IMG/VR virus record: IMGVR_UViG_2703718819_000006
Direction: 5' to 3' (one strand)
Origin: a virus
Taxonomy: Duplodnaviria; Heunggongvirae; Uroviricota; Caudoviricetes
Length of the DNA: 64,000 bases
In this document: positions 1-64,000 of the stretch, in pieces
How the letters are laid out: every line of letters begins with the position of its first letter
Numbering within the stretch: position 1 is the first letter of the stretch
Notes under the pieces: generated by a model
Told to the model about the DNA's origin: nothing
What the model saw: only the letters and a program-made list of their open reading frames with translations
The model's database searches: none
Made by a program: the position numbers and the translations under genes

Positions 1-1500
1 AACCATTGAGCAAGCTGACGCAACCCATCGATTGCCGTTGTTAACCCCGAACCTAAAGAATTGGCAAACGAAATCCCTTCGGCGCTATTCATGATTGAAG
101 CCAGTTCTTTCATCCCCTTCGATAGAGAATCCAGATATCCGGCCTGACCAACCCGATCAGCAAATAACGTGAATGACGTCTGAAGTTGCGCCAGCGCACC
201 TGTGTAGGTTTGCATCATGTCTTTCGCTGCGTTCTCATTCTCCGCACGCAGACCAACAAACATCAGAGACAACGCCTGCTTTGCCTCAACCGTACCGCTG
301 GCAACGGCTTTAGTCAGTTCCCCCATAGTGATGCCTGCAGCGTCTGCCATTGCCTGCATCGCGTTAGGAACGGCTTCACCTAATTGCTGACGTAGCTCTT
401 CCATTGACACGACGCCCTTACCGGACATCTGCTGAACGGCCACAGCCGCACGTTTCAACAGCTCACTATCACCACCAAAACGAGCAACGGAGTCCACCAG
501 CGCCTTCAGAGAGCCATCGGTTGGATCTAAGCCAGCAGAACGAAACTTCACGAAGGAATCTGTTAACGCCTGCATCGCGAACGGCGCATTTTGAGCCATG
601 TCTACGATGTACTTCATATCATCGGCGGCAGCCTGGCCAGGGTTAGACTTCTCCTTATTCAACCCACGAAGCATCACCCGCATACGTTCCATTTCGGCCG
701 CAGCTTCAACAATAGGCTTCTGCCATCCAAACATGATGTCAGTAACCGTTCTGGCTGCATCTCCGATCTCGCCAAGCAGGAAAATGTTGCCACGCAGGCC
801 AGAGAACATACCTCCTTCGTTACTTTTACCGCTATGGCCAGAAGCGCCGCTACGCCGCCCGCTGCCACCATCGCCACTGCCAGATGTACGAACGCGTACC
901 GGCTTGCTAATCAGTTGTTGACGTCCGATAACTTCGTCCATCTGCTCACGAACCTTTTTCAGTCCCTCGGCAGCCTGACTCGTTGTGACACCCCAATTAC
1001 TGAGTCGCTTCGTCGTGGTATTAAGGCGCGTATTCATGCCACTCACGGACGCAGAGGCCTCTTTGACCTCCGTACCAAAGCGGCTTGCGCTTTTGCTTGC
1101 ATAGGTCGCCCAATCAGAGAAATCATTTAGCTCTGATTGCACTTTACGTAATGACGCGGTGAGTTTATCTACTGAAGAAGTTGTCGTATCGACGCGCTCA
1201 ATCAGAGCTTTAAGACCAGAATTGAGGCTGGTGATGTTGCCACGCATTTTACGCGTAGCATCTGAAGCAAGCTCAAAACCGGCAGCTACATCCTGTAGTT
1301 TATCTGCCGTAGAATCGAGCTTGCTTTCCAGAACGCCAATGATACGGGCGACCGAACCCAAAGAGCGTTCAAAGGTTTGGATTTTTTGAACAGGCTTTGT
1401 TACCTGCTCACCAAATCGAGTAAGCAGTTTTCCCGCACGATCGATTGACGCTGTAAACTGTTTGTCTTCCAGCGACAGGATAAACTCTACGTTTTGTGAC
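1..1500 (-). CDS. tail tape-measure protein, N-terminal ~500 codons (gene continues beyond window start)
   Basis: Own translation of minus strand from ATG at 1500 stays open to position 1 (MSQNVEFILSLEDKQ...); helical Ala/Gln/Leu-rich composition; position directly after chaperone pair. Absent from ORF track because no stop in window. Confidence 0.7.
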
Positions 1501-1509
1501 ATTCCCTTG

Positions 1510-1779
1510 TCATCCTCTGCCAAATATTTGCATCAGTTGCTCTTTGGCGTCAGGGTCTGCCTTATCCTGGCTTGGATCGTAGACTTTATCTGTTACGACT
1601 GGTCTTCCAATCCTGAGTTGCAAACCCTCCATGAACGCCTTCACAGCCTCGCCATCCGCCTGGGACGCACGAGCGACTTGTAAGTTGCGGACATCCTCTT
1701 CCGCACGCAGACGGTCTATATTGCGACTGAGCATCCAGAACATCGTGAGAGGGATGTTCAATAGCTCTAATGGCGACAC
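1510..1779 (-). CDS. tail assembly chaperone, frameshift-extension segment (T part of G/GT pair); frame open upstream to ~1899
   Basis: ORF in -1 frame relative to 1860..2177, overlapping its 3' end; A-rich GAAAAAG-like stretch near 1875-1885; classic position between major tail and TMP. Confidence 0.4.
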   Translation of the reverse strand: MSPLELLNIPLTMFWMLSRNIDRLRAEEDVRNLQVARASQADGEAVKAFMEGLQLRIGRPVVTDKVYDPSQDKADPDAKEQLMQIFGRG

Positions 1780-1859
1780 AGCGTAGTGAGCAACTACACG
1801 ACTGAAATAGAATCCGAGATCTATTGAAACGGTCCTTGTCCCGGATTCATCGCGGGAAA

Positions 1860-2177
1860 TTACTTTGCCCCTTCGCCAGCCGCTTTTTCGTTTTCTTCAT
1901 CAATCACTTCCATAGCGAAGGTGAAGATCTGCTGGAGTTGCGGAACTGTCAGTTTTTCGAGAACTTCGTTAGGTACTGAAGGGATAACCTTACGAACCAG
2001 ATCTGCATAAGCTGTCACTTGCTCAACAGGAGACATGTTCATGAGATCTTTGCCTTCCATCTGCTTGATGGAAACGAACAAACCTACCGTCATTTCAACG
2101 ATGGGATATTCCTGACCGCCAAATTTGATGCTTTTCTTCGGAGGCAGAATGGAATCGAGATCGAGTAATTTGGTCAT
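1860..2177 (-). CDS. tail assembly chaperone (G-like)
   Basis: 105 aa acidic ORF between major tail protein and TMP; followed by overlapping -1 frame ORF. Confidence 0.5.
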   Translation of the reverse strand: MTKLLDLDSILPPKKSIKFGGQEYPIVEMTVGLFVSIKQMEGKDLMNMSPVEQVTAYADLVRKVIPSVPNEVLEKLTVPQLQQIFTFAMEVIDEENEKAAGEGAK

Positions 2178-2197
2178 TGGTTTAAATCCTTTTAAAA

Positions 2198-2222
2198 GAG
2201 AGGCTCATCCTGAGCCTCATTA
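2198..2222 (-). terminator. hairpin (aggctca/tgagcct) followed by T-rich tract on minus strand
   Basis: Inverted repeat 2201-2217 seen in sequence, downstream of major tail gene stop. Confidence 0.4.
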
Positions 2223-2232
2223 TTAATTCTAT

Positions 2233-3006
2233 TTATTCAGATACGGTGACTGAGACGGTAGACGTTTTTGCGCCATCATCAGACGTAAAGGTTACATTTG
2301 CAGTTCCCTCACTTACACCTGTAACTAAACCTCTCTGATCAACATTCGCATGTTCAGAGTCAGATGACCAAATTCCCGTCTTATTAGTCGCCTCAGCCGG
2401 AGTAAAACCCACACTCAACTGCACTGTTTCACCAACATTTACAGTAGGTGATGCTGGTGAAATAGTTACACTTTGAACAGGCTTAGGCGTGGCCATTTTT
2501 CCAAGAACACCATTATCATCAGGGTATGCAGAGAAAGCTACAGAGAACACTCGAACATCATCAGACTGGTAGGTCATAGTGAAGTTGCCTGCTGTAGCGG
2601 CTTTGGGAATAATCAGCACATAGTCTGTTCCATCCTGAGGTGTCAGGATTAACTCTTTTGCCACATCAATAAGGTTTACGCCATATGCTGATGTAATAGT
2701 CACCACATCCCCCTCTTCACTCATAGAAGAGCCGGGCATCAAGTCGACCATATTTTTGAGCACAGATTCTGCTAAAGGCGCAGTGATGGTGATGTTACGC
2801 CCTTGAACCAACTCGGATATTGTTGTTTGTCCTAGCTGGTCTACGGTGACTTTCAGAGTCTCAGTCGCCACTTCAACCTGAACACCACCTTTGGTGTAAC
2901 CCAAATCCACACCACCAAACGACACCTTGCAGGCACCAAGTTTGATGTTTTTTACATGGGTATTAGACATTGATGGAAAACTCCTTTTTCCTTTAATTCT
3001 ACGCAT
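2233..3006 (-). CDS. major tail (tube) protein with C-terminal Ig-like (Big_2-type) domain
   Basis: 257 aa; C-terminal ~80 aa (VQSVTISPASPTVNVGETVQLSV...TVSVTVSE) matches bacterial Ig-like repeat pattern also present three times in 5630..6550; gene order upstream of chaperones/TMP. Confidence 0.55.
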   Translation of the reverse strand: MRRIKGKRSFPSMSNTHVKNIKLGACKVSFGGVDLGYTKGGVQVEVATETLKVTVDQLGQTTISELVQGRNITITAPLAESVLKNMVDLMPGSSMSEEGDVVTITSAYGVNLIDVAKELILTPQDGTDYVLIIPKAATAGNFTMTYQSDDVRVFSVAFSAYPDDNGVLGKMATPKPVQSVTISPASPTVNVGETVQLSVGFTPAEATNKTGIWSSDSEHANVDQRGLVTGVSEGTANVTFTSDDGAKTSTVSVTVSE

Positions 3007-3018
3007 TCATTGCGCTAA

Positions 3019-3038
3019 TGGTAAGTATATACTTACCA
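3019..3038. promoter_or_regulatory. family-2 palindrome TGGTAAGTATATACTTACCA upstream of major tail gene
   Basis: Perfect 20-bp palindrome in intergenic gap 3007-3044. Confidence 0.5.
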
Positions 3039-3044
3039 ATTGAG

Positions 3045-3401
3045 TTAATTCAATAAATAGCCAGCAAATTCAACAGGAATGCCTGCTTCTATTAATGCCC
3101 CATCATTTTTGGGATAAATGATTGGCATCGCCATCGGTCGTACAAGTCGAAAATAAACACCACCAGATTCCGTTTCCTCTACTGGAAACATCTCAATGAT
3201 TTTATTGGCTTTCTCAACCGTCGTAGTAATTGACGAACCACGCACAATGATTGTGAATGATTCGTGATAAAAGCCCTGTAGCTCATGATCGATGCTGATA
3301 CCAGTATTTGGGTTAATAAGCAGGACGCCAGATTTCACATTGGCAGGCAAATAGTGACAGAAAATGTCAGTCCCGACCGTGCCAATCTTTGCCTTCTGCA
3401 T
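3045..3401 (-). CDS. hypothetical structural (neck/tail completion) protein; start probably internal Met (MQKAKIG) at 3401
   Basis: ORF 3045..3551 overlaps upstream gene by 120 bp unless internal start used; within morphogenesis cluster. Confidence 0.35.
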   Translation of the reverse strand: MQKAKIGTVGTDIFCHYLPANVKSGVLLINPNTGISIDHELQGFYHESFTIIVRGSSITTTVEKANKIIEMFPVEETESGGVYFRLVRPMAMPIIYPKNDGALIEAGIPVEFAGYLLN

Positions 3402-3429
3402 CAAACTTGCAAACGCTTCAATAAACACA

Positions 3430-3903
3430 TTAACCTCTCGTAAATCCGGATTTTCTGGCAGCCTCAAGAATCGCTTCTGAGAACTGCTTCTCGCTAATTT
3501 CCACCGCTCTTTCCAGAAAGTGTGGCCCAACACGAGGTTTAACACCGGCAATTGGTGGGTTTGTCACGTTCTTCATTCGAGAAAGATAACCGAGTCGGTA
3601 TTTACCCAGCTCCATGTACTTAGCATAGTCACCGACTTCTACGCCCGGATGCCCCTGACGTGGTTTTGCTCCAGACACAGAAAGCTCAATGCGCAGCCCT
3701 GAATAACCTTCTTTAATCACCCTGGCAAAGATGGCTGTCTCCAGAGAGCCGGTTTCCAGCGGGGCCATTGCACGGCTGAGACGCTCAACCAAACGCGCCA
3801 GCTTTTCCATGTCCCGAATAAGATATCGTTTAAATGCTTTCTGGCTGTTGTTGAGTCGATTCCCCGCACGTTTGAACTGATGCGCATCGTATTTCAGACC
3901 CAT
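3430..3903 (-). CDS. hypothetical head-tail joining protein
   Basis: 157 aa ORF in connector region between capsid and tail genes; position only. Confidence 0.35.
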   Translation of the reverse strand: MGLKYDAHQFKRAGNRLNNSQKAFKRYLIRDMEKLARLVERLSRAMAPLETGSLETAIFARVIKEGYSGLRIELSVSGAKPRQGHPGVEVGDYAKYMELGKYRLGYLSRMKNVTNPPIAGVKPRVGPHFLERAVEISEKQFSEAILEAARKSGFTRG

Positions 3904-4295
3904 ATATTCGCCCCTACTTCAAGATGCCCAGGTCTTCCTCGTAGCCCCCAGCGGCGATGAACACTGGACACCTTTAATTTTTGACCTTCAAGAATCAGTA
4001 CATCATCAAGTTGTACAGCCGCTTCCAAAGGGACAACTAACACAGCATCAAACAGCTCCAGACTCGCCTTACCACGACTACCAGAGCTATCAGCACGAAC
4101 TGACGATTTCTCATTACTCTGTTCGAACTTAACCACGCCGACATTCGTCTTCCTGACGAATTGTAATTGCGCCTCACCGTAAACGTTCTTTGCGCCAAAG
4201 CGGTAGATCGCAATTTCTGTTTGCCATGAAATATTCATGCTCTCTCCCTGTTGTTGTCGGTCGCTCTCATTACTGGCCAAAACCCTGTAGACCAA
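3894..4295 (-). CDS. hypothetical head-tail connector protein
   Basis: 133 aa ORF, overlapping stop/start with neighbour; position only. Confidence 0.35.
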   Translation of the reverse strand: MVYRVLASNESDRQQQGESMNISWQTEIAIYRFGAKNVYGEAQLQFVRKTNVGVVKFEQSNEKSSVRADSSGSRGKASLELFDAVLVVPLEAAVQLDDVLILEGQKLKVSSVHRRWGLRGRPGHLEVGANIWV

Positions 4296-4316
4296 AAGTA
4301 AATAATGCGACTGGCG

Positions 4317-5150
4317 TTACGCACGGCGAACAATCATACGGTTGTTGATGTAACTGACCAGCAAGCGCCAGGTACTACGAGCCACATGCACGTTTGCAGC
4401 TTTGCCGGTACGGTACATGTTGGTTGTTTCACCGATGGACTCTGACAAAATGCCATCCTCTCGTGCTGCGGCTACATCATTGCCATTTGCGATCTCACAC
4501 GCTTCGTTGACAACGGCGAGCATCAACGCTTCTTTGAAGTAGTCAGGGAACTCTTCAAACTTCTCCTGCGTCATCTTTTCCCAATCAACTAAATCATGCC
4601 GGTATGCTCCATCTGCTCCCCACGGAATGTCATACACATTCAGCATATTTTGAGGACGATCGTATCGGTCAAAGTCGATACGTAGAATTTTGCGGATTGA
4701 GAACGGTAAAGTTTTAATTCGTCTGGTAGCCTCAATGAGACGCTTGCGCATTAAACCTTCACCATCCGACAGCAAAGTGTCCCCATTCAGCATATCGATC
4801 GCCTGCATTTGAGCATCAGCGACAGTTGCAAACGACTGTTCTGGTATCGACAGTTCAAAACTATTTAGCAGAACATACATTTGTCGCTCTTCATGCGTCA
4901 GTCCTGATGCAACAGCCTTCACAATGACGTATCGCAGATCGCGTTCTTTCTCAGAGAGTCGATTATATTTAGCCGACACTACAACCGGAATCGACATTTG
5001 CCCGCTGGTAATTTCTAGCGACTCACCATCAACGAGAATAGCCCCGGTGCTGTCCTTTACTGTGTAGGTAGCAGATTCGATATCCAGCACGTTGAAGGCA
5101 AATGAAAGAGAAACGGCTTCACCGCTACGATACGAGTTGATCTGCGCCAT
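4317..5150 (-). CDS. hypothetical structural protein
   Basis: 277 aa ORF in morphogenesis operon; stop/start overlap with 5150..5584. Confidence 0.4.
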   Translation of the reverse strand: MAQINSYRSGEAVSLSFAFNVLDIESATYTVKDSTGAILVDGESLEITSGQMSIPVVVSAKYNRLSEKERDLRYVIVKAVASGLTHEERQMYVLLNSFELSIPEQSFATVADAQMQAIDMLNGDTLLSDGEGLMRKRLIEATRRIKTLPFSIRKILRIDFDRYDRPQNMLNVYDIPWGADGAYRHDLVDWEKMTQEKFEEFPDYFKEALMLAVVNEACEIANGNDVAAAREDGILSESIGETTNMYRTGKAANVHVARSTWRLLVSYINNRMIVRRA

Positions 5151-5584
5151 TAATCACCGCCTTGTGCTTTCAGGATGCCTTCAATCATCTCGACGATTCC
5201 TTTCGCTTTAACACCCACCTGATTACCAATCACACGTAGACCAGCAATGCCTTCATTGTCTGCAATTGACTCCAACTCTTCTCGTGTGAAAGTCTGGATC
5301 TGTTTGGCCGGTTTATCTGGCGTCCCACGTTTCATTGGCACAATGTCAGGCGCTGCTGGCTCGGTGATCATGTCTACAGTCAATTCACCACGGTCACTGT
5401 ATGCGGCTGACGGAGAAACATTTTTGCCCTCTACTGTTGACGCTCGCATTGAGGCACAAATCCTCTGCTGATCAATAAAAGGCAACTCAGCTACGGACAC
5501 CCCATTCTCGAACTGAACGCCACACAGTACTCCCGAATAACCGGAAAATTGCGGTTCTAATAAAACAATTTTTGCTGGTTTCAT
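5150..5584 (-). CDS. hypothetical structural protein
   Basis: 144 aa ORF in morphogenesis operon. Confidence 0.4.
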   Translation of the reverse strand: MKPAKIVLLEPQFSGYSGVLCGVQFENGVSVAELPFIDQQRICASMRASTVEGKNVSPSAAYSDRGELTVDMITEPAAPDIVPMKRGTPDKPAKQIQTFTREELESIADNEGIAGLRVIGNQVGVKAKGIVEMIEGILKAQGGD

Positions 5585-5600
5585 AACGCTTTCTCTCTAT

Positions 5601-5624
5601 ATTGGGCGGCGAAAGCCGCCCAAT
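5601..5624. terminator. perfect 10-bp stem hairpin ATTGGGCGGC-GAAA-GCCGCCCAAT
   Basis: Seen in sequence in gap between 5584 and 5630. Confidence 0.4.
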
Positions 5625-5629
5625 ATTGA

Positions 5630-6550
5630 TTATTCCTGTGCGGCAGTAACTTCTACAGTAGCTGTCGCTTTGTGGCTACCATCTTGGGTAGTAACCTCGA
5701 TTGTGGCAGTGCCAGCCGCAACACCAGTTACAACACCGGTTTCGCTGTCCACCGTTGCAAACTCGGTATTTTTGGATTCCCAAGTAACGGTTTTATTTGT
5801 GGCTCCTGCCGGTTCTACATTTGCGGTCAACTGAACAGTGCTGTTTTCTTCAACTGTCGTGCTGCTTGGTTCAATCTCGACACCAGTAACAGACACAACA
5901 GGCGATGTGACTTCCACCGTTGCGGTTGCCTTTTTGCCGCCATCTTCTGTAGTAACCTCGATTATGGCAGTCCCAACCTCAACACCAGTAACGTTTCCAC
6001 TCTGGTCTACCGTTGCCTTGTCCTCATTTTTGGAAGTCCATGTAACTGCCTTATTAGTCGCATTAGACGGTTGAATATTTGCTGTCAGATTGACCGTATT
6101 ACCCTTCTCAACACTCGTTGAGTTCGGCGTTAAAGTTACGGATTGAACGGCAATTGGGTTCACCGTAACTTCCACTGATGCTGAAAGCTGGGTTTCCCGA
6201 TCTGTGGCAGTAATATTTACTTTCCCTGGATTCACACCTGTCACCAGCCCACTGTCGTTTACTGTTGCAATTCGATCATTGTCTGATTCCCAAGTAAACG
6301 AACTAACACTCTTGCTCATTGTGATACCTGCACTTAATTGAACCGTTTCCCCAACCATAATTGACGGCGATACCGGGGTGATATTTACGGTTTGGAAGAA
6401 AGGAATCGCCTGTAAACAAGCAGATAGCTGACTCTGCTGTCGATCGGTTAAAGGTTCGTTGGAGATAGAATTGGTAAATCCGGCACGGCACATATGCCCC
6501 GTAAAATCCGAAAATGCCTCTTCCGTAATCTTCATCTTTTGTTCTGGCAT
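5630..6550 (-). CDS. Ig-like (Big_2-type) triple-repeat protein, probable capsid decoration / surface protein
   Basis: 306 aa; three tandem ~85 aa repeats each with motif VxxGxTxQLxAxxxPxxATNKxVTWxSxNxxxATVDxxGxVTGVxxGTAxI; immediately downstream of major capsid gene. Confidence 0.6.
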   Translation of the reverse strand: MPEQKMKITEEAFSDFTGHMCRAGFTNSISNEPLTDRQQSQLSACLQAIPFFQTVNITPVSPSIMVGETVQLSAGITMSKSVSSFTWESDNDRIATVNDSGLVTGVNPGKVNITATDRETQLSASVEVTVNPIAVQSVTLTPNSTSVEKGNTVNLTANIQPSNATNKAVTWTSKNEDKATVDQSGNVTGVEVGTAIIEVTTEDGGKKATATVEVTSPVVSVTGVEIEPSSTTVEENSTVQLTANVEPAGATNKTVTWESKNTEFATVDSETGVVTGVAAGTATIEVTTQDGSHKATATVEVTAAQE

Positions 6551-6564
6551 TTCTCGCTCCTACA

Positions 6565-6596
6565 AAAAGGGTGGGCGTATAGCCCACCCTTTAACA
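6565..6596 (-). terminator. hairpin AAAGGGTGGGC..GCCCACCCTTT followed by T-run on minus strand
   Basis: Inverted repeat seen directly downstream of capsid gene stop (6624). Confidence 0.5.
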
Positions 6597-6597
6597 T

Positions 6598-6613
6598 AGA
6601 TAATTACCTATCT
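6598..6613. promoter_or_regulatory. family-2 palindrome AGATAATTACCTATCT
   Basis: Palindrome in gap upstream of 5630..6550 start. Confidence 0.4.
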
Positions 6614-6623
6614 ACTACACTGA

Positions 6624-7502
6624 TTAAATTTTTACATTGGTCAGTGCAGCGATAGCCTTATCGTGCTTATTCGCCAGAGAGCAGTACCACTTCACACGGG
6701 TACGTACTGCGTCTTTGTTCTGTACAGTACCAATGTTTTCAACAACGATACCTGCGTTGTCGCCGCCATACAGACCAGTAACGCCGTTCTCTTCAGAAAG
6801 GTGCAGACAGTAGATATCCGCTTTGGTGGAGTCCACAACCGGAATGAAGTCGTTTACGATAAACGGAACGCCGTTATGGCACAGCATTGGTCGACCGAAG
6901 TTTTCCATCATGATTTCGGACGGGCCTACGTTTACAGTTCGCAGCAGCGCACGATATGCGCGAAGATGCTCAGAACGCATCATGATGCAGTCTGCGCCCA
7001 GATCTTTAACTGCGTCGACCAGTTCGTCGAACATAGAGAAAGTCATGGATGCGCCGGAGATGTCGATCTTCTGATCGTCATGCATCAGCTTCGGAATACC
7101 GTCGAAGGCTTTGTTGTTAGTGGTGGAGTCGCCAACAATCAGATTGCGACGGAAGGCACGAGCAAGACCTTTGACTTTCTGACGAACCTGGATAGCCAGC
7201 TGGTTGTTGGTATCAGCCATAGTGGTAGCCAGGAATTTGTCGACGTCAACGTCGCCAGCCAGAATGCGCAGCTTCGCAACTTTCTCTTCGAAGGTTGCTG
7301 CACCTTCGGTGATGGTGTCGTTCACATCAATGAAAGTAGCTTCGCTCAGCGTTTTTTCACGGTTGTACAGATATGCCTTTGAATTAATTTTCATAAAAGG
7401 CAGGATGGCAAACAGGTCATCGCGATCGATGATAGTTTCGATCACACCCTGTTCAAGTTCGTTGTTAGACAGCTTTTCAGCTTCTTCACGCAGTAATGGC
7501 AT
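6624..7502 (-). CDS. major capsid protein
   Basis: 292 aa ORF directly after scaffold-like coiled-coil protein and portal; highest-expression-style context with strong terminator downstream. Assignment by gene order, not motif. Confidence 0.55.
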   Translation of the reverse strand: MPLLREEAEKLSNNELEQGVIETIIDRDDLFAILPFMKINSKAYLYNREKTLSEATFIDVNDTITEGAATFEEKVAKLRILAGDVDVDKFLATTMADTNNQLAIQVRQKVKGLARAFRRNLIVGDSTTNNKAFDGIPKLMHDDQKIDISGASMTFSMFDELVDAVKDLGADCIMMRSEHLRAYRALLRTVNVGPSEIMMENFGRPMLCHNGVPFIVNDFIPVVDSTKADIYCLHLSEENGVTGLYGGDNAGIVVENIGTVQNKDAVRTRVKWYCSLANKHDKAIAALTNVKI

Positions 7503-7527
7503 CTATCAATTCCCTTTGATTTAGATG

Positions 7528-8415
7528 TTACTTAAGTCCAATTTTCCCCAGACCGGAGGCCAACTTATCCATAGTCGACTTGTTCTTCGGTTGGGATATT
7601 GTGTAGGTCGATTTGGAATGTGAGCCTACACCCTGCTTGGCTTCGCTACGCATCAATGCGTCAGCTTCCGGATCTGCCCGCACAATGCGTTCAATCGCGG
7701 ATTCAAACGGCAACGGCTTACCTTCACCGTCAACCAGAACAGCTCGTTCTTTATGACCTGCCGGTTTGTCATAACCCACTACGCTACCGTCTTCACCCAC
7801 TTCAAAATGAGAACCGTAGATCACGCGGGCTTTTGCCGGGGTCATCAGAACTTTGTCACGTAGGAAGAGAGAGTTACTGAAGGAAGCGCCCACGGTCATC
7901 TCGACTAATTGAGATTTCAGTGATGCGTTTTCACTTTCCAGTGCTGCATAACGTTCGTCACGCTGTGCCAGCTCTGCCTGGTGTGCTTCGATCATCTGTT
8001 TTTTAACAGCATCGAACTCACCACGACGCTCCAGTTCAGCTTGCTCCGCCTCACGACGTGCGTTTTCTGCGGCCTGTTCAGCTTCTAAAAGCTGGCGAGC
8101 ACGAGCCGGATCGATATCACCGTACTGAGCAAGCTGATCGGCCAATGTGCGCTCTTTCTCTTTGCGCTTCATGTTCTCCTTCAGCAGTTCAGCACCAGCT
8201 TTCTTGGTTTTACGAAGTTCGGCCAGTAACTCTTCCTGAGTCATGCCAGCGTATTCGTCATCGCCCTTCGGCTGCTCTTTTTGTTCACCCTGTTTGTCAG
8301 GATCTTGTGTACTCTGCTCATTATCAGCAGCTACACCGCCAGCGCCTCCACGCTCATGCGCTTCAGCGACATCCATCAGACCACGACGGGCCAAAAGCAT
8401 TTGCCACAGATTCAT
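7528..8415 (-). CDS. scaffolding protein
   Basis: 295 aa, highly charged, Glu/Ala/Arg-rich predicted coiled coil (EAEQAAENARREAEQAELERR...), between portal and capsid genes. Confidence 0.5.
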   Translation of the reverse strand: MNLWQMLLARRGLMDVAEAHERGGAGGVAADNEQSTQDPDKQGEQKEQPKGDDEYAGMTQEELLAELRKTKKAGAELLKENMKRKEKERTLADQLAQYGDIDPARARQLLEAEQAAENARREAEQAELERRGEFDAVKKQMIEAHQAELAQRDERYAALESENASLKSQLVEMTVGASFSNSLFLRDKVLMTPAKARVIYGSHFEVGEDGSVVGYDKPAGHKERAVLVDGEGKPLPFESAIERIVRADPEADALMRSEAKQGVGSHSKSTYTISQPKNKSTMDKLASGLGKIGLK

Positions 8416-8436
8416 AAAAATTCCTTTTGTTACTTA

Positions 8437-10011
8437 TCACTCGTTCTCTTGAGTAGATGAGTCCCCATTCCCTCGGGGTTGATCTTGCCCGCTTTCTTGG
8501 GCTGCACCACGATCATAAGTAAGTACTGACTTATTTTCAAGGGTATTTAGATCATTTTTTGGAGGAAAATTCAAGAGATCTTTATCAAATTCCTTTTTCA
8601 TCGCCTCAGTAATGTTCGGGAAAATCTTCTCAATAAGCATTTCCATCTGGTGACGACGTACAGAGTCCGGTGCCTGAAGTAATGACAGTTTCTCGGCAAC
8701 AGCAAATTCATCAGTAAGGCCACGAATATCGAAACTTTCTGGATACGCAATTAAAGAGTGGTCTTCGTCCAGATCTACCCCCATCCATTTCGCAACCAGT
8801 AGCATGATTTGGCGTTCAGCCCTTTCCAGACGCTCTGCTTTTGTGACAAGCAAGCTATTTACACGCTGGAAGTCATACATTTTTGCGGCACCAGATGAAT
8901 TATCGATTCCCTGTGCGTTGTCCTGCTTCGTTCGCTCACCAGCTACACCAACTGAATGGTAGATTTCGTTAATCACCGTCTTAATCGTAGTGATGATCAT
9001 CTGAGCTTGTTTCGGGTCTGGTGACAGATAAAACGGCTGGTTTCCACCTTCAGAATCGTAGGTGAAGACTCGCTTTGTGCCCATTTCAAGCACTTTAGTG
9101 TGGTTTTCATCACCAGGTAAAAGCGACTGTACCGGTATAGCCAACTGGCTAAATGTCTGATCCTGAATAATGGCATCAAGGTTTGACAGATAGTTTGCAA
9201 CCGCACGATCAAGATAAGCGATATCATCGATCAACGATGGGCTGAAATACGGTGATTCACTTTCTCCAATACAATCAACAGGAAACACAGGAACTACGCC
9301 GAGATTATGCTCACCGCTATCCTCTAAAATAACTTTTGCCTGACGGCGACCTGCTCCACCAGCGCCCTTCTTCACTTCCTCACGGAACAGATACCACTCG
9401 TTTTGTGTCCACAGACGATAACGTTGGTATTCCTGACCTGTAGAAGTAAAAGGATCTGCGTCATCACGAGCGACTTCCACAATTAACGCCCACAACATAT
9501 TCCCGTCGTCGTCCCATGCCACATCCAGCATTTGCTGAGGTGAAATCCAGTAGGCGTAGGCGCGAGCATCTTTCTTTTTCTCGTCAGCTACTGACTCAAC
9601 ATCACCACTCATCGTGCTATCGACAACAACCCATATGCGACCGTAAATAGACGACTGCAAATCAATAGCGGCCATAAATGAGTCAATAGAGGCATTCTGG
9701 CGAGTCGCACGTTTCCAGAAATTGCGGATCTGCTCTGGTGCCTCTTCGATATTTCTATGAATGTCTTCTTTAAAGAGATATTTGTTGATGAGGTTTACCA
9801 CCTCACGAGTGTGGTTGAAACGATAAGCACGCTCAACTCGCTCCTTAAACTCCTGATCTCCCTCTTTAAAGTAACGAAAGATATTGTCTGTAAACCAACC
9901 ACGCCCGCCAGCGTAAGTGCTGGCGAGGAAGTCCCAATGTTCTTTTTTCTTTTCGTATTCCGGGTGGCGTCGCGCCACCAGATCCTTAATTTGTTTGTCG
10001 TTCAATTCCAT
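8437..10011 (-). CDS. portal protein
   Basis: 524 aa ORF immediately downstream of terminase large subunit; size and position typical. Confidence 0.6.
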   Translation of the reverse strand: MELNDKQIKDLVARRHPEYEKKKEHWDFLASTYAGGRGWFTDNIFRYFKEGDQEFKERVERAYRFNHTREVVNLINKYLFKEDIHRNIEEAPEQIRNFWKRATRQNASIDSFMAAIDLQSSIYGRIWVVVDSTMSGDVESVADEKKKDARAYAYWISPQQMLDVAWDDDGNMLWALIVEVARDDADPFTSTGQEYQRYRLWTQNEWYLFREEVKKGAGGAGRRQAKVILEDSGEHNLGVVPVFPVDCIGESESPYFSPSLIDDIAYLDRAVANYLSNLDAIIQDQTFSQLAIPVQSLLPGDENHTKVLEMGTKRVFTYDSEGGNQPFYLSPDPKQAQMIITTIKTVINEIYHSVGVAGERTKQDNAQGIDNSSGAAKMYDFQRVNSLLVTKAERLERAERQIMLLVAKWMGVDLDEDHSLIAYPESFDIRGLTDEFAVAEKLSLLQAPDSVRRHQMEMLIEKIFPNITEAMKKEFDKDLLNFPPKNDLNTLENKSVLTYDRGAAQESGQDQPRGNGDSSTQENE

Positions 10012-10022
10012 TTGAATAACCT

Positions 10023-10042
10023 TAGATAATTACTTACCTATC
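10023..10042. promoter_or_regulatory. family-2 palindrome TAGATAATTACTTACCTATC
   Basis: Overlaps TerL stop, 12 bp upstream of portal start. Confidence 0.4.
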
Positions 10043-11294
10043 GAGAACCACCAAGAATAACACGGTTTTTGACTGGATACCTACGATGTACTGGATAGCC
10101 CAATGCGTCTGCACTATGCTCAATGCCACCTGTCTTATCCATATCTCGTGTTCCAGGCTTGTAGATGACTTTTTCCAGTGAATCAATCAAATGCTTGCAC
10201 TTCGGATCGATATACAACCGGATATCTCCAGATGCGGTCATCAGCATTCGGTTAACAGCATTAACACGATCCGCAATTGGCGGGTGCTTTTTCGAATAAT
10301 CGACACGTAAGAATCCCTTCTCTTTGAATATGTCGACGTCAGACTCCCCGCGAGCATGTTGGCGATAAGCACCTGCCGGATCTGGAAATACCGTTATCTG
10401 TGATTTCCAGCGCCAGAAGCGTCTCTCAAGCTCATCACAAACCTCTGCCGTGTTAGAGGAAAAGAGCACCAGTTCATCAATTGCCCATAGCTCACCGTTT
10501 GGCTGAGGTTGCAAAATTACGGAAGACATCGGGTCAATGTTGAAGTCCTGCCCTACCCATATAGGCAACCGAGGGTTGAACTGAAGCGGTTTTACATGCA
10601 CGTTACGATCGAACGGGTAGTAAACGCGCCCGGACATATTTTCAAAGCTGGCCAGGTACTCCTGAGCGAACGATTTAGGGTCCATATCGTTCTTAGCAGC
10701 TTCAATTTCCGCCGTAGGCACAAACGGAGAATCAGCAGTTACAAACTGCCAGCTCTTCCACTGTCCCTTTCTTTGCAGCTCTACGTTCTGGCCTATAGTC
10801 CACAGTTTGTGAAATTCCGAGAAGCCTTTTGGCGTACCAATGATCAGTGCACCGCCGCGTGTCGATGAAAGGGTAGGTCGTAGCACCTTGTACCAGGTGT
10901 CAGCCTTCATATCCTGAAATTCATCAAGCACTACAAAATGCAATGCAACGCCGCGCAGAGTGTCAGGCTTATCAGCACCTTTGAGGGCGATCTCCGAACC
11001 GTTCTTCAACACGATTGTCATCGTGGTGTCGTTCTTTTTCCTAACCCACTTACGAGGCAGAACTTCCTGTATATCGTCCCACAAAATCTGGCGAGCCATC
11101 TGGTAAGTAGGAGCGACATACCAGACCCTTTGCTTTTTTTCCTTTGCCGCCGCACGAATAATAGTGGAGATCGACAACCGGGATTTTCCCCAGCGTCGAC
11201 CAGCACAAACAACTTTAAATCGATGCGGAGACTGGAAGACTTTCATCTGTCCAGAATGCAGTTGCACAAGACTGAGCGAGGACGGGATTGCCAT
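10038..11294 (-). CDS. terminase large subunit
   Basis: 418 aa; N-terminal Walker A (VVCAGRRWGKS), Walker B-like VLDEFQD, C-terminal nuclease-like region; preceded by small-terminase-like gene. Confidence 0.8.
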   Translation of the reverse strand: MAIPSSLSLVQLHSGQMKVFQSPHRFKVVCAGRRWGKSRLSISTIIRAAAKEKKQRVWYVAPTYQMARQILWDDIQEVLPRKWVRKKNDTTMTIVLKNGSEIALKGADKPDTLRGVALHFVVLDEFQDMKADTWYKVLRPTLSSTRGGALIIGTPKGFSEFHKLWTIGQNVELQRKGQWKSWQFVTADSPFVPTAEIEAAKNDMDPKSFAQEYLASFENMSGRVYYPFDRNVHVKPLQFNPRLPIWVGQDFNIDPMSSVILQPQPNGELWAIDELVLFSSNTAEVCDELERRFWRWKSQITVFPDPAGAYRQHARGESDVDIFKEKGFLRVDYSKKHPPIADRVNAVNRMLMTASGDIRLYIDPKCKHLIDSLEKVIYKPGTRDMDKTGGIEHSADALGYPVHRRYPVKNRVILGGSR

Positions 11295-11926
11295 TATTCG
11301 TCCTCCCCTTCACTTCCATCATCTGTCGCATCAAATTCGCTTAGAGCTTCTTCTTCCAACGTCTCAAGCAATTCGTCATCGATGATTTCAGGCTCGTCGT
11401 CTTCCTGACGTAATTTCGCCACCTGGGAAGGCGTAAGCTCACCAAATACCAGGTTCGGAATTTCTTCCTCGTCATTTTCCGCATGATCCATGCCCAATGC
11501 TTTGGACGAAACTTCAAAGCATTTTGCAAGGGTATTACTGGCTCTCTGTAAGCTCTTGAGAGAATCCTCAATCGCCCCTAAAGGCTTACCCTCACGTTTG
11601 GCCGTAGTGACTTCGACCATCACCATCTGCCCCAACGCATACGCCCAGCCGTCATAACGTGTACGACGTTCTTCTATCTTTTCCGCACGGGCTTTAGCGC
11701 GAAGCTCTGCGTCAGATTTAAGAGACTCACGAACCATCTTCCCAACAGAGTCCGCGCCTTTCTCTAATCCTCGCTTTTTGAAATGTCTGGAGAGTGTTTC
11801 ACGACGAATGCCGTACTCTTCCTCCAGCTTTGAGAGTGTATATTCGCCTGACGTCCATTTGGCTTCAGCTTCGGCCCACTCCGCTGGTGTCAGGCGAGTT
11901 TTTACCTCGTCTTTTTCGACCGTCAT
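11294..11926 (-). CDS. terminase small subunit (HTH N-terminus, acidic C-terminus)
   Basis: 210 aa; N-terminal HTH-like segment (TLSKLEEEYGIRRETLSRHFKKRG), strongly acidic tail; stop overlaps TerL start. Confidence 0.5.
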   Translation of the reverse strand: MTVEKDEVKTRLTPAEWAEAEAKWTSGEYTLSKLEEEYGIRRETLSRHFKKRGLEKGADSVGKMVRESLKSDAELRAKARAEKIEERRTRYDGWAYALGQMVMVEVTTAKREGKPLGAIEDSLKSLQRASNTLAKCFEVSSKALGMDHAENDEEEIPNLVFGELTPSQVAKLRQEDDEPEIIDDELLETLEEEALSEFDATDDGSEGEDE

Positions 11927-12022
11927 AGATCCCTCTAAAACACACAGAGCGCGTCCATGCGCTCTAAAACAACTTGTTTACTGCATCTGCTAACCAACTT
12001 GTTTTCTGGGGTGTTTAATTAG

Positions 12023-12119
12023 GTCTGGCATGTCTTACGAAGCCTGCTTCCGTATATATATTTAATAAGTTACTTATTATTTATATACAGAAGCAGGTCT
12101 TTAAATAAGCTCCCAGACC
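12023..12119. repeat. nested long palindrome (core 12043-12098, arms CCTGCTTCCGTATATA / TATATACAGAAGCAGG around AT-rich palindromic loop; outer GGTCTGG/CCAGACC)
   Basis: Seen in sequence; near-identical copy at 42072-42130. Confidence 0.7.
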
Positions 12120-12121
12120 GA

Positions 12122-12388
12122 TTACATCACCAGTAACTTCGCTTTGGCTCGACCTAAAGTAGTTAACCCAAGAGTTCGGCGGTGATAGCGATTGTCACTG
12201 CGTTGGCGCGTATGCCCTTTCTCCACCAGCCCCTTTTTTATCAGAGCGCGAATTGAGAACTGGATACTTTGCTTGGTTGTCTTGTACGGCAAAACTTCAA
12301 GCAATTCGTCCAGGTCAAGTAGATGACCTCGCTCATAACCGAGATTGAGCGTTTTGATGATGTCCTTTTGTTTATCGGTTAACGTCAT
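12122..12388 (-). CDS. small basic protein, possible DNA-binding regulator
   Basis: 88 aa, Lys/Arg-rich; no motif-level assignment. Confidence 0.3.
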   Translation of the reverse strand: MTLTDKQKDIIKTLNLGYERGHLLDLDELLEVLPYKTTKQSIQFSIRALIKKGLVEKGHTRQRSDNRYHRRTLGLTTLGRAKAKLLVM

Positions 12389-12397
12389 GGCAAATCC

Positions 12398-13297
12398 TTA
12401 TGCCGGTAAAGCAATTTCTAACGGTTTATCCAAAGGTTGTTTGTCGAATGCCAGCAGTGGCAGCGTGTCAGGCAGTCGACGACCAAAGTCAGGGTTTCGA
12501 TACACACCATACAACGGAGACGTAAAGCTCAGGTTGTGAATGTCCTTGAGCAGCTTCACAATGCTGGCCTCGTCCACCAGACTGTCGGCAATGTCCTGAA
12601 TCGTCGTGCCACGATTCCGCCCAGCTTTTGCCAGGGAACTGTTCTTGTGGTAGTCCGCCACCAGATCACGCAGTGCACGGCGACGACGAGACTCGCTCAT
12701 AGCGAACAACTCTTTGACGATCGCCTCGTTATCACCCGGGTCGGAGCGGAAATGGCGCTGGAACACACGCAGTGCACTTTCATAGCTCTTCGGTCGCTCA
12801 GGGCGGATGAACTTAAACCCTGCTTTCATGGCGAAGGGATTGTATTTGCTCATCGATGACTGGATCTCAATGATTGGCCGGTCATGCATCCTGCTAACCA
12901 GGTTAATCATTCGATAAGAGACGCCTACGCCACGGTACTGAGTATCCACAACTGAGCGGCTGATCACCGCAAAGTTGTTATTCACGTACCGGCCCCAGTA
13001 CTGGTTAGCCACGGTGGTATTGGTGGTTGGTTTCAACTTAGGAAACATGCGATGGCGAGGTGCCAGCAGAAGTTTCGGGTAAGCCATAACCACGACGCCC
13101 ACCAGACGGTCATCCAGTTCGCAGCGATAGTATGTTGGCGCGAAAGGTTTGCCGTCTGTTTTGTAGTGAAGCGACTTAAGAGCGTGCCAGTCCTCTACAG
13201 TTCCCTTTGTGACAGTCATTCGCTCCAGAAAGTCCAGATGACGCGGAAACTCTTCAGGGCGGTAGCGTTTGATGATGATATCTGCCATGTCGATCAC
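12398..13297 (-). CDS. hypothetical protein (possible GNAT-like motif RGVGVSYRMI), last gene of ParB/ATPase operon
   Basis: 299 aa; start overlaps stop of 13294..13548. Confidence 0.35.
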   Translation of the reverse strand: MIDMADIIIKRYRPEEFPRHLDFLERMTVTKGTVEDWHALKSLHYKTDGKPFAPTYYRCELDDRLVGVVVMAYPKLLLAPRHRMFPKLKPTTNTTVANQYWGRYVNNNFAVISRSVVDTQYRGVGVSYRMINLVSRMHDRPIIEIQSSMSKYNPFAMKAGFKFIRPERPKSYESALRVFQRHFRSDPGDNEAIVKELFAMSESRRRRALRDLVADYHKNSSLAKAGRNRGTTIQDIADSLVDEASIVKLLKDIHNLSFTSPLYGVYRNPDFGRRLPDTLPLLAFDKQPLDKPLEIALPA

Positions 13298-13548
13298 CTG
13301 CGCTCGATATTGGCATTGATGAAATCCAGGCGAAGAGACTCCATCGCCCCTACCATGACATACGGGCGCCCGCCGTTATGCCAGCAATCAAGAACACTGC
13401 CGTCGTTGTTGATCATCAACAGCGCCAGGCTCTGGCTTTTTCCTTCTCTGGCGTGCTGAAGTGCTTCTTCCAGCAGGCGGATGACTTCCACGTTGTTGTT
13501 ATCAGTCTCTTTCGATGGCTTCAGCTCTACGATCTTCAAATCAGGCAT
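13294..13548 (-). CDS. hypothetical small protein in ParB/ATPase operon
   Basis: 84 aa; overlapping start/stop with both neighbours. Confidence 0.35.
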   Translation of the reverse strand: MPDLKIVELKPSKETDNNNVEVIRLLEEALQHAREGKSQSLALLMINNDGSVLDCWHNGGRPYVMVGAMESLRLDFINANIERR

Positions 13549-14179
13549 ATTCCACCTTCACGCGTTCTTTGTAGTGCTTGGTGATCTGCATATCCGGGCG
13601 CAGCGCGTTCTTCAGGTCTTCGTGAGTCGTCGCCACCATTACCGTCGCACCAACCTTTCGAGCGGCACGCTGGAGGTTAGATGCCACAACCTGAGCGGTT
13701 ACACGGTCTAGAACAGCACCGAACTCGTCAGCAGCCCACACTTTAGCGCCTGACTCAATCAGTTTGGCAATCTTGAGACGATATTTCTGGCCGTCTGACA
13801 TTTCAGAAGGCTTGCGAACAAACAGATATGCATCGTTCAGACCAGCCATAGATAACAACCCAAGCGCATCACTGGTCGTTTTGCCCAACTGATCGATGAC
13901 GTTAACCTCATTATCGAAGGTAAAATCATCGATGGAGGCTACAGACAGCCCTTCATCCTTCATCTGTCGTTGCAACTCGCGCAGCACAACGGATTTGCCG
14001 GAACCGGATTGGCCGGTGATGTACACCACATCGCCCTGCTTCACTTCCAGCTCCAGATTGTCGTAAAGCGTCCACTCTTTTTCGTCCAGGCCAAGCCCGA
14101 ACGACTCAGCGATTTCCAACGTGCGCGTGGTTTTATTTACGCGTGTCTGAAACGATACGTTGATGATGTATTTGCTCAT
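13541..14179 (-). CDS. minimal ABC-type ATPase (nucleotide-binding-domain-like)
   Basis: 212 aa; Walker A GQSGSGKS, signature-like SDGQKYRL, Walker B VWAADEF, H-loop-like TTHED. Confidence 0.6.
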   Translation of the reverse strand: MSKYIINVSFQTRVNKTTRTLEIAESFGLGLDEKEWTLYDNLELEVKQGDVVYITGQSGSGKSVVLRELQRQMKDEGLSVASIDDFTFDNEVNVIDQLGKTTSDALGLLSMAGLNDAYLFVRKPSEMSDGQKYRLKIAKLIESGAKVWAADEFGAVLDRVTAQVVASNLQRAARKVGATVMVATTHEDLKNALRPDMQITKHYKERVKVEYA

Positions 14180-14877
14180 GCAGCCATCTCCCCGGAAGAG
14201 ATCTTCTCCGCATATGCCACAAATGCGTCTACCCCGCTTTCTCCCGTCATTTCTTCCATGTGGGCAAGCAAATCACCAACAACAATGGCAGAGCCAGCAG
14301 GAAGCGTTTTAAAGCCCAATACGTCGACAACACGTACTTCTTCCGCTGCAACTTCACGACTGATCTCGGTGTGTTCATCCTTCTGTCGTTTAGTTTCTTC
14401 GCCAAGATCGATAACTAGCGAGTCGGTGTCCATTTCTTCTGTCATACTGCCAACGAGAACATTCAACTCACGCTCTTCGAAGCCGAAAACCTCGATATCG
14501 TCCAGAACAAGCGACTCAAGCTCTTTCTGTAGCTTAATTGCATCGTAATCAATGCTGGCAAGTCGGTTATCTTCAAGGCGCTTTGCACGTACCTCGTCAT
14601 CACTCAGATCATCACGAACAATAACCGGTACGCGCTCAAGTCCAGCAAAAATTGCAGCCTCACGGCGGCCGTGGCCAGTAATAATTACGTCGTTCTTATC
14701 GACCGTAATTGGCTGGTCAAATCCGCGCTTTTTAATGGCTGCGGCCAGATCTCTGATCTGCTGTTCATCATGCTTTTTGGCATTCATCTCATAGGGAATA
14801 AGATCTGCCGGGTCGCGATATACGATTTCAAACTTTTTGGTCATTACATACGCTCCTTGTAGTAGTCGACCAGCCAC
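14176..14877 (-). CDS. ParB-like (ParB/Srx fold) domain protein
   Basis: 233 aa; N-terminal ParB-type box (IITGHGRREAA) with acidic C-terminus. Confidence 0.55.
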   Translation of the reverse strand: MAGRLLQGAYVMTKKFEIVYRDPADLIPYEMNAKKHDEQQIRDLAAAIKKRGFDQPITVDKNDVIITGHGRREAAIFAGLERVPVIVRDDLSDDEVRAKRLEDNRLASIDYDAIKLQKELESLVLDDIEVFGFEERELNVLVGSMTEEMDTDSLVIDLGEETKRQKDEHTEISREVAAEEVRVVDVLGFKTLPAGSAIVVGDLLAHMEEMTGESGVDAFVAYAEKISSGEMAA

Positions 14878-15542
14878 ACCAGAGCCTCACCAGCGTTCTC
14901 CATTTCATTACCGGTGTTAATAGCCTGCTCTTTGATGATGTTTTTTATGGTTTCTGCAACACGATCTGACGCATCGAAAGTTACTTTGAAGCGCATGGTC
15001 TGATGTTCCGCACCCACACGTTCGGTTTTCTCTCGTTTGTCGGTATCGACAGGCTCATCACTACCACGAGACAACGCCTCCAGTGCTTCAAGGTCGATTG
15101 CCGCCTCTTTTGCTAAAACCATCGAGATTTCGTCGTCATACGGAGCGATTTCAGACAGTTGATAGTCAAGTTCTGACTGAATTTCTTCAATGAAGCGTTG
15201 CAATGCGATTTGGTCGTCTTCACCGTATCGCTCGTTGTCCACCAGTGACATCTGTTTAGCTACGACATCGCTAATTTTGCCCACAGAAAGCACCGGAACC
15301 GTTGAAATTCCTTGCTCAATAGCAGCACGCCAGCGATGTTCACCTCCGAGAATTTCAAAAAATCCACCTTCAAGTTCACGAGCCAAAATTGGCTTAAAAA
15401 AGCCCAATTTTTCGATAGAACCTTTCAGTTTTTCAAAATTCTGCGCACCAACCGAATTGGTGTTCCAGGTATTCGGGCGAAGGTTGGCAACATCAACCTG
15501 CAAAATCGTGATTTTTACATCCATTTTATTGCTACAATCCAC
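14844..15542 (-). CDS. ParB-like (ParB/Srx fold) domain protein
   Basis: 232 aa; N-terminal ParB-type box (EILGGEHRWRAAIEQG). Confidence 0.55.
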   Translation of the reverse strand: MDCSNKMDVKITILQVDVANLRPNTWNTNSVGAQNFEKLKGSIEKLGFFKPILARELEGGFFEILGGEHRWRAAIEQGISTVPVLSVGKISDVVAKQMSLVDNERYGEDDQIALQRFIEEIQSELDYQLSEIAPYDDEISMVLAKEAAIDLEALEALSRGSDEPVDTDKREKTERVGAEHQTMRFKVTFDASDRVAETIKNIIKEQAINTGNEMENAGEALVWLVDYYKERM

Positions 15543-15543
15543 T

Positions 15544-15561
15544 AAGTAATTACTTACTTAT
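15544..15561. promoter_or_regulatory. family-2 palindrome TAAGTAATTACTTACTTA in divergent gap
   Basis: Perfect palindrome between ParB-like operon start (15542) and helicase start (15607). Confidence 0.5.
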
Positions 15562-15606
15562 TATAATAGCCAAATAACATACAAAAGGCACTAAGGAAAG
15601 AGGTTT

Positions 15607-17166
15607 ATGACTGTTCGGATTGTATCTAACGCAGTAAATGCGCTTATTTCTGGCGCAGATGACAAGGTAAAGCAACTGGTGCAGCAAATGTTGAGCTACG
15701 AAGTCGAGACTGGCGACTGGAAGGGCACAAGCACGATGTTCAACTGGAGTAAAAACTCGTTCCCTGCTGGCTTTGCCAAGCCTGTAGCGGCGAACTTGAA
15801 CAAGGCGGGCATCAAATGTGTTCATATCCGCAAAGACAAAGCCCCGGCGCTTGGTAAACCAAATCCGGCGGTTAACCCATTCCCATACAATCCTGATTAT
15901 GCGTATCAGGATCAGACTGTGGAAACACTGGTTCGAGAGGGAATGATGATTGCGCAGATCGCTACTGGTGGCGGGAAATCTAACGTTGCCTGCAAAGCAG
16001 CTGCACGTATCGGTCGAATGACATTATTTTTAACAACCCGCTCTGTTCTGATGTTTCAAATGGCCGAAAACTTCCAGAGATCCATCGACTACCGCGCCGA
16101 AAATGGCGAACCGTGGTTAAAGGGCCAAAAGGTTGGAGTCATTGGCTCGGGTGAGTTCCAGGTATCACGACATATCAACGTCGCTACAGTTCAAACTCTG
16201 GCAAGTTTCCTTGAAGAACCACCACGCGATGCAACACCAGATAAAAAGAGCTACCACCTCAAACGTCGGGAGTTGGTGAAACGCTTCCTTTCAAGTGTGT
16301 CTCTGCTTATTCTGGAAGAAGCGCATGAGTCTTCAGGCTCTAATTTCTATGACATTGCCAGATTATGTGTGAACGCAGACTATCGTCTGGCGCTTACAGC
16401 CACGCCGTTCATGAAGGATTCGACGGAAGCCAACATGCGCCTGATGGCGGTGGCCGGGCGAATTGAAATTAAAGTCACAGAAAAGTACCTGATTGATCGA
16501 GGCATTCTGGCAAAGCCGTACTTCCTTTATCATAAAGTTGCCTACAAGCCAGACGAGGCCAGAATCAAGGCCGAACTTGCCAACAAACACCTCAATTTTA
16601 GAGTTGGTATGAGCACCGCCTACCAAAAGGCTTATCAGTTGGGGATCGTGTATAATTTGGGACGTAACGAGGCCATAGTGCGCGAGGCATTGCTTTATAA
16701 GCAACATTCACTCAACTGCATGACTCTGGTTCGTCTTAAACGCCACGGGCAAATCCTGATGGAGATGATGAAGGAGTCAGGTCTTAAAGTTGATTTCATC
16801 TATGGGGAATCTAACCAGACGACAAGGCAAGCAAAGCTGAATAGTTTAGCGTCTGGTGAAATAGATGTTTTAATAGGCTCGACTATTCTGGATGTTGGTG
16901 TTGATGTGCCAAGCGTTGGTGCGGTCATTCTTGCTGGTGGTGGGAAAGCAGAAGTTGAAATGAGACAGCGTGTCGGTCGTGGCTTACGAGCCAAAAAAAA
17001 TCAGGCAAACGTGTGTTTTATCACTGATTTCATTGACATTAGCAACAAATACCTGTTGTCTCACTCTTATGAGCGAAAACACATCATCGACACCACACCT
17101 GGCTTTGCAGAAGGTGTATTGCCTATTGATGGAGCATTCGATTTTGGAGTTCTGAAACGAGATTAG
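15607..17166 (+). CDS. superfamily-2 (DEAD/DEAH-type) helicase
   Basis: 519 aa; motif I ATGGGKS, motif II LILEEAHE, motif III LTATP, motif VI VGRGLR; good SD (AGGAAAGAGG) upstream. Confidence 0.75.
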   Translation: MTVRIVSNAVNALISGADDKVKQLVQQMLSYEVETGDWKGTSTMFNWSKNSFPAGFAKPVAANLNKAGIKCVHIRKDKAPALGKPNPAVNPFPYNPDYAYQDQTVETLVREGMMIAQIATGGGKSNVACKAAARIGRMTLFLTTRSVLMFQMAENFQRSIDYRAENGEPWLKGQKVGVIGSGEFQVSRHINVATVQTLASFLEEPPRDATPDKKSYHLKRRELVKRFLSSVSLLILEEAHESSGSNFYDIARLCVNADYRLALTATPFMKDSTEANMRLMAVAGRIEIKVTEKYLIDRGILAKPYFLYHKVAYKPDEARIKAELANKHLNFRVGMSTAYQKAYQLGIVYNLGRNEAIVREALLYKQHSLNCMTLVRLKRHGQILMEMMKESGLKVDFIYGESNQTTRQAKLNSLASGEIDVLIGSTILDVGVDVPSVGAVILAGGGKAEVEMRQRVGRGLRAKKNQANVCFITDFIDISNKYLLSHSYERKHIIDTTPGFAEGVLPIDGAFDFGVLKRD

Positions 17167-17168
17167 TT

Positions 17169-17447
17169 ATGAGTGAAAAGAAAACAACTTACTGTCAGGT
17201 AGCATTGTCTGATAAGGCCAATGACAAACTTGGAAAGTTTCAAGTGAAACTAAAAGAAAAAAATATCAAAATGTCTAAGGCTGAAGTCATAAATACCATT
17301 CTGGAACAATTGACAATGGCCGACTTTGACAAGGTTATATCTTCTGTCGGGGCTTCCGCTAAGACTCGTGAGAAAATCATGCGTATCTATGAGAACTCTA
17401 ATATGACAAAGGAAGATCTCGAAACGCTATTAAGCAGATTAAAATAA
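17169..17447 (+). CDS. hypothetical protein
   Basis: 92 aa ORF, start 3 bp after helicase stop. Confidence 0.4.
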   Translation: MSEKKTTYCQVALSDKANDKLGKFQVKLKEKNIKMSKAEVINTILEQLTMADFDKVISSVGASAKTREKIMRIYENSNMTKEDLETLLSRLK

Positions 17448-17473
17448 TCACGCTATCAATTAGGGAGACAAAG

Positions 17474-17938
17474 ATGAAGTCTCCCATACTGTTCACTTTC
17501 TGTTCTAAAACTATCATGAAATACTCGCTTCTCCCTCTACTAACGTTACCAGTGTTGATGCTTACCGCGTGCCAATCACGCCCAATATCAATCCATGACG
17601 CCAAACCAGCACCGCAGGCCAAAGTGTTCAAGTATCAAAGCGCAGCGCCAGCTACGTTGGTGGTAATGAGAGACACAGGTTTTGTAGGAGCTGGATGTGA
17701 TGCTTCCATTTTCATCAACGGCGAAACTGTCGCAAAACTGGCTACAGGCGAAAAAGCGACTTTCCATTTAAATGCCGGAGAATTAATTGTGGGTGCATCT
17801 CTTGAAGGTGCAGGTTTATGTGCTCTAAACCCCGCTCGTCAAGAGCGGGAAACGACTCTGAAGAATGGAGACACAAAAGCGTTCAGGGTGTTCACCAGCA
17901 ATTCTGGTGACATCGACATTCTGCCAACAACTCTGTGA
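17474..17938 (+). CDS. putative lipoprotein
   Basis: 154 aa; hydrophobic N-terminus ending in lipobox-like LTAC; SD GGGAGA upstream. Confidence 0.45.
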   Translation: MKSPILFTFCSKTIMKYSLLPLLTLPVLMLTACQSRPISIHDAKPAPQAKVFKYQSAAPATLVVMRDTGFVGAGCDASIFINGETVAKLATGEKATFHLNAGELIVGASLEGAGLCALNPARQERETTLKNGDTKAFRVFTSNSGDIDILPTTL

Positions 17939-17942
17939 TGAC

Positions 17943-18467
17943 ATGACAACCAAAGATATTACCTACGGTATCCAAGCTGAACTCTGGCCGCGAGATTACA
18001 CTAACGTTGAAAAACTACTGATGTTCTGGCGCAGAGAACAAATTCCTGTAAGGGTCACTCTCGAAGATGGCCAGGCGTTTTGCATGTACGTTTATGGCCT
18101 CATGCCATCTCGTAACAAAGTTGACCTTTGCCCAGCCCCTTTTGACAAAGAAAATCGCATAAGGCTCCCACTTGAACGCATTAGTACAATTGAATCAGGT
18201 GTGGTTGACAGTATCGCTCACGATTTCAAAGGTCGACTAACAGTTCACCCTGATTATGTCGATAATCGGCCATCACGCCGCGATTTTTTTGCAATTTGCA
18301 ACCAAGCCTACAAAGCAAACAAATCTATAAGGGTGTACATGGCGGATGGCCGTGAAATTGAGGGGGTGTCAGCAGGCGCAGATGCTTGTCAGGTTACACT
18401 ACGTGTCGAGAACGGTAGAAAAATAGTTGTTTTGTTCGATTGGGTTGAACGAATTTTGCCTTTTTGA
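17943..18467 (+). CDS. hypothetical protein (start at MTTKD, downstream of ORF-track start)
   Basis: ORF-track start 17865 overlaps previous gene; ATG at 17943 follows its stop. Confidence 0.4.
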   Translation: MTTKDITYGIQAELWPRDYTNVEKLLMFWRREQIPVRVTLEDGQAFCMYVYGLMPSRNKVDLCPAPFDKENRIRLPLERISTIESGVVDSIAHDFKGRLTVHPDYVDNRPSRRDFFAICNQAYKANKSIRVYMADGREIEGVSAGADACQVTLRVENGRKIVVLFDWVERILPF

Positions 18468-18470
18468 GTT

Positions 18471-18779
18471 ATGAAATCGATATTGTTACCACCATTATTT
18501 TTACTTTGCTCAGTTGCAGCAAATGCAATGGACTATAAGCCTGTCATTCAGTCGCTGATGAATGACGTGTGCTCAACGTCTCAGAATGTATCAGTTTGCA
18601 TGTATCAATTTTCGGCAGCCGTAAAAGCAGGAAAAGCGATAGGCGAGAATGTGGAACTGTGTAAGAAAGTGGCAAATGAAGAACGGGCAATGTTGGATTG
18701 CGAATCTAGCGAGTCATCGGCACAGTTCGTTGATGCGCTATTTGACACCAATCGTAAGGCTGTAGAGTCTGTTCAATAA
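18471..18779 (+). CDS. small secreted protein (signal peptide, Cys-containing)
   Basis: 102 aa; N-terminal hydrophobic segment ending ANA. Confidence 0.4.
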   Translation: MKSILLPPLFLLCSVAANAMDYKPVIQSLMNDVCSTSQNVSVCMYQFSAAVKAGKAIGENVELCKKVANEERAMLDCESSESSAQFVDALFDTNRKAVESVQ

Positions 18780-19063
18780 ATCTATAAGGTTAATAACCGG
18801 CTAAGTCCGGTTATTATTTTTCACATCACTTCTTTATATCTACAAATCAAATAACCTAAATATATATAAGGTCTAAAGCCGCAATCGATTATTTATTTAG
18901 GGAACACCTTCGACGATCTCGCTTTTATTTCTAGGACTTTCATCCCTGCAAAAAATTTTAAAAAAAACACTTGCAATCTTTTTTCGTATATCGATAATTG
19001 AACTCGTCGAAAGCGAAGACGCTAACGACAATAAATTATAAATTTACATAAGGAAAAATCATC

Positions 19064-19714
19064 ATGGCTAACATTATCATTTCTAAAAAATCCATCGTTG
19101 AAGCTGCTTCCATTGTATCCGATGAACTGCGCGAAAAAGCAGATCTGGCAACTCAAACATATAATGAACATTATAAAAATGGTACGCACACTAAAGCAGA
19201 CAAAGCAAATATGCAAGCTGCGACCACTAAACTTGCTTACTTCATCAACAACGTTGTAAACGCTGTTGAAGACGAAAAATTATGCTCTGTTTTCTACTAT
19301 GCAATCAAAGCAAGCAAACAAGCGCCAGAAGTATTTTTCCGTGATGCAATGACTAATAGTTATTCACTGGAAAAACTGGTTTATCTGGTTAAATCCATTA
19401 AAGCTGGTAAATGCGTTTATTCCGTCGCTGATATGTCTGGATCTCGTGTATTCGCTTTAATCGATATGATTAACGACGAGATCGACACGTTCACTAATGG
19501 CGCTGTTTTCGATTTAATGAATGAAGCTAAAAAAGCGTGCGAAATTAAATTGGACGCTGGCTATACTCAAGCCAACCAGTTGATCAATCTTTGCGAACGT
19601 CTTGGACTTGTTGAAAAAGTCAAAGGAGCTGGGAGCGCGAAAGCTGGCACTCAGCAATATCGCTTTATCAAGAATGATTTCTACAATTATTTAGCTGATG
19701 CTTTTAAAGCGTAA
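19064..19714 (+). CDS. hypothetical protein, AT-rich accessory gene
   Basis: 216 aa; preceded by AT-rich promoter-like gap and SD AAGGAAAAA; followed by hairpin. Confidence 0.5.
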   Translation: MANIIISKKSIVEAASIVSDELREKADLATQTYNEHYKNGTHTKADKANMQAATTKLAYFINNVVNAVEDEKLCSVFYYAIKASKQAPEVFFRDAMTNSYSLEKLVYLVKSIKAGKCVYSVADMSGSRVFALIDMINDEIDTFTNGAVFDLMNEAKKACEIKLDAGYTQANQLINLCERLGLVEKVKGAGSAKAGTQQYRFIKNDFYNYLADAFKA

Positions 19715-19762
19715 TTAATGGAATCAAGCGCCCACAGTGGGCGCTTTAAAGGAGCTTTAAAA

Positions 19763-19966
19763 ATGGTCAGCTATGACAAGATCCGCGCGGAATATCGCGC
19801 AAAGTATCGTGCTTATAAACTGGAATTAATCGATGATTTAATCGCGCAACGCGACCAATTAAATTTTACGTTTTCTGATTTGCTTAACAGCAAGCGAGAT
19901 TGCAAGCGCAAACGTGAATACTTACGTTTAAGCGCATTAATCGGAAAACTGCAAAATTCTATTTAA
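19763..19966 (+). CDS. hypothetical small basic protein (start at MVSYDK)
   Basis: ORF-track start 19718 lies inside upstream hairpin; ATG at 19763 has SD AAAGGAG. Confidence 0.35.
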   Translation: MVSYDKIRAEYRAKYRAYKLELIDDLIAQRDQLNFTFSDLLNSKRDCKRKREYLRLSALIGKLQNSI

Positions 19967-19986
19967 TTTTTTTAAGGAGCTTAATC

Positions 19987-20217
19987 ATGTTTGTTCTTAT
20001 CGCTGACGTTAACGTCCACAATGAATATTATGTTAATCGCATCGCTGGGATCGCTGGTTACGCTGGGCGCGCAGTCGAGCTTATAGATGAAACGACGCGC
20101 AAAATTGACTTATTGAGCGACCAGGAGCGAAAAAAAGCAGACGTGAACGACGCTGATATTTTTTTAATGTTAAAAGCGTTTGTAGAAATGGGATTTAAAA
20201 TCAGTTTACACAAATAA
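19987..20217 (+). CDS. hypothetical small protein
   Basis: 76 aa; SD AAGGAG upstream; strong terminator immediately downstream. Confidence 0.4.
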   Translation: MFVLIADVNVHNEYYVNRIAGIAGYAGRAVELIDETTRKIDLLSDQERKKADVNDADIFLMLKAFVEMGFKISLHK

Positions 20218-20221
20218 AATC

Positions 20222-20248
20222 GAGCGCCCACTATGGGCGCTTTTTTCG
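20222..20248 (+). terminator. rho-independent terminator AGCGCCCACTATGGGCGCT + TTTTTT
   Basis: Hairpin plus T-run seen in sequence; sister hairpin AGCGCCCACAGTGGGCGCT at 19726-19747. Confidence 0.6.
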
Positions 20249-20699
20249 TTTCCAATACTCCCACCATAACGCGCCAATGATGGCGCGTTTTTATTGTCTT
20301 TAACTCACTCCAACAACATAAAAATAAGCGCCAAAATAACGCCATAGACGCGCTTTTACATCCTTACCAGTACATACCCATTACTTAACACATTAACGCG
20401 CTTAAAACGCGTTATATTGCGCTATAGAGTATGGTTAATCATTGGCTTTTAGTCTTGCCATGTGATCCGCGTTAATTTGTCGGTGCGGATCGGCATTTTG
20501 TTTTGTTCTGTATCCGCTCGCGTATTATGTGCGCGTAATTTTTCACATAATCACACCACTTAATCACGTATGTGATTATGCTACGAAAGAAATCTGGATG
20601 TCTCAGGTGACGAAAGTCATCATAATTTTCCCCGCTCACCTGTCCGACAACCGCTGGTTGGATTCCACCAGCTTCCCGATGTTTTTTCTACATAAAGGC

Positions 20700-20825
20700 G
20701 AATGCAGCCGTTTCCCGAAAAAATCCTGGCCGTTTCCCGTCGGCTCATGAATACGTTCCTCGCCGTTTCTGAAATTTCCCTGCGGCAGCTGGTGGCTATA
20801 GAGAAAGGGCCGTTTCTGGCCCTCT
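20700..20825. repeat. array of GCCGTTTC(C/T) direct repeats (at least 4 units)
   Basis: Seen in sequence; second array at 23835-23965. Confidence 0.6.
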
Positions 20826-20831
20826 TCTCAG

Positions 20832-21314
20832 TTACACGCCATCAAGGATGTGGATGCGGTTGCTTGCGTATACATTCAGCATAAAGTTAGCGCAAAACAG
20901 TTTCCATGTATCAACGCCAGCGGCATACGTAATGTTTTTGCATTTTATTGCATTGTTGGCGATCCGCATCCCCTGTGATACTGCTTCATCGTCGGAAAAT
21001 TTGAACGACGATTGAGTTTTAATCCAGACAGAAATCTGCGTAGCGAACTCAATCAGCTTGGACTGGCAGAATCGCCCGGAGCGCACCGGAAAGACGAACG
21101 TTCCGAATCCAGAATTTACCACATACGCTTTCTCAAATACCCGCGAGTAACGACGATTGCCAATGATGTCGCGTGCAATAATGCATTTTTCTTGTGCTGA
21201 CAGTTCTACCGTCTCATTGTCGCGCCATGCACCAAGTACTCGTTTTTCAATGTCAGAGAACGTTACAGCGATATTGCCATGTGCGGGTGCGTTTACAGTA
21301 GCGATAAAATTCAT
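20832..21314 (-). CDS. hypothetical protein
   Basis: 160 aa ORF with family-1 motif just upstream. Confidence 0.45.
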   Translation of the reverse strand: MNFIATVNAPAHGNIAVTFSDIEKRVLGAWRDNETVELSAQEKCIIARDIIGNRRYSRVFEKAYVVNSGFGTFVFPVRSGRFCQSKLIEFATQISVWIKTQSSFKFSDDEAVSQGMRIANNAIKCKNITYAAGVDTWKLFCANFMLNVYASNRIHILDGV

Positions 21315-21335
21315 GATTAATTCCTTATCGTAAAT

Positions 21336-21350
21336 AACAAATTGTTTTCT
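21336..21350. promoter_or_regulatory. family-1 motif AACAAATTGTTTTCT
   Basis: About 20 bp upstream of start at 21314. Confidence 0.5.
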
Positions 21351-21399
21351 TGTTGGTGTTAATTATCGTTGTACGAATAAGGCGTCAAAGTGGAAAGTT

Positions 21400-21485
21400 G
21401 CGGTAGCCGGACGGGAACAGGTGGGTTTGTCGGTTGCCTGGAGGTAAGAGGTTGGTGTTATTAGCCTGAGGGAAACAGGATGGTC
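21400..21485. repeat. ~30-bp direct repeats CGGTAGCC(G/T)G..(A)AGAGGTTGG (3 units)
   Basis: Seen in sequence; second cluster 24548-24645. Confidence 0.5.
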
Positions 21486-21518
21486 ATTTAAGGCCACCAG
21501 CATTGGTGGCCTTAATAA

Positions 21519-21662
21519 TTATCGCCCGATTACGCTAAGGATCTTTTCCTCAACTGATTTGTTGTTGCGACTAAACTGCCTTGCGTATCTGATGACAGAA
21601 GAGGCGTTTTGCTTTCTGACCATCTCGGCTCTTTCCTTCAGGCGTTTCTTGAAATCGCCCAT
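21519..21662 (-). CDS. possible small basic protein (47 aa, MGDFKKRLKERAEM...)
   Basis: Own translation; ATG 3 nt after upstream gene stop; below ORF-track size cutoff. Confidence 0.2.
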   Translation of the reverse strand: MGDFKKRLKERAEMVRKQNASSVIRYARQFSRNNKSVEEKILSVIGR

Positions 21663-21664
21663 AT

Positions 21665-22081
21665 TTACCACCAGGCGCAGAAGGTCAGTCTGTTATTGTC
21701 AAAGTCGTGGTTCTTAATCAGATCTTCCACAAGCTCTTTCAACTGCCCCACATCATGCCAGTAACCTTCATCGTACTCCTGACTGCCGAAGAAAAAACCT
21801 TCCCGGGTAGGCAAGTACTCTTCGCAATTACTTTCGTTTATGTGCATCAAATGAGCCTTCAGAAAACAAATGTCATTCATCGTTAATTCTAAAAGCTCAC
21901 AATTTTCGACTTCACCTACGTTGCGCTCCATCCACCCAACGAGCGCATTGAACTTACGGAAGTAAGCAACCCGCTTTCTGGATGCCTCGTTATTCAGATC
22001 GTTTTTAGGCTGCGTCTCGATATAGATATCAAGTCCCATGATGGTTTCCTTATTAAGTTGCTTCAGTGAAATCATTTTCAC
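21665..22081 (-). CDS. hypothetical protein
   Basis: 138 aa; family-1 motif upstream. Confidence 0.45.
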   Translation of the reverse strand: MKMISLKQLNKETIMGLDIYIETQPKNDLNNEASRKRVAYFRKFNALVGWMERNVGEVENCELLELTMNDICFLKAHLMHINESNCEEYLPTREGFFFGSQEYDEGYWHDVGQLKELVEDLIKNHDFDNNRLTFCAWW

Positions 22082-22095
22082 AAACCAGATAAGGC

Positions 22096-22110
22096 AGAAA
22101 ACAAATTGTT
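22096..22110. promoter_or_regulatory. family-1 motif AGAAAACAAATTGTT
   Basis: Immediately upstream of start at 22081. Confidence 0.5.
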
Positions 22111-22156
22111 ATCGGGCATAAGAAAATGGCGCGGTTTACGCGCCATTTAAAGAGGA

Positions 22157-22552
22157 TTAAGCGAATACGCTTTCAGGAATTAAGGTGTCAGCAGGAATGC
22201 CGGAGGTAATCCGCAGGCCGTACTGGCCAATCCAGGTAGTGTTGGTATTCAGGCTGGAGGCGAATACGGTGTTAACCATATTCATCATGGTTTCAAACAC
22301 CTCTTCATCAACCTGGCGGAAGTAGTTCTCGATTTTCAGCAGCAGCGGGTCAGTTGCATCGAAAATAGACTGGTATTGAGTCGCGTACTCGCCGCCGGAG
22401 GCCTCACCTTTACGCACGATCGTACTGGCCTGGACTTCGGCGCCAGTTTCGGTGTTGTACGTAACAACGGTGATTTTTGCCACATTCTTACCTTCGGCGG
22501 TTTCAGAGGCATAGTAAACATCAACTGTCAGTTTTTCGCGTTTAACGGTCAT
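22157..22552 (-). CDS. hypothetical protein (start at MTVKRE with SD GGAG)
   Basis: ORF-track start 22618 would include family-2 palindrome and terminator; internal ATG at 22552 has proper SD. Confidence 0.45.
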   Translation of the reverse strand: MTVKREKLTVDVYYASETAEGKNVAKITVVTYNTETGAEVQASTIVRKGEASGGEYATQYQSIFDATDPLLLKIENYFRQVDEEVFETMMNMVNTVFASSLNTNTTWIGQYGLRITSGIPADTLIPESVFA

Positions 22553-22595
22553 TTCACTCTCCGTAGTGTTTTGGTTATTTTTATATTCTATGATC

Positions 22596-22611
22596 GTAAG
22601 TATGTACTTAC
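22596..22611. promoter_or_regulatory. family-2 palindrome GTAAGTATGTACTTAC
   Basis: Upstream of start at 22552. Confidence 0.4.
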
Positions 22612-22642
22612 AATACAAAAAAGCCCCGTAAGGATGGCGGGG
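22612..22642 (-). terminator. hairpin GCCCCGCCATCCTTACGGGGC + T-run on minus strand
   Basis: Seen in sequence downstream of 22679 stop. Confidence 0.55.
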
Positions 22643-22678
22643 CTGTCGTACGGTCGACTAATTACCACTTGCACATTA

Positions 22679-23020
22679 TCAGGCTATTGCCATCACTGAT
22701 GCTCTCTGAATCTCTTGCTGGGCCACGCGGTTAACTTCCATCAAAGCCAGTTCGAGCTGATGTTCCGGCCACATTCTTTGAAATGCCACCCAGCCTTTTC
22801 CACGCTGGCGACGAACATTCATTACATAACGAGTAAAGGTGTTTTTATCGAAAGACACCGCTGTTTCACGGAACAGACGAATAGAGGTTCCATTGGCAAC
22901 GATGTCCAGCAAAGTTAATTGAGCAACCAGCGCAGGCTTCTCTTTTCTCTTCTGGTCTTTGTCCAGACCAAGAACCAATGATTTTTTCATCACAACTCCG
23001 TAAACAACTTGTTTTCTCAA
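22679..23020 (-). CDS. hypothetical protein
   Basis: 113 aa; family-1 motif upstream. Confidence 0.45.
   Translation of the reverse strand: MRKQVVYGVVMKKSLVLGLDKDQKRKEKPALVAQLTLLDIVANGTSIRLFRETAVSFDKNTFTRYVMNVRRQRGKGWVAFQRMWPEHQLELALMEVNRVAQQEIQRASVMAIA
23002..23017. promoter_or_regulatory. family-1 motif AAACAACTTGTTTTCT
   Basis: Overlaps/abuts start at 23020 region. Confidence 0.5.
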
Positions 23021-23143
23021 TGGCGTAAATAATACCAGTAAGAAAACGGCTACAAAGCATATTGATCAGGTGCATGAGCTATATGCAGGTTCTTCACTGC
23101 GGCTATAGAGAAATTAAGCCAGCAATGCTGGCTTTGGTTGTGA

Positions 23144-23491
23144 TTACGCGAATACCTCAAGAAACTCCTGAACGTCCCAATGCTGGACGAGGTGAAGATA
23201 GACCTTAGAAATCACGTCATTTTCGCTATCGCATGTGAAGTAGTACTTCTGGCTGCGGTTGTATGTGTCCACACAAAATTCGCTCATATCCATAAAGTCA
23301 GCATCTTCACCCAGGTCGCTGATCATCAAAGCAGGTGCGTCATCACGAGTCATCAGTTCCAGCACCCATCTTGAATTAATCAGAGTGGAAGACCAACCTT
23401 CTAACTCATAAAACTGATCAAACTCTTTTTGAGTTAATTTCTTGATTTGGTTGATGTCGATATTTGCAAACATAAAGCAATCCTTAAACAA
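23144..23491 (-). CDS. hypothetical acidic protein
   Basis: 115 aa; family-1 motif upstream. Confidence 0.45.
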   Translation of the reverse strand: MFKDCFMFANIDINQIKKLTQKEFDQFYELEGWSSTLINSRWVLELMTRDDAPALMISDLGEDADFMDMSEFCVDTYNRSQKYYFTCDSENDVISKVYLHLVQHWDVQEFLEVFA

Positions 23492-23501
23492 CTTGTTTTC
23501 T
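23486..23501. promoter_or_regulatory. family-1 motif AAACAACTTGTTTTCT
   Basis: Abuts start at 23491. Confidence 0.5.
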
Positions 23502-23834
23502 TGATGGTGTTATTATCGCAACAACGCACAGGCGAAAAAGGATTTTATTCCGGTGAATGTGGTTTTGGCAGTGAGTTTTCAGGTTCAGTACCGAGTACAC
23601 TTTTTACATTATTCTGATTTAGTGGCCGAAGGTGGCTGGTGGGCAGAATAATCATCTCCCCGAAAACCTACTGAAATCGATTGTGACCCGTTGGCTGTCT
23701 GGCACAATTACGCTGTAGTTGGGCATTCAGAGGGAATCCAACGGTAAGTAAGTTCGCCTGCACGTGAGCGCCTCTCTTCTTCCCGCACATTACAGGTGGG
23801 TAGCCGCAACTCTCCCTCTCGCTATACCGGTACG

Positions 23835-23965
23835 CCGCCGTTCCTGAACCGGCATCGAGCCTTTTCCCGAAATCCACACAGGCAACTCGACCGTTTCCCT
23901 GAAAACCTCCAGCCGTTCCTCGAAGGCAACCCAGCCGTTTCTGTAGCGGGATGCAGCCTTTTCCC
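23835..23965. repeat. array of GCC(G/T)TT(T)CC(C)TG direct repeats (6 units, ~22-25 bp spacing)
   Basis: Seen in sequence. Confidence 0.6.
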
Positions 23966-24229
23966 TGTATGGACCGAAGGCTGACCGTAGGGGTGTTACG
24001 GGGGATAAAATCAGGAGTTGAATAAATACGAAAAAGGAGGCGACACCCCTCCTTCCCTCCCCACTTATACATACCTGTCTTGTTCGCTATACATGTTGTG
24101 TTTTCTTCGTGTTTTATCTGTTTCAACCTCTCTATAGGCGTTAATGCTCACTCCTTCCAGAACGTTCTATACGGCGACTATTTCTGTTGGTGAATTGGGT
24201 GTGTTGTTTTCTCTGTCGGTGTATGTGGT

Positions 24230-24660
24230 TTCGTTCGTTTTGCGGTGGTTCTTCTATGGGGTGTTCTCGTCGTTTTGGTGATTGTTCTTCTCCGTGTATG
24301 GAGTAATGGCAGGTGGGCGATTCCTTTCGTTGTTGTGTTTGAGTTGTTTGTCTGGAGTGTGTGGAAGGCTTTTGTAGTTATTCGTGTATTGGGTAATGGC
24401 GTTTCCCGTGATTGTTATGTTTCGTGTCTTTTGGGGTTGAGAGAATCCTTGCGGTTACAGGCTTCGTTGGGTTTTCAGTGATTCTGGTGTTTCTTCGCTG
24501 TTTGGGGAATGGCGTGTCGTGGGTATCGCGCGTATGAATGTTTTCGGATTGCCTGTGAAAGTTAGGTTGGTTGTCCGGTAGCCTGGGGAGAAGAGGTGGG
24601 TCTTTTCGGTAGCCTGCCATAAAGAGGTTGGTTGTTTTTGGGAATGGCATTTGTGTTATT
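24230..24660. repeat. GT-rich strand-skewed region with ~100-bp periodic GG(G)TAATGGC(G) units
   Basis: Four units near 24290, 24385, 24497, 24637; plus strand almost devoid of A/C runs. Confidence 0.5.
24548..24645. repeat. ~30-bp direct repeats CGGTAGCCTG..AAGAGGTTGGTTGT (3 units)
   Basis: Seen in sequence; matches 21400-21485. Confidence 0.5.
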
Positions 24661-25028
24661 TAGTTGTTTTGTTATGCCTGAAAATAAGTTGTTTATATGG
24701 TTGTGTAACGCAACGGGAGCGATTTTGAGCGTGTGTTTTTGTTGGTAGTGTGTTGGGTCGTCTGTGGTGAAAATTGGACGCTGTGGCGCTGTCTGCTGCG
24801 TAGAGTTACGGGTATAAGAAGTGATGTGTGAAAACGTCAATTTTTTAGACCAAATCGGGTGAAAGCGTTGACGTTTCGTTGATCTGTTATTTAGTTGTTT
24901 TCTTATTTGTATAAACAACCATAACCTATTGATATTTAAGGGTATGATTGCAGGTATGGAAGTGGGGTAGTGGCGATCAACGGATTCTTATAGAAAAGAA
25001 TCAAATTGTGACCGCCATTATCAATGTT

Positions 25029-25763
25029 TTACATAGTTTTGTTTAGCAGAGAGAGAATTTCATCACTAATTTCACTCGCCTGTTTGATAGCCAATGCAGT
25101 TACCTCTTCTATGGTTGGTGACTGTTGATGCTCATGTTTGGTTTCAGTTATGACAATGTGTTCTTCACCTGAATTTGCGCATAGTGCCGCATTGACGATA
25201 AGGTTTGAGTAAGAATTTAGCAGAGCACTGTTGATGAACGCTTTCACGGTATTACTGTCTGCACCAAATACATCTTTTCTGACCGCTTCAGCCTCACAGC
25301 GAACCCCTGCAGCAACATCGTGAAGAACATGTATGGCCTTGGGGCTTGTTTGTTCACAGTACTCAATCATTATTGTCGAATTGTTCTGTTCAACAAACGA
25401 TCTGATGCCTGACGATTCACCCATAGCATCGAAGGCAGCGTGACCCGCACTGGTAGAGATATCTTCATAGAGTTCTTCATCGCTATCTTTTTCTTCAGGT
25501 GTCGAGGTGTCTTCATCGTCGTAATAGATATTGCCTTTAATCAGTGTTTTGGACACTTGATATAAACAATAAGAAACGAGATTTAAGCATTGGATTTTAG
25601 CTGTATTGTCCTTTGTCGCCTCGCTCTTCAGTTCTTTCGCTTCTTCAGTAAGGCTGTTGATAAGACTTTGTATTTTTTCCAACGCGTTAGGCGCACACTC
25701 CGCGTTGTCCATAAAGAATTTATAACCAGTCCCAGGGATTTCTAAACTTTTCAACTTTTTCAT
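25029..25763 (-). CDS. hypothetical protein
   Basis: 244 aa ORF, acidic stretches. Confidence 0.45.
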   Translation of the reverse strand: MKKLKSLEIPGTGYKFFMDNAECAPNALEKIQSLINSLTEEAKELKSEATKDNTAKIQCLNLVSYCLYQVSKTLIKGNIYYDDEDTSTPEEKDSDEELYEDISTSAGHAAFDAMGESSGIRSFVEQNNSTIMIEYCEQTSPKAIHVLHDVAAGVRCEAEAVRKDVFGADSNTVKAFINSALLNSYSNLIVNAALCANSGEEHIVITETKHEHQQSPTIEEVTALAIKQASEISDEILSLLNKTM

Positions 25764-25808
25764 TTCTTTGATAATCCTAAAAACAAACTACCAATGCTTT
25801 AATATCTG

Positions 25809-26117
25809 TTACCAGTTCCAGCACTCAAGCCCTTCAACGACTGGTGCTCCACAATCAAAATGTACAGAGTCAAAGCCTACATCAAGTACTTTCTGAATGT
25901 TAGCAATCGCGCCTTCGGATATACCATATCGACGCAAGTCGTCTTTCCAGACATCATCCTGTAACCCGGCGTGAACAATACAACCGCCATCAATTTGTGA
26001 AACCCAATCCAGCTCATTGCTTGCGATCATGAATCGGCGAGCATCTTCCTCTGATGTATGAGATGAACTGATCAATGCCACCTGGTAGGCTTGGGTAATG
26101 TTCAACATTTCAACCAC
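25809..26117 (-). CDS. hypothetical protein
   Basis: 102 aa; family-1 motif directly upstream. Confidence 0.45.
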   Translation of the reverse strand: MVEMLNITQAYQVALISSSHTSEEDARRFMIASNELDWVSQIDGGCIVHAGLQDDVWKDDLRRYGISEGAIANIQKVLDVGFDSVHFDCGAPVVEGLECWNW

Positions 26118-26121
26118 TCCG

Positions 26122-26137
26122 AAACAATTTGTTTTCT
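26122..26137. promoter_or_regulatory. family-1 motif AAACAATTTGTTTTCT
   Basis: Upstream of 26117 start. Confidence 0.5.
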
Positions 26138-26169
26138 TATGTGGCTTATTATCTCAATCAACAAAAGGT

Positions 26170-26186
26170 AGAAAACAAATTGTTTT
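26170..26186. promoter_or_regulatory. family-1 motif, opposite orientation (AGAAAACAAATTGTTTT)
   Basis: Forms inverted pair with 26122-26137; last phage-type element before host-type metG terminator. Confidence 0.5.
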
Positions 26187-26214
26187 AGGGCTTGTGTAAA
26201 TCAGGAGGGATTGT

Positions 26215-26250
26215 GTCTATATGAAAATGCCCAGCGTGTTGCCGGGCATT
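26215..26250 (-). terminator. metG terminator hairpin (AATGCCC..GGGCATT) + T-run
   Basis: Seen in sequence just downstream of metG stop. Confidence 0.5.
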
Positions 26251-26269
26251 GTGAAAAATGGTTGTTTAG

Positions 26270-28303
26270 TTACTTAACTTGGTGGCCTGGTTTAGCACCA
26301 GCATCCGGGCTTAACAGGAAGATATCTTTTCCGCCAGGGCCAGCAGCCATCACCATGCCTTCGGAGATACCGAAGCGCATTTTACGCGGTGCCAGGTTAG
26401 CCACCATAATGGTGTGACGACCAATCAGTGCCTGTGGATCTGGATAAGCGGAACGAATGCCTGAGAAGACATTACGTTTTTCTCCGCCGAGATCCAGTGT
26501 CAGGCGCAGCAGTTTGTCAGAACCTTCGACAAACTCCGCGTTTTCAATCAGTGCCACGCGCAGGTCAACTTTGGCGAAGTCGTCAAAGGTGATGGTTTCC
26601 TGAATCGGATCGTCTGCCAGCGGGCCAGTTACCGGTGCGGCAGCGGCTTTGACTTCTTCTTTAGACGCTTCCACCAGTGCTTCAACCTGCTTCATATCGA
26701 TACGGTTATACAGAGCTTTGAACGGATTCACTTTATGTCCCAACAGCGGTTGCTGGATACCATCCCAGGTCAGTTCCGTATTGAGGAATGCCTCTGCACG
26801 TTCAGTCAGTTTTGGCAGTACCGGTTTCAGGTACGTCATCAGCACGCGGAACAGGTTAATGCCCATAGAGCAAATCGCCTGCAGATCGGCATCGCGACCT
26901 TCCTGCTTCGCCACCACCCACGGAGCCTGTTCATCGACATAGCGGTTAGCCAGGTCAGCCAGTGCCATGATTTCACGGATAGCTTTACCAAATTCGCGGC
27001 TTTCCCATGCTTCGCCAATCACTTCAGCGGCATCAGTAAAGGTTTTGTACAGTTGCGGGTCAGCCAGTTCGCTTGCCAGCACGCCGTCAAAACGCTTGTT
27101 GATAAAGCCTGCATTACGGGAGGCCAGGTTAACCACTTTGTTCACGATATCGGCATTCACGCGCTGAACGAAATCCTCCAGGTTGAGATCGATATCATCA
27201 ATGCGCGAAGAGAGTTTCGCAGTGTAGTAGTAACGCAGGCTGTCGGCGTCAAAATGATTCAGCCAGGTGCTGGCTTTAATAAAGGTGCCGCGAGACTTGG
27301 ACATCTTCGCACCGTTCACCGTCACATAGCCATGAACAAACAGGTTGGTCGGCTTGCGGAAGTTGCTGCCTTCTAGCATGGCAGGCCAGAACAGGCTGTG
27401 GAAGTAAACGATATCTTTGCCGATGAAGTGGTACAGCTCGGCGGTAGAGTCTTTCTTCCAGTATTCGTCGAAGCTGGTGGTGTCGCCGCGTTTGTCGCAC
27501 AGATTCTTGAAGGAACCCATGTAGCCAATCGGCGCGTCCAGCCAGACGTAGAAATATTTGCCCGGCGCGTTCGGAATTTCAAAACCGAAGTAAGGCGCAT
27601 CGCGGGAGATATCCCACTGTTGCAGGCCGGATTCAAACCATTCCTGCATTTTGTTTGCCACCTGCTCCTGCAACGCGCCGCTGCGGGTCCATGCCTGCAA
27701 CATTTCGCTGAAAGAAGGCAGATCAAAGAAGAAGTGTTCAGAATCACGCATTACCGGCGTAGCGCCAGAAACCACCGATTTCGGTTCAATCAGTTCAGTC
27801 GGGCTGTATGTCGCGCCGCAGACTTCACAGTTATCGCCGTATTGATCTGGCGCTTTACATTTCGGGCAGGTGCCTTTTACAAAACGGTCCGGCAGGAACA
27901 TGCCTTTTTCCGGGTCGTACAGCTGAGAGATGGTGCGGTTTTTAATAAAACCGTTCTCTTTCAGGCGAGTATAGATAAGCTCAGACAACTGACGGTTCTC
28001 TTCGCTGTGCGTCGAGTGATAGTTGTCATAGCTGATGTTAAAGCCTGCGAAATCAGTCTGATGTTCCTGACTCATTTCGCCAATCATCTGTTCCGGTGTG
28101 ATACCAAGCTGCTGTGCTTTCAGCATGATTGGCGTACCGTGGGCATCGTCGGCACAGATGAAATTAACCTCGTGGCCGCGCATTCGCTGGTAACGAACCC
28201 AGACATCAGCCTGGATGTGCTCCAGCATATGGCCGAGGTGGATTGAGCCGTTAGCGTACGGCAGCGCGCACGTCACCAGAATTTTCTTCGCGACTTGGGT
28301 CAT
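26270..28303 (-). CDS. metG: methionine--tRNA ligase
   Basis: Translation from ATG at 28303 ([48 protein letters not shown]...) has class-I HIGH motif and KMSKS (GAKMSKSRG) and matches my recollection of enterobacterial MetG essentially residue for residue; the 43-aa extension in the ORF track is spurious. Confidence 0.95.
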
Positions 28304-28460
28304 AGTAGGCATTACTTCTTTGTAGTGAAAAGGGGCTTGATAGTAACAAAATGGCCTTATGTCTGCCATGTGATAACAGCATTTCTCATAAATGATTAAA
28401 TGTCGTAGCTGGAGTACACTACAAGGCGACAATTGCGCAAATTAAAATAAAGGAGACGGG

Positions 28461-29561
28461 ATGAGCGAGTCCAAATCGCCGGATGCCCTGAGAGCAATGG
28501 TAGCCGGTACGCTGGCTAATTTTCAGCACCCAACCCTGAAACACAACCTGACTACGCTTAAAGCGTTACACCATGTTGCGTTGATGGATGACACACTGCA
28601 TGTCGAACTAATCATGCCTTTCGTGTGGAATAAGCCTTTTGAAGACCTGAAAGAGCAATGTAGTGGTGATCTGCTCCGTATCACTGGCGCAAAGGCTATT
28701 GACTGGAAGCTGTCGTACAACATTGCCACGCTTAAGCGCGTCAAAAACCAACCAGGCATTAATGGCGTTAAGAACATTATCGCCGTCAGCTCAGGCAAGG
28801 GCGGCGTGGGTAAATCCTCCACGGCGGTAAACCTGGCACTGGCGTTGGCTGCTGAAGGTGCGAAAGTTGGTATTTTGGATGCCGATATCTATGGTCCATC
28901 AATTCCAACCATGCTGGGCGCGGAAAACCAACGTCCAACCTCACCTGATGGTACTCACATGGCACCTATCATGTCTCATGGCCTGGCAACCAACTCTATT
29001 GGTTATCTGGTCACCGACGACAATGCAATGGTGTGGCGTGGACCGATGGCAAGCAAGGCGCTGATGCAGATGTTGCAGGAAACTCTATGGCCTGATCTGG
29101 ACTATCTTGTTCTCGATATGCCGCCGGGCACTGGTGATATTCAGTTGACGCTGGCGCAGAACATTCCTGTAACTGGTGCTGTTGTGGTAACTACGCCGCA
29201 AGACATCGCGCTGATCGATGCGAAGAAAGGCATTGTGATGTTCGAAAAAGTCGAAGTGCCGGTACTGGGTATCGTCGAAAACATGAGTGTGCATATTTGC
29301 AGTAACTGCGGTCATCACGAGCCAATTTTTGGCACCGGTGGCGCAGAGAAACTGGCCGAGAAATACAACACGCAGTTGTTAGGCCAAATGCCACTTCATA
29401 TCTCACTTCGTGAAGATCTGGATAACGGAACACCAACCGTTATTAGTCGTCCAGATAGTGAATTTACGGCTATTTATCGTGACCTCGCAGATCGCGTTGC
29501 TGCCCAAATGTATTGGCAAGGTGAAGTAATACCTGGCGAAATCGCATTCCGCGCAGTGTGA
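28461..29561 (+). CDS. apbC: Fe-S cluster carrier ATPase ApbC/Mrp
   Basis: 366 aa; deviant Walker A SGKGGVGKS, CxxC (CSNCGH); divergent from metG as in enterobacterial chromosomes. Confidence 0.9.
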   Translation: MSESKSPDALRAMVAGTLANFQHPTLKHNLTTLKALHHVALMDDTLHVELIMPFVWNKPFEDLKEQCSGDLLRITGAKAIDWKLSYNIATLKRVKNQPGINGVKNIIAVSSGKGGVGKSSTAVNLALALAAEGAKVGILDADIYGPSIPTMLGAENQRPTSPDGTHMAPIMSHGLATNSIGYLVTDDNAMVWRGPMASKALMQMLQETLWPDLDYLVLDMPPGTGDIQLTLAQNIPVTGAVVVTTPQDIALIDAKKGIVMFEKVEVPVLGIVENMSVHICSNCGHHEPIFGTGGAEKLAEKYNTQLLGQMPLHISLREDLDNGTPTVISRPDSEFTAIYRDLADRVAAQMYWQGEVIPGEIAFRAV

Positions 29562-29564
29562 TAA

Positions 29565-29590
29565 AAAGGTGGTGCATTGCACCACCTAAA
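29565..29590 (-). terminator. hairpin AGGTGGTGCATTGCACCACCT with A/T-run
   Basis: Lies 5 bp after apbC stop and 10 bp after UmuD'-like gene stop; T-run is on minus strand. Confidence 0.45.
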
Positions 29591-29598
29591 CAGTTCTC

Positions 29599-29988
29599 CT
29601 ACATCACAGGACAATCATCAAACTCGCCACTTCTTGCGTCGTTGATAATGTGAGTGATCACACCAAACACGGCATTGCTGCCCGTGCATCCATCGTCATC
29701 CTTTGGCAATGCTTCCTTCTTACCAGTTCTTAAATCCTCCAGATGCTGACGTGGATACTTCCGGTATCTTTTTACGCGATATTCCCCATCCAGAGCGCAT
29801 ACAAGCAGAGAACCATCAACCGGGGTAAGTGAGGAATCGACCACCAGCAATGCGCCCTGCAATATTCCCTCACGATGATGGCTGTCAGCCGCTCTCATGA
29901 AGTAGGTCGCTGAAGGATGTCTAATTATCTGCTGATCAAGAGAAATACGGCTCTCAGCATAATCCGCCGCAGGAGAAGGGAAGCCCAT
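29599..29988 (-). CDS. UmuD'-like peptidase S24 family protein (pre-truncated form, HumD-like)
   Basis: 129 aa; begins GFPSPAADY... which aligns to the start of mature UmuD' (after the Cys-Gly self-cleavage site) as I recall E. coli UmuD; Ser (ADSH) and Lys (RVKR) positions retained. Confidence 0.7.
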   Translation of the reverse strand: MGFPSPAADYAESRISLDQQIIRHPSATYFMRAADSHHREGILQGALLVVDSSLTPVDGSLLVCALDGEYRVKRYRKYPRQHLEDLRTGKKEALPKDDDGCTGSNAVFGVITHIINDARSGEFDDCPVM

Positions 29989-30107
29989 AGCGTTTTGCCC
30001 TCAATACTGTTCATTTATACAGTATACATGAAAGAAGCTCACTAAGTGCAACTGATCGGTACATAGCACCAGACAAATGAACGTTATTTTCTCGAACAAG
30101 AAAAGGT

Positions 30108-30144
30108 AGAAAACAAATTGTTTAAGGCCACAACTAGTGGCCTT
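30108..30144. promoter_or_regulatory. family-1 motif AGAAAACAAATTGTTT fused to hairpin AAGGCCACAACTAGTGGCCTT
   Basis: Upstream of 29988 start; same composite element at 34379-34416. Confidence 0.5.
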
Positions 30145-30160
30145 AATGGAGAAGGGATGC

Positions 30161-30685
30161 TTATTGGCTATGGCTAAAAATCAAATGAGACACTTCATTT
30201 GGTTGTAGCTCGTCAAGATCCGGGGCCACAAAACCTTTTCCGAAAGACTTCACAAGTGATTCACCAGCCGCATCATTGTCACCTATTACGCGAAAGTCAT
30301 ACGGCAGCATTGCCAGTTGACGACGTAATCCTGCTGAGAAAGTCGAACCTAACAGCGCCCACGAATTTCCGCCCGCGTTGTGCACTGCTGCACTTTTAAA
30401 AATCGACTCAGTTATCCATATCGGTCCATCTTTTAAAGGAAGATAGGTTCCCCATAGTAGCTGTCTGCCGTGCGCTCGTGTGAAATACCGGGCCATCTTC
30501 GGATTGCTATGCTGCTTAGGAGCGCCTGGTCTGTATGTCTGATACCCGGCCAACATCCCATCAAACCTGTATAGAGGGAATGTAACAACTCCTTCGCTTT
30601 CATCGATCCACTGTCTATATGGATGCACATCATGGCGGTAGTTACGAGTTAGCAAATGAGCTTCCAGCTTTCCAAATTTAGTCAT
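30161..30685 (-). CDS. hypothetical protein, possible Toprim-like motif (VIGDNDAAGE); start at MTKFGK
   Basis: Internal ATG at 30685 avoids overlap with upstream gene. Confidence 0.35.
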   Translation of the reverse strand: MTKFGKLEAHLLTRNYRHDVHPYRQWIDESEGVVTFPLYRFDGMLAGYQTYRPGAPKQHSNPKMARYFTRAHGRQLLWGTYLPLKDGPIWITESIFKSAAVHNAGGNSWALLGSTFSAGLRRQLAMLPYDFRVIGDNDAAGESLVKSFGKGFVAPDLDELQPNEVSHLIFSHSQ

Positions 30686-30698
30686 AACTTCGCATCCC

Positions 30699-31514
30699 TC
30701 ATAACACTTCCCATTTATCACCATATTTCTCCATAGCTCTTAGCCAATAAACATGGCCACTAGGCATAGTGATGTGAGGCTCGCCAAACTCTTCTCCATG
30801 TACATCAAAGATGTCCCCAACAGAAAATTGGGGGATTTCTGTTCCGTTTTCACCTATATGTGTAATTCGTATACGTTTCGGTTGGGATTGTCCACCTTTG
30901 AGCGAGTTGTTCACTGCTCTGGCAATTTTCTCCCGCAATTGCTGCGTTCCGTGATACGTAACCGCAATATCCCGCAACTCGTTCACTAGTTCTCGAATTT
31001 GGTGATCTTTAAGCTCATTATTTGGGTGATTGGTAACAACTCTGGTTAATTCACCCTTGTCTTTTGCTCTTACGTATGCAGCTCTTGTGCATTCGACCCA
31101 TGTATTACCGCCTACATTAACTTCGTAGATTAGGCTGGACTTATCTGTCAATTCGGAACAAATACGGGCCGTGGTCTGGCAACTAGAGCATTCGCAGTTA
31201 TCGCGGAAACCGTGATCTACCGGTCGAGAAAGAGGTTTAACTTTTTCATCCAACTTCATCACAGCATCGTGATAAGCGTTCCAGCCGTCATCTTTACCAA
31301 GTTGATAAATCTCTGAAGGCTCCATGTAGTCTATATCGCAACCTTCTTCATCCGATCTATCTGGTCGCTTCCCTGGTAATCGCTCATAAAAACGATTTCT
31401 GTCTCGACGTTCGGCTCTCAGTGCTAACGCAAGAAGTTGCTCAAGCGAGGTATTTGCACCAGCAATAATTTCATTGAGAATATCTTCTGTGAGATCTTTC
31501 GCTACCGTGCTCAT
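30699..31514 (-). CDS. hypothetical protein
   Basis: 271 aa ORF. Confidence 0.4.
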   Translation of the reverse strand: MSTVAKDLTEDILNEIIAGANTSLEQLLALALRAERRDRNRFYERLPGKRPDRSDEEGCDIDYMEPSEIYQLGKDDGWNAYHDAVMKLDEKVKPLSRPVDHGFRDNCECSSCQTTARICSELTDKSSLIYEVNVGGNTWVECTRAAYVRAKDKGELTRVVTNHPNNELKDHQIRELVNELRDIAVTYHGTQQLREKIARAVNNSLKGGQSQPKRIRITHIGENGTEIPQFSVGDIFDVHGEEFGEPHITMPSGHVYWLRAMEKYGDKWEVL

Positions 31515-31894
31515 TTATCTCTCTCAGTATGTTGCGATGGCGTAAATTTGACGACATCAAATATTTTGGATGGCATCAACTTTATCCGCGAGCTTAGTTC
31601 GGCTCTTCTCTGTAATGCGGTTAATAATGTTTTCGTTCTGACGCCTTCGTGTATCCTCATCCCTGGCACAAGAACTACATCGCAGGGGAGATGCTCAGGT
31701 GACAAATCATTTTGGGCATCGCTAATCAGTCGTGTAATCTCTCTTTCAAGCCGACCGCCTAGCTCTGTTTTAGTGCAATGTTCTGACCAATCGCCAGCCT
31801 CAAGCAGCGCGAGAATGCTTAAAATATCGTCCAATAGATCAGTGGTATTATCGACTTCCTTCTGAAACTCACCGGCTACTGATTTATGCATCAT
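31511..31894 (-). CDS. hypothetical protein
   Basis: 127 aa ORF, overlapping stop/start. Confidence 0.4.
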   Translation of the reverse strand: MMHKSVAGEFQKEVDNTTDLLDDILSILALLEAGDWSEHCTKTELGGRLEREITRLISDAQNDLSPEHLPCDVVLVPGMRIHEGVRTKTLLTALQRRAELSSRIKLMPSKIFDVVKFTPSQHTERDK

Positions 31895-32544
31895 TCGTCA
31901 TCCTCATCCGAGTCATCCTCATCACAGGATGAGAGTAGTGGGTTAGTCATTCGCCCTACTTGAGTGGCGTAGCCACGCCGACAGAGATTGCGCAGCACAC
32001 TGTATATTTCGAACATCTCGGTTCGTTCATCGCCAACATCAAGCTCAGATGCTATAGCGTGGCATTCAGTCGCGAGAGCCGATATTTTCTGAAATAACTC
32101 TGCATTATTCACTGTTCGACTCCTGCGGCGTTCTGGTAGTGGCATCCAGTGTGTGACATTGCTAATCAGACCATATTCATTAGTTTGAGGATGGTTGCCG
32201 TTATCGTCTCCGTATTTAAGACTCTCCATAAAGCCATAATGCCTATCACCATTAACGCTCACAAAGCCGTAATAAGCAGGTATAACGCCGATCTCACACG
32301 TAACCAGTAAAGGAAAACTAGTTCTCCAATTTAGCTCGCCAATTACAGGCATTCGCTCACTACAGCTTATCCAACCATCCTTAGTTGCTGCTGTATTGGC
32401 ATAGGCCTTACGGTGCTTCTGTAGCTCTGCTGCAATCGCTCTCACGACTTCAACTGGTGCCCTTGCAGCAAACTCAATGTTGGTGATCAGCTCATTAAGA
32501 TATTTCTCGCTTGGGTAGCATTTCTTATTGTTAACGGTGGTCAT
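31891..32544 (-). CDS. hypothetical protein with poly-acidic C-terminus
   Basis: 217 aa; ends DEDDSDEDDE. Confidence 0.4.
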   Translation of the reverse strand: MTTVNNKKCYPSEKYLNELITNIEFAARAPVEVVRAIAAELQKHRKAYANTAATKDGWISCSERMPVIGELNWRTSFPLLVTCEIGVIPAYYGFVSVNGDRHYGFMESLKYGDDNGNHPQTNEYGLISNVTHWMPLPERRRSRTVNNAELFQKISALATECHAIASELDVGDERTEMFEIYSVLRNLCRRGYATQVGRMTNPLLSSCDEDDSDEDDE

Positions 32545-32765
32545 TAGATAGCTCTCTCAACAACAAGCAATTCGTCGTAGTCATAATCCGTTTCGGAACC
32601 ATCTGTACCGAACAGAGTCACTTTGTCACCTTCCATCCAGAAAGATTTAACCGCACATCGTTTGCCTTTAGATGTTATGACCACATCACCTGGGATTACA
32701 TCTTCAGCGCGAACTTCTACTGTTCTCATCATGCTGACCCTCTTTGGTGAAAACGCCTGATGCAA
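32544..32765 (-). CDS. hypothetical small protein
   Basis: 73 aa. Confidence 0.3.
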   Translation of the reverse strand: MHQAFSPKRVSMMRTVEVRAEDVIPGDVVITSKGKRCAVKSFWMEGDKVTLFGTDGSETDYDYDELLVVERAI

Positions 32766-33147
32766 TACTGTTTATGATGCTGTCAGTACAGGGAGTAGAA
32801 AGCTGGGCATCTCCAGCTATTTTCATGACTTCGACATCCGCATATCGAATACCGAGGTGTATCAGACCTGCTATACCTGACTTAAGTCGAACATTTTCCA
32901 TAAACAGATCCTTTTCCCGCTGTTTAACGGTCTCCAGCTCAACACGCAACTTCTCAATTTCGGCAGCCATGTAGTAACCAACCATAGCGAAAGTGGCGAA
33001 AGGGTAGTCAGAATCATCAGGAGATACGGAGGCCATTAGCAGACCATCGTGCATGTTCTGGCTTCCATCAGTGATGGATACCGCATAAGAATCGCTGGTT
33101 TCCCGTTTATACAATACGACGACCGGGTTCTTGATTTTCTCTCTCAT
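32704..33147 (-). CDS. hypothetical protein
   Basis: 147 aa. Confidence 0.35.
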   Translation of the reverse strand: MREKIKNPVVVLYKRETSDSYAVSITDGSQNMHDGLLMASVSPDDSDYPFATFAMVGYYMAAEIEKLRVELETVKQREKDLFMENVRLKSGIAGLIHLGIRYADVEVMKIAGDAQLSTPCTDSIINSIASGVFTKEGQHDENSRSSR

Positions 33148-33701
33148 TACGATGCCTCTAACTTGTCTAACTCTTTCAGCCCTTCACGTACCGCGTTCAC
33201 AATGCGTTCCAGATACTGGTATTTCGGGTTTGGTACCGTTGGCCAGTCGGCATACCACGGATCATCACCAAAGAGATTCAGCAGTTTGTTACCGACGCCG
33301 AAACAACAGCAGCTTTCTTTTACGTCATCGGCGTTTTCCGCCTCGTCCCACATTTCACGAGCCAGTACGGCGTCGATTTCTCTCTCTCTTCGTAACTTTA
33401 TGATTTCTGACTTCACGAAAAGCAGATTTGCATCGTTGTCATCGTCGACCGTGCTTAGCAGTTGAGGGTCGAAATTGTCGATTAGATAATCGTTGCTAAC
33501 TCGCTTAATGAACGTCTGCACATCATCACCGCCCATAGCAAACCAAGCCGCAGTCCACGCTTTTCCGTAGCAGGTGATGGTGATTCTTCCCTTACCAGGT
33601 TCGTAGTTTTCAATCATCACTCGAACCGGATCGAGACGCTCCAGCTCTGTCAACACAAAGGAAAGAACATCTATTTTTTCTACCTTCATGCAGCCTCCCA
33701 C
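33147..33701 (-). CDS. hypothetical protein
   Basis: 184 aa. Confidence 0.4.
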   Translation of the reverse strand: MGGCMKVEKIDVLSFVLTELERLDPVRVMIENYEPGKGRITITCYGKAWTAAWFAMGGDDVQTFIKRVSNDYLIDNFDPQLLSTVDDDNDANLLFVKSEIIKLRREREIDAVLAREMWDEAENADDVKESCCCFGVGNKLLNLFGDDPWYADWPTVPNPKYQYLERIVNAVREGLKELDKLEAS

Positions 33702-34327
33702 GCGCTCCAGATCAGCGATTTGTGTTTTTCATAACGTTTGATGTGTACCGGTTTCAGAAGCGCAATACCTTCAGTGACTTTCGCCTTTGCGCTTAATAAC
33801 AACGGGTGTTCTATACCTATCCTCTCCATGTACTCGACAACATCAGCGTTGGCACCAATCTCCTTCCCGTTAAAAAGTACGTCCAGCATCAGCTCTTTCT
33901 CTGCAAGGTAGATAGCTGAAAACTCAGGATCGCGACTCACGATAGAAGAGGTATTGTCGAGCAGGTCAGCCAGCTTGATCATGCGCGTCTGCATGTCGAG
34001 ATTTTGCTCCAGCTCCCGGACATTGATGATGAAACGCTGTATTCGATTGCCGTCTTCTGGCCTTGCAATGTTGGTCAGAGCCTGAACCATTTCAGCTACG
34101 TGATCACCGAAGTGATCACGAACCATCTCTATGGTTACATGGGTGTCTTCGACCACATCATGCAGAAGCGCCGCGATTTGCATCTCCACGGTTCCGTCAT
34201 GCAATGCAACAATCTCTCGGACAGCAACCGGGTGGTTGATGTAGTTTTCGCCGGTATATTTTCTTTTCTGACCAACGCCACCATGAGCGCCAGCGGCGAA
34301 CATATGTGCTTCGGAAATACTAGACAT
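33686..34327 (-). CDS. HD-domain phosphohydrolase, RelA/SpoT-type small alarmone hydrolase-like
   Basis: 213 aa; HPVAV...ALLHDVVEDT motif characteristic of (p)ppGpp hydrolase HD domains. Confidence 0.6.
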   Translation of the reverse strand: MSSISEAHMFAAGAHGGVGQKRKYTGENYINHPVAVREIVALHDGTVEMQIAALLHDVVEDTHVTIEMVRDHFGDHVAEMVQALTNIARPEDGNRIQRFIINVRELEQNLDMQTRMIKLADLLDNTSSIVSRDPEFSAIYLAEKELMLDVLFNGKEIGANADVVEYMERIGIEHPLLLSAKAKVTEGIALLKPVHIKRYEKHKSLIWSAWEAA

Positions 34328-34378
34328 TCTTAACTCCGTTGTTTTCTAGTTGTGGTTATTTTCACAAATAAGAAAAGG

Positions 34379-34416
34379 CAGAAAACAATTTATTTAAGGC
34401 CACAACTTATGGCCTT
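34379..34416. promoter_or_regulatory. family-1 motif AGAAAACAATTTATTT fused to hairpin AAGGCCACAACTTATGGCCTT
   Basis: Upstream of 34327 start. Confidence 0.45.
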
Positions 34417-34446
34417 TATTTATTCACGCAGAAGGATTTGTAGCGT

Positions 34447-34827
34447 CTAATTGCCGGATAAAATGGGGTGAGGTGCTTGCCAGTAGGCTCCACCGTTCCA
34501 TGTGAATCCCATGCGAATAAGAGTGTTTATTGCGGCTTTGGTAGACTCAGATTCGACACTGGCTTTTCGAAACTCTTGAACCTCTTTCGCCAACTTGTAT
34601 GTAATTGTGCTGGGGACGATTGCAGCCCAGCCTTTCTCATGACTGTTAATGACCATCTGGATGTGACCATCCAGAATAGGTTGATTAGGCATGTTATTGA
34701 AAATGTCTGCCTGTTTTTGAATGTGAAGAAAAAGCCTTGCCAGCTCCATTTGCTCACTACGAGACAAGGGATTATCAAGAGGGCTTTTTGCAAAAGCGGC
34801 TATACGCTGTGCGTCAATGCCAAACAT
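34447..34827 (-). CDS. hypothetical protein
   Basis: 126 aa. Confidence 0.4.
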   Translation of the reverse strand: MFGIDAQRIAAFAKSPLDNPLSRSEQMELARLFLHIQKQADIFNNMPNQPILDGHIQMVINSHEKGWAAIVPSTITYKLAKEVQEFRKASVESESTKAAINTLIRMGFTWNGGAYWQAPHPILSGN

Positions 34828-35531
34828 CAGCGCACCTCACCATCTTTATGGCTGGAGCTAACTTCCGCCATTAAATGTCTGACGTAATCGACAAGAGAGC
34901 CACCTGGTGGAATCTGGCATTCCTCAACTAACTGGAAGTAGATATCCGCTGCATTACGTGTATTGCTACCCGCACATATTCTTTCTTCCCGAAGTGCATG
35001 AAGCTCGTTGATCAAACGGTCACACTCTCCGTTACGCTGATCCACAACGGCCTCAAGCTCTGCGACGCGTTCACCTGGCGTCTTACCTTCTTTGCGTTGG
35101 ATGGTAACGACGAAATCGCCAATTGCAGGGGCGTTGTAATCCAGCTCAAGGTAGTTTTTGGCACCGCTGCGGACGAACTCACCCGCGAACATGGTGGCGA
35201 ACATCGCAGAGGCCACTTCGCCGTTGAAAAGTGACTCCAGATCTAACGGAGTCCCGGCATCAAGAGCCTCTTTTGCTGTATCCATTGCATCCATGAACCG
35301 ATCAAACTCATTGGCGCGCTTTTCCAGGTTTTTCCATTGCTCGCTCCAACGTTTGGCAACGAAGTCTATGAATGTTTTCGCGGATTCATCAAAATTCCCC
35401 TCAAACTTAACGATGCCTTTATCAATAATGATCTGGCCTACCGCATCCTCTGCATAACCTTTCAATGTAAACTTGAAAGGAAAATCAGAATGGCCTGTGA
35501 CGTTAAAATGCTCTAACTGGAGGTTGTTCAT
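34827..35531 (-). CDS. hypothetical protein
   Basis: 234 aa. Confidence 0.4.
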   Translation of the reverse strand: MNNLQLEHFNVTGHSDFPFKFTLKGYAEDAVGQIIIDKGIVKFEGNFDESAKTFIDFVAKRWSEQWKNLEKRANEFDRFMDAMDTAKEALDAGTPLDLESLFNGEVASAMFATMFAGEFVRSGAKNYLELDYNAPAIGDFVVTIQRKEGKTPGERVAELEAVVDQRNGECDRLINELHALREERICAGSNTRNAADIYFQLVEECQIPPGGSLVDYVRHLMAEVSSSHKDGEVR

Positions 35532-35575
35532 GTGTTTTTCTCTTATCGTTTAGTAACTACATTCTTACACAAATT

Positions 35576-35595
35576 AGGTAAGTATTTACCTATCA
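35576..35595. promoter_or_regulatory. family-2 palindrome TAGGTAAGTATTTACCTATC
   Basis: In gap upstream of 35531 start. Confidence 0.45.
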
Positions 35596-37278
35596 TTTAA
35601 CGCGTTTGAAAACGTATACGCTGACTGTGATCCCTGTGTCTTCAAACTCGTTGGTAAACGACTTCCCTCTGGCATAAACGTAATTATCCATCGTCATCCA
35701 GTCCAGTATTGGCGCAGTGCCCGGCAATACTGCTACAAGACGCCCGCCGACTTTCAGATGCCCCAGCGCAGCCAGCGTGTGCTCTCTATGACGACCAAGC
35801 GAGTACGGCGGGTTCATAACGATTTTGTCGAACTGATAACCTACGTTGTCCTCAGACCACTTTATGAAGTCGCAGCAAATCGTGTTCGTATACCCTTTTC
35901 CGCGCAGGATATCAGCGAAGAGAGGTGCGATTTCTATGCAGGTAACATCTTCCAGATCGGCGTTGATATAGGCCAGAAGATCCCCACGTCCGGCTTGAGG
36001 CTCCAGCAGCTTCTCACCAGGCTTCAATTCAGTGGCTCTGGCAACGTACTCAGCAATCAAGCGTGGGGTAGGGTAGAACTGGTGTGATTTTGTATCCGGT
36101 ATTAATCCGGTAGCCACAATCGTATTTAGCGTATGGCCGATCTCATACGGGAACTGCCAGTGCTTTTTCTCCTGCACGCCGCCAATGAAGCTCAGTGTGC
36201 GCTCAAGCTCTTCCACCTGCGACTTCTGGAGAGCTGAATCAGAGAAGTACCATACGCCTTTGTCTTTGCTTAATCGCCCGTCACGAAGCGCAGTGCGAAC
36301 CGGCACGGAGATCGTCTTCTGGATTAACCCGAACTGCTTTGGTGCCCGTGTTTTTGGCGCGGTGCGACATGGCGCGGGGATTGCAGCAGGCATACTGTAA
36401 GCCAGCACCTCATTCAACTTCCAGGCCACGTCAGGATGTATTTCAAAGTGAACGTTGCCGTTCTTGAACATCTTCACGCGCATTAGATTTCCATCGACGT
36501 TCATCCAGTCACCGGTCTGGCAGTCGTTTGCCCGATACGCAGCTGATAGCACCTCAGCAGTGCGGTTGATGGTAATAAATTCTTTGTGCGCGAAGAAATG
36601 AAGCAAGACACGCAGATCGTCGATATAGTCCTCTTTGCGATAGTTCACACTAACGCTGTCCCGCCAGAAATCAGAAATGCAGTCAGCGATTATCAGACGT
36701 TCGCTGAAACCGTTTGTCTTATTTGTCTTGTGCGCAGGACTCAGCGCCTTAAACAAGCCATACACGCGCTCAGAGAGATATTTGTGCCTGTCATTCAGCA
36801 AATTAAGCATCGTGGGTATGACCGTTTCTGCTTTGAACTCCGGTACACCAACGAACTCTTTAACCTTCATCTGGTAGCCGGTTCTGTCAGTTTTGATGAC
36901 TTCCTGTTTGCCCTCTATAAACTGCTCGCGCCACTCATCTCGACGGGAAGCTGGCATGATCAGCAAAACGTTAGTCATGTCCGTGACCTTCCTCCAGTAC
37001 TCGGCCCAAATATTCTGTTTCACCCATTCCAGATCGACTTTATCCAACCAACCTCGATTTAAACGCGAGCGATCTTCATCTGGTCGATGGTTTAGTCTCA
37101 GCAGGCGATTAATCATGTTGTGGCGTTCGTCGCCATAAACGAAGTCGTGTACCTGATACATGAAGGCGATCTCTTTCTCGCACTCGGCCACAATTTCGTG
37201 GATGACGTTCATTTCCTGCCGATAGTCGATAGCAGTGTTTGAGTTGGCATCGTCGATGATGGAAAGGGCTGTATTCAT
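35593..37278 (-). CDS. N6-adenine DNA methyltransferase with large N-terminal domain of unknown function
   Basis: 561 aa; C-terminal FYPTP...EPQAGRGDLL...NPPYS motifs (SAM-binding and catalytic NPPY). Confidence 0.6.
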   Translation of the reverse strand: MNTALSIIDDANSNTAIDYRQEMNVIHEIVAECEKEIAFMYQVHDFVYGDERHNMINRLLRLNHRPDEDRSRLNRGWLDKVDLEWVKQNIWAEYWRKVTDMTNVLLIMPASRRDEWREQFIEGKQEVIKTDRTGYQMKVKEFVGVPEFKAETVIPTMLNLLNDRHKYLSERVYGLFKALSPAHKTNKTNGFSERLIIADCISDFWRDSVSVNYRKEDYIDDLRVLLHFFAHKEFITINRTAEVLSAAYRANDCQTGDWMNVDGNLMRVKMFKNGNVHFEIHPDVAWKLNEVLAYSMPAAIPAPCRTAPKTRAPKQFGLIQKTISVPVRTALRDGRLSKDKGVWYFSDSALQKSQVEELERTLSFIGGVQEKKHWQFPYEIGHTLNTIVATGLIPDTKSHQFYPTPRLIAEYVARATELKPGEKLLEPQAGRGDLLAYINADLEDVTCIEIAPLFADILRGKGYTNTICCDFIKWSEDNVGYQFDKIVMNPPYSLGRHREHTLAALGHLKVGGRLVAVLPGTAPILDWMTMDNYVYARGKSFTNEFEDTGITVSVYVFKRVK

Positions 37279-37381
37279 AATTGCACCATTAAGAAGTGAT
37301 TTGTTTAATGGTGCAATTATTTCAAAAATGAAAAGGTACTAAATAGAAATAAACAGGCAATCCTTCAAATAAAGGCATTGG

Positions 37382-38053
37382 CTAATCATACTTGGAGGTA
37401 TTTATCACCAGAATTTTGTTTGTATAAATCTTCTTAATATCCCATGTGACATTACCGGAATACCATTGACCGTTATATACTTGGTTTCCAGTTGCACCTG
37501 TCATTGTTACATAGACAGGTCTGTCGTAATCGGTTCGTCTATAGTTATATACCCCAACCATAGCAGGCATTACCGCACATGGATACCCCATATCTATTGT
37601 AAATTGAGGGTCAGAAATAGTGATAAGTTTCGCATCAAGGGGCATCATCTCACCGTGATACACCATTGCGCCTGCGCTGTTATACATGGCAATGCCATAG
37701 CCAGAATGTGGTAACACCATATCAGAAAAAGCATAAACTGTTATTGTTCCGGGGCTACCATTTACCTGATGCAATCTGAGAGCATTGTATCCGTTACTAT
37801 GCTCATGAATAAACATCATGTTCGCCTTATTACTGCTTTTTATGAAGAAAAAGCATGATTTGTTTGATGGGATTGATGTTTGAAAAACAGAACCTTTAGA
37901 TGTAGACATTGTCCCTTTATTAATCAGATTTTGCGGAGTAAATTCTGGACTCATCCACAAACTTCCATCTGATTGAGTAATTGACATCCCGAACATAATT
38001 ATCCCCAGTATGTGTATATGTAAGAACCAAGCCCCGTATATAAATTTGACCAA
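37382..38053 (-). CDS. hypothetical exported/membrane protein, AT-rich gene
   Basis: 223 aa; hydrophobic N-terminus; visibly AT-rich codon usage versus neighbours. Confidence 0.4.
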   Translation of the reverse strand: MVKFIYGAWFLHIHILGIIMFGMSITQSDGSLWMSPEFTPQNLINKGTMSTSKGSVFQTSIPSNKSCFFFIKSSNKANMMFIHEHSNGYNALRLHQVNGSPGTITVYAFSDMVLPHSGYGIAMYNSAGAMVYHGEMMPLDAKLITISDPQFTIDMGYPCAVMPAMVGVYNYRRTDYDRPVYVTMTGATGNQVYNGQWYSGNVTWDIKKIYTNKILVINTSKYD

Positions 38054-38280
38054 CTAACCGTATTTCCATTAATAGTAACTGTTGGAACAGGTAAATTAAT
38101 GTAGTTGTCGTTGTTAAGAGGCATCAATGACCACACGGCATGTAGCGATTTACCCGGTGGCGGATTGGAGTACGTCTTAGAGCCTGATGACGCAGTAAAT
38201 CGATCAAGAAAAAAAATAGGAGTAAGGAAGCCAGTAACGTTAATTCCTTTATTGTTGTAAATCCCTGTACCGTATGCCAT
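37999..38280 (-). CDS. hypothetical small protein, AT-rich gene
   Basis: 93 aa. Confidence 0.3.
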   Translation of the reverse strand: MAYGTGIYNNKGINVTGFLTPIFFLDRFTASSGSKTYSNPPPGKSLHAVWSLMPLNNDNYINLPVPTVTINGNTVSWSNLYTGLGSYIYTYWG

Positions 38281-38335
38281 TTTTCATCCTTGTTTTTTAT
38301 CAACACAATATGGCCGATCATGCGGCCATATCAGA

Positions 38336-38905
38336 TCAATTAGAGCTTTGAAAGGCTTTGTGTGGCTGTGTTGCGAGGTTATGTCGATGGCTTAACTCAC
38401 GCATCATGTCTTCAAGCCGACTCTTTGTGTCGTCGAGTTGGTCGGCCATTGCTCCCAAAAGCTGACGAACGGCCATCGGATCATCGCTGTTTAGTGATGG
38501 CATTTTATAACCCGCCTGAGAAGACATAAGATTGAACGCAGACATCAACATCGTTAGAGAGGATTTAAGCCCAGCAATTTCACGATCTTTGCTGGCAATA
38601 ATCGCCTCACTCTTGTTAGTGTCATCAGTTCGTTGAGTCTCGCTCACCATATCCAAAGTCGCCTGCAACTTATCAGCGCGCTCTTTTTCAGCAAGATAAT
38701 GAACACCGAAATGATGTGCTAAAGCTACAACCTGAGTTGGCTCTTCAAAGGTGGACTCAAAATTAAGTGCTGTAACCACTCTCTCAAATATGGAAACGTC
38801 TTCTATTCCTCGAAGAATGGCTAACATTTTGACCAGTTCATTAGCATCCATTTCTTCGAATAAGGCGTTTTGTTCATCAGCTATCGCTTTGCATTTCTTG
38901 CACAT
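38336..38905 (-). CDS. hypothetical coiled-coil protein
   Basis: 189 aa. Confidence 0.4.
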   Translation of the reverse strand: MCKKCKAIADEQNALFEEMDANELVKMLAILRGIEDVSIFERVVTALNFESTFEEPTQVVALAHHFGVHYLAEKERADKLQATLDMVSETQRTDDTNKSEAIIASKDREIAGLKSSLTMLMSAFNLMSSQAGYKMPSLNSDDPMAVRQLLGAMADQLDDTKSRLEDMMRELSHRHNLATQPHKAFQSSN

Positions 38906-38923
38906 GTGTTTTTCCTAATGCTT

Positions 38924-38939
38924 AAACAAGTTGTTTTCT
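38924..38939. promoter_or_regulatory. family-1 motif AAACAAGTTGTTTTCT
   Basis: Upstream of 38905 start. Confidence 0.5.
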
Positions 38940-39202
38940 TATTGGCTTTATTGTGATGTGGCATAAAAGGGGAGCAAGCTAAACGTAAAGGTGCAAACTC
39001 TCTATTTCGGTCAACGAAACACAAGGGCCATTTGGCCCTTGTCATTAACACGTTGCTTTACGGACTAGCGGATAAGCGAAGTAGATCGCCAGACCAATGA
39101 GGACGCCATCAGAAATGACAGACATCATCTTTCCCGTAAAATCCACCAACACCGCCATCACCAGAAGAGCAATGACGGTCACAAGCCGGAATCTCTCAAG
39201 CA

Positions 39203-39628
39203 TTAGAGATAAGCATCCAGTGACAACTGAAGCGCCTGTGCGATCTTTTTCAGGGCCAGCTCTTCTTGTTCGCCAATACCGTCTTGGTCGGCAATATCAA
39301 GGCACAGACACAGTACATCTACTGCATCATTAGTCCCGGCCACATCAGCCAGCTCACGTAAAGCCTGGGCATTAGCGCGGCGCGGTGAGGCTTCGTATTG
39401 AGCACGGATATTGGCACTCATTTGGGCAATCTCACCAGCAAACGGAGAAAACGCAGGCAGAGCTGCAATTGTTTTCTCAAGAATGGAAATTTCCTTTGCG
39501 TCGCATGTGCCATCGGCATAGGAGATCATGTACGCGCCCCACACGGTGGCTTCAACCGCATCTCGGTTCTCCATTTTTTTGACCTCGATAACAGCTTTAC
39601 GAGTTTTCTTTTTGAATAAACCTAACAT
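39203..39628 (-). CDS. TerB-like (tellurite-resistance TerB domain) protein
   Basis: 141 aa; paired acidic DG motifs (ISYADGTCDAKEISILEK / IADQDGIGEQEELALKKI) typical of TerB fold. Confidence 0.5.
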   Translation of the reverse strand: MLGLFKKKTRKAVIEVKKMENRDAVEATVWGAYMISYADGTCDAKEISILEKTIAALPAFSPFAGEIAQMSANIRAQYEASPRRANAQALRELADVAGTNDAVDVLCLCLDIADQDGIGEQEELALKKIAQALQLSLDAYL

Positions 39629-39651
39629 GTGCTTTCCTTTTGTTATTTGTT

Positions 39652-39668
39652 AAAACAAGTTGTTTTCT
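39652..39668. promoter_or_regulatory. family-1 motif AAAACAAGTTGTTTTCT
   Basis: Upstream of 39628 start. Confidence 0.5.
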
Positions 39669-39721
39669 AGTTACATGAATTGCTTACGAAAAGACGGTCA
39701 ATGCATATGCACTAACAACCG

Positions 39722-39910
39722 TCAGAAATAACCAAGTACCGAACCGACTGGAAAAACAAAAATCCCAACAACACGAGCCAAGGTCATACCAGCCTGAAAC
39801 TGGAGATCACCAGAGCAAACGAGTTTTACAATGTTCGATACCCAACCGGCGACCATAAGGGCAAGAATTGCCAGCCAAATTTTTCCAAAGTGATTTGAAA
39901 ACCAGTTCAT
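39722..39910 (-). CDS. small membrane protein
   Basis: 62 aa, two hydrophobic segments. Confidence 0.35.
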   Translation of the reverse strand: MNWFSNHFGKIWLAILALMVAGWVSNIVKLVCSGDLQFQAGMTLARVVGIFVFPVGSVLGYF

Positions 39911-40158
39911 ACAACCGCCTTAGTCACAGCATGATCCTGAGTAACTGGATGAACTTGAGGTATCGCATCCACCGTCATCCCATCCAGAGTGACAGGACGC
40001 TCTACTGGAGTGGTGGTAATTGTCGTCGACGGAGGTGTGGTGATGGATGAACCCGGCATCAAAAGGCTCTGGCCGGCTGGAACGGCTACCGTCGCCAGTG
40101 AAACTATAATGAGAACGTAGGCCATTGGTTTCAGCCTCTTTCTTTGAAAATTTTCCAT
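39907..40158 (-). CDS. small exported/membrane protein
   Basis: 83 aa; N-terminal hydrophobic helix then Thr/Pro-rich segment; overlaps alternative frame 39920..40414. Confidence 0.3.
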   Translation of the reverse strand: MENFQRKRLKPMAYVLIIVSLATVAVPAGQSLLMPGSSITTPPSTTITTTPVERPVTLDGMTVDAIPQVHPVTQDHAVTKAVV

Positions 40159-40559
40159 TCGAACTGTCCTTGTTGTTTTTCTCCTTCACTAAAGGCCGTG
40201 TACTTTTCGCTTCGCGTGAAGAACCAGAGGTAACAATCGCCCCCACGTTCGCAACAACTGACGCTTGCTTATCTAAACGTTCATTCAGCAACCGAACGGC
40301 AGTCTCTAGTTCATCAAGACGTGACAGAACACGACCGCTAAATAATTCGGCCAAAATTTGACGTAGTGAACGAGGACGTTTAGTTGCAGAAGTGAAATAG
40401 GTTTGACGTGCCATGTGGACTCCATCCAGTGTCAGAAAGAGTTGCGGCTGGCGATTGCCAGCCGCCTTTCTCGTTCCATCCTGGAACTGTGTCTTACCGA
40501 CACATTGTCATCCTGACGCCGATAAGATACATGATTTAAAATGATAGGTAAACACTTAC

Positions 40560-41153
40560 TTACTGCTTGTTGTAAACAAAACCAATATCTTTCTTGTGAG
40601 GCATATCTGCTGCGGAAAAAGCTGCGATCTTCGCGAGTCGATCACATATTTCATTTTCACGATGCCCGGCGTGACCTTTAACCCACTTCCAGCGAACATT
40701 ATGTCGACTTGCAGCCTCATCCAGACGCTTCCACAGATCAACATTCTTTACCGGTTTTTTGTCAGAAGTCACCCATCCATTGCGTTTCCACCATTTCATC
40801 CACTGTGTCATGCCGTTTTTCAGATACTGGCTATCAGAGTGCAAAATAACGTTGCATGGATATTTCAAACGCTCCAGCCCGATAAGTGCCCCCATCATCT
40901 CCATGCGGTTATTGGTGGTGCTATGAAAACCATCTGAGAACTCGCGTTCCTCACCACGATACTGGAGAACGATACCGTAACCGCCCGGGCCACCCGGATT
41001 TTTAAGGCAAGAGCCATCACTAAAGATTTTCACGGTTTTAAGCTGGGGATTGAACTCTACGACAGGCGTTGTGGGATTGGTGCGGGGGGAATTTTTGTTT
41101 TTGGCTTTTTTGCGAGTTTTTGCTTGCGATCGAGCTGGTGTCTTCGTCGTCAT
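40560..41153 (-). CDS. rnhA: ribonuclease HI with basic N-terminal extension
   Basis: Start at ATG 41153 (SD AGGAG); core [17 protein letters not shown]...TNNRMEMM...HSDSQY...[15 protein letters not shown] matches RNase HI catalytic motifs. Confidence 0.8.
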
Positions 41154-41735
41154 ATAAACTCCTGAATCAAGCGCCGCGCCGATTTTTCCTCGCGCGTGCG
41201 CACACGCGTGCGTGTTAATAATTATTAAAATAAACAAATTACTTCCCAGAACAGGTTTTTATAAACCTGAACTGAACGAACGAAGTGAGTGAAGTTCACC
41301 TCGAACGAAGTGAGAGGTTGTCTTTTCAGGTAATACTCTCCCAGGGAGGTGAGTATAAAAATCTCTCACCAACCTGGTCGTTTCATAACCTGAAAAGTTA
41401 TGGTCTAAGTCTACTGCCAGCTTAGACTTGGGAAGTTATGGATGACAGCACCCCAGAACCGAGATCTTCCCACACTTTATGAAGGGGAGTACTGGATTCA
41501 ACCTCTCGAAACACCCCAGACTCGACAATCATAAAGTGACCCTTGTCTCCGCTCACTTTGGTTCCCCCTTCCCCGACACCTAAACGGCACCAGTTCTACG
41601 CTGGTAGTGAGCTTTTTTAAACCTGACGCCAGTGACGCTTACCCCCACCCATCAGGTCGAGTCTCCAGTCTACGACTGGAAACTATCAGATCTTAGCACT
41701 TACAATTCACTTTATGAATAGTTTGTACTTATCTA

Positions 41736-41990
41736 TCATTGTGATTGATTATTTTCTCTACCATGTAGTTGAACATTCAAGGCAAACACCTCATTGATCA
41801 ACTCACCTAAAAGCTGTTCAACAAGTTCGCGATGCTCGCCAAGATGCAAGCACTTAATTGCCCATTCGTACAAGTTGAAAGCCTGCTCACGATCTTTCAT
41901 CATTTCACGAGCCTGGGCCAGAAAATCGCTCTCTACGAGCGCAACGACATTAGTCGGGTATGACATGTTGGTTTCCTTAAAGTGGTTCAT
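41736..41990 (-). CDS. hypothetical protein
   Basis: 84 aa. Confidence 0.35.
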   Translation of the reverse strand: MNHFKETNMSYPTNVVALVESDFLAQAREMMKDREQAFNLYEWAIKCLHLGEHRELVEQLLGELINEVFALNVQLHGRENNQSQ

Positions 41991-42071
41991 AAAATCGATT
42001 TTAAAGCGTCTGGGAAGGGGTTCTAGTGGATTCTGTAGTGATGTTCAGGTCTGGAGTCTCTGATACAAAAC

Positions 42072-42130
42072 AGCCTGCTTCCGTATATTAATAATTAATA
42101 TGTAGTTATTTATATATACAGAAGCAGGCT
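42072..42130. repeat. long palindrome AGCCTGCTTCCGTATAT..ATATACAGAAGCAGGCT (copy of 12043-12098)
   Basis: Seen in sequence; same arm sequence and same single C/T asymmetry. Confidence 0.7.
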
Positions 42131-42151
42131 AATTACAGACGCCAGAACAAA

Positions 42152-42745
42152 CTAAGCAACCTTCTTTGATGGTCTTTTTTTCCTGATCACATTCGCAGGA
42201 TCATACCCTCCCAGACTTTTCATGACGTCCAAAGGGATCTTGCTTATAGAGTGCCCAGCGTCCTGACAGAATCCTCGAAAAACAACGAGCATACTGCCAC
42301 CTGGGTTGATGTTTACTTCTACCTGACCCAGATTGACGTCAGGCTCGACAAACGCTACGCGGCCACCAGACAGAATAATCGTCTCATTCGCACACTCTGT
42401 TGCACGCTCATACCACTTTGTATCTAGGGATTGAGGAATTAGCATCACTGTTGTAACTCCGCGAGCCTGCTCACGTATAGCAGCATCAATCCAGGGGGAG
42501 ATTTTGGAGTAGGGTGGATTGAGGAAGGCAATTGTACCTGGCTGTCCCCATTCAGATTTCAAAGCATCACGCTCAATGCCTATGAAATTAGGCAGCTTTG
42601 CGTTGTCCTTGTTGCAGGCAACGTCAACATCAAATGTCACTCCAAGATAACGTTGAATGGCAGAAAACAGCCAATCAGGTGTTCTCCAGAGGTCACGAAG
42701 AGAGTTGTCGCGCTTTCGCTGTTTGATTTTTTCGGCTGCAATCAT
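42152..42745 (-). CDS. phage-type N6-adenine DNA methyltransferase (Dam-like)
   Basis: 197 aa; WRTPDWLF...LNPPYS motifs. Confidence 0.7.
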   Translation of the reverse strand: MIAAEKIKQRKRDNSLRDLWRTPDWLFSAIQRYLGVTFDVDVACNKDNAKLPNFIGIERDALKSEWGQPGTIAFLNPPYSKISPWIDAAIREQARGVTTVMLIPQSLDTKWYERATECANETIILSGGRVAFVEPDVNLGQVEVNINPGGSMLVVFRGFCQDAGHSISKIPLDVMKSLGGYDPANVIRKKRPSKKVA

Positions 42746-42756
42746 CTTCTTTCTCG

Positions 42757-42776
42757 ATAGGTAAGTGATTACCTAT
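42757..42776. promoter_or_regulatory. family-2 palindrome ATAGGTAAGTGATTACCTAT
   Basis: Just upstream of Dam-like start. Confidence 0.45.
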
Positions 42777-42811
42777 TTTTGCATTTGATTTTATGTATGG
42801 CAATGAAATAA

Positions 42812-42860
42812 AACGCGCCAGAAATGCAAACGAGAAGCTCTCTGGCGCGTTTTTGTGGTG
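42812..42860. terminator. hairpin GCGCCAGA..TCTGGCGC with T-runs on both strands
   Basis: Seen downstream of 42929 stop. Confidence 0.45.
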
Positions 42861-42928
42861 CTGGGTATGTGATTGGCTTACCCAGCACTATAAAGCTCTC
42901 TATGGGCTTTATTTTCAGTAGGGGAACG

Positions 42929-43738
42929 TCATCCAATAGTGTACTCCGCGACAAACTTCTTAACGATCGGTGATTCTTCGTTCAATGTTAGATTTCCACC
43001 GTCTCTAACGGCAATTCCTGTCGCTGGAAATACAGCCATCATTTGCCCAGCCTGAGTTGACGCAGTGTTAAGCGGATACGGTTTTTCTGGATTGCTCATT
43101 AAAGCAATCTTAATACTATTACTTGTAGCCTTCTTTTCTGTGAGAAGGTGTCTCATGGAAATTACCGTGTAAACACTAATATCTGGACCTCCGCTAAACC
43201 AATTAAGAAGGTTTAATATCTTATCCTTTGCTTTGACAGGCGCGTTATCGTAAGCGTCTAAGAAAATATCTTTTTCTAAGCCCGCTTTATTGAAAAACGA
43301 ATCATCTTTATCACTTAAAGTAAAACGAGGACCTCTTGCAGTACGAGCTTTTTTATTTGTATTGCTATCATTTGACTGTTGAACTTTTAATTCATCATTA
43401 ACCTCAACACACTCTTCAACCTCAATAAATCCCAATTGTTCTGGCTCGTTTTCGGCAGCTTCAACACTTTCAGCGTTAATTACGTTTATAGGCTCATGCG
43501 CTAACTCCAACTCATTTAAAGCGGAGCTGAAATCACCTGCTTTTTCTTCATTGAACAGTTCTTCGGCAACATCATCAGGACTCATGGCTACGCCAGCATC
43601 GAGGCCGAGAAGCAGATCGTCAATATCATCAGTATTTTCAACCTGTGCAGCTTTTTTTACTGGTTCATCAAGTGATTGCAGCATGGCTGTCAGCTCATCC
43701 AGATCATCATTTGTCATTACATTTTCAACCGAACTCAT
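42929..43738 (-). CDS. hypothetical acidic protein
   Basis: 269 aa, Asp/Glu-rich N-terminal half. Confidence 0.4.
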   Translation of the reverse strand: MSSVENVMTNDDLDELTAMLQSLDEPVKKAAQVENTDDIDDLLLGLDAGVAMSPDDVAEELFNEEKAGDFSSALNELELAHEPINVINAESVEAAENEPEQLGFIEVEECVEVNDELKVQQSNDSNTNKKARTARGPRFTLSDKDDSFFNKAGLEKDIFLDAYDNAPVKAKDKILNLLNWFSGGPDISVYTVISMRHLLTEKKATSNSIKIALMSNPEKPYPLNTASTQAGQMMAVFPATGIAVRDGGNLTLNEESPIVKKFVAEYTIG

Positions 43739-43896
43739 GTAAGTCTCCTTCTGTTTAGTTGCATTTGCGTTTCGATGGCTACATTTTGACTAAACCTATC
43801 AGGCGGAAAAGTATTAAATACAGGCAGTAAATGATTGAAAGGCGACTGTTCTTTAAAAGAAAGCCTACTTTAAACTTTTTAAAGTAGGCTTTTGTT

Positions 43897-44454
43897 TTAC
43901 ACAATTTCAGAGGGTAATTTAAAAAATCCGTACTTATTACGTGCCTTAAAGAAGCATTGCATCATTAAGTTTGTGTCATATAAGGCACTATGTGCTTTGG
44001 CATGATCGTATATAAAGCCAAGAGAGAAGGCCAACTCTTCAAGGCGGGGACGTTTACCGTCTTCTGTGGCCCAAAATCCCGATAACATAGTATCTATAAC
44101 AGGAACTTCTGGCAGTCTTACTCCATACCCTGAAAACTCGTGTCGAATAAATGGTATATCAAATGCTTCGCCGTTATGAGCAACCCACACACTACATGCC
44201 CCCATATAAGCGCCAATTTCGCTGGCATGATTTGACAACAAAGGTTCAGCTGCGAGCTGTTCCAATGAAATGCCATGAACGGCTTGAGCTTTCGGATCTA
44301 TGTTTCTGCGAGGGTTAAAACGCATCTCCAGACTATCAATATGTCTCTGTGTCTCCAGTTCATAGCGGGTAATTGCGATTTCAATAATTTTATGACCAGC
44401 AAGGAAATCCAGTCCCGTAGACTCGATATCGATGCCTGCAACAATCGTTGTCAT
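43897..44454 (-). CDS. DnaQ-like (DEDDh) 3'-5' exonuclease
   Basis: 185 aa; Exo I GIDIESTG, Exo II HNGEAFD, Exo III HSALYD. Confidence 0.7.
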   Translation of the reverse strand: MTTIVAGIDIESTGLDFLAGHKIIEIAITRYELETQRHIDSLEMRFNPRRNIDPKAQAVHGISLEQLAAEPLLSNHASEIGAYMGACSVWVAHNGEAFDIPFIRHEFSGYGVRLPEVPVIDTMLSGFWATEDGKRPRLEELAFSLGFIYDHAKAHSALYDTNLMMQCFFKARNKYGFFKLPSEIV

Positions 44455-44463
44455 CAGAACTCC

Positions 44464-44883
44464 TTACAACTTCTTAGCGCCCTTAAGTAGTGCGCTACGT
44501 ACAAATTGAGCCGCTTTTTTCAAAGTTTCTTCACTGGTTTCACAGACAATCGGATCTTTCCACTTACCTGACACAGTGTTGAGAATATTGATTTGGTTGC
44601 TATCCAGACAAACAGAGATATAAAGCACCGTGCCACCAGCCAGCATCAAATGCATAGGAAACAGAGGCTTTTTACTGCCTTCACTGAACTGAGACATGGC
44701 GATGTTAATGGCTTCACCCACTTGTGTACCAACAAGCCCCTGCGCAGTTTCGAATATGGCACGAATAGCCAGACGAGCCTCTCGATCGCTCATAAGCGAC
44801 CGGGAATGTTCGTCCGCTACACGAATCAAAGCCTCTGTTGTTTTCCGATCCAGTTCATCTTCAAGCAACATTTCACTAAACAT
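44464..44883 (-). CDS. hypothetical protein
   Basis: 139 aa. Confidence 0.4.
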   Translation of the reverse strand: MFSEMLLEDELDRKTTEALIRVADEHSRSLMSDREARLAIRAIFETAQGLVGTQVGEAINIAMSQFSEGSKKPLFPMHLMLAGGTVLYISVCLDSNQINILNTVSGKWKDPIVCETSEETLKKAAQFVRSALLKGAKKL

Positions 44884-44944
44884 TTTTTATCCTTAACCCA
44901 TTTTGAGAGTTTTATTGTCGCAATGTCGAAGAGGCGAACAATTT

Positions 44945-45589
44945 CTAATGAACGGTCACTCGGCCACAGAACCGGTTTTCTATCTTTTCTACAGCGTTAT
45001 CTAGCATTCTCATCACTGATCTGGCTCTTGCTTCAACTGTGCGATACCGGTTGGAAACGACGAAGGTTTGCAGATCTCCCCTTTGCGGATGCAGGTGAAT
45101 TTTTGTCAGTTCCCCGCACATCAACGCATCAATACGAGCGACATACAGACGGTCTAATGATGCTCGTTGTGACCGCAAGTAATCTCGCTCTGAGAGAGCG
45201 ACCACCGGGCGTAGGCCAGCAATGGCGTTAAAGTTTGAAATAGCAGTTTTGTGGCAAAACTTTTCGATATCGAGGGCTAACTCAATACATCGATCTTCAT
45301 TGGTATGGCCGACCAAATCCAACGTGTAGGCCATAACATCAGCAGGTGTGCGATCGATAACAAAGCCTTCAGCACCACGCGTAAGTAGCTCTATATGCTT
45401 TGCTATTTCCATTTGAATCTGAAGCCGCTCATATAGAGGCATAGAATCACCTACTCGAACACCGAGGCGGCTCATCAAACTTCCGACACCAGCATCCACG
45501 TAAGGGATTCCGTAATGTTTGTCGATATATTTAGCCAGGGTTGTTTTCCCACTGCCCTGAGCACCAGTGATCCCAATCCGGTAATCCAT
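44945..45589 (-). CDS. P-loop nucleotide kinase (dNMP-kinase-like)
   Basis: 214 aa; N-terminal P-loop GITGAQGSGKTTLA; context next to DHFR/TS. Confidence 0.5.
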   Translation of the reverse strand: MDYRIGITGAQGSGKTTLAKYIDKHYGIPYVDAGVGSLMSRLGVRVGDSMPLYERLQIQMEIAKHIELLTRGAEGFVIDRTPADVMAYTLDLVGHTNEDRCIELALDIEKFCHKTAISNFNAIAGLRPVVALSERDYLRSQRASLDRLYVARIDALMCGELTKIHLHPQRGDLQTFVVSNRYRTVEARARSVMRMLDNAVEKIENRFCGRVTVH

Positions 45590-46065
45590 TACGACCTTCT
45601 GTATACGATCTGCGAAAAGCCAGGCTCTTCCTCGCTGGCTCGTTGGGTATAAGCTGTTTCAACAGGCACAAAGCCTAAATTACGCATCATGCTTGCCGGG
45701 AAGAATGCATCGGCGTTTGGCACATCAACGCCGATGTGGGAGAGCCAAATCTCTTCAACATGCGGCATGAATAGCGAGTAAATTTGTTCCCCGCCAATCA
45801 CCCACACAGGCTCTGGTAATCGCAACACATCATCCACACCAGCAGGGTAGAATCCATTTGGTACAAAGCCATGAGAGCGCGTCAAAACGAGGTTATGACG
45901 CTCTGGAAGAGGGCGTTTGAGACTTTCCATCGTTTTACGCCCCATAACGACAGTGGCGTTTTTGGTGAGTCTCTTAAATAGCTTCAGATCGGTAGAACAA
46001 CGCCAGGGCAGTTCGTTCGCTATGCCGATCTCATAGTTACGGCCAACAGCAGCTATCATCTTCAT
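45589..46065 (-). CDS. dihydrofolate reductase
   Basis: 158 aa; MIAAVGRNYEIG..LPW...VMGRKT...GRPLPERHNLVLTR pattern of DHFR. Confidence 0.8.
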   Translation of the reverse strand: MKMIAAVGRNYEIGIANELPWRCSTDLKLFKRLTKNATVVMGRKTMESLKRPLPERHNLVLTRSHGFVPNGFYPAGVDDVLRLPEPVWVIGGEQIYSLFMPHVEEIWLSHIGVDVPNADAFFPASMMRNLGFVPVETAYTQRASEEEPGFSQIVYRRS

Positions 46066-46475
46066 TTGCTCACCTCATAGATGACCGGTCTATGATGAGA
46101 GTCAGCTAAAGCGGCACGGAGTCGAGGATCGTGCACCAGCGCAGCGATAAGCAGATCGCCTTTATGCTCCGCTAATGTGCGCTTAATATGCTTCTCATAA
46201 CTAGTGCTATTCGGTACGAGGTGAAGCCAGTCGTAATCAACACCAAAATCTTTCAGCCATCGTTTAGTGGGCGCTTCAAGAGTTTCAGAGCGGCTACTGA
46301 TAAGCACCACTTCAGCCCCTGAGCGAGCAAAACCACGCAACATACGGCTGGTGGGGAAAATGAGTTCATCACCGGCAATGAATTGGCCTGCATCCGAGTC
46401 AGATACAGATTTACGATGGCTGGTATTTGCCAGCACACCTTCAATTTCGCATAAGACATACATACCTCTTGCCAT
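46062..46475 (-). CDS. HAD-like fold protein with atypical motif I (CEIEG); start at internal ATG 46475
   Basis: ORF-track start overlaps TS gene by 95 bp; internal ATG abuts TS stop. Confidence 0.3.
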   Translation of the reverse strand: MARGMYVLCEIEGVLANTSHRKSVSDSDAGQFIAGDELIFPTSRMLRGFARSGAEVVLISSRSETLEAPTKRWLKDFGVDYDWLHLVPNSTSYEKHIKRTLAEHKGDLLIAALVHDPRLRAALADSHHRPVIYEVSK

Positions 46476-46476
46476 A

Positions 46477-47580
46477 TCACACCGCCACTGGAACCTTGAT
46501 CCACGGTAGAGGGGCATAGCCAAGAATAAGAATCTCGTCCCATTTGAAATCATCCAGCTCAGACCATTCATTAGGGAATATAACGACCGGATCTGAATGC
46601 TCTGGAGCCTGTCGTTGCATTAGCTCACACACACCTTCCATGTGGTTGTTGTACAAATGCACGTCAAAGCCAAAATGCACAAATGCACCGGCCATGTGAC
46701 CCGTAATCTTCGCGAGAAAATGAGTGAGAATGCCATAGCCAGCAATATTGAATGGCATACCAACAAAAGTGTCTACGCTACGCTGTACGAGGCAGGAGTT
46801 GAGGATGCGTTTGGGGATTCCAAGTTCATCCAGTTCAGTTTCAGTAACACTGCCGTCCATCTCCAGATCGTATAGCATCTTGGTGTAGATAGACTCATAA
46901 CCGAGGCGACTGTGTTGAAGACCAATGTCAGTTGCCATCGTTAAACGGGTTTCAAAATCCAGTTCACGACTCCACAAAGAGAAGACAAAGTGGCAAGGTG
47001 GCAGTTTCATATCCTCAAGCTCGCCTACGTTCCATGCGTTAAGCATGATGCGACGATCGGTAGGGTTCGTGCGCAGTGTATCGACAATACGCTGTAGCTG
47101 ATCGATTTCACGGGACAGCACTACGCGATCTTCACTGATACCCAGGTATCCCTCGACTTTGTACCCGCGTTCACGGAAAGTAGCGATCTTGCTCAGATAT
47201 TCACTATGGCTCACGATGCGGGTATCTTCCCATCGACGCCACTGCTTACCGTAAACCGGCCCCAAATCGCCATTCTCATCGGCCCATGCATCCCAAATCT
47301 TAACGCCGTTATCCTTGAGAAATTGGATGTTGCCCGTGCCTTTCAGATACCACTCAAGTTCGACAAGCAGTGGCTTAAGATTTACCGCCTTTCCAGAAAT
47401 AAGCGGCACAGTCCCACCAGTAAGCATGTAGTAAGAGGGAACGTAGCAGGTGCTTAAAGTACCAGTGCCTGTGCGATCATCAGCCTGCACGCCGCTTTTA
47501 AGCACCGTCTCAATAACTTTTGCATACGATGCGTTTGTTACCTGACCGTTCGTATGCTCACGATTCAAAAGGAGTGACAC
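46477..47580 (-). CDS. thyA: thymidylate synthase (ThyA-type) with two insertions relative to host enzyme; start likely GTG 47580
   Basis: DRTGTGT, catalytic LPPCH, VGMPFNIAGY motifs; ORF-track start (47607) lies inside family-2 palindrome, GTG at 47580 has GAGG SD. Confidence 0.8.
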   Translation of the reverse strand: MSLLLNREHTNGQVTNASYAKVIETVLKSGVQADDRTGTGTLSTCYVPSYYMLTGGTVPLISGKAVNLKPLLVELEWYLKGTGNIQFLKDNGVKIWDAWADENGDLGPVYGKQWRRWEDTRIVSHSEYLSKIATFRERGYKVEGYLGISEDRVVLSREIDQLQRIVDTLRTNPTDRRIMLNAWNVGELEDMKLPPCHFVFSLWSRELDFETRLTMATDIGLQHSRLGYESIYTKMLYDLEMDGSVTETELDELGIPKRILNSCLVQRSVDTFVGMPFNIAGYGILTHFLAKITGHMAGAFVHFGFDVHLYNNHMEGVCELMQRQAPEHSDPVVIFPNEWSELDDFKWDEILILGYAPLPWIKVPVAV

Positions 47581-47595
47581 AAAAACCTCACAAAG

Positions 47596-47611
47596 ATAAG
47601 TAACCACTTAT
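47596..47611. promoter_or_regulatory. family-2 palindrome ATAAGTAACCACTTAT
   Basis: Upstream of TS start. Confidence 0.4.
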
Positions 47612-47659
47612 TCATTAAGTGAGTTTACATTTATTGAGGGAACAAGGCCAGATAGATAA

Positions 47660-47690
47660 AAAAATGGTGGCCATAGGCCACCAAAAACGA
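47660..47690 (-). terminator. hairpin TGGTGGCCATAGGCCACCA + T-run on minus strand
   Basis: Downstream of 47752 stop. Confidence 0.5.
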
Positions 47691-47751
47691 ATAGTTGTTT
47701 CAGAAATTTAACGCGCCAGCGCAATATACACAGATAGATAACTACCTACAA

Positions 47752-48621
47752 TTATTTTTTGATCATTCCGTACATTGCTGAGGCTTTAGCTTGCTCAACA
47801 AAGGAGGATAAATCGACATCACTATAGGTTGGAGACTTCAGAATCTTTCCATCGGAAATTCGAAAACCGATCATCTTATCGGTGCCATCAGCATGGCGAA
47901 ATCCCAGGTCAGAAGAGTCGTATTTGCAGTTGGCCACAGCATGGCGACGCTCTTCGGCATCTGCAGGCCATAATTTTGTCATGTTGGACCGATGAATTTC
48001 GCCAACCAGCTCGACGACATTGATACCGAGAAAATCAGCCAGTCGATAAGTCATCATGCACGCCACATAGATTTTGTTCATTACACGGCGCAGTTCCTGA
48101 ATCAGCTCAGAATCCTTAACAGTCTTCTTCTCAAGTTTATCTGCCAGCTCTTCGAGCATACATGACGCCTCACGAGCTTCCTGAAATGGCATTGCCATAT
48201 CATCGAAAACAGTGTTACCAGGCACAAAAATTGTCTGCATAAAGCGATCAATGCTCTGTTCCTGCGTGTAATAAGTCATGCCGGTAGAAATACCACCTTT
48301 GATGGCGACCATCGTACCAACACCAACGTATAAAAAGTCGGCCATTGCATCCAGCAGTTGCTCAATATCCCCATTCATTGCGGCTGGAATACCTTCCACT
48401 ACAGCTTCTTCATGAATCAGGCTTGCACGGAGACGAAGCAGCTCTGGTGTCGGCATAACGCGTCTCGGATGCTGGAAGAGTTCATGAAACTGATCGACCA
48501 TCTTGTAAATACTTTCAGTGGCTACACCATGGCCTTCATGCAATTCATATGGTTCTGGCTTAAATCCAATGAGTCGATCGGTGGCAAGTTTCAGGTGGTC
48601 AGTCAGTTTGGTAAAGTTCAT
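47752..48621 (-). CDS. MazG-like (all-alpha NTP pyrophosphohydrolase) protein, two MazG-like halves
   Basis: 289 aa; EExxE..D-type helices in both halves; context in nucleotide-metabolism block. Confidence 0.5.
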   Translation of the reverse strand: MNFTKLTDHLKLATDRLIGFKPEPYELHEGHGVATESIYKMVDQFHELFQHPRRVMPTPELLRLRASLIHEEAVVEGIPAAMNGDIEQLLDAMADFLYVGVGTMVAIKGGISTGMTYYTQEQSIDRFMQTIFVPGNTVFDDMAMPFQEAREASCMLEELADKLEKKTVKDSELIQELRRVMNKIYVACMMTYRLADFLGINVVELVGEIHRSNMTKLWPADAEERRHAVANCKYDSSDLGFRHADGTDKMIGFRISDGKILKSPTYSDVDLSSFVEQAKASAMYGMIKK

Positions 48622-48698
48622 GCTAGTTTTGTTCCTTCTTAATTCTTGTGATCCATTGTGGCCCAGCGTTGCCAGGCCACATAATGCTTTGTATCGGT

Positions 48699-49841
48699 TT
48701 ACAGGTCTGCAAACTGGCTTAGAGAAGCCTTATCCACGGTAGAATCGATCTGACCTACCAGATATGTGCTTTGCTCTGCCTCTTGTGGTGCAATTTGCAG
48801 TGTGTCGGTTAACAACCACTTGTTCATCCAGACCAGCGGATCAGTGGTAACTTCTGGAAATAAAGCCTTCAGGCCAAGACGATTCATAGCCAGATTGGTG
48901 CGGTATTTTACATAGGTTTTGAGAATATCCGCGTTTAAACCAATCATCGAACCGTCTTTGAAGAGATAGTCGGCCCAGTTCATTTCTTGTTCGGCGACTG
49001 ATTTCATGGTGTCGTAAATGACGTTTTCTTCATCAGCAGCAATCTCTTTCCACAATAAACCTTCGCGACCGGTACGCATGAAGCGGATCATGCGTTCAGT
49101 TCCTTCGCAATGCAGAGCTTCATCACGGGCAATAAAGCGCATAATTTTGGTGTTACCCTCAAGCAACTTCCGTTCACCAAAGGCAAACGTACATGCAAAA
49201 CTTACGTAGAAACGGATCGCCTCAAGCGCATTAATGGACACCAACGTGCGGAAAAGCTGACGATGCAAAGGGTATGGCTCCCAGCCATATTCATTTACGT
49301 ACAGACGCTCAAATTCCTTCTCACCTAACGACTGGCGCTCGCAGGTCATCCCATAAAGCCTGTCATATTCAGCAGAGATACTGATCGCTCGGTTGATGAT
49401 TTCTTCATCCGTAACAATACCGTCAAAAACAATACTCGGATCGTCCACCATGCCACGAATAATGTGGGTGTAGCTGCGGCTATGGATAGTCTCAGAGAAA
49501 GACCACGTTTCAACCCACGTTTCCAGTTCAGGAATAGAGATAAGCGGCAGCAGCGTTGCATTTGGACTACGTCCCTGAACTGAATCGAGTAACGTTTGAT
49601 AACGGAGATTGCTCAGAAAAATGTGACGTTCGTGGTCCCGCAGCTTCGTGTTGAAGTCGATACGATCGCTCGAAATATCAACTTCTTCCGGCCGCCAGAA
49701 GAAAGACAATTGACGTTCAATCAACTTTTCAAAATCACGGTATTTTTGCTGATCGTAACGTGCCACGTTGACAGATTGTCCGAGGAACATAGGCTCTTTG
49801 GTTGCATCATTAGCACCCAAACGGAACGTTGAATATGACAT
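48699..49841 (-). CDS. nrdB: ribonucleotide reductase class Ia beta subunit
   Basis: 380 aa; closely matches recalled E. coli NrdB incl. [19 protein letters not shown], diiron-site helices, C-terminal YLVGQIDS. Confidence 0.9.
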
Positions 49842-49872
49842 GTGTTTTTCCTTTTTCTTTTTTGGTGCGTTT

Positions 49873-49888
49873 AAACAAGTTGTTATCT
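49873..49888. promoter_or_regulatory. family-1 motif variant AAACAAGTTGTTATCT
   Basis: Upstream of nrdB start. Confidence 0.45.
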
Positions 49889-49947
49889 TATGTGTTTAAA
49901 CAAGGCTTACAAATCAAAGAGAAGGTGGGGATATCCCCCACCATATG

Positions 49948-52263
49948 TCAGATTTTGCAGGCTCCGTCGCACTCATCTTCTGGCTCGACGGCTACAGCTT
50001 GCGTCAGTGGATTCTGCGGTTCGTCGTCATCACGCTTTCCTGCCCCATCTCTGGTGTTGTGGTAGTAAAGCGTTTTAACTCCCATCTTGTAGGCGAGAAG
50101 CAAATCTGACAGTAGCGTCATCATTGGGACTTTATCGCCTTCAAAGCGAGAAGGGTCATAGTTGGTATTGGCTGAAATAGCCTGGTCAAAGAACTTCTGG
50201 ATGATCGCCACCTTTGTCAGATAGCCGCGGTTGTCCGGCATATCCCACAGGTATTCATACTGTTCCTTCAGTTTTTCAAACTCAGGCACGACCATCTTGA
50301 CGATGCCGTCCTTAGAAGATTTCACTGACACCGGGCCACGAGGCGGTTCGATGCCGTTGGTGGAATTAGTGATCTGGCTGGAAGTCTCGCATGGCATTTG
50401 TGCCGTCAGTGTGGAGTTGCGAAGGCCGTATTTTGCAATACGTTCACGCAGTTCTTCCCACGGCATCTTTAACTCAAAGTTGGTTTCGCCACTTTCGTCT
50501 AATGAAGAACGGTAATGGTCGATCGGCAACTGACCAATTGCGTATTTGGTCTGCTCAAACCAGTCACACTCACCTTTTGCTTCAGCAAGTCGGCAGCTGG
50601 CATCAAGAAGGTAATACTGGATAGCTTCGAACGTTTCATGCACCAGTTTATTGCCAGCGGTATCAGAATAACGAACGCCATTCTTTGCCAGGTAATAAGC
50701 AAAGTTGGTTACACCAATTCCCAAGCTACGACGAGCTTTGGCAGGCACTTCGGCTGCCTCCATCGGATAGTCTTGATAATCCAGTAACGAATCCAGTGCA
50801 GCAACGGCATAGAACGCCACCTCTTTAAGAGACTCCAGTGAACGGATGGCTCCGAGGTTAAAAGCGGATAAAGTGCATAGCGCGATCTCACCGTTCGGGT
50901 CGTCGGTAAATGCCAGTGGACGGGTGGGTAGGGTGATCTCCATACACAGGTTTGACTGGCGAACAGGTGCAAGAGCAGGAATGAAAGCGCCATGCTCATT
51001 AATATGATCGACGTTCGCAATATAAATTCGGCCCGTGGACGCTCGTTCCTGCATCAGAGATGAGAACAGCTCAATGGCAGGTACTGACTTCTTGCGAATT
51101 GAATCATCGGCTTCGTATTTATGGTACAGCTTTTCAAACAGCTCCTGGTCTGTGAAGAAGGCTTCGTACATATCAGGCACATCATGCGGGCTGAACAGAG
51201 TGATGTTCTCGCTTCTGACGAGTCGACGGTACATTAGACGGTTACTCATGACGCCGTAATCAAGATGGCGAACGCGGTTTTCATCAATACCACGGTTATT
51301 TTTCACCACCAGCAGACTTTCAACTTCAAGATGCCAGATCGGGTAAAACGCTGTTGCTGCGCCACCACGAACACCACCTTGCGAACAAGATTTAACAGCC
51401 GTCTGGAAATGCTTCAGGAATGGAATAACTCCAGTATGGGTGGCTTCACCATTGCGGATCTCGCTGCCCAGCGCACGGATACGGCCAAAACCAATACCAA
51501 TTCCAGCACGACGTGAAACGTAGTCGATAATTGCGGCTGAAGCTGCACTAATCCCTTTCAGACTATCGCCAGACTCAATCAGCACACAACTGGAGAACTG
51601 ACGGGTTGGAGTACGGACGCCGGCCATGATTGGTGTGGGCAGAGACAGTTTGAACGTACTTGTAACGTCATAGAAACCTTTGACCATCTCCATACGTGTT
51701 TTGCCAGCGCAGTCGTCTTCCCAATTCTGGAACAGACACATGCCTACCAGCATATAGATATGTTGCGGTCCCTCATGAATCTCACCAGTAACACGGTTTT
51801 GAACGAGGTATTTGCTTTGCAACTGCACCGTAGCTGCATAGCCAAAAAGATCGTCACGTTTCGGCTTAATGTAATTGCCGAGTTCTTCGATCTCTTCAAA
51901 CGAATAATGTGTCAGCAAATCCTTGTCATAAACGCCCTTGTTAACGTTCTTGACAATGTGTTGGTAGAAGTTCGGATAGTCGTAACGACCGAAGGCATCT
52001 TTGCGGATTTTAAAAATGTTCAGGCGGGCAGCCACCTGTGAGTAATTTGGTGCTTCTGGTGAGATCAAATCAGCGGCAGATTTAACCAAAGCCTCATGCA
52101 ACTGGCTGGTGGTCATCCCATCAAAAATGCTGGCCGCAGCTCCCATTGCTACAGCGGATGCGCTTACACCACGAATGCCTTCTACGCCATACATTACGAC
52201 GCGGTTGTATTTTTCTTCGGATAACGGCTCTGTTTGGCCGTTACGTTTTACGATGCTTATCAT
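49948..52263 (-). CDS. nrdA: ribonucleotide reductase class Ia alpha subunit
   Basis: 771 aa; ATP-cone N-terminus, active-site region SSCVLIE..., NLCMEI, C-terminal Cys pair (CDGACKI). Confidence 0.9.
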   Translation of the reverse strand: MISIVKRNGQTEPLSEEKYNRVVMYGVEGIRGVSASAVAMGAAASIFDGMTTSQLHEALVKSAADLISPEAPNYSQVAARLNIFKIRKDAFGRYDYPNFYQHIVKNVNKGVYDKDLLTHYSFEEIEELGNYIKPKRDDLFGYAATVQLQSKYLVQNRVTGEIHEGPQHIYMLVGMCLFQNWEDDCAGKTRMEMVKGFYDVTSTFKLSLPTPIMAGVRTPTRQFSSCVLIESGDSLKGISAASAAIIDYVSRRAGIGIGFGRIRALGSEIRNGEATHTGVIPFLKHFQTAVKSCSQGGVRGGAATAFYPIWHLEVESLLVVKNNRGIDENRVRHLDYGVMSNRLMYRRLVRSENITLFSPHDVPDMYEAFFTDQELFEKLYHKYEADDSIRKKSVPAIELFSSLMQERASTGRIYIANVDHINEHGAFIPALAPVRQSNLCMEITLPTRPLAFTDDPNGEIALCTLSAFNLGAIRSLESLKEVAFYAVAALDSLLDYQDYPMEAAEVPAKARRSLGIGVTNFAYYLAKNGVRYSDTAGNKLVHETFEAIQYYLLDASCRLAEAKGECDWFEQTKYAIGQLPIDHYRSSLDESGETNFELKMPWEELRERIAKYGLRNSTLTAQMPCETSSQITNSTNGIEPPRGPVSVKSSKDGIVKMVVPEFEKLKEQYEYLWDMPDNRGYLTKVAIIQKFFDQAISANTNYDPSRFEGDKVPMMTLLSDLLLAYKMGVKTLYYHNTRDGAGKRDDDEPQNPLTQAVAVEPEDECDGACKI

Positions 52264-52310
52264 GTATCACCAAATAAAGAGGGCCACTAAATATAGTGGC
52301 TCATGTTAAT

Positions 52311-52330
52311 AGATAAGCACTTACCTATCA
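52311..52330. promoter_or_regulatory. family-2 palindrome TAGATAAGCACTTACCTATC
   Basis: Upstream of nrdA start. Confidence 0.45.
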
Positions 52331-52336
52331 ATGAAA

Positions 52337-52906
52337 TCAAATGAGAGACTTAAGAACATCGCGCACCTGGCGGAACTGATCTGTTTGCATACCGGTATGG
52401 ATGGCAGCCACCGCATCAGCCAAATGTTCGTTTTTGTTCACGAGAACATCCTGTCCAGATTGCTTACGACGCAGCCACGGTGCTTTAGGGTGTTTTTTCG
52501 TAGCCCACTGGATAATCTCTTCTTTCGATGTAGTAAGTTTATTGCCGACAAAATGCTTGATTTCGTTTGGAGTAACCTGGATCAATGGCTTATCCACACA
52601 CGCAAGTACACCGATACAAATACCGTAAGACGTCTGCGAACGAGAGTTTTGGCTCCCAACCGGTAGCTCACAAAAAACCATATTTGCCTTATCAATGATT
52701 GGCTTCGCAACACGCCATATTTCACTGGCTCGGCGCAGATCGTCACTGTTCACACGAACGGTCTTTTTGTTACTCCCCGCTTTAGTCTCAACAAGAGTAA
52801 GGCCGTGAATCTCAAGTTCGTCCGTCTCAAGGTCTAAAGTGCCCACAGCAAGCCCAAAGTTGCTCATTGAGGGATCAACACCAACTACGCTGATTTTTTT
52901 ACTCAT
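52337..52906 (-). CDS. RuvC-like Holliday junction resolvase
   Basis: 189 aa; N-terminal VVGVDPSMSNFGLAV resembles RuvC ILGIDPGSRVTGYGV; acidic residues at expected positions. Confidence 0.55.
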   Translation of the reverse strand: MSKKISVVGVDPSMSNFGLAVGTLDLETDELEIHGLTLVETKAGSNKKTVRVNSDDLRRASEIWRVAKPIIDKANMVFCELPVGSQNSRSQTSYGICIGVLACVDKPLIQVTPNEIKHFVGNKLTTSKEEIIQWATKKHPKAPWLRRKQSGQDVLVNKNEHLADAVAAIHTGMQTDQFRQVRDVLKSLI

Positions 52907-52915
52907 ATAGTCTCC

Positions 52916-53659
52916 TTACCATGTTCCCCATATAGGGTTTTCCAATAATCTCGCCTCCAACGAATTGGCTACTATTGCCGTTTGCAACGTTGGTTGGGGA
53001 TAGTTTGCAAAGTCTGAATACTCATTTTCCTGCGTGACACGTTTATCTGCGGCATGTTTAACACCACTTGCTATGAAATGACGCATGATGCCCAACAGCC
53101 TCCGACTGTCTGCACTATCGTTTGCTAAAACATGAGGGAGCTGAAGTTCGATTTCTACCATTTCTCCATACTTACCAACAAACTGTAGTTTGTCCGCACT
53201 GTACTTTTTATCCCTCCTTTGGATAAGGAAACCAGTAAAAGCATCACCTGGCGATGCCAAACTATCCACCCGCTTATTGGCAAGTCGAATAAGGTTCGTG
53301 AAAGCCATACAGTGATGCGCACCCATTCCCCCAAAGAACCCTTCGCTATTAATGTTAAGATCTTCAGTTTCATGGGATGCAATAAACCCAGGCCCGACGT
53401 TGGGAAGATATCCCCCCTCAACAAAAGGATTAATCAGGATCGGCGCAATACATCCAGGTGGTAGTGATTTCAAACTTTGCATCAATGGCGTCTCGGATAT
53501 TAGACCAAGCAACGCGGCGAATTGTACTCCGTCAATATTGTTGCTGCCCCACAGAATACGTGGAGCCGCACCATTGGAAGTATGCCCATTGATCAGTTTT
53601 ATCGACTGCATCACTGCAAATACCTGCAAAAACTGCGAGCGGCTTAATTTAAACGACAT
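52916..53659 (-). CDS. hypothetical protein
   Basis: 247 aa; overlaps SbcC stop by 11 bp. Confidence 0.4.
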   Translation of the reverse strand: MSFKLSRSQFLQVFAVMQSIKLINGHTSNGAAPRILWGSNNIDGVQFAALLGLISETPLMQSLKSLPPGCIAPILINPFVEGGYLPNVGPGFIASHETEDLNINSEGFFGGMGAHHCMAFTNLIRLANKRVDSLASPGDAFTGFLIQRRDKKYSADKLQFVGKYGEMVEIELQLPHVLANDSADSRRLLGIMRHFIASGVKHAADKRVTQENEYSDFANYPQPTLQTAIVANSLEARLLENPIWGTW

Positions 53660-55565
53660 AGCTGCGCCCCTCTTTAACTTCCAGCGTAATAGTTTCCCGG
53701 AACCATGACTTCATCTCTTTATGGGAGATAATCAGCACAGTACCTCGCTCGCGAGCTTTGGACTCCAAAATACCCATGAGGCGTTCAAGACCGGCTGTAT
53801 CGAGTGCATCGTCAATTTCGTCGCCGATAAACAAATCGATGTTTTTACTCGCCCGGTTACTAACCAGATCCTGCAATGCCAAAGAACACGCAATGCGAAC
53901 CTTCCGCTTCTCACCACCAGAGAGGGTCTGGAACGACTTACTTGAACCTTTCTTCTGCACACTAATGTTGAATTTGTCGCGATACTCACCTTTTTTAGTG
54001 ACATCCATCGTCGACCACTCAGCAGTAATATTCCCGTCAGACAACGTATTGAGATACTCGGCAGTGCGTGTATTCAGGAAAGGCGTAACAGACGTCAAAA
54101 TATGAGAACGCACCCCGGCAGGAGAGTAGACCTGACGAGCTTTTTCCAATAGCAACGTTTGTTCCTGAATAGCCTTCAACTCATCTTTTAAGGACTTGAA
54201 GGTAGACTTACTGGATACCAGGTTATCTTCGTGTCTGGCGATAAGAGCAATAAACGGATTAATCTCTTTTGATATACGATCGACCTCAGTACGAGCACGA
54301 GTCACAAGAGACTCAATAGCAACAACCTCCTTCTCACGATGACGCAAAGATGAGAGTTGTTTCGTAAGCTCTTCAATCCGGGCAATGATAGCCGTTACAT
54401 CAGGTGTCGTTTTAACAAGGGCAGACTCAATGCTTAACGCCTTCTCAAGATTCGTTTTGTGTTTAGCCATTGCCTCTGCAAGTGTCTTCGCCTGACCAAT
54501 TTCCTGACGTGCTTGTTCAATGAAATTCTCCTTCACCGTTGATAGATCTTCTTCGCAGTAGGCTTTGCCACAAGTAGGGCATGGTGATCCCACTTTAGTA
54601 CCAACCTCTTCTGCTTTGGTCTTAAAATTACGCGCGCGGTTCATTGCATCAGCCTGACTATTTTCTGTAGCGTTGATGCTTGCCCGAATATCAGTTATCG
54701 CACCACGAACTTTGAGCAACTTGGCGTCATGTTCTTCTTTTGAGGCTAACTTTTTGCGCTCACTTTCGATTGCCTTCTCGGTATCACGGATCTGTTCGGG
54801 AAGAGTGCGGATCTCAAGTTCAACTTCCGTTAACTCAACTTCGGCACTGGCCAGCCCAGCCAGGGCATCGTCATAACGTTTAGAACGCTCTTGCTCCCAT
54901 GATTCAGAGGAGGCTTTCGCTGACTCAATTTCTGACTGTGTTGCCTCAATGGTCGAGATTGTCGACTCCAATTTGGTTTTAACCACATCCATACGTGCGG
55001 CAGCTGCATTAGCTCGCTCACGAGCAATAGCGTAGGCGCGTGTCAGTCTGTCAACGCCAGCGGCTTCTTCTACGATGGTTTTGAGGTTTTTGTCGGACAT
55101 TCCAGGTAAATCTGGCATAGCTTCTTGGCTCGCATAGATGGAAGCCATGAAAACCTCTTTAGATGCACCGATCAGACGCTCGACGAACTCTTGCGTCAGC
55201 GCATCTTTGCCTTTCGTCATATCGCCGTCTTCACCACGAACGATAAGCCGATTTTTGAACTCTTTGTGTTTACGGTGACGAATGATCGCATATCTCTTGC
55301 CTTCATCCTCGATGGTTACTGCAACACGACAGTTCTTTTCATGGTCGGTAGACAACACATCGTCACCCTTCACACCATGAGCTGTTTCGCCATAAAGACA
55401 CCACATCAGGCTATTCATTAGCGTTGACTTTCCAGAGCCATTACTTGATGCGGAACTATCATCACTATTAACACCCTGAATGAGTACTAAACCACGCTGA
55501 TCTAACTCGACCTCCGCGCTGGCGATAGCCATAAAATTCTCAACCTGGAGCTTTAAAAACTTCAT
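53649..55565 (-). CDS. sbcC: SbcC/Rad50-like recombination ATPase
   Basis: 638 aa; Walker A GSNGSGKST, central coiled coil with CPTC zinc hook, signature LSGGEKRKV, Walker B LFIGDEIDDALD. Confidence 0.8.
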   Translation of the reverse strand: MKFLKLQVENFMAIASAEVELDQRGLVLIQGVNSDDSSASSNGSGKSTLMNSLMWCLYGETAHGVKGDDVLSTDHEKNCRVAVTIEDEGKRYAIIRHRKHKEFKNRLIVRGEDGDMTKGKDALTQEFVERLIGASKEVFMASIYASQEAMPDLPGMSDKNLKTIVEEAAGVDRLTRAYAIARERANAAAARMDVVKTKLESTISTIEATQSEIESAKASSESWEQERSKRYDDALAGLASAEVELTEVELEIRTLPEQIRDTEKAIESERKKLASKEEHDAKLLKVRGAITDIRASINATENSQADAMNRARNFKTKAEEVGTKVGSPCPTCGKAYCEEDLSTVKENFIEQARQEIGQAKTLAEAMAKHKTNLEKALSIESALVKTTPDVTAIIARIEELTKQLSSLRHREKEVVAIESLVTRARTEVDRISKEINPFIALIARHEDNLVSSKSTFKSLKDELKAIQEQTLLLEKARQVYSPAGVRSHILTSVTPFLNTRTAEYLNTLSDGNITAEWSTMDVTKKGEYRDKFNISVQKKGSSKSFQTLSGGEKRKVRIACSLALQDLVSNRASKNIDLFIGDEIDDALDTAGLERLMGILESKARERGTVLIISHKEMKSWFRETITLEVKEGRSYVV

Positions 55566-55794
55566 ATAACACCTTTGATACCGTGTGTTAGCTTTTGACC
55601 TTCTTTCAATCTGAACTCCGTATGCGCCGGGAAGGATCTGCGCCTCAATACGCCTTTTCTGGTTAACCTTCCAAGATAAAACGCTACGGGATTTCCTTGT
55701 GGCGGGTAGGGCTTGTGAAACATCACCGTCTGGCCTCGTTCAAGTCTTTTCATCGTGATGGCAAAGTCTCGAAAGCTCCCATAACGACTTTGCC

Positions 55795-56880
55795 TCACAC
55801 AGCCTCCGAACTCTCCGCTTCGGTGAGGATTTCCTGACACAAAATATCCAACTTGCTTAGATCAAATCCGCCGTCAGTATCGTGGACAATCTTGCAATAA
55901 GCAGATACCGACTCTCCCAGGCTATCGATTTTGCTGGTTTCCGTTGTGCTTGCTGTCCCTTCCATCATTGATGACTTACGGATGAAGTTGCACACGACAC
56001 CTTTTGCACCCATTGTTTTGAGGATGTTCTGGTACTTAATGCCTTCTTCATCGTTCTCAATTACGGCGCGGAAACGCACGTAGTTGCCGCGAATTTGGTC
56101 ATCGGCAACATAATCTTCCAGGTTAATGAATTTAGGCGCACTGGTTTCGTAGTGACTGAAACTGCCGTCCGGGTTTACGATCATGTAACCAGCCAGAGAT
56201 CCAACATCTCCCCAATTTTGATGGGTCAGCGCACCGACACTGATAACTCCAGGAATGACCTCTTTGTGGTTGTGGTAATGCCCACTAAGCACGAGACGAA
56301 AGCCGATATCCTTTAACTCCTGCGCATCGATACCGACGTCAGGCATTGTTGGAATGGCTTTGTTAATGGATGTATGGATAACAACGTCATGATTATCACC
56401 TTCTACGCTCTTACGTAATGCTTTCAGATCGCTGATAAGCTCCGCATGATTGTTACGCCAGCTAATCAGGTGGACAGTCACATCACCAATTTTTATTGAG
56501 TGTGGGCGTTTGCCACATACGATTACCACGCCGATAGAACTCAGCGATGCTGCTGCGTTGGCGCTATATACTGAATCGTTGGTTTCAAGATCGTGATTAC
56601 CGGCCAGCATTACTACTGTCAGATCAAGCTCGTTGATAATCCACTTGTACGTTTCAGTTACGTAATGCAAAACAGAAGGGGACACAGTTCCTCGGACGTG
56701 AAATGTATCACCGGCAATCAGCATGTACTTACAACCGGCCTTCTTCATGGCGATGGCTGCTTCTTTCGTTGCTTCCAACTGTATTTCAAGTCTGGAGTTA
56801 AGCCCCTCAGCGTTCGTCGTGGAGAACGCATCCCATTTGTGGTAGTGGCAGTCAGAAATGACGCCGTATGGCAAAGTCAT
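55795..56880 (-). CDS. sbcD: SbcD/Mre11-like nuclease
   Basis: 361 aa; phosphoesterase motifs DCHYH, GDTFH, GNHD, SGHYH. Confidence 0.8.
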   Translation of the reverse strand: MTLPYGVISDCHYHKWDAFSTTNAEGLNSRLEIQLEATKEAAIAMKKAGCKYMLIAGDTFHVRGTVSPSVLHYVTETYKWIINELDLTVVMLAGNHDLETNDSVYSANAAASLSSIGVVIVCGKRPHSIKIGDVTVHLISWRNNHAELISDLKALRKSVEGDNHDVVIHTSINKAIPTMPDVGIDAQELKDIGFRLVLSGHYHNHKEVIPGVISVGALTHQNWGDVGSLAGYMIVNPDGSFSHYETSAPKFINLEDYVADDQIRGNYVRFRAVIENDEEGIKYQNILKTMGAKGVVCNFIRKSSMMEGTASTTETSKIDSLGESVSAYCKIVHDTDGGFDLSKLDILCQEILTEAESSEAV

Positions 56881-56992
56881 GTGTTTTTCCTTTGTGGTTA
56901 TTTTGATACAAATTTTAAGAGCAATGAGAAGGTAAACAACTATGCATAACGGTATGTTAGGAATGAAACGAGCGCATTAATATACAAAATTT

Positions 56993-57012
56993 ATAAGTAA
57001 GTATATACCTAT
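56993..57012. promoter_or_regulatory. family-2 palindrome-like ATAAGTAAGTATATACCTAT
   Basis: Upstream of sbcD start. Confidence 0.35.
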
Positions 57013-57134
57013 TTGTTGTGACGCAACTTTGCTTGTCTGTATGACTAAAAATAAGACAGGATCACTGTAGAACGCTATGAGAGCTATTTTGAGGGGGCGT
57101 AGATTCTATCTACGCCAATATACGATCTGGAGGG

Positions 57135-57779
57135 TTACAGCGCGTCAGTGGGCTTTTTACGCGCTGCGTTTATGCTTATGACGCCAGCTTTTGGACGTGG
57201 GTCAACAAGGTTAAGCTCTTCTTCACTGTGGTATTCGAGGTCGAACTCACGTTTTACATGTCTGATGTAGATTGCGGTGAGTAGGCTATCTTTGGTCAAA
57301 AAGTGTCCGTAGGATTTGCGGATCACTTCTTCAACCTTCTCGATTTTCTCACCACCCATGCAGAGGTGATTAAACCGGCTGTGTTTCCGCAACATCTCGT
57401 CAACTGGGCCTGAGTAAACCTTGTCTACTTTCCCAAAACGAATGATTTTTCCTGTATCTGCGGATACAAGGCAAATCAGTTTGTCTGGTGATAAACGATC
57501 TCGCCACGTCACACCTGAACGGAGTGTGTTGAAGTAGGGGGCATCCAATCCGATGATCGGTTTACGAAATGCGAGCAATGGAACGTACCTAATACAACTA
57601 TTCAAATGAAAGTTCACACCAGCCTTATCAAGTTTAATTCTGGTTTCGTAGATCGGGCACTTCGCCGCTATACCGCAGATATCACAAAGTAACTTCTGCT
57701 TATTCAGGTTGGAATTTGATTCGATAGTGTAGGAGCCGTCCTCAAGACGACGAACCCAGCGCGTGCGTTTTAGATCCAT
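57135..57779 (-). CDS. hypothetical protein
   Basis: 214 aa. Confidence 0.4.
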   Translation of the reverse strand: MDLKRTRWVRRLEDGSYTIESNSNLNKQKLLCDICGIAAKCPIYETRIKLDKAGVNFHLNSCIRYVPLLAFRKPIIGLDAPYFNTLRSGVTWRDRLSPDKLICLVSADTGKIIRFGKVDKVYSGPVDEMLRKHSRFNHLCMGGEKIEKVEEVIRKSYGHFLTKDSLLTAIYIRHVKREFDLEYHSEEELNLVDPRPKAGVISINAARKKPTDAL

Positions 57780-57978
57780 AATCGTTTTTTCAGTAGTTAT
57801 TGGCCGATGCTACGATAACTCATTAGGCATACCTTAATCTGCATTTGCCTGTTTACTTATCCCAGTTATCCACTGGATAGATCCAAATAAGAGATCCCAA
57901 GTAAGATCAAATAGAAGATCCAAAGAGATCCCCGATCGCCTCTAGCCGTTGCGGTTACTGGTCTGAAAGGGTGTTGCC

Positions 57979-58080
57979 ATCCACTATGGAGAGCAAAGAA
58001 ACCTCTGTAGAGAGCTGAATAACCGCTATGAAGAGTAAAACAACCACTCTGGAGAGCTGTATATATCCACTGTAGAGAGT
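57979..58080. repeat. iteron array A: five 16-bp repeats (A/T)(T/A)CC(A/G)CT(A/G)T(A/G)GAGAG(C/T) at 21-bp phasing
   Basis: Units at 57979, 58000, 58021, 58042, 58065. Confidence 0.75.
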
Positions 58081-58238
58081 AGAGCACATTGTCTTTTATG
58101 GATAACTTAATGACTTAATTCTTCATTAACATACTGATATACATAGATATATTTTAAACTCTACTCTTAGTCATGATTCTTATGTCCTTAAATATCCACA
58201 GAAGAGTAGAGTTACCTGTTCTTGAAATCCTCTGATTT

Positions 58239-58247
58239 TTATCCACA
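58239..58247 (+). promoter_or_regulatory. consensus DnaA box TTATCCACA
   Basis: Exact 9-mer between AT-rich tract (58085-58200) and iteron array B; second near-consensus box TTATCCACT at 57866-57874. Confidence 0.55.
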
Positions 58248-58358
58248 GGCCCGATCCAGTAATTCAGATCACAAAGAGAACCAAAGAGACCCATAAAGAC
58301 CCAATAAGATCCCCGCCCACCTCAAACCGTTGTGCCATCTGCCTTCAGACATGATCGA

Positions 58359-58481
58359 TATCCACTATAGAGAGCGAATAATCCACTATAGGGAGCAAAG
58401 CAACCACTATAGAGAGGAGAAAAACCACTATAGACGGTAGGATAACCGCTGTGATGAGTGCTACTATCCACTGTAATCAGC
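58359..58481. repeat. iteron array B: six repeats ATCCACTATAGAGAGC-type at 21-22 bp phasing, directly upstream of rep
   Basis: Units at 58359, 58381, 58402, 58423, 58444, 58466. Confidence 0.75.
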
Positions 58482-58521
58482 AAAGGCCACCAAAGCCGTC
58501 GAATAACAAGAGACATTTGGA

Positions 58522-59577
58522 ATGAGCGAAAACGGCAATAAAAACATAGCGATCGTTGAAGCATTTTCAGAAACAGATAAAAAGACAGGCGAAGTTGTTA
58601 CGTTGGTTCCTAACACTAATAACACTGTTCAGCCTGTTGCTTTGATGCGTCTGGGCCTCTTCGTTCCGACGCTGAAATCGACATCCAGAGGAAGAAAGGG
58701 GCAAATGGTCTCTATGGATGCCTCTGCTGAACTCAAACAGCTGTCTCTGGCAAAAGCCGAAGGGTACGAAGACATAAGGATCTCTGGCCTTCGGCTTGAT
58801 ATGGATAACGACTTTAAAACGTGGGTGGGAATAATCCACGCGTTTGCCAAACACAAGGTCGTTGGCGATACTGTCACGTTGCCGTTCGTTGAGTTTGTAA
58901 GGCTGTGTGGCATTCCGACCGCCAGGTCATCAGCGAAGTTACGCAAACGCCTGGACAGTTCGCTAAGCCGTATTGCCACAAACACCATCTCGTTCCGTAG
59001 CAAAGGCTCTGATGAGTTTTACGTAACGCATCTTGTGCAAACGGCAAAATATAGTGTCAAGCACGATACGGTCGAACTGAAAGCAGATCCCAAGATTTTC
59101 GAACTCTACCAGTTCGACAAAAAGGTTCTTCTGCAACTCCGGGCTATAAACGAACTCTCAAGAAAAGAATCCGCTCAGGCGCTTTATACTTTTATTGAAA
59201 GTTTGCCGCCTGATCCGGCACCAATATCACTAGCCCGTTTACGCGCCAGACTTAATCTGACAAGTCGCACTATTACTCAGAATGCGACGGTAAGAAAGGC
59301 TATGGAACAGCTGCGAGAGATAGGATATCTCGATTACACGGAAGTTAAGCGCGGAAACTCGGTCTACTTCGTCATCCACTATAGGCGGCCAAAGTTACGC
59401 CAGGCACAAATATCAACAAAAATCGATAATGATGAGACGGAATATAGCCTCCCAGATGAGAATCAAGATGACATTATCGACGTTGTGCCTGACGAAAAAG
59501 AAGGCAAAATGGTCATGTTGAGTAAAGAAGAACTGGCACTTCTCGAAGAGTTGCGCAAGGCAAAGACTCGCAAATAG
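58522..59577 (+). CDS. iteron-binding replication initiator (Rep)
   Basis: 351 aa plus-strand ORF flanked on both sides by iteron arrays with DnaA box and AT-rich tract; assignment by architecture. Confidence 0.6.
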
Positions 59578-59579
59578 CC

Positions 59580-60060
59580 CAACCACTGTAGTTAGTAGTA
59601 AGGCTCACTATCCACTGTAGTGAGCCTTACTTATATCTGTAATTCGCTATCCACTATAGTGAGTATCGTTATCTGTTGATAACCACTGTAGGCAGTAGAA
59701 TGCAAATACTGAATTAAATGTTAGTGATCACTAACACTGATGAAACAAGGGCTGCGAGGTTAGTGGTCACTGGGTATCTTGGAAAATTTACTGTCTATAG
59801 TGGTTGTTGTCGCCCTCATCTTTGAGCGTATCCACTGTGGCGAGTGGATATCCACTGAAAACAGCAAAGGCTTACTCACCATAGTGGATACCCGCTGGAC
59901 ATCTCACTCCAATACTCACCATAGTGGTTGTTTGATGCGAATGAAAGGCTGTCTACTCGCTACAGTGGTTAGCAGATATGTAGGAAGGTTTTGTTACTGA
60001 CTACAGTGGATAATGAGCTGGATACGAATGCGGTGAGCAGACTACTCACCGCAGTGGTTG
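59580..60060. repeat. downstream iteron-like cluster (CCACTGTAG / CCACTATAG cores in both orientations, at least 10 units)
   Basis: Seen in sequence; includes palindrome TAAGGCTCACTATCCACTGTAGTGAGCCTTA at 59600-59630. Confidence 0.65.
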
Positions 60061-60278
60061 GTGCTATTAGTGTATTTTCTTCAACAGACCCCAAAGTGTT
60101 CAGGCTTTTGTAGTCAGTTTTCCTGTTTCTGGATCGTACATACGCCATTCACGCCGCTGGTGGACGATATACCCATCTTCACGTTCCAGACGCTCAAGAA
60201 TGCCAGGCTGCTTGAAACCCTTAGCACGCCAGTAGCCGCTTGTTTTCTCGATTTCCAGACCTGCCAGTGTTAATGCCA

Positions 60279-60614
60279 TTATCCAACCTCCTTGCAGTCA
60301 TCGAAAAGGTAGCTTTGCTGAGAAGCGTGAACGCCATAGAAGCCCTTGTATTTGTTGTATACGAAGTGGTCTTCTCCGACGCCGGTTAATTTGCCATTAC
60401 GGTTTGTGAGATATGGGGATGACAACACTCGATCGTCACGCACAACATAGAACTGGTCGCCGCTGTCTACGACCATCGCTCCATATGGTGCTTTTATGAC
60501 GTCGGTAAGAGCGCCATTCTTAACGTCGGCTACAGACATTTCACACTGATAAACAGTGGTGTCGGCCACAACGATCGAAGAAAGGAACAACAGCGCAAAT
60601 GGGATGGCCTTCAT
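60279..60614 (-). CDS. small secreted protein
   Basis: 111 aa with N-terminal signal-peptide-like segment. Confidence 0.4.
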   Translation of the reverse strand: MKAIPFALLFLSSIVVADTTVYQCEMSVADVKNGALTDVIKAPYGAMVVDSGDQFYVVRDDRVLSSPYLTNRNGKLTGVGEDHFVYNKYKGFYGVHASQQSYLFDDCKEVG

Positions 60615-60790
60615 GCTGCCACCTCTTTGATTACATCAAATGCTGAATTAAATACGAGCACGATAGCCAAAGCGTTTATGACTACGTCGTTCACCGGGGA
60701 AAAGACTTTACGAATGACACCAGTGAAAATGCAGTCGATGACAAAAGCTATTGACACGATGAGTAACAAGTATTCAATAAAAATCTTCAT
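60611..60790 (-). CDS. small hydrophobic membrane protein (59 aa)
   Basis: Own translation MKIFIEYLLLIVSIAFVIDCIFTGV...; ATGA stop/start overlap with downstream gene; below ORF-track cutoff. Confidence 0.3.
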   Translation of the reverse strand: MKIFIEYLLLIVSIAFVIDCIFTGVIRKVFSPVNDVVINALAIVLVFNSAFDVIKEVAA

Positions 60791-60829
60791 GATAGGTAGA
60801 TACTAACTTATATAAATTTTACTGTAAAC

Positions 60830-61105
60830 TCACTCAAAAGTGCTGATGCTTAAAATACGCTCAAGATGTGCGGCATCTTCATCACTGATTTGTTGAGTCT
60901 CTTCTACGTACCAACAGTTGCCGTTATGCCAACAAACACCATCATCATCAACCATCACTGAATCAGCGTCATGACCTGTATATTCAACGAGAATACGCTG
61001 GATCAGTGCGTCAGTTTCTTCGTCGTTAAGGCCATCGGCTTTGACCATAAAAAGCGGAAACACGTCATAGACAGTGCTGGTAACGATTCGAACTAAAACT
61101 CTCAT
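60830..61105 (-). CDS. hypothetical acidic protein
   Basis: 91 aa. Confidence 0.35.
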   Translation of the reverse strand: MRVLVRIVTSTVYDVFPLFMVKADGLNDEETDALIQRILVEYTGHDADSVMVDDDGVCWHNGNCWYVEETQQISDEDAAHLERILSISTFE

Positions 61106-61160
61106 GTGTTTTTCCTTTTGTGGTTAGTGTTTACTTATTTTGTTAGTTATGAATAGGCGA

Positions 61161-61586
61161 TCAATCATCTTGTTTAGGGAAAAACTGTTCAATAACTCTG
61201 TCAACGGCTGTGTCTATATGGAGTAGATGCCACACAACCATATCTTTGCTCCCCATGCCTTGTGTGAATATCACGTCATACTTACGCCATGCGCAGTGGA
61301 ACCAATATGCTGAGTCATCAATTGGTAAATCCTCTCCCGCCTCTTTGAAGTATTTCAGCAGCATTGCTTGCTCTGCCGTTGGCGTTGGACCTATTTCCTG
61401 AGCGTACATACGGATAAATCGCTGCCAGTCTGTCTCGTCGGTGGTCGGATCTGGTGGATTCATTTCGGCGATAGCGTTTCGTAGCTGATGCGCCCAATCA
61501 GGTTCAGGAAAGCCTTTTGATACTTCATCATCAATAACATCCAGAGCCGCGTTTGCGGCATCGTAGAGTTTCTTAATTGCTGCCAT
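61161..61586 (-). CDS. hypothetical protein
   Basis: 141 aa. Confidence 0.4.
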   Translation of the reverse strand: MAAIKKLYDAANAALDVIDDEVSKGFPEPDWAHQLRNAIAEMNPPDPTTDETDWQRFIRMYAQEIGPTPTAEQAMLLKYFKEAGEDLPIDDSAYWFHCAWRKYDVIFTQGMGSKDMVVWHLLHIDTAVDRVIEQFFPKQDD

Positions 61587-61647
61587 GTTTACTTCTCCTT
61601 ATAAATAGGAAAATAATCACCTTTGAAAAAATAAAGCAAAGATATAT

Positions 61648-62037
61648 TCACTCCGATACAAGACGTTTATATGCTTCGATGTCTCGACGTGCTTCACCGA
61701 GTTTTCTTCTTAGGTCCATATTTTCTGATTCAAGTTTTTCAATGTTTTTTTGGTATCGGCCACGATGTTCTTCCCAGGCATCCTGATATGCCTTCATATA
61801 TGTCGTATTAGCCTTTCTTTTTGCCTGACGAACCGCGTGGTGATTTTCTACAAACCAGTCAGGGTCGTTAAATGCTGCTCTTGCGCATTTATACCAATAA
61901 TCGGTTGACTCTCTGTTTAACCAATGAATGGTGATAAATGGTAATCGAATAGACAGAATTTTTCGTTTGGAATCTCGCTCACCAAACATATGCCCTTTTT
62001 TTATCTTTAAACCGAACCCAGGTTGAATTAAAAGCAT
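61648..62037 (-). CDS. hypothetical protein
   Basis: 129 aa. Confidence 0.4.
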   Translation of the reverse strand: MLLIQPGFGLKIKKGHMFGERDSKRKILSIRLPFITIHWLNRESTDYWYKCARAAFNDPDWFVENHHAVRQAKRKANTTYMKAYQDAWEEHRGRYQKNIEKLESENMDLRRKLGEARRDIEAYKRLVSE

Positions 62038-62057
62038 TGTCAGTACCTCAGATGCAT

Positions 62058-62798
62058 TTATGGCAGTAATTCTTTACCGCTTTCCATTTTGGTGATAGAG
62101 ACAGTAGGATCATCGTTAATGCATGATTCTGTGCCTAATGCTGCTAACCCTTTACGCATAACCGTGCCCGCAACATACGCCTCAATCTCCGCCTTTCCAG
62201 ATGAGACAATTTCATCCATTTGTTCCTGCATTAATTCGGTAGCAAAGCACAGATTTTCAGGAAGGTTAGCTACAGCAGATGCTAGTTTTCTATATAGTTC
62301 TTCAAGGTCACGTTTTCCAGCTCTTCCTTTTTTCACAAGTTCACCTAGCTCTGAAACTTGCTGATTAAGTCGATCAATCTCACTATTCGTAGCGGCCTTT
62401 ATTTGATCGTTGAATTTTTGCCGAATACTTTTTTGCTCGGCAATATCATGAACTCTAATTGAGTCTCCAATGGTTTTATATGAAATAGTGCATGGCACAC
62501 CTTCGCCCACTCCAAAACTGCTAACCATAGCAGCCCATTGTGCCTGGCTAAGTCTAATTTCAACTAAAGGCCGTCTATTGCAACTTCTTTGTGGGCGGGT
62601 TCGTTCATTGTCTAAGGACAGTTCCGCCTCGTAAACGCCTATTTCAATATAGTCTCTATGTTCCAGTTCTGAATCAAATAGGCGAATGCCAGTTGTGCTA
62701 ACACGGCTTGTTTTCACAAGACCGAACGCTGGATGTGTTTGAATTTTTTCCCCATGTTTATTAAGGGTCGTTTTTGGTTCTTCAATTTTTCTTTTCAC
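62058..62798 (-). CDS. hypothetical protein
   Basis: 246 aa. Confidence 0.4.
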   Translation of the reverse strand: MKRKIEEPKTTLNKHGEKIQTHPAFGLVKTSRVSTTGIRLFDSELEHRDYIEIGVYEAELSLDNERTRPQRSCNRRPLVEIRLSQAQWAAMVSSFGVGEGVPCTISYKTIGDSIRVHDIAEQKSIRQKFNDQIKAATNSEIDRLNQQVSELGELVKKGRAGKRDLEELYRKLASAVANLPENLCFATELMQEQMDEIVSSGKAEIEAYVAGTVMRKGLAALGTESCINDDPTVSITKMESGKELLP

Positions 62799-62844
62799 CT
62801 TATTAACCTCTATGCTTCATGCGTAAAGCTAAATGACAATTTTT

Positions 62845-63669
62845 TTAATATCCGGCGTATTCGTATTCTTCATTTAGACCGTATTCTTGTGGAGTGATAC
62901 CAGGACAACATAACTCAAAGGCGAACTTGCGCCATTTGATTTTTTCTTCTGACGATTGTTTGTTATTCGCCGGTGCAATGTAGTCATATTCCCATTTGCC
63001 GTTGCGAAGTAAAATGAATCCGCAGTTATTGCCGAAGTCTTCGTCTGCATAACGTATTACAAACTCAAGGTGCGGGAACTTTCTAGCCATCGCTTGATAA
63101 ATTGGTTTTGGCATAGACCAGGCTGTTTCAAAGCGAATCACCAACTCACCACCAGTTGCGGCATGTCTTGCAAGACGTTTTTTATAGATTCGTTTTGCAT
63201 ATGCTCGAACGTGTGTATGGCGGAAATTATGGCCGTACTTAATACGTGTAGGGATACGTTTTACGGGCATTTCGATGTTGTAGGCATTCCATTTTGTTCC
63301 CCAATTAGCTCGCGACCAGTCAAACCATGAGTAATAGCCATAGCGACGATAATTCTCAAGCCGCATAAGAGCCTGCTCTTTGATTTTGCGAATTTCCTTG
63401 CGTGTCATTCCTGATTCACGCATAGCTAATTCGATCTGTTCTGGAGTCTTTAATTCACCGAACATGTGGTCGTAAACTGTTTCGCCCGCCATTGCAGAGG
63501 CCATGCGCCTGATATGATTGTTTTCTTCCATTTCTATACTTTTCGGACGTCTGCAAATGGTATTAAAGTCAATTAGACCTTTTTTGTTAGTTATGGCACG
63601 TATGAAATCTAAGCGTTGTTTATTTGTACCACCTATGACTCGGATTTCGTTTGTAATGTGGTTGGGCAT
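62845..63669 (-). CDS. hypothetical protein (Trp-rich motif SWFDWSRANWGTKW)
   Basis: 274 aa; family-1 motif upstream. Confidence 0.4.
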   Translation of the reverse strand: MPNHITNEIRVIGGTNKQRLDFIRAITNKKGLIDFNTICRRPKSIEMEENNHIRRMASAMAGETVYDHMFGELKTPEQIELAMRESGMTRKEIRKIKEQALMRLENYRRYGYYSWFDWSRANWGTKWNAYNIEMPVKRIPTRIKYGHNFRHTHVRAYAKRIYKKRLARHAATGGELVIRFETAWSMPKPIYQAMARKFPHLEFVIRYADEDFGNNCGFILLRNGKWEYDYIAPANNKQSSEEKIKWRKFAFELCCPGITPQEYGLNEEYEYAGY

Positions 63670-63686
63670 AATTAACTTAACCTTTT

Positions 63687-63701
63687 AACAAATTGTTTTC
63701 T
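63687..63701. promoter_or_regulatory. family-1 motif AACAAATTGTTTTCT
   Basis: Upstream of 63669 start. Confidence 0.5.
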
Positions 63702-63764
63702 TGTGTGTGATAATAACGAGAATAAAACGGCGTCCAACTGGACGCCTGATCTTCTTAATGAGAG

Positions 63765-64000
63765 TTATTTCACTGTAATGAAAGGAGTGTTAGCCCCTTG
63801 AGTCATGTACTGCGGTAACTGGCCATTCCATTTATTGATGGCTTCCAGCTCCATAACGTTCGGGTTTTGACGCAGAGCTTCACCGCGCAGACGAATGGCG
63901 TCGGCTTCTGCTTGCGCACGAGCACGGATAGCATCAGCTTCACCATTAGCCTGTTCACGTAGCATATTCGCCTCAGCTTTACGCTGTTCAACTTCCTGCT
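63765..64000 (-). CDS. C-terminal part of a longer protein, possibly SPFH/band-7-like (5' end beyond window)
   Basis: Ala/Glu/Arg-rich C-terminus (EADAIRARAQAEADAIRLRGEA...NPNV) resembles HflC/K-type tails; frame probably continues past 64000. Confidence 0.25.
   Translation of the reverse strand, partial: QEVEQRKAEANMLREQANGEADAIRARAQAEADAIRLRGEALRQNPNVMELEAINKWNGQLPQYMTQGANTPFITVK

Follow-up and report, generated by a model that had tools for sequence, protein, structure and literature searches.

A conserved strand-asymmetric non-coding tract in SSU5/pHCM2-type phage-plasmids, with a tentative role in transcription termination beside the cargo slot

Introduction

The DNA analysed here is a stretch of 64,000 nucleotides (the window) from IMG/VR record IMGVR_UViG_2703718819_000006. 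It derives from an Escherichia coli phage-plasmid of the SSU5/pHCM2 type and is 97-98% identical to phage Cyrano (pLF82). Phage-plasmids of this type occur widely among clinical E. coli, Klebsiella, Salmonella Typhi, Shigella and Enterobacter. The window contains a gene-free tract of which one strand is dominated by G and T, and the question is what such a tract is for. The literature searched gave no account of the region, of the virion ends of SSU5-type elements, or of their lytic origin.

Composition and extent

24080-24850, minus strand: skewed tract; the plus strand has 31% G, 41% T, 15% A and 13.5% C

The tract is about 770 bp long, with a G+T fraction of 0.68-0.79 in 200-bp windows, compared with a window-wide mean of 0.498 (sd 0.047). 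Between 24001 and 25000 the GC skew is +0.34 and the AT skew -0.35. The tract is the sole 300-bp window with G+T of at least 0.64 or at most 0.36, both in the 64-kb window and in the 112-kb replicon NZ_CP101923. The first-pass annotation had described a GT-skewed region at 23640-24960; the skew is real but narrower, and the left third of that region (23640-24080, G+T 0.46-0.54) is an unskewed, distinct module to the left of the tract. The GC content of the tract is 43.5%, so that it is not A+T-rich. RNA of its minus strand has 41% A, 31% C, 15% U and 13.5% G, and is untranslated.

Conservation and genomic setting

The first-pass annotation had made its proposal depend on conservation in relatives, and this was found: the gap persists, skew included, in 839 plasmids from six genera, in 12 phage records and in 67 IMG/VR loci. 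Tract sequences are about 66% identical among relatives and all of them are skewed, the composition being maintained despite the drift in sequence. Exchange between G and T is the commonest substitution class in the tract (24-32%, versus 8-13% in the neighbouring module), and several short motifs are near-invariant across genera. The tract is a genuine conserved non-coding cis-region.

The flanking genes are almost all read leftward, on the minus strand, and the A+C-rich strand is their coding strand in every relative examined, including one record deposited in the opposite orientation. In two Klebsiella elements the gene to the right points away from the tract, which is nevertheless present. 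No comparable tract was found at other operon ends in the replicon. Stable maintenance of plasmid pMT1, which has no tract, implies that the tract does not serve plasmid maintenance.

The tract adjoins a variable cargo slot, the content of which differs between relatives and includes resistance and defence genes. A metG-like ORF lies to the right at 26270-28432, in agreement with the distance of about 1.2 kb to a block of host genes given earlier. The accompanying idea that this block arrived by aberrant packaging or recombination at this site found no support, the tract bordering a general variable slot. A shorter match in large Klebsiella plasmids, which travels with a DUF262 gene and a type I restriction-modification system, was considered as an independent module and rejected: it derives recently from a Klebsiella phage-plasmid, as a fragment cut short by an insertion sequence.

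Coding potential and RNA structure

The earlier statement that the region lacks a credible ORF stands. ORFs of 45-197 aa are present on both strands, some depositors have annotated them (e.g. CYRAN_103 and CYRAN_104), and the first plus-strand ORF carries two indels that are multiples of 3. The products would be small hydrophobic peptides from the plus strand or low-complexity proteins rich in His, Pro, Thr and Asn from the minus strand, an explanation to which we give hardly any credence. Against it, no ORF of the tract is conserved, with frames, starts and stops varying between relatives; the best plus-strand ORF is frameshifted in one Klebsiella element and prematurely truncated in that of Cronobacter. 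Substitutions in the long minus-strand ORFs are distributed over the codon positions as 9/14/9, 12/12/10 and 27/34/26, without bias, and these ORFs differ among relatives by indels of 1, 2, 8 and 13 nt. The reading frame of one and the same DNA motif changes from genome to genome, and the NCBI PGAP annotation places nothing here in most plasmid records. Stop codons are scarce in the tract because of its base composition.

No Rfam family matched the region, either at the gathering threshold or with the cut-off relaxed to E<=1. In an alignment of 18 diverse representatives, analysed with Alifold and column-shuffle tests, the structure conservation index of the tract was 0-0.3 on both strands, and folding z-scores were -0.76 and +0.70; the only conserved structure was a stem-loop at the right border. 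A structured non-coding RNA or known Rfam family was rejected on these grounds, the covariance models giving no match and secondary structure not being conserved. A type III toxin-antitoxin RNA array, in which a toxin gene follows near-perfect tandem repeats of 36-45 nt, was likewise rejected, as the region has no tandem repeats and no toxin gene lies downstream.

The minus-strand RNA stands out by its lack of structure. Across 757 nt (24151-24907) its C/G ratio is at least 1.5, the next-longest such run in the window being about 215 nt. Four of the five least-structured 150-nt minus-strand RNA segments of the window fall in the tract; their minimum free energies range from -6.6 to -13.6 kcal/mol, where the window averages -36 (sd 7.6), and a 901-nt fold of the region's RNA reaches only -139 kcal/mol.

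Repeats and motifs within the tract

24288-24310, plus strand: motif copy 1, TTCTCCGTGTATGGAGTAATGGC; minus-strand RNA GCCAUUACUCCAUACACGGAGAA; near-invariant in the alignment
24378-24400, plus strand: motif copy 2, TTATTCGTGTATTGGGTAATGGC
24491-24513, plus strand: motif copy 3, TTCTTCGCTGTTTGGGGAATGGC
24576-24637, plus strand: two tandem 31-bp units, CGGTAGCCTG-N7-AGAGGT(G/T)GGT; column identity 94%
24636-24648, plus strand: motif copy 4, short form, TTTTGGGAATGGC

Periodic units of about 100 bp had been reported for this region. Four copies of the motif G[GT]AATGGC (also written GTAATGGC) are real, at 24303, 24393, 24506 and 24641 with spacings of 90, 113 and 135 bp, but true periodicity and a tandem array are absent: Tandem Repeats Finder detected no tandem array in the region, and a Fourier scan of the tract gave no significant period, including at about 100 bp and 10-11 bp. 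A structure of tandem repeats or periodic units was thereby ruled out. Dinucleotide shuffles of the tract contained on average 0.13 copies of the motif, and none of 2,000 shuffles had four or more. In relatives of the pHCM2 type the copies number six, at spacings of 52/41/45/90/142 bp. The motif lacks symmetry, and the divergent lineage has the variants GAGATGGC and GGGATGGC in its place; read on the minus strand, the repeated conserved motif is GCCAUUAC(C/U)C(A/C)AUACACGGAGAAGAA.

The motif copies and the 31-bp units could be putative sites of an array bound by a phage protein, such as the small terminase at a pac site, a ParB-domain protein or a nucleoid-like organiser. An array of this kind, the reading favoured by the first-pass annotation, is in our judgement improbable. 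The 4-6 motif copies share one orientation and are near-invariant across genera, two proteins with ParB N-terminal domains are encoded beside the terminase genes, and the pHCM2-type spacing of 41-52 bp, or multiples of it, is roughly like that of F sopC, the units of which are 43 bp long. Helical phasing and significant periodicity are absent, however, the asymmetric motif differs in the divergent lineage, and binding sites would leave unexplained why the skew continues through the spacers. A packaging site or terminus, as had been proposed, is not borne out: terminase genes, which adjoin pac and cos sites, are about 13 kb away, and none of the 12 phage records begins or ends at the tract, weak evidence in that depositors often re-orient records. 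A sopC-like partition centromere was also rejected, as there is no tandem array, the motif is asymmetric, the par genes lie elsewhere, and pMT1 partitions stably without the tract.

The 31-bp units were compared with the RfaH ops element (GGCGGTAGCGTG), which acts on the non-template strand upstream of a long operon. This candidate was rejected: the two copies of CGGTAGCCTG match at only 10 of 12 positions, the likeness is limited to E. coli-type elements, the divergent Klebsiella lineage having the core CGTGTGCCTG, and most relatives have no plus-strand operon downstream.

Promoter- and operator-like elements

23486-23517, minus strand: early-gene promoter/operator serving the ORF at 23144-23491, the first early gene leftward
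24654-24694, plus strand: operator-like element, a 22-nt repeat TGTTATTTAGTTGTTTTGTTAT followed by the palindrome AAATAAGTTGTTT
24830-24906, no strand assigned: inverted repeat GAAAACGTCAA-N27-TTGACGTTTC and a second copy of the 22-nt repeat (24885-24906)

The early promoter has a -10 box GATAAT at 23512-23517 on the minus strand and the palindrome AAACAACTTGTTT at 23486-23498. The palindrome occurs 15 times in the window (0.46 expected), every time between a GATAAT-like box, which it follows by 11-13 nt, and an ATG. It resembles the C1 operators of phage P1 in being a short operator-like sequence, AAACAAnTTGTTT, dispersed at early promoters, with two copies in the region; it differs from them in sequence, is palindromic and only a putative operator, and the likeness concerns the surroundings of the tract and not the skew. 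The element at 24654-24694 is oriented opposite to the early-gene promoter copies, and its palindrome is perfect in relatives. The block at 24830-24906 is the best conserved of the region (column identity 91-94%); at the equivalent position a divergent Klebsiella element has a perfect copy of the early promoter/operator, directed leftward into the tract. A scan of the tract for sigma-70 promoters found three, none beyond chance (4.2 expected), and on the minus strand near the right end there is a single hit, peculiar to this genome.

Transcription and a candidate Rho-dependent terminator

24972-25016, minus strand: stem-loop without a U-run; the stop codon that closes the last cargo gene (25029) lies immediately before it

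This stem-loop marks the boundary between conserved and variable DNA. Its G-U wobbles allow pairing in minus-strand RNA only, and the divergent Klebsiella element retains a 12-bp stem made from different sequence. The structure conservation index of 0.42 is the highest of the tract and its right border, yet below the level of structured RNAs.

Published RNA-seq of LF82/Cyrano lysogens, available as gene-level counts (PMC9928086, S1 Table), gives 45-590 FPKM for CYRAN_102 just upstream of the tract and 0-14 FPKM for CYRAN_103 within it. CYRAN_105, just downstream, reaches about 220 FPKM from its own promoter, independently of the tract (PMC9928086, S1 Table). The long non-coding transcript suggested by the first-pass annotation is addressed in part: in lysogens the leftward strand gives about 0 FPKM, and no conserved RNA structure was found.

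The explanation that we tentatively prefer, at somewhat less than an even chance, is that the tract and the stem-loop at 24972-25016 together form a long, orientation-specific Rho-dependent terminator or insulator, placed where the leftward operon with its replication and cargo genes ends. On passing out of the last cargo gene, polymerase would produce about 800 nt of untranslated, C-rich, G-poor and nearly structure-free RNA, the kind of RNA that Rho loads onto. Rho would then free the polymerase before it reached the repressor-controlled early genes at 20.8-23.5 kb, and exonucleases would trim the freed RNA back to the conserved stem-loop, giving the cargo mRNA a stable 3' end. Since the tract borders a slot with variable cargo, the early genes may in this way be shielded from cargo promoters.

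Rho-dependent terminators have a C-rich, G-poor segment of at least 70-80 nt in unstructured, untranslated RNA. The run with C/G of at least 1.5 extends here over 757 nt, the structure conservation index is about 0, and the RNA is untranslated. Like the lambda tR1 rut site, trp t' and the CA-rich RNA-polymerase-binding aptamers (iRAPs) of E. coli, the tract is C-rich, G-poor, unstructured, untranslated and downstream of coding sequence; the upstream stem-loop without a U-run could be a trimmed 3' end, and the gene-level RNA signal drops here in vivo. Of the E. coli aptamers of this kind that promote termination by Rho, 28.5% share a CA-rich motif (PMC6847712). A motif of this type would account for the richness in A as well as in C.

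Several observations argue against this explanation. A Rho loading site needs about 80 nt and the tract, at 770, is roughly ten times longer than is typical. Rho favours C/U-rich RNA, and the depletion of U, as strong as that of G, is not explained by Rho alone; YC dinucleotides in the minus-strand RNA are enriched only 1.3-fold. Similar tracts are absent from other operon ends, and the two Klebsiella elements keep the tract with a neighbour transcribed away from it. The motifs, near-invariant across genera, would not be required by a purely compositional signal. Unlike the known terminators, the tract is kept in synteny through six genera, and operator- or promoter-like elements are found inside it and at its right end. 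The RNA signal falls already at the right edge, so that the stem-loop or another signal could be the real terminator.

The conserved short motifs and embedded operator-like sites, which Rho does not explain, suggest an additional regulated layer. That the tract is no passive terminator but yields an induced, structure-free A+C RNA or R-loop, which acts either as a decoy for Rho or the FljA-like protein, through the GCCAUUACCCAAUAC-type motif, or as a primer for lytic replication, is quite unlikely in our estimate. In the latter case the R-loop would form the primer of a lytic origin of a new kind, beside the iteron-like module.

Taken by itself, a decoy would be a lytic-phase RNA of about 700-850 nt, A+C-rich and single-stranded, made only after induction and titrating an RNA-binding factor, for which Rho, Hfq and the element's own FljA-like translational repressor are candidates. 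We hold this to be distinctly improbable. An RNA unable to pair with itself would suit a protein sponge, the conserved repeated motif is read on this strand, and the operator-like sites suggest control by the repressor. Among the element's products is a FljA-family protein (17865-18467; Pfam Flag1_repress, E = 2.5e-84); its identity stays at about 79% even in Klebsiella and Y. pestis, which are non-motile, a hint at a target besides host flagellin. The motif has the 9-mer ACCCAAUAC in common with the 5' leader of E. coli fliC; a chance match has a probability of about 10-20% by hand estimate, and the 9-mer is present in only 8 of 81 flagellin leaders. In those leaders the 9-mer takes in the 3' arm of a hairpin, and the tract motif is unable to fold into such a hairpin; the match is kept as a weak lead only. 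Against the decoy it also counts that no transcript is seen in lysogens, that pMT1 retains the FljA-like gene yet has no tract, and that no convincing promoter or conserved terminator was found to bound such an RNA.

Flanking repeats and possible replication origins

23635-23642, plus strand: Chi site GCTGGTGG, kept in 7 of 10 aligned relatives
23837-23965, plus strand: six iteron-like direct repeats GCC(G/T)TT(T/C)C(C/T), spaced 22/30/23/22/22 bp
24005-24057, minus strand: A+T-rich stretch followed by a hairpin GGAGG-N7-CCTCC and a T-run, predicted by terminator scan

The window has 15 Chi sites, compared with 1.2 expected. RecA loading downstream of Chi was considered as a function of the tract and rejected: seen from the conserved Chi, the tract is on the 3' side, and RecBCD, by its known mechanism, would degrade the tract before recognising the site.

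The six-repeat module lies outside the tract and has no G+T skew. A paralogous module is found at 20707-20770, about 3.1 kb away. Both are kept in SSU5, Cyrano, PhiR41_1 and the Cronobacter element; pMT1 retains the 20.7-kb module only. The repeats of the region, which may bind protein, are also written GCCGTTTCC. To the right of the six repeats, at the left end of the tract, the hairpin at 24005-24057 looks like an intrinsic terminator by its predicted stem and T-run; in the alignment of relatives the GGAGG-N7-CCTCC stem is not conserved outside the E. coli type. Only about 30 bp of this element (24005-24036) are A+T-rich.

A plasmid replication origin, another function proposed earlier, was rejected, as was a site for copy control by RepB. 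The repB gene is about 34 kb from the tract and has its own 21-bp iterons, AACCACTATAGAGAGC, at 57979-58479, which are unrelated to anything in the region, and pMT1 replicates without the tract.

A transcription-activated lytic origin deserves more weight, though we consider it unlikely. A repressor-controlled leftward promoter at the right end would transcribe the tract, and the untranslated, structure-free RNA would re-anneal to its template and form an R-loop, or would open the duplex in some other way, beside the six repeats. A putative phage initiator would bind the repeats at 23837-23965, and phage RNase HI and the replisome would begin synthesis. The layout recalls the lambda origin, in that six direct repeats in helical phase, two turns or so apart, give way to a short A+T-rich stretch and then to a palindrome, all downstream of operator-like sequences, and the second repeat cluster 3 kb away recalls phage P4, which has an ori/crr pair. 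The operator-like sites inside the tract and at its right end, and the early promoter/operator aimed into the tract in the divergent lineage, fit this reading, and silence in lysogens fits a repressed lytic function. Among the element's genes are those for RNase HI, a DnaB-like helicase, a primase and a Pol III alpha subunit, and the tract is dispensable for plasmid maintenance and unique in the replicon.

The differences from known origins are considerable. Iteron origins have at least 3-4 direct repeats of 17-22 bp in helical phase, as does the module at 23837-23965 outside the tract, and an adjacent cognate initiator gene, which is not found here: the small neighbouring proteins have no informative or Rep-like domain, and the genes for helicase and primase lie some 45 kb off. 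In lambda and P4 an initiator gene adjoins the origin, and there is an extended A+T-rich unwinding element, for which only the short stretch of about 30 bp at 24005-24036 might stand here, the tract being 43.5% GC. Promoters predicted at the right end match the -35 and -10 boxes poorly, and the cumulative GC skew has a turning point only at the tract itself. We know of no origin with a keto-skewed tract of 770 bp. R-loop regions such as the ColE1 RNA II origin, T4 oriF/oriG and the immunoglobulin switch regions share with the tract a long, strand-asymmetric, untranslated stretch, and the element has its own RNase HI; their RNA is G-rich, however, whereas the leftward RNA of the tract is rich in C and A, and an R-loop here is hypothetical.

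Significance

If the tract is an orientation-specific insulator, as we tentatively prefer, it would explain how these phage-plasmids take up arbitrary cargo without upsetting the circuitry of lysis and lysogeny, and it would be a compact natural part for transcriptional insulation. If instead it proved to be a lytic origin or the source of a decoy RNA, the tract would represent a cis-element of a new kind, defined by a strand that is unable to pair with itself. Either way, it is a sharply bounded, conserved and, in the literature searched, so far undescribed feature of SSU5/pHCM2-type phage-plasmids.

Element and gene layout

By sequence, the window is part of an SSU5/pHCM2-type phage-plasmid of Escherichia coli; positions 23500-25050 are 97.6% identical to phage Cyrano (pLF82, OV696614), and positions 23600-25000 are 98.2% identical to plasmid pEcFELIX526.1. 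The gene layout was assigned by synteny with an annotated relative.

Gene layout of the window
About 0-11 kb: structural and terminase genes
About 14-15.5 kb: two ParB-domain genes
15.6-20.2 kb, plus strand: short block with a DEAD-box helicase and an FljA-like protein
17865-18467, plus strand: FljA-family protein ('repressor of phase-1 flagellin'; Pfam E = 2.5e-84, weak Hfq-like C-terminal match)
20.8-23.5 kb, minus strand: five small genes
Right of the gene-free region, minus strand: run of cargo genes, with a coiled-coil protein and host-derived metG
Amid this run, plus strand: apbC
Beyond the cargo, up to about 57 kb, minus strand: DNA-metabolism genes
57979-58479: 21-bp iterons AACCACTATAGAGAGC in two clusters and GATC-rich DNA, ahead of repB
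58522-59577: repB, plasmid initiator

The repB gene, the iterons and the GATC-rich DNA are the plasmid replicon, a classical RepFIB-like origin. The metG and apbC (mrp) genes are divergent at 26270-29561, as they presumably also are on the E. coli chromosome; given that arrangement, the segment would be captured host DNA within a variable cargo slot. Elsewhere among the relatives, this position is occupied by DUF262 together with a type I restriction-modification system, by a GIY-YIG nuclease or by different genes. In the 112-kb replicon NZ_CP101923.1, a Pol III alpha-like (DnaE-like) gene at 8463-12775 appears split into ORFs of 787 and 389 aa, divided by an HNH endonuclease gene at 9629-10363 that may be an intein or intron-like insertion. 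Chi (GCTGGTGG) occurs 15 times on both strands of the 64-kb window (1.2 expected), including sites at 494, 9356, 12223, 16933, 20665, 20788, 21494, 23635 and 27473, a density close to the one seen in the E. coli chromosome. This abundance suggests selection for protection against RecBCD.

Composition and coding status

The first-pass annotation described 23640-24960 as strongly G+T-skewed. The skew is real and extreme, but it extends only over about 24080-24850 (the tract); 23640-24080 is unskewed and forms a separate module. G+T in the tract is 0.68-0.79 (window mean 0.498, sd 0.047), with T 41%, G 31%, A 15% and C 13.5% on the plus strand, and no other stretch of the window, or of the complete 112-kb replicon, deviates in this way. 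The proposed 100-bp units do not form a repeat array: Tandem Repeats Finder returned no array and a Fourier scan no significant period. Four copies of G[GT]AATGGC lie in the tract at spacings of 90, 113 and 135 bp, where dinucleotide-shuffled sequence holds 0.13 copies and 0 of 2000 shuffles reached four; pHCM2-type relatives have six copies, spaced by 52, 41, 45, 90 and 142 bp. These copies are the basis for reading the tract as a protein-binding DNA array, a pac site or other, which is quite unlikely in view of the location of the tract, the absence of helical phasing and the stability of plasmid pMT1 without it.

The absence of genes was borne out. Reading frames, starts and stops of the ORFs, on both strands, vary from relative to relative; the best plus-strand candidate is truncated in Cronobacter and frameshifted in one Klebsiella element, and in the long minus-strand ORFs codon-position substitution counts are flat and indels break the frame. 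A protein-coding tract is most improbable.

Conservation in relatives

An unannotated gap of 1.4-1.8 kb is present at the same syntenic position in 839 plasmids (from Klebsiella, Escherichia, Enterobacter, Salmonella including pHCM2, Citrobacter, Cronobacter and Shigella), 12 phage records (including SSU5) and 67 IMG/VR loci, with conserved small genes on its left and variable cargo on its right. All relatives contain a tract of 700-800 bp with G+T of 0.66-0.73, at identities to the window down to about 66%; a divergent Klebsiella element retains the whole architecture, though its FljA-like protein is only 35% identical. Exchanges between G and T are the top substitution class in the tract (24-32% of substitutions, versus 8-13% in the adjacent module), which fits a composition upheld under sequence drift. 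Near-invariant islands, the G[GT]AATGGC copies among them, overlie the skew.

Other near-invariant elements
24576-24637: two tandem 31-bp units
Further island: TAACGCAACGGGAGCGATT
24830-24877: inverted repeat GAAAACGTCAA-N27-TTGACGTTTC
24654 and 24885: two copies of a 22-nt element
24972-25016: stem-loop, the exact border to variable DNA

Divergence in one IMG/VR contig sets in within the loop of the border hairpin, upstream of TTTCTATAAGA, so the junction of conserved and cargo DNA can fall inside the hairpin. A Klebsiella phage-plasmid fragment in the large IncFIB/IncHI1B Klebsiella plasmid NZ_CP092410.1 (4700-5800) carries DUF262 and a type I restriction-modification system besides the tract's right half, its left end cut by an insertion-sequence end; it shows cargo passing from phage-plasmids into ordinary plasmids. 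As a module of its own, the shorter match that large Klebsiella plasmids contain was rejected, being a recent, insertion-sequence-truncated fragment. In Yersinia pestis pMT1 (NC_004835.1, 4950-5800), unrelated sequence replaces the tract and the downstream phage DNA. This stable plasmid keeps the neighboring genes, the FljA-like gene and the 20.7-kb-type repeat module, and has lost the tract (maximum G+T 0.58), which is thus dispensable for plasmid maintenance. No published description of the region was found in the literature searched.

Proposed replication and packaging functions

An origin or packaging site had also been proposed. A plasmid origin is disfavored by the repB iterons, which are unrelated and lie about 34 kb away; a RepB control site was rejected on the same distance and unrelated iteron sequence. 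The terminase genes are about 13 kb off and 0 of 12 phage records start or end at the tract, which speaks against a packaging site or terminus.

A lytic replication origin, recalling lambda ori, is suggested by six GCC(G/T)TT(T/C)C(C/T) repeats at 23837-23965 (spacing 22, 30, 23, 22 and 22 bp), followed by a short A+T-rich stretch and a palindrome, and by a paralogous module at 20707-20770; however, the neighborhood has no initiator gene, the tract itself is not A+T-rich, and helicase and primase are encoded far away, so that we regard such an origin as unlikely. Repeats of both modules (GCC(G/T)TT(T/C)CC, about 22 bp apart) share one orientation. The modules, 3.1 kb apart and each with a Chi site nearby, bracket the five small early genes and are conserved in SSU5, Cyrano, PhiR41_1 and a Cronobacter element.

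Leftward RNA and expression in lysogens

In every relative examined, the A+C-rich strand is the coding strand of nearly all flanking genes (minus strand). The leftward tract RNA contains A 41%, C 31%, U 15% and G 13.5%, with C/G of at least 1.5 over 757 consecutive nt (the second-longest such run of the window measures about 215 nt), and of the five 150-nt segments with the least structure in the whole window, four fall in the tract. An RNA of almost only A and C is unable to self-pair. No conserved structure was detected within the tract among 18 diverse representatives (structure conservation index 0-0.3, both strands), single-sequence folding z-scores were -0.76 and +0.70, and the region had no Rfam match even at E<=1.

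The border stem-loop lacks a U-run and lies just past the stop codon of the last cargo gene, directly upstream of the tract in the leftward direction. Its G-U wobbles (GGCGGUCA/UGAUCGCC and a GGUGG variant) would be A-C mismatches on the opposite strand, and a divergent lineage retains the hairpin as a 12-bp stem of different sequence; strand-specific wobbles and rebuilt stem together indicate that the hairpin acts in the leftward RNA.

Expression was taken as gene-level FPKM from LF82 lysogen RNA-seq (GEO GSE154648, re-analysed in PMC9928086). CYRAN_102, immediately upstream of the tract, has 45-590 FPKM, CYRAN_103, annotated inside it, 0-14, and CYRAN_105, immediately downstream with its own promoter, up to about 220 (PMC9928086). 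The gene-level drop from CYRAN_102 to CYRAN_103 suggests that, in lysogens, leftward transcription ends where the region has its right edge; the tract, next to the cargo slot, is silent there by these counts.

Operator-like palindrome and promoters

The window has 15 copies of the palindrome AAACAAnTTGTTT (0.46 expected).

Sites of AAACAAnTTGTTT
11967, 11992, 21335, 22099, 23002, 23486, 24682, 26122, 26173, 30111, 34383, 38924, 39653, 49873, 63686

Nine sites are on the minus strand, each 11-13 nt past a GATAAT-like -10 box and ahead of an ATG, the placement expected of an operator that overlaps early-gene transcription starts; several others adjoin hairpin terminators. The palindrome is probably a dispersed operator of a putative repressor of the element. 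The copy at 24682 lies inside the tract in reverse orientation, and a degenerate copy is found at its right end (24885-24906), which in the divergent Klebsiella element is a perfect promoter/operator sequence pointing leftward into the tract. After induction, a repressor-controlled promoter may therefore drive transcription of the tract as well, which keeps two rival readings alive. The element CGGTAGCCTG was rejected as an RfaH ops element because its likeness to ops is not conserved.

One of these readings, a lytic-phase single-stranded decoy RNA, draws on the FljA-family protein, conserved at about 79% amino-acid identity in Klebsiella elements and Y. pestis pMT1. Since neither host is motile, the protein may have a target other than host flagellin. 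FljA-type regulators block translation of fliC mRNA (PMC2652032), and the minus-strand tract motif shares ACCCAAUAC with the E. coli fliC leader. Yet this 9-mer is in only 8 of 81 flagellin leaders, where it contains the 3' half of a hairpin that could not fold from the tract motif, and pMT1 retains the FljA-like gene without the tract. The flagellin-leader link is a weak lead by motif likeness, and a decoy has a slim chance of being correct.

Proposed function

We infer Rho-type termination or insulation as the mechanism behind the tract. Tentatively, the leftward replication/cargo operon ends in a Rho-dependent terminator or insulator that stem-loop and tract form together and that works in one orientation, the favored reading though one that falls short of being probable; it would guard the repressor-controlled early genes against read-through from the slot of variable cargo. 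Rho loads on RNA that is untranslated, C-rich, G-poor and unstructured, and 3'-end mapping has shown RNAs freed by Rho to be trimmed back as far as an upstream stem-loop. A CA-rich motif is common to 28.5% of E. coli RNA-polymerase-binding aptamers promoting Rho termination (PMC6847712). All three fit a Rho terminator; against it stand a tract length tenfold in excess, a depletion of U that Rho does not require, the near-invariant motifs and operator-like elements inside the tract, and the lack of such a tract at any other operon end of the replicon. A more unusual identity for the tract, as a regulated decoy RNA or as an origin working through an R-loop, is rather unlikely. The region has a clear and unusual physical property: a 770-bp tract, kept across genera and unique in the replicon, whose transcript in the direction of the genes is unable to pair with itself.

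Follow-up and report, generated by a model that had tools for sequence, protein, structure and literature searches.

The window, that is, the whole stretch of 64,000 nucleotides analysed here, carries an intact host-type metG and an intact host-type apbC (mrp) between phage genes of a phage-plasmid (Table 1). This arrangement had been proposed in the initial annotation, and it is confirmed by the open reading frames, by equivalog scores and by collinearity with the phage-plasmid Cyrano. MetG scored 1019.9 bits with the NCBIfam equivalog model (cutoff 587, residues 4–677 covered), and TIGR00398 and the metG C-terminal model were likewise above cutoff. Its translation contains HLGH, KMSKS and CPKC...CEVC motifs, and Pfam matches comprised tRNA-synt_1g, Anticodon_3 and, at residues 581–674, tRNA_bind. 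From its 99% identity to the K-12 enzyme, MetG would be expected to be active in aminoacylation. ApbC scored 759.7 bits with its equivalog model (cutoff 348), and contains the deviant Walker A motif SGKGGVGKSS (GKGGVGKS) and the CXXC motif CSNCGH. This score contradicts the annotation of the Cyrano protein as "MinD septum site-determining protein". The two genes are divergent, with 157 bp between them.

Table 1. Features of the metG–apbC cassette and its surroundings (positions in the window)
Feature	Position	Strand	Remarks
DUF5983-family gene, conserved left neighbour of the slot	25809–26117	-	Pfam DUF5983, E = 7.6e-11
Putative promoter/operator region of the DUF5983 gene	26122–26185	-	Inverted repeat, arms 100% complementary
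Left copy of the 44-nt boundary element	26146–26189	+	23-nt exact core at 26163–26185
Replaceable cargo slot	26200–29598		Here holds the metG–apbC cassette with its own hairpins
Intrinsic terminator hairpin of metG	26226–26250	-	Followed by UUUUCAU; -16.9 kcal/mol, z = -5.6
metG, full-length methionyl-tRNA synthetase, 677 aa	26270–28303	-	NCBIfam NF001100
Divergent intergenic (promoter) region	28304–28460		Predicted from sequence
apbC/mrp, Fe-S cluster carrier P-loop ATPase, 366 aa	28461–29561	+	NCBIfam NF008669
Hairpin between convergent apbC and humD	29567–29587		-15.8 and -15.3 kcal/mol
humD, P1-type UmuD'-like translesion polymerase subunit, conserved right neighbour of the slot	29599–29988	-	
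LexA box TACTGT-N8-ACAGTA before humD	30005–30024	-	Read from sequence; homologous site annotated in P7
Right copy of the boundary element (30084–30127), overlapping the terminator hairpin of the upstream toprim operon (30122–30146)	30084–30146	-	

The cargo slot and its boundaries

Limits of the slot were given by an E. coli plasmid with alternative cargo (NZ_CP141793), which aligns with the window at 25809–26199 (90% identity) and 29599–30026 (91%) and carries a 0.9-kb DUF4145 gene between those flanks in place of metG–apbC. Its left homology includes the DUF5983 gene (90%), runs through the left copy of the boundary element and ends at 26199. The interval delimited at first, 26190–29598, matches this mapped slot almost exactly. 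Moreover, ydfZ cargo lies beside the boundary motif in pHCM2 and in an Enterobacter relative, and in pHCM2 both the motif and a hairpin adjoin it. Among SSU5-like plasmids, those examined from Salmonella, Klebsiella and Enterobacter are without the metG–apbC block. When the two flanks were joined as an empty site and searched in PLSDB, they were adjacent in no record at an identity of at least 85%.

On the right side of the slot, HumD scored 219.8 bits with its NCBIfam equivalog model (cutoff 120), and at the nucleotide level its gene shares 85–87% identity with humD of P7 and D6. From the apbC stop codon to the humD stop there are 37 bp; the 12 bp given earlier is counted from the hairpin between the two genes. 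This hairpin has a U-tract on the humD-sense strand only and shows a compensatory stem change between the window and Cyrano. On the left side, the metG terminator hairpin is 40 bp from the boundary motif rather than the earlier figure of about 30 bp.

These features are those of a phage moron or autonomous cassette: a promoter region predicted by sequence, hairpins, a polymorphic site and, from literature on the Cyrano orthologues, expression in the lysogen. As in the cargo hot spots of mosaic temperate phages, a host-type unit with its own transcription and termination sits between phage operons where relatives carry other cargo. The interval between the DUF5983 gene and the P1-type humD is best explained as a cargo ("moron") slot, and the cassette as self-contained, with the native divergent pair, its own intergenic promoter region and its own hairpins. 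Capture by a transposon, an insertion sequence or an integron was also considered. No transposase or integrase gene was found within 25.0–31.5 kb, and the cassette ends had neither inverted repeats nor a target-site duplication, so transposon-type capture was rejected.

The direct repeats had been taken to bracket the insert. The right 23-nt copy does lie at 30101–30123 as reported, and the left one starts one nucleotide before the reported 26164–26186. However, the right copy is located beyond humD, 500 bp away from the cassette, at another joint, where the humD module meets the toprim module, and homology to a P1-like plasmid begins there at 30104. The repeat extends to 44 nt with 89% identity between the copies, and four matches with at most three mismatches were found against 0.00 expected, so that it is no product of chance. 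It belongs to a dispersed family, with 21 matches of its 15-nt core against 0.46 expected. A palindrome, AAACAA-N-TTGTTT, occurs as inverted copies (26122–26137 and 26170–26185) on either side of a -10-like GATAAT, and lies 12–66 nt upstream of minus-strand ORF starts at no fewer than 13 sites. The repeat is hence predicted to be a dispersed phage promoter/operator-terminator boundary element, and no scar of insertion or transposition. Phage modules are joined at such elements. In the Rfam scan of 20–32 kb nothing was above gathering score, the sole match being a sub-threshold Hrs1 at 20230–20296, and a tandem-repeat scan of the G/T-rich region gave nothing informative.

Identity and recurrence of the carrier

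The window is an SSU5/pHCM2-type siphoviral phage-plasmid of Escherichia/Shigella, of the pLF82 "Cyrano"/pWPMR2 kind, with a P1-type humD. About 51 of its 64 kb are collinear with Cyrano at 94–98% identity, including terminase, capsid and tail genes. As in the SSU5/pHCM2 supergroup, a siphovirus structural module and a replication/nucleotide-metabolism backbone are present on one molecule, and 491 IncFIB-type plasmids, including pHCM2, have the DUF4942 backbone gene at 89–99% identity. The UmuD'-like gene and the phage motifs had implied a P1-like backbone. This identity was rejected, since only humD and the segment with the toprim gene match P1/P7/D6-type records (85–94%) and the neighbours differ; around humD, the P1 backbone genes and sites looked for (pacAB, lpa, phd/doc and C1 operators) were not found.

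Cyrano (OV696614; PMC9928086) is a virion-producing phage-plasmid with 39-fold ciprofloxacin induction and 5.5 copies per cell, and it carries the metG–apbC block at 97% identity to the window. Homology between the two ends at the humD start (29989), and Cyrano has another module on the right. pWPMR2 is placed in clade K of the SSU5 supergroup (bioRxiv 10.1101/2025.09.12.675607), so that pWPMR2-type elements of Shigella sonnei share the backbone type of the window. Plasmids of 107–111 kb in S. sonnei carry the metG–apbC–humD block with the same junctions at 97.4% identity; in contrast to the pWPMR2 type, the window has its nearest matches in plasmids of E. coli (pXH988_2, 98.2%). As in the pWPMR2 type, an auxiliary metG is present on an SSU5-group phage-plasmid besides the chromosomal copy. 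The literature describes the extra metG of the pWPMR2 type as variable, and our haplotype data agree.

The block is widespread. At least 80% of a 6-kb query was matched in four phage records and in 53 plasmids, about 235 PLSDB plasmids match the block at 95% or more, and over 30 viral contigs in IMG/VR encode ApbC with an identity of at least 99%. A phage-plasmid-specific segment, consisting of the intergenic region and the 5' part of apbC, occurs in 218 of 5,426 complete E. coli genomes, with 219 occurrences on plasmids and no more than 2 on chromosomes, one of the latter being an ordinary 80% match; chromosomal integration is thus limited to these at most 2 places. The block is retained in some 90% of the SSU5-like plasmids of E. 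coli, being present at 222 places as against 247 for a backbone marker, and both ORFs are intact in all 21 full phage-plasmid copies examined. For the question whether the host retains a second metG, raised in the initial annotation, the answer is clear: the chromosomal metG–apbC copy is kept in 5,426 of 5,426 E. coli genomes. These chromosomal copies are about 90% identical to the block, and plasmid copies are 95–99% identical.

An assembly chimera, or a chromosome with prophage fragments around an ordinary mrp–metG locus, had been suggested as sources of the block. Because the same junctions recur in phage records, in about 235 plasmids and in plasmids of 218 genomes, that is, in hundreds of independent complete plasmids besides phage records, both are ruled out; the chromosomal pair, moreover, is flanked by yehE and yehF.

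Differing histories of metG and apbC

The cassette resembles the K-12 mrp(apbC)–metG locus (b2113–b2114) in having the same two genes in divergent orientation, coding for proteins of the same lengths and with the same motifs, but its flanks are phage genes. Homology to K-12 spans only the region from the metG stop at 26270 to 29557, at most 4 nt short of the apbC stop. The junctions do lie at gene/terminator boundaries, as first noted. Alignments with K-12, Escherichia sp. E1V33, Citrobacter, Salmonella and Kluyvera showed no homology beyond the stop codons, and a chromosomal origin of the cassette hairpins was therefore rejected; the phage-plasmid metG terminator has no homology to chromosomal metG terminators.

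Between these limits the translations had appeared essentially chromosomal, as after a recent capture. Nucleotide comparison does not sustain this: the whole block is 88.5% identical to K-12, with 94.3% for metG and 82% for apbC, the terminators are different and apbC has lost 3 codons, its N-terminus being that much shorter than in the chromosomal gene. MetG is 98.97% identical to the K-12 protein with 7 conservative substitutions, and carries the common phage-plasmid signature S112T S151A S275T V276T S319T V442I R538K. Its dS to K-12, 0.28, is the same as that between K-12 and E1V33, and its GC3 is 0.60 against 0.625 in K-12. For apbC, protein identity is 95%, dS is about 1.6 against 0.58 between K-12 and E1V33, and GC3 is 0.51 against 0.62 in K-12. 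Among the matches listed, with each GTDB species represented by a single genome, no chromosomal apbC exceeded 82% identity, and a closer donor could exist, since chromosomes of E. albertii, E. fergusonii and E. marmotae lie outside this comparison. The dN/dS of both genes (0.019 each, about 0.02) indicates strong purifying selection.

In neighbour-joining trees, phage-plasmid metG is nested in Escherichia (100 of 100 bootstraps), and phage-plasmid apbC forms a long sister branch (58–91 of 100). Nucleotide diversity (pi) among 20 phage-plasmid haplotypes is 0.033 in metG, 0.015 in apbC and 0.003 in the intergenic region, which is thus nearly invariant; about 47 nt of the latter, adjoining metG, are Escherichia-like, and the remainder is unlike E. 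coli sequence. In a 108,107-bp contig, the metG patch corresponding to 27470–27870 is 99–100% identical to K-12, and its MetG has G134C, A410T and D565E in addition to this K-12-like conversion patch. These comparisons indicate a mosaic block, in which metG lies within Escherichia with gene-conversion patches from host alleles, and apbC represents an older, composition-ameliorated branch. Gene-specific acceleration of apbC would also produce the discordance between the two genes.

In contig L095, a hybrid metG is linked to chromosomal flanking sequence of the yehF side; this hybrid (L095/L121) is from a draft assembly, in which a mis-join is possible where the two metG copies are 99% identical. 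A further idea, which we put forward only tentatively, is that alleles are exchanged continuously, and in both directions, between the phage-plasmid metG and the chromosomal metG of the host, through homologous recombination over about 2 kb of 94–99% identity, with occasional integration at the chromosomal locus. SSU5-type phage-plasmids would then shuttle metG alleles, tolerance alleles included, between Escherichia/Shigella chromosomes, and apbC and the intergenic region would be an old stable core. If host overwriting is true, metG typing in surveillance must separate chromosomal, plasmid and hybrid copies.

Possible roles of the cassette

Overall, we consider it highly probable that the window is an SSU5-type phage-plasmid with an old metG–apbC cargo cassette, whose metG is patched by host recombination and which possibly gives a survival benefit. 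According to this explanation, the pair would have been taken long ago from a chromosome of the Escherichia lineage; apbC would then have diverged and ameliorated towards phage base composition, and metG would have been overwritten in patches, repeatedly, through homologous recombination with the host chromosomal gene. Through the cassette, every carrier cell is merodiploid for both genes, the additional copies being present at the copy number of the plasmid. Expression of phage-plasmid metG may lead to an antimicrobial-surviving subpopulation, as reported for pWPMR2 in S. sonnei by Tam et al. (medRxiv 10.1101/2024.10.27.24316207, 2024), to the extent that this work is described in PMC12452169. 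Such a subpopulation would favour the host and hence the vertically inherited phage-plasmid. The MetRS is different from the MupA/MupB type of IleRS, second aminoacyl-tRNA synthetases on plasmids that confer resistance: it is no divergent inhibitor-resistant paralogue, but 99% identical to the housekeeping enzyme.

The cassette might instead serve lytic growth, with extra MetRS sustaining translation initiation and elongation while phage proteins are made, and extra ApbC maturing Fe-S enzymes, and so belong with the nucleotide-metabolism genes and tRNAs of the phage. SSU5-type genomes are indeed rich in tRNAs and auxiliary metabolic genes (examples from Cyrano are ribonucleotide reductase, ThyX, DHFR, CobT/CobS-like proteins, glutaredoxin, tRNA-Asn, tRNA-Thr and tRNA-Ser), and the high retention of the block in E. 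coli SSU5-like plasmids fits this role. However, transcription of the cassette already occurs in the lysogen without induction, and its promoter region is its own and of host type. In LF82 with Cyrano, grown overnight in LB, normalized reads were 148 for humD, 92 for apbC, 16 for MetRS and 7–10 for structural genes (PMC9928086 S1 Table), so that apbC is 9-fold above background. In addition, other family members fill this accessory slot with unrelated cargo (DUF4145, ydfZ), the SSU5-like plasmids examined from three other genera are without the cassette, and the phenotype published is one of surviving cells and not of phage yield. We regard a lytic role as improbable.

An equally small chance is given to apbC as the primary selected cargo, or to joint action of both genes, with metG kept mainly through the shared divergent promoter region. 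By the diversity values noted above, no part of the cassette is older or more uniform than apbC and the intergenic region, apbC transcription is about 6-fold that of metG in the LF82 lysogen, and 13 of 19 lineage-specific ApbC changes fall in the N-terminal 86 residues, beside the 3-codon deletion. On the other side, metG is equally intact in the 21 copies and equally constrained, and the sole phenotype reported is attributed to metG. We know of no ApbC role of obvious benefit to a phage-plasmid.

Recent one-step capture of mrp–metG from the current host, or a chromosome or assembly artefact, would agree with a gene order and divergence as in every enterobacterial chromosome examined and with the close MetG identity to K-12, but is extremely improbable given the identity gap between chromosomal and plasmid copies, the distant apbC, terminators and most of an intergenic region non-homologous to the chromosomal ones, and the recurrent junctions. 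The identity gap, the divergence of apbC and the recurrence on plasmids already refute it.

Phage-plasmid metG has already been reported and is ordinary in kind; the first impression of a notable element was right, but the element has been described before. New here, as matters of detail, are the exact slot limits and alternative occupants, the differing ages of metG and apbC, and the signs of host alleles overwriting phage-plasmid metG. It is of clinical relevance that a transmissible phage-plasmid provides an additional aminoacyl-tRNA synthetase: in published work, phage-plasmid metG is linked with survival of antimicrobials and with epidemic multidrug-resistant S. sonnei. The cassette is also common, being carried by about 4% of the complete genomes of E. 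coli. Transcription of the plasmid-borne metG in LF82 was only about twice the structural-gene background and far under that of apbC (PMC9928086), which makes a simple metG dosage effect less obvious in that strain.

Identity and distribution of the metG–apbC cassette

The initial annotation had noticed a metG–apbC pair inside phage DNA, and the pair is indeed found there. MetG scored 1019.9 bits against an NCBIfam equivalog cutoff of 587, and ApbC 759.7 bits against 348. The HLGH and KMSKS motifs, CPKC...CEVC zinc knuckle, anticodon domain and C-terminal tRNA-binding domain are all present in the MetG translation, as are GKGGVGKS and CSNCGH in ApbC. The genes are divergent, 157 bp apart, and both ORFs are intact in 21 of 21 full copies. 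The neighboring humD is 85–87% identical to those of P7 and D6. A distance of 12 bp reported between apbC and humD holds when measured from the intervening hairpin to the end of humD; from the apbC stop codon it is 37 bp.

Coordinates of the cassette, its neighbors and the palindromic sites
Feature	Position	Strand	Remarks
DUF5983 gene	25809-26117		left neighbor of cassette
metG	26270-28303	minus	677-aa ORF; NCBIfam equivalog
apbC/mrp	28461-29561	plus	366-aa ORF; NCBIfam equivalog
Hairpin	29567-29587		between apbC and humD; U-tract on humD-sense strand
humD	29599-29988	minus	right neighbor of cassette; HumD equivalog score
LexA box	30005-30024		precedes humD
AAACAA-N-TTGTTT (13 nt)	11967, 21335, 22099, 23002, 23486, 24682, 26122, 26173, 30111, 34383, 38924, 39653, 49873, 63686		

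About 51 of the 64 kb are collinear with Escherichia phage Cyrano (pLF82) at 94–98% identity, a span that takes in terminase, capsid and tail genes as well as the backbone for replication and nucleotide metabolism. Cyrano is an SSU5-like, virion-producing phage-plasmid, induced 39-fold by ciprofloxacin and present at ~5.5 copies per cell (PMC9928086). The window is thus neither P1 nor chromosome. The suggestion of phage-plasmid cargo is borne out. The ApbC orthologue of Cyrano (CYRAN_99, 9462-10562) is named "septum site-determining protein MinD" in the record and in Table 1 of PMC9928086; an equivalog score of 759.7 bits for ApbC, versus 57.5 bits for bacterial MinD (cutoff 212.9), shows the label to be a misannotation. 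What the window shares with P1-type phage-plasmids is limited to humD and a toprim-gene segment. There, humD with its LexA box and the adjoining toprim-domain gene (29599-30400 and 30104-30686) are 85–94% identical to P1, P7 and D6-type phage-plasmids, a similarity that gives evidence of module exchange between SSU5-like and P1-type phage-plasmids, unrelated groups co-occurring in E. coli.

A chimeric assembly, or an ordinary chromosomal locus between prophage fragments, is refuted by recurrence of the block in phage records and plasmids and by the different flanks of the chromosomal locus, which in K-12 are yehE and yehF, without phage genes. Four phage records cover at least 80% of the 6-kb region, as do 53 plasmids of PLSDB; 235 plasmids match it at ≥95% identity, and more than 30 IMG/VR viral contigs carry ApbC at ≥99% identity. 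A phage-plasmid-specific probe, comprising the distal intergenic region and the apbC 5′ end, matched in 218 of 5,426 complete E. coli genomes, at 219 plasmid places and at most 2 chromosomal ones. In these genomes the DUF4942 backbone marker was located at 247 plasmid places, so approximately nine-tenths of E. coli SSU5-like plasmids carry the block. The chromosomal locus, uniformly ~90% identical to the block, is kept in all 5,426 genomes, so the host does retain a metG of its own. Within the DUF4942 gene (35593-37278), 33 nt (36571-36603) match an annotated CRISPR in the E. coli AST85 chromosome (NZ_AP043644.1) at 100%, which would apparently make it a spacer directed at phage-plasmids of this family.

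A replaceable slot and a dispersed palindrome

Homology to K-12 is limited to the sequence between the two stop codons, reaching that of metG and coming within 4 nt of that of apbC, and the hairpins past both stops are without chromosomal counterpart. The sister SSU5-like E. coli plasmid NZ_CP141793 matches the window over 25809-26199 (90%) and 29599-30026 (91%), and between these flanks a 0.9-kb DUF4145 gene (7523-8266 of that plasmid) replaces metG–apbC. As homology stops at 26199 and resumes at 29599, the replaceable slot is 26200-29598, which almost exactly equals the interval first proposed. In pHCM2 (8787-8990) and an Enterobacter SSU5-like relative (7324-7527), the host-type gene ydfZ lies beside the same motif-plus-hairpin element; the DUF4145 gene and ydfZ are both plus-strand cargo in the same accessory region. 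Directly joined flanks, representing an empty slot, were found in no PLSDB record at ≥85% identity, and the cassette has neither inverted repeats at its ends nor a transposase.

The 23-nt direct repeat exists as described (26163-26185 and 30101-30123), and it lengthens to 44 nt at 89% identity. Its reading as a bracket around the insert fails, because the palindrome within it is dispersed and the right copy lies outside the cassette. The left copy adjoins the cassette; the right one is located past humD, at another mosaic joint, marked by the start of homology to a P1-like plasmid (30104). The 15-nt form of AAACAA-N-TTGTTT occurs 21 times in the window versus 0.46 expected. At 13 or more intergenic sites the palindrome closely follows a −10-like hexamer and precedes a minus-strand ORF start by 12–66 nt. 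Minus-strand operons also end, at 30084-30146 and near 34373, in a longer form followed by a GC hairpin. The palindrome is probably the operator of a phage regulator. As a dispersed promoter/operator–terminator boundary element, the repeat does not represent paired scars of an insertion. Motif and hairpin also occur in pHCM2.

Different histories of metG and apbC

The recent capture of host cargo suggested at first is not borne out. For metG, identity to K-12 is 94.3% (dN 0.005, dS 0.28), and this dS equals that between the K-12 and Escherichia sp. E1V33 genes (0.28). For apbC, identity is 82.0% (dN 0.031) and dS is about 1.6, versus only 0.58 between K-12 and E1V33. dN/dS is 0.019 for each gene. 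In neighbor-joining trees, the phage-plasmid metG falls inside Escherichia, adjoining K-12 (100/100 bootstraps), and the phage-plasmid apbC sits on a long branch as sister of the two Escherichia sequences (58–91/100). GC3 of apbC is 0.51, down from 0.62, and that of metG is 0.60 versus 0.625. The two histories switch ~47 nt upstream of the metG start. apbC has also lost three N-terminal codons; of the 19 substitutions in its protein, 13 lie in the first 86 residues. From divergence, trees, composition and breakpoint, we therefore conclude that the block is not a recent capture and that its halves differ in history.

Nucleotide diversity across 20 different phage-plasmid haplotypes was 0.033 for metG, rising to 0.045 over the 3′ half of the gene, compared with 0.015 for apbC and 0.003 for the intergenic region. 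On chromosomes, metG evolves more slowly than apbC. Individual phage-plasmid metG copies carry tracts back in the K-12 state; in a 108,107-bp phage-plasmid contig, 27470-27870 is 99–100% identical to K-12 and four signature substitutions are lost. These candidate conversion tracts are evidence for ongoing exchange of phage-plasmid metG with host alleles. One draft contig (IMGVR_UViG_2740892421_000017; 13,004 bp) carries the locus twice. Its first copy joins a yehF-side flank and chromosomal metG 3′ half to a phage-plasmid 5′ half and then phage-plasmid apbC–humD; its second is an ordinary chromosomal metG–apbC. Either a phage-plasmid has recombined into the chromosomal locus here, or the contig was wrongly joined during assembly.

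Possible benefit to the lysogen and further features of the window

The present data show that the cassette is intact, constrained, self-contained and at plasmid copy number, and that host cells keep the chromosomal genes. Phage-plasmid-borne metG is an already described phenomenon. According to Tam et al. 2024, as cited in PMC12452169, variable metG copies borne on S. sonnei phage-plasmids are associated with multidrug resistance, and phage-plasmid metG expression leads to a subpopulation predisposed to gain cephalosporin resistance. The phage-plasmid concerned, pWPMR2, is a member of the SSU5 supergroup (bioRxiv 10.1101/2025.09.12.675607). The cassette probably benefits the lysogen and, through it, the vertically inherited phage-plasmid. 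Its orthologues are transcribed in the LF82 lysogen, where normalized reads were 148 for humD, 92 for apbC and 16 for MetRS, with 7–10 for structural genes (PMC9928086 S1 Table). A role of the cassette in lytic growth and a primary role for apbC both seem improbable. What is new here is modest: the boundaries of the slot and its other occupants, the difference in age between metG and apbC, and the candidate conversion tracts.

Elsewhere in the window, a sub-threshold Rfam match to the Hrs1 sRNA (20230-20296, minus strand; 28.6 bits versus a gathering score of 56.4, E = 0.035) is probably due to chance. The ~900 nt at 24050-24950 contain no convincing gene and gave negative results with Rfam and a tandem-repeat finder. 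The plus strand of this stretch is markedly enriched in G and T, with a GC skew of +0.34 and an AT skew of −0.35 for the 24–25 kb bin, and the stretch is conserved at 69–79% in pHCM2, the Enterobacter SSU5-like plasmid and NZ_CP141793.

Follow-up and report, generated by a model that had tools for sequence, protein, structure and literature searches.

Does a small ORF on the minus strand of this viral DNA encode a UmuD' protein that is complete as translated, and what would such a protein do for the element that carries it? The DNA analysed here, referred to as the window, is a single stretch of 64,000 nucleotides. The locus is occupied by a single ORF of 129 amino acids plus a stop, which starts at an ATG and whose product begins MGFPSPAADY (ORF list). 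A sequence-only reading had described this product as a UmuD'-like protein truncated in advance, that is, one that lacks the N-terminal arm of UmuD and needs no RecA-mediated cleavage. The analysis reported here supports that description and places the ORF in the HumD family. The feature is already known, in that HumD is a curated NCBIfam family, there is experimental work on the P1 orthologue, and GenBank and RefSeq already contain identical proteins. The features of the locus are collected in Table 1.

Table 1. Features of the humD locus and its surroundings. Positions are those of the window.
Feature	Position	Strand	Remarks
humD coding sequence	29599..29988	minus	pre-truncated UmuD' homologue, 129 aa
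HumD protein, complete 129-aa sequence			MGFPSPAADYAESRISLDQQIIRHPSATYFMRAADSHHREGILQGALLVVDSSLTPVDGSLLVCALDGEYRVKRYRKYPRQHLEDLRTGKKEALPKDDDGCTGSNAVFGVITHIINDARSGEFDDCPVM
Ser36 codon	29881..29883	minus	equivalent to UmuD nucleophile Ser60; motif ADSHH, not GDSM
Lys73 codon	29770..29772	minus	equivalent to UmuD general base Lys97
Codons 120-129, SGEFDDCPVM	29602..29631	minus	acidic/hydrophobic extension past the UmuD end
Shine-Dalgarno-like GAGGG	29998..30002	minus	9 nt upstream of the humD ATG; read from sequence
LexA (SOS) box, predicted, TACTGTATAAATGAACAGTA	30005..30024	minus	20 bp, ends 16 nt upstream of the humD ATG
Intrinsic-terminator-like hairpin, then TTTTTATCACA	29567..29587	minus	11 nt past the humD stop; terminator scan
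Terminator-like hairpin	30122..30146	minus	3' of the upstream toprim-domain gene; terminator scan
Nucleotide homology with P1-type phages	29609..30035	minus	85.6-88.9%; ORF plus ~47 nt of upstream control region only
apbC	28461-29561		directly downstream of humD, convergent; stop at 29561, 37 nt from the humD stop
metG	26270-28303		beyond apbC, divergently transcribed

Translation of the same frame upstream of the ATG reads ...INEQY*GQNA-MGFPSP, in which a TGA precedes the ATG by 5 codons and the interval contains no other start codon. A longer, cleavable HumD product is therefore impossible, which disposes of the sequence-only reading's own reservation that the true start might lie further upstream. 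In the alignments Gly2 of HumD paired with Gly25 in UmuD (PDB chain 8gmt_B) and residue 1 in UmuD' (1umu), so that, apart from its initiator Met, the ORF opens where UmuD' does, as had been claimed. Methionine aminopeptidase normally takes off an initiator Met that is followed by Gly, which would leave HumD with an N-terminus identical to that of UmuD'. No Ala/Cys-Gly self-cleavage site of its own is present N-terminal to the S24 domain, the protein starting at the Gly that follows the cleavage site.

The similarity to UmuD spans the whole protein and is not limited to a short segment, the other possibility that the sequence-only reading had allowed for. Residues 25-139 of K-12 UmuD (query taken from the K-12 genome record) matched window positions 29985-29632 in a tblastn search with 42% identity (E 3e-26), and the best matches among sequences of solved structures were UmuD' 1umu (E 7e-23) and UmuD 8gmt_B (E 7e-22), with alignments that extended to query residue 116-118. 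In the family alignment R139, the last residue of UmuD, paired with R119 of HumD, and the terminal beta-strand is kept (VFGVITHIIN in HumD, VFGVVIHVVK in UmuD). The divergent C-terminal tail of about 50 amino acids that had been proposed thus survives only in part. The alignment with UmuD' reaches residue 118-119, but a poorly conserved stretch at about residues 77-106, which includes a 4-residue insertion (loop at 100-103), and a 10-residue extension past the UmuD C-terminus (120-129) do set HumD apart. The C-terminal part of HumD is a normal UmuD' fold with a family-specific extension of 10 amino acids, not an unrelated tail.

Structure prediction agreed with the alignments. An AF2 model computed from a shallow alignment (97 sequences, all at least 67% identical) had a pLDDT of 61.6, and a model based on 62 diverse sequences was used instead; its mean pLDDT was 75.9, with values of 84-88 in the core. 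Strands were predicted at residues 28-32, 47-51, 61-66, 69-76, 82-85, 91-93 and 107-115, and the loop at 98-104 was of low confidence. The best PDB matches to this model were the UmuD' structures 1umu and 1ay9 (target-normalised TM 0.76-0.77, rmsd ~3.0 A over ~110 columns). The C-terminal domains of LexA and lambda cI also matched, with lower rank.

Profile searches assigned the protein to the HumD family. The NCBIfam equivalog model NF051876 scored 219.8 bits where 120 is the cutoff (E 8e-66), residues 1-129 aligning to positions 1-129 of the 129-position model, and at such an E value the assignment is no chance match. Pfam Peptidase_S24 (PF00717) scored 37.9 bits, above its gathering threshold of 23.3. 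The model for the UmuD subfamily (NCBIfam NF007621 / PRK10276, Pol V autoproteolytic subunit) gave 87 bits, below its cutoff of 110; judged by these scores, the protein is a UmuD homologue, not a member of the UmuD subfamily. Some databases name relatives of HumD as LexA repressor, an assignment that we rejected: the corresponding model (TIGR00498) scored 27.2 bits against 110.95 and matched only at model positions 91-166, and a protein of 129 amino acids leaves no room for the N-terminal winged-helix DNA-binding domain of a LexA-like architecture.

HumD has numerous relatives, 561 of them at E <=1e-5 in a 90%-clustered collection, and at 50% clustering there were 3,416 hits at E <=1e-3. The motif G[FY]PSP directly follows the initiator Met in 106 of 120 relatives among the matches listed. 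Most of the longer relatives (148-223 aa) look like start-codon miscalls, in which an upstream start was added before an internal M-GFPSP. The same MGFPSP start, the same length and a LexA box are found in P1, in N15-like and P2-like elements and in others, in quite different contexts. The protein studied here is 100% identical to CYRAN_98 of Escherichia phage Cyrano (pLF82) and 91.5-93% identical to HumD of P1-like phages (phage records).

The region upstream of humD points to control by the SOS response. The 20-mer in Table 1 is identical to the site annotated in P1 (AF234173) as the LexA binding site of lxr/humD; its CTGT-N8-ACAG is intact, and it is the sole match in the 64-kb window to the LexA 20-mer consensus at <=3 mismatches, where 0.01 would be expected. 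Two relatives, an N15-like element of Klebsiella and a P2-like prophage of Citrobacter, likewise have LexA-box-like sequences upstream of humD. Expression of humD here is expected to be SOS-dependent, judging from this site. The sequence-only reading had called the protein constitutively active, which is correct for the missing cleavage step but not for expression, since the predicted LexA box would give SOS control; Pol V activity itself also needs RecA. In the literature humD is described as a LexA-regulated SOS gene (PMC9603915). A simple scan found no consensus sigma-70 promoter over the LexA box. The hexamer TTGCAC occurs ~45 nt upstream of the ATG here and in P1 alike; we do not call it a promoter.

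The Shine-Dalgarno-like site is kept as GAGG in P1 (pairwise alignment). The hairpin that follows humD, between it and the convergent apbC, has a 9-bp stem with 6 GC pairs and then TTTTT. With this terminator of its own, and a hairpin that closes the toprim-domain gene, humD is a separate small transcription unit.

The element that carries humD is a phage-plasmid of E. coli. The window is collinear, at 95-99% identity, with E. coli plasmids of ~108 kb such as NZ_JBSTRA010000003.1, and is not chromosomal. Among its near relatives is phage Cyrano, the pLF82 of E. coli LF82; Cyrano makes virions and is a siphovirus phage-plasmid of the SSU5-like kind (PMC9928086). The complete related plasmid encodes tail, capsid and terminase proteins, ParB-family partition proteins and RepA (PGAP annotation), together with NrdAB, thymidylate synthase, DfrA51, ligase, primase and helicase; its own RecA and a DnaE-type polymerase are encoded outside the stretch covered by the window. 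At the DNA level the humD stretch is shared by the E. coli relatives Cyrano, CMS-2020a and PhiR41_1, and is absent from Salmonella phage SSU5.

A cognate UmuC partner, for which the sequence-only reading had suggested looking elsewhere in the element, is absent, as it is in P1. The best tblastn match to K-12 UmuC had an E value of 9.9 in the window and 1.6 in the near-identical 108-kb plasmid. The PGAP annotation of the related plasmid lists no Y-family polymerase, and no Y-family polymerase domain was found among ten ORFs (187-418 aa) scanned with Pfam. With no umuC on the element, HumD must use the UmuC of the host.

We consider it very likely that humD encodes a UmuD' surrogate which the SOS response induces and which, partnered with host UmuC, does without RecA-mediated cleavage. 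In an uninduced lysogen, LexA bound at the predicted box just upstream would keep humD off; upon DNA damage LexA would be cleaved and HumD made. HumD would then dimerise and bind host UmuC to form a Pol V-like translesion polymerase, as its 91.5% identity to P1 HumD suggests. The slow, RecA-filament-mediated self-cleavage of UmuD, which normally delays Pol V, would be bypassed, and the element, supplying no UmuC, would depend on that of its host. For the phage-plasmid the likely benefit would be that lesions in damaged plasmid or phage DNA are bypassed earlier during SOS, with the mutagenesis that this brings, at a time when the prophage would likely be induced too. The sequence analysis itself covers the layout of the gene (start, stop, LexA box and terminator), its family, the UmuD' fold, purifying selection and the lack of umuC; that HumD dimerises, binds UmuC and RecA, affects mutagenesis and benefits the phage we infer by analogy. 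P1 HumD reportedly dimerises, associates with UmuC and with RecA filaments, and makes recA430 lexA(Def) cells mutable again; it is also said to be poorly expressed and to complement well only from a high-copy plasmid. In a CRISPRi screen humD was non-essential for P1 lytic growth (PMC10695390), so any benefit from humD would be conditional.

HumD might instead act mainly as a modulator or inhibitor that titrates UmuC, caps RecA filaments or heterodimerises with host UmuD or UmuD', in which case host SOS mutagenesis or recombination would be damped, or checkpoint timing shifted, in favour of the phage-plasmid. We regard this as improbable. DinI is a regulator of RecA filaments, and in N15-like and P2-like elements a dinI-family gene is transcribed away from humD, with LexA-box-like sequences shared between the two; in P1 the partner of humD is lxr. 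Neither dinI nor lxr, however, has a homologue in the window or in the related plasmid. The recA gene of the complete relative would fit such a role, as would the finding that elevated UmuD'C inhibits RecA-mediated recombination (PMC5342242). Against this, the title of McLenigan 1999 (PMID 10559166, PMC94175) states that P1 HumD facilitates SOS mutagenesis, and the protein studied here is 91.5% identical to it.

Returning to the UmuD' surrogate, a further question is whether the protein retains any protease activity. In the family alignment Ser36 and Lys73 of HumD correspond to Ser60 and Lys97 of UmuD, and the two positions are kept, as the sequence-only reading had said; Ser60 and Lys97 are the active-site residues of UmuD (PMC5342242). 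Among 107 close family representatives the Ser36 position holds S in 58%, T in 40% and A in 2%, and Lys73 is K in 98% of close family members. In 27 distant pre-truncated representatives (50% clustering) the Ser position is occupied by T, A, P or H, and Lys is often replaced by R, V or C. From this pattern the catalytic dyad looks vestigial, and the pre-truncated lineage, which does not need self-cleavage, seems to have lost selection for catalysis. That HumD is still an active S24 serine protease in trans, one that cuts the arms of host UmuD in heterodimers for example, or else some other LexA-like repressor, is accordingly a reading in which we place very little confidence. It would draw on the retention of Ser36 and Lys73 at catalytic positions and on the ability of UmuD active sites to cut the arm of a partner in trans in heterodimers (PMC5342242). 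Yet the canonical GDSM is replaced by ADSHH, the UmuD subfamily score lies below its cutoff (87 vs 110), and the replacements of Ser and Lys among relatives, both close and distant, speak for no selection on catalysis across the clade and so argue against a role as trans-protease. A metal site formed by H37, C64, H82 and C126, conserved in closer relatives, was also considered and dropped, as the more distant of the pre-truncated relatives do not retain the four residues.

The stretch past the end of UmuD is strongly conserved. Along this C-terminal tail the family alignment has E at 99%, F at 98%, D at 99%, D at 95%, C at 92%, P at 98% and V at 93%, and relatives 40-52% identical to HumD carry the variants GEFDDVPVM, GEFDDTPF, EFDAEPFLI, EFDERPCI, EFDEIPCI and EFHDNLPF. 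Of 19 complete pre-truncated representatives at 50% clustering, 7 have the tail; none of 29 UmuD-like representatives with an arm (N-extended) has it. Residues 120-129 appear in the AF2 model as a low-confidence coil, and the tail is probably flexible. Its pattern (acidic, Phe, acidic, then Pro and a hydrophobic C-terminus) resembles the tip of SSB, ...PPMDFDDDIPF (read from K-12 ssb), which recruits partners, including Pol IV (PMC3401449). We raise, as a tentative and rather doubtful suggestion, that the tail may dock HumD and its bound UmuC onto proteins that read the SSB tip, or onto UmuC itself, and so give the phage version a route to stalled forks in place of what the arm had provided. 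A literature search on HumD found no discussion of the tail, which McLenigan 1999 may nevertheless have noted. The function of this HumD-specific acidic tail is the one remaining question that we think worth an experiment.

Comparison with P1 gives a measure of the age and constraint of the gene. The two proteins differ by 11 substitutions (A11V, I21L, L66M, D67E, V72I, R87S, K96V, C101Y, G103C, I114V and M129I), mostly conservative and with several in the variable loop (residues 96-103). The genes share 84.9% nucleotide identity, with dN 0.042, dS 0.87 and dN/dS 0.048, which points to an old divergence under strong purifying selection. On these values humD is neither a pseudogene nor a recent transfer, and recent acquisition from P1 in particular is ruled out by the dS and the nucleotide identity. 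The extent of homology with P1-type phages given in Table 1 was defined by megablast (query window 24000-34000, matched query positions 5610-6036). In the pairwise alignment with P1, identity begins ~45 nt upstream of the ATG and ends at the stop codon.

The host-derived block that the sequence-only reading had placed next to humD does adjoin it, the stop codons of apbC and humD lying 37 nt apart. This metG-apbC block is ~90% identical to the chromosomal metG-apbC locus, which each of 5,426 complete E. coli genomes has, and among the same genomes 222 plasmid records carry the block at 95-99% identity. The notion that humD is a functionless 5'-truncated umuD remnant of the recombination that inserted this block fits its position directly at the edge of the captured host genes but is almost certainly wrong and, on the conservation data, already refuted: the MGFPSP start, length and LexA box recur in P1, N15-like, P2-like and other elements in different contexts, dN/dS is 0.048, humD comes with a Shine-Dalgarno site and a terminator of its own, and its truncated end points away from the host block.

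E. coli SSU5-like phage-plasmids of the Cyrano/pLF82 type carry a predicted SOS-inducible, cleavage-independent accessory subunit of Pol V. The gene is carried alongside the element's own replication and nucleotide-metabolism genes, which in the complete relative include recA and dnaE. Elements with humD could make damage-induced mutagenesis stronger or faster in clinical E. coli, a matter relevant to the evolution of resistance under stress. What this adds to the known humD of P1 is modest and lies in the context, the setting of an SSU5-like phage-plasmid.

Relative to E. coli UmuD' (UmuD residues 25-139; 1umu, 1ay9), HumD has the same first Gly and keeps the Ser and Lys positions. UmuD' is the product of RecA-mediated cleavage, whereas HumD is made directly by translation and lacks the 24-residue N-terminal arm of UmuD, which carries the cleavage site and partner-binding sites. 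Around the active-site Ser, UmuD has GDSM and HumD ADSHH. Both umuD and humD are preceded by a LexA box (the umuDC box, read from K-12, is TACTGTATATAAAAACAGTA), but umuD forms an operon with umuC and humD does not.

The closest characterised counterpart is P1 HumD (AAQ14181.1, P1 genome AF234173), which is likewise 129 amino acids long, has the same MGFPSPAADY start, and is described as a shortened UmuD that is activated from the outset (PMC7092418, citing McLenigan et al.). Neither gene has a partner umuC, and the C-terminal tail GEFDDCPV(M/I) is common to both proteins. The spacer between LexA box and ATG is 16 nt here and 19 nt in P1. In P1 humD is flanked by lxr, divergent and upstream, and by phd-doc downstream, whereas here a same-strand toprim-domain gene lies upstream and the captured apbC-metG block downstream. 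The carriers also differ, P1 being of the P1-like myovirus type and the present element an SSU5-like siphovirus phage-plasmid.

More distant counterparts are the UmuD-like proteins of N15 (gp26), phiKO2 (gp23), HK-type lambdoid phages and P2-like prophages, which are 62-71% identical to HumD, 127-129 amino acids long, also pre-truncated, and share its tail motif. In the N15-like and P2-like elements humD is found where the tail-fibre module ends, next to the divergent dinI-family gene; the window has no dinI. MucA, RumA, ImpA and SamA are UmuD homologues of plasmids and ICEs, SOS-regulated, that serve as accessory subunits for Y-family polymerases. Compared here by description only, they are borne by mobile elements as HumD is. 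Unlike HumD, proteins of this type are full-length, need cleavage, and are encoded in an operon with their own UmuC-type polymerase (PMC7092418 and general knowledge).

Two catalytic positions decay progressively across the pre-truncated clade in the family alignment. The Ser at query residue 36 of the window HumD, aligned with Ser60 of UmuD, is replaced by Thr, Ala, Pro or His, and the Lys at residue 73, aligned with UmuD Lys97, by Arg, Val or Cys. We regard the clade as a natural case of a protease domain turning into a pseudo-enzyme after loss of its sole substrate, its own arm. Several database entries for HumD relatives (P0023, P0024, P0031, P0046, P0048, P0070 and P0082) are longer, at 148-223 aa; some of them stand for hundreds to more than 1,000 member sequences, and some carry the name "LexA family transcriptional regulator". 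Most include an internal M-GFPSP behind the added N-terminal stretch. Judged by their sequences, these entries appear to reflect wrongly called start codons and transferred names, rather than cleavable full-length forms.

Two genes lie upstream of humD, one of 187 aa, annotated in relatives as a toprim-domain protein, and the other a hypothetical protein of 271 aa; a Pfam scan of both returned no match. Beyond them, window 31.8-33 kb shows the lowest conservation relative to the related complete plasmid NZ_JBSTRA010000003.1 and holds Ead/Ea22-like genes, which are common to lambdoid and P1-like phages. A second match to CTGT-N8-ACAG was found at window 22861-22876 (CTGTTTCACGGAACAG). This candidate LexA site was set aside as probably a chance match, as its centre is not AT-rich, no TA flanks it, and the window contains 2 matches to the pattern against 0.8 expected.

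The divergent metG and apbC/mrp pair (window 26270-29561) is a captured host gene copy, which gives the phage-plasmid a second MetRS and an Fe-S carrier. Nucleotide identity to the chromosomal locus, present in 5,426 of 5,426 complete E. coli chromosomes, is about 90%, and the homology stops at the gene ends; 222 E. coli plasmid records carry the block at 95-99% identity. Elsewhere in the window, a dihydrofolate reductase ORF forms part of a nucleotide-metabolism cluster with thymidylate synthase and NrdB/NrdA. The annotation at its position in the related plasmid is DfrA51, a trimethoprim-resistant dihydrofolate reductase (PMC12217456).

In this related plasmid, a phage-plasmid of the window's type, genes for a RecA of its own and for a Pol III alpha subunit of the DnaE type lie outside the part covered by the window. 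Counting HumD, two of the three components of Pol V Mut have homologues in the element, namely UmuD' and RecA; UmuC is missing.

Coordinates of features in the window and in related elements
Feature	Location	Strand	Remarks
metG	window 26270-28303	minus	methionyl-tRNA synthetase
apbC/mrp	window 28461-29561	plus	
Toprim-domain protein (name in relatives)	window 30161-30724	minus	187 aa
Hypothetical protein	window 30699-31514	minus	271 aa
Dihydrofolate reductase	window 45589-46065	minus	158 aa
Other ORFs listed with dihydrofolate reductase	window 46477-47607, 48699-49841, 49948-52263		
RecA and DnaE-type genes	NZ_JBSTRA010000003.1 (L005) 100231-101304 and 104281-107799		
humD and divergent dinI-family gene	L007 5682-6384		Klebsiella N15-like linear plasmid-prophage
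humD and divergent dinI-family gene	L010 5439-6390		Citrobacter P2-like prophage
Mirror-image locus	L007 5682-12384		GCA_040064345.1 contig JBEAIB010000022.1, 108.6 kb

Relatives of humD also occur in the Klebsiella element L007, where the order dinI-humD-sopB-parA is followed a few kb away by its mirror image, parA-sopB-humD-dinI. This arrangement looks like a head-to-head dimer of an N15-like linear plasmid of about 54 kb, or like assembly read-through of its hairpin telomere. In L009, a telK-type protelomerase gene adjoins the dinI-humD-sopB-parA cluster. Both L007 and the Citrobacter prophage L010 pair humD with a divergent dinI-family gene, with LexA-box-like sequences between the two, and in both the pair directly follows the tail-fibre genes, a moron-like position. 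The combination of DinI with a pre-cleaved UmuD' may be a recurrent phage cassette for SOS tuning.
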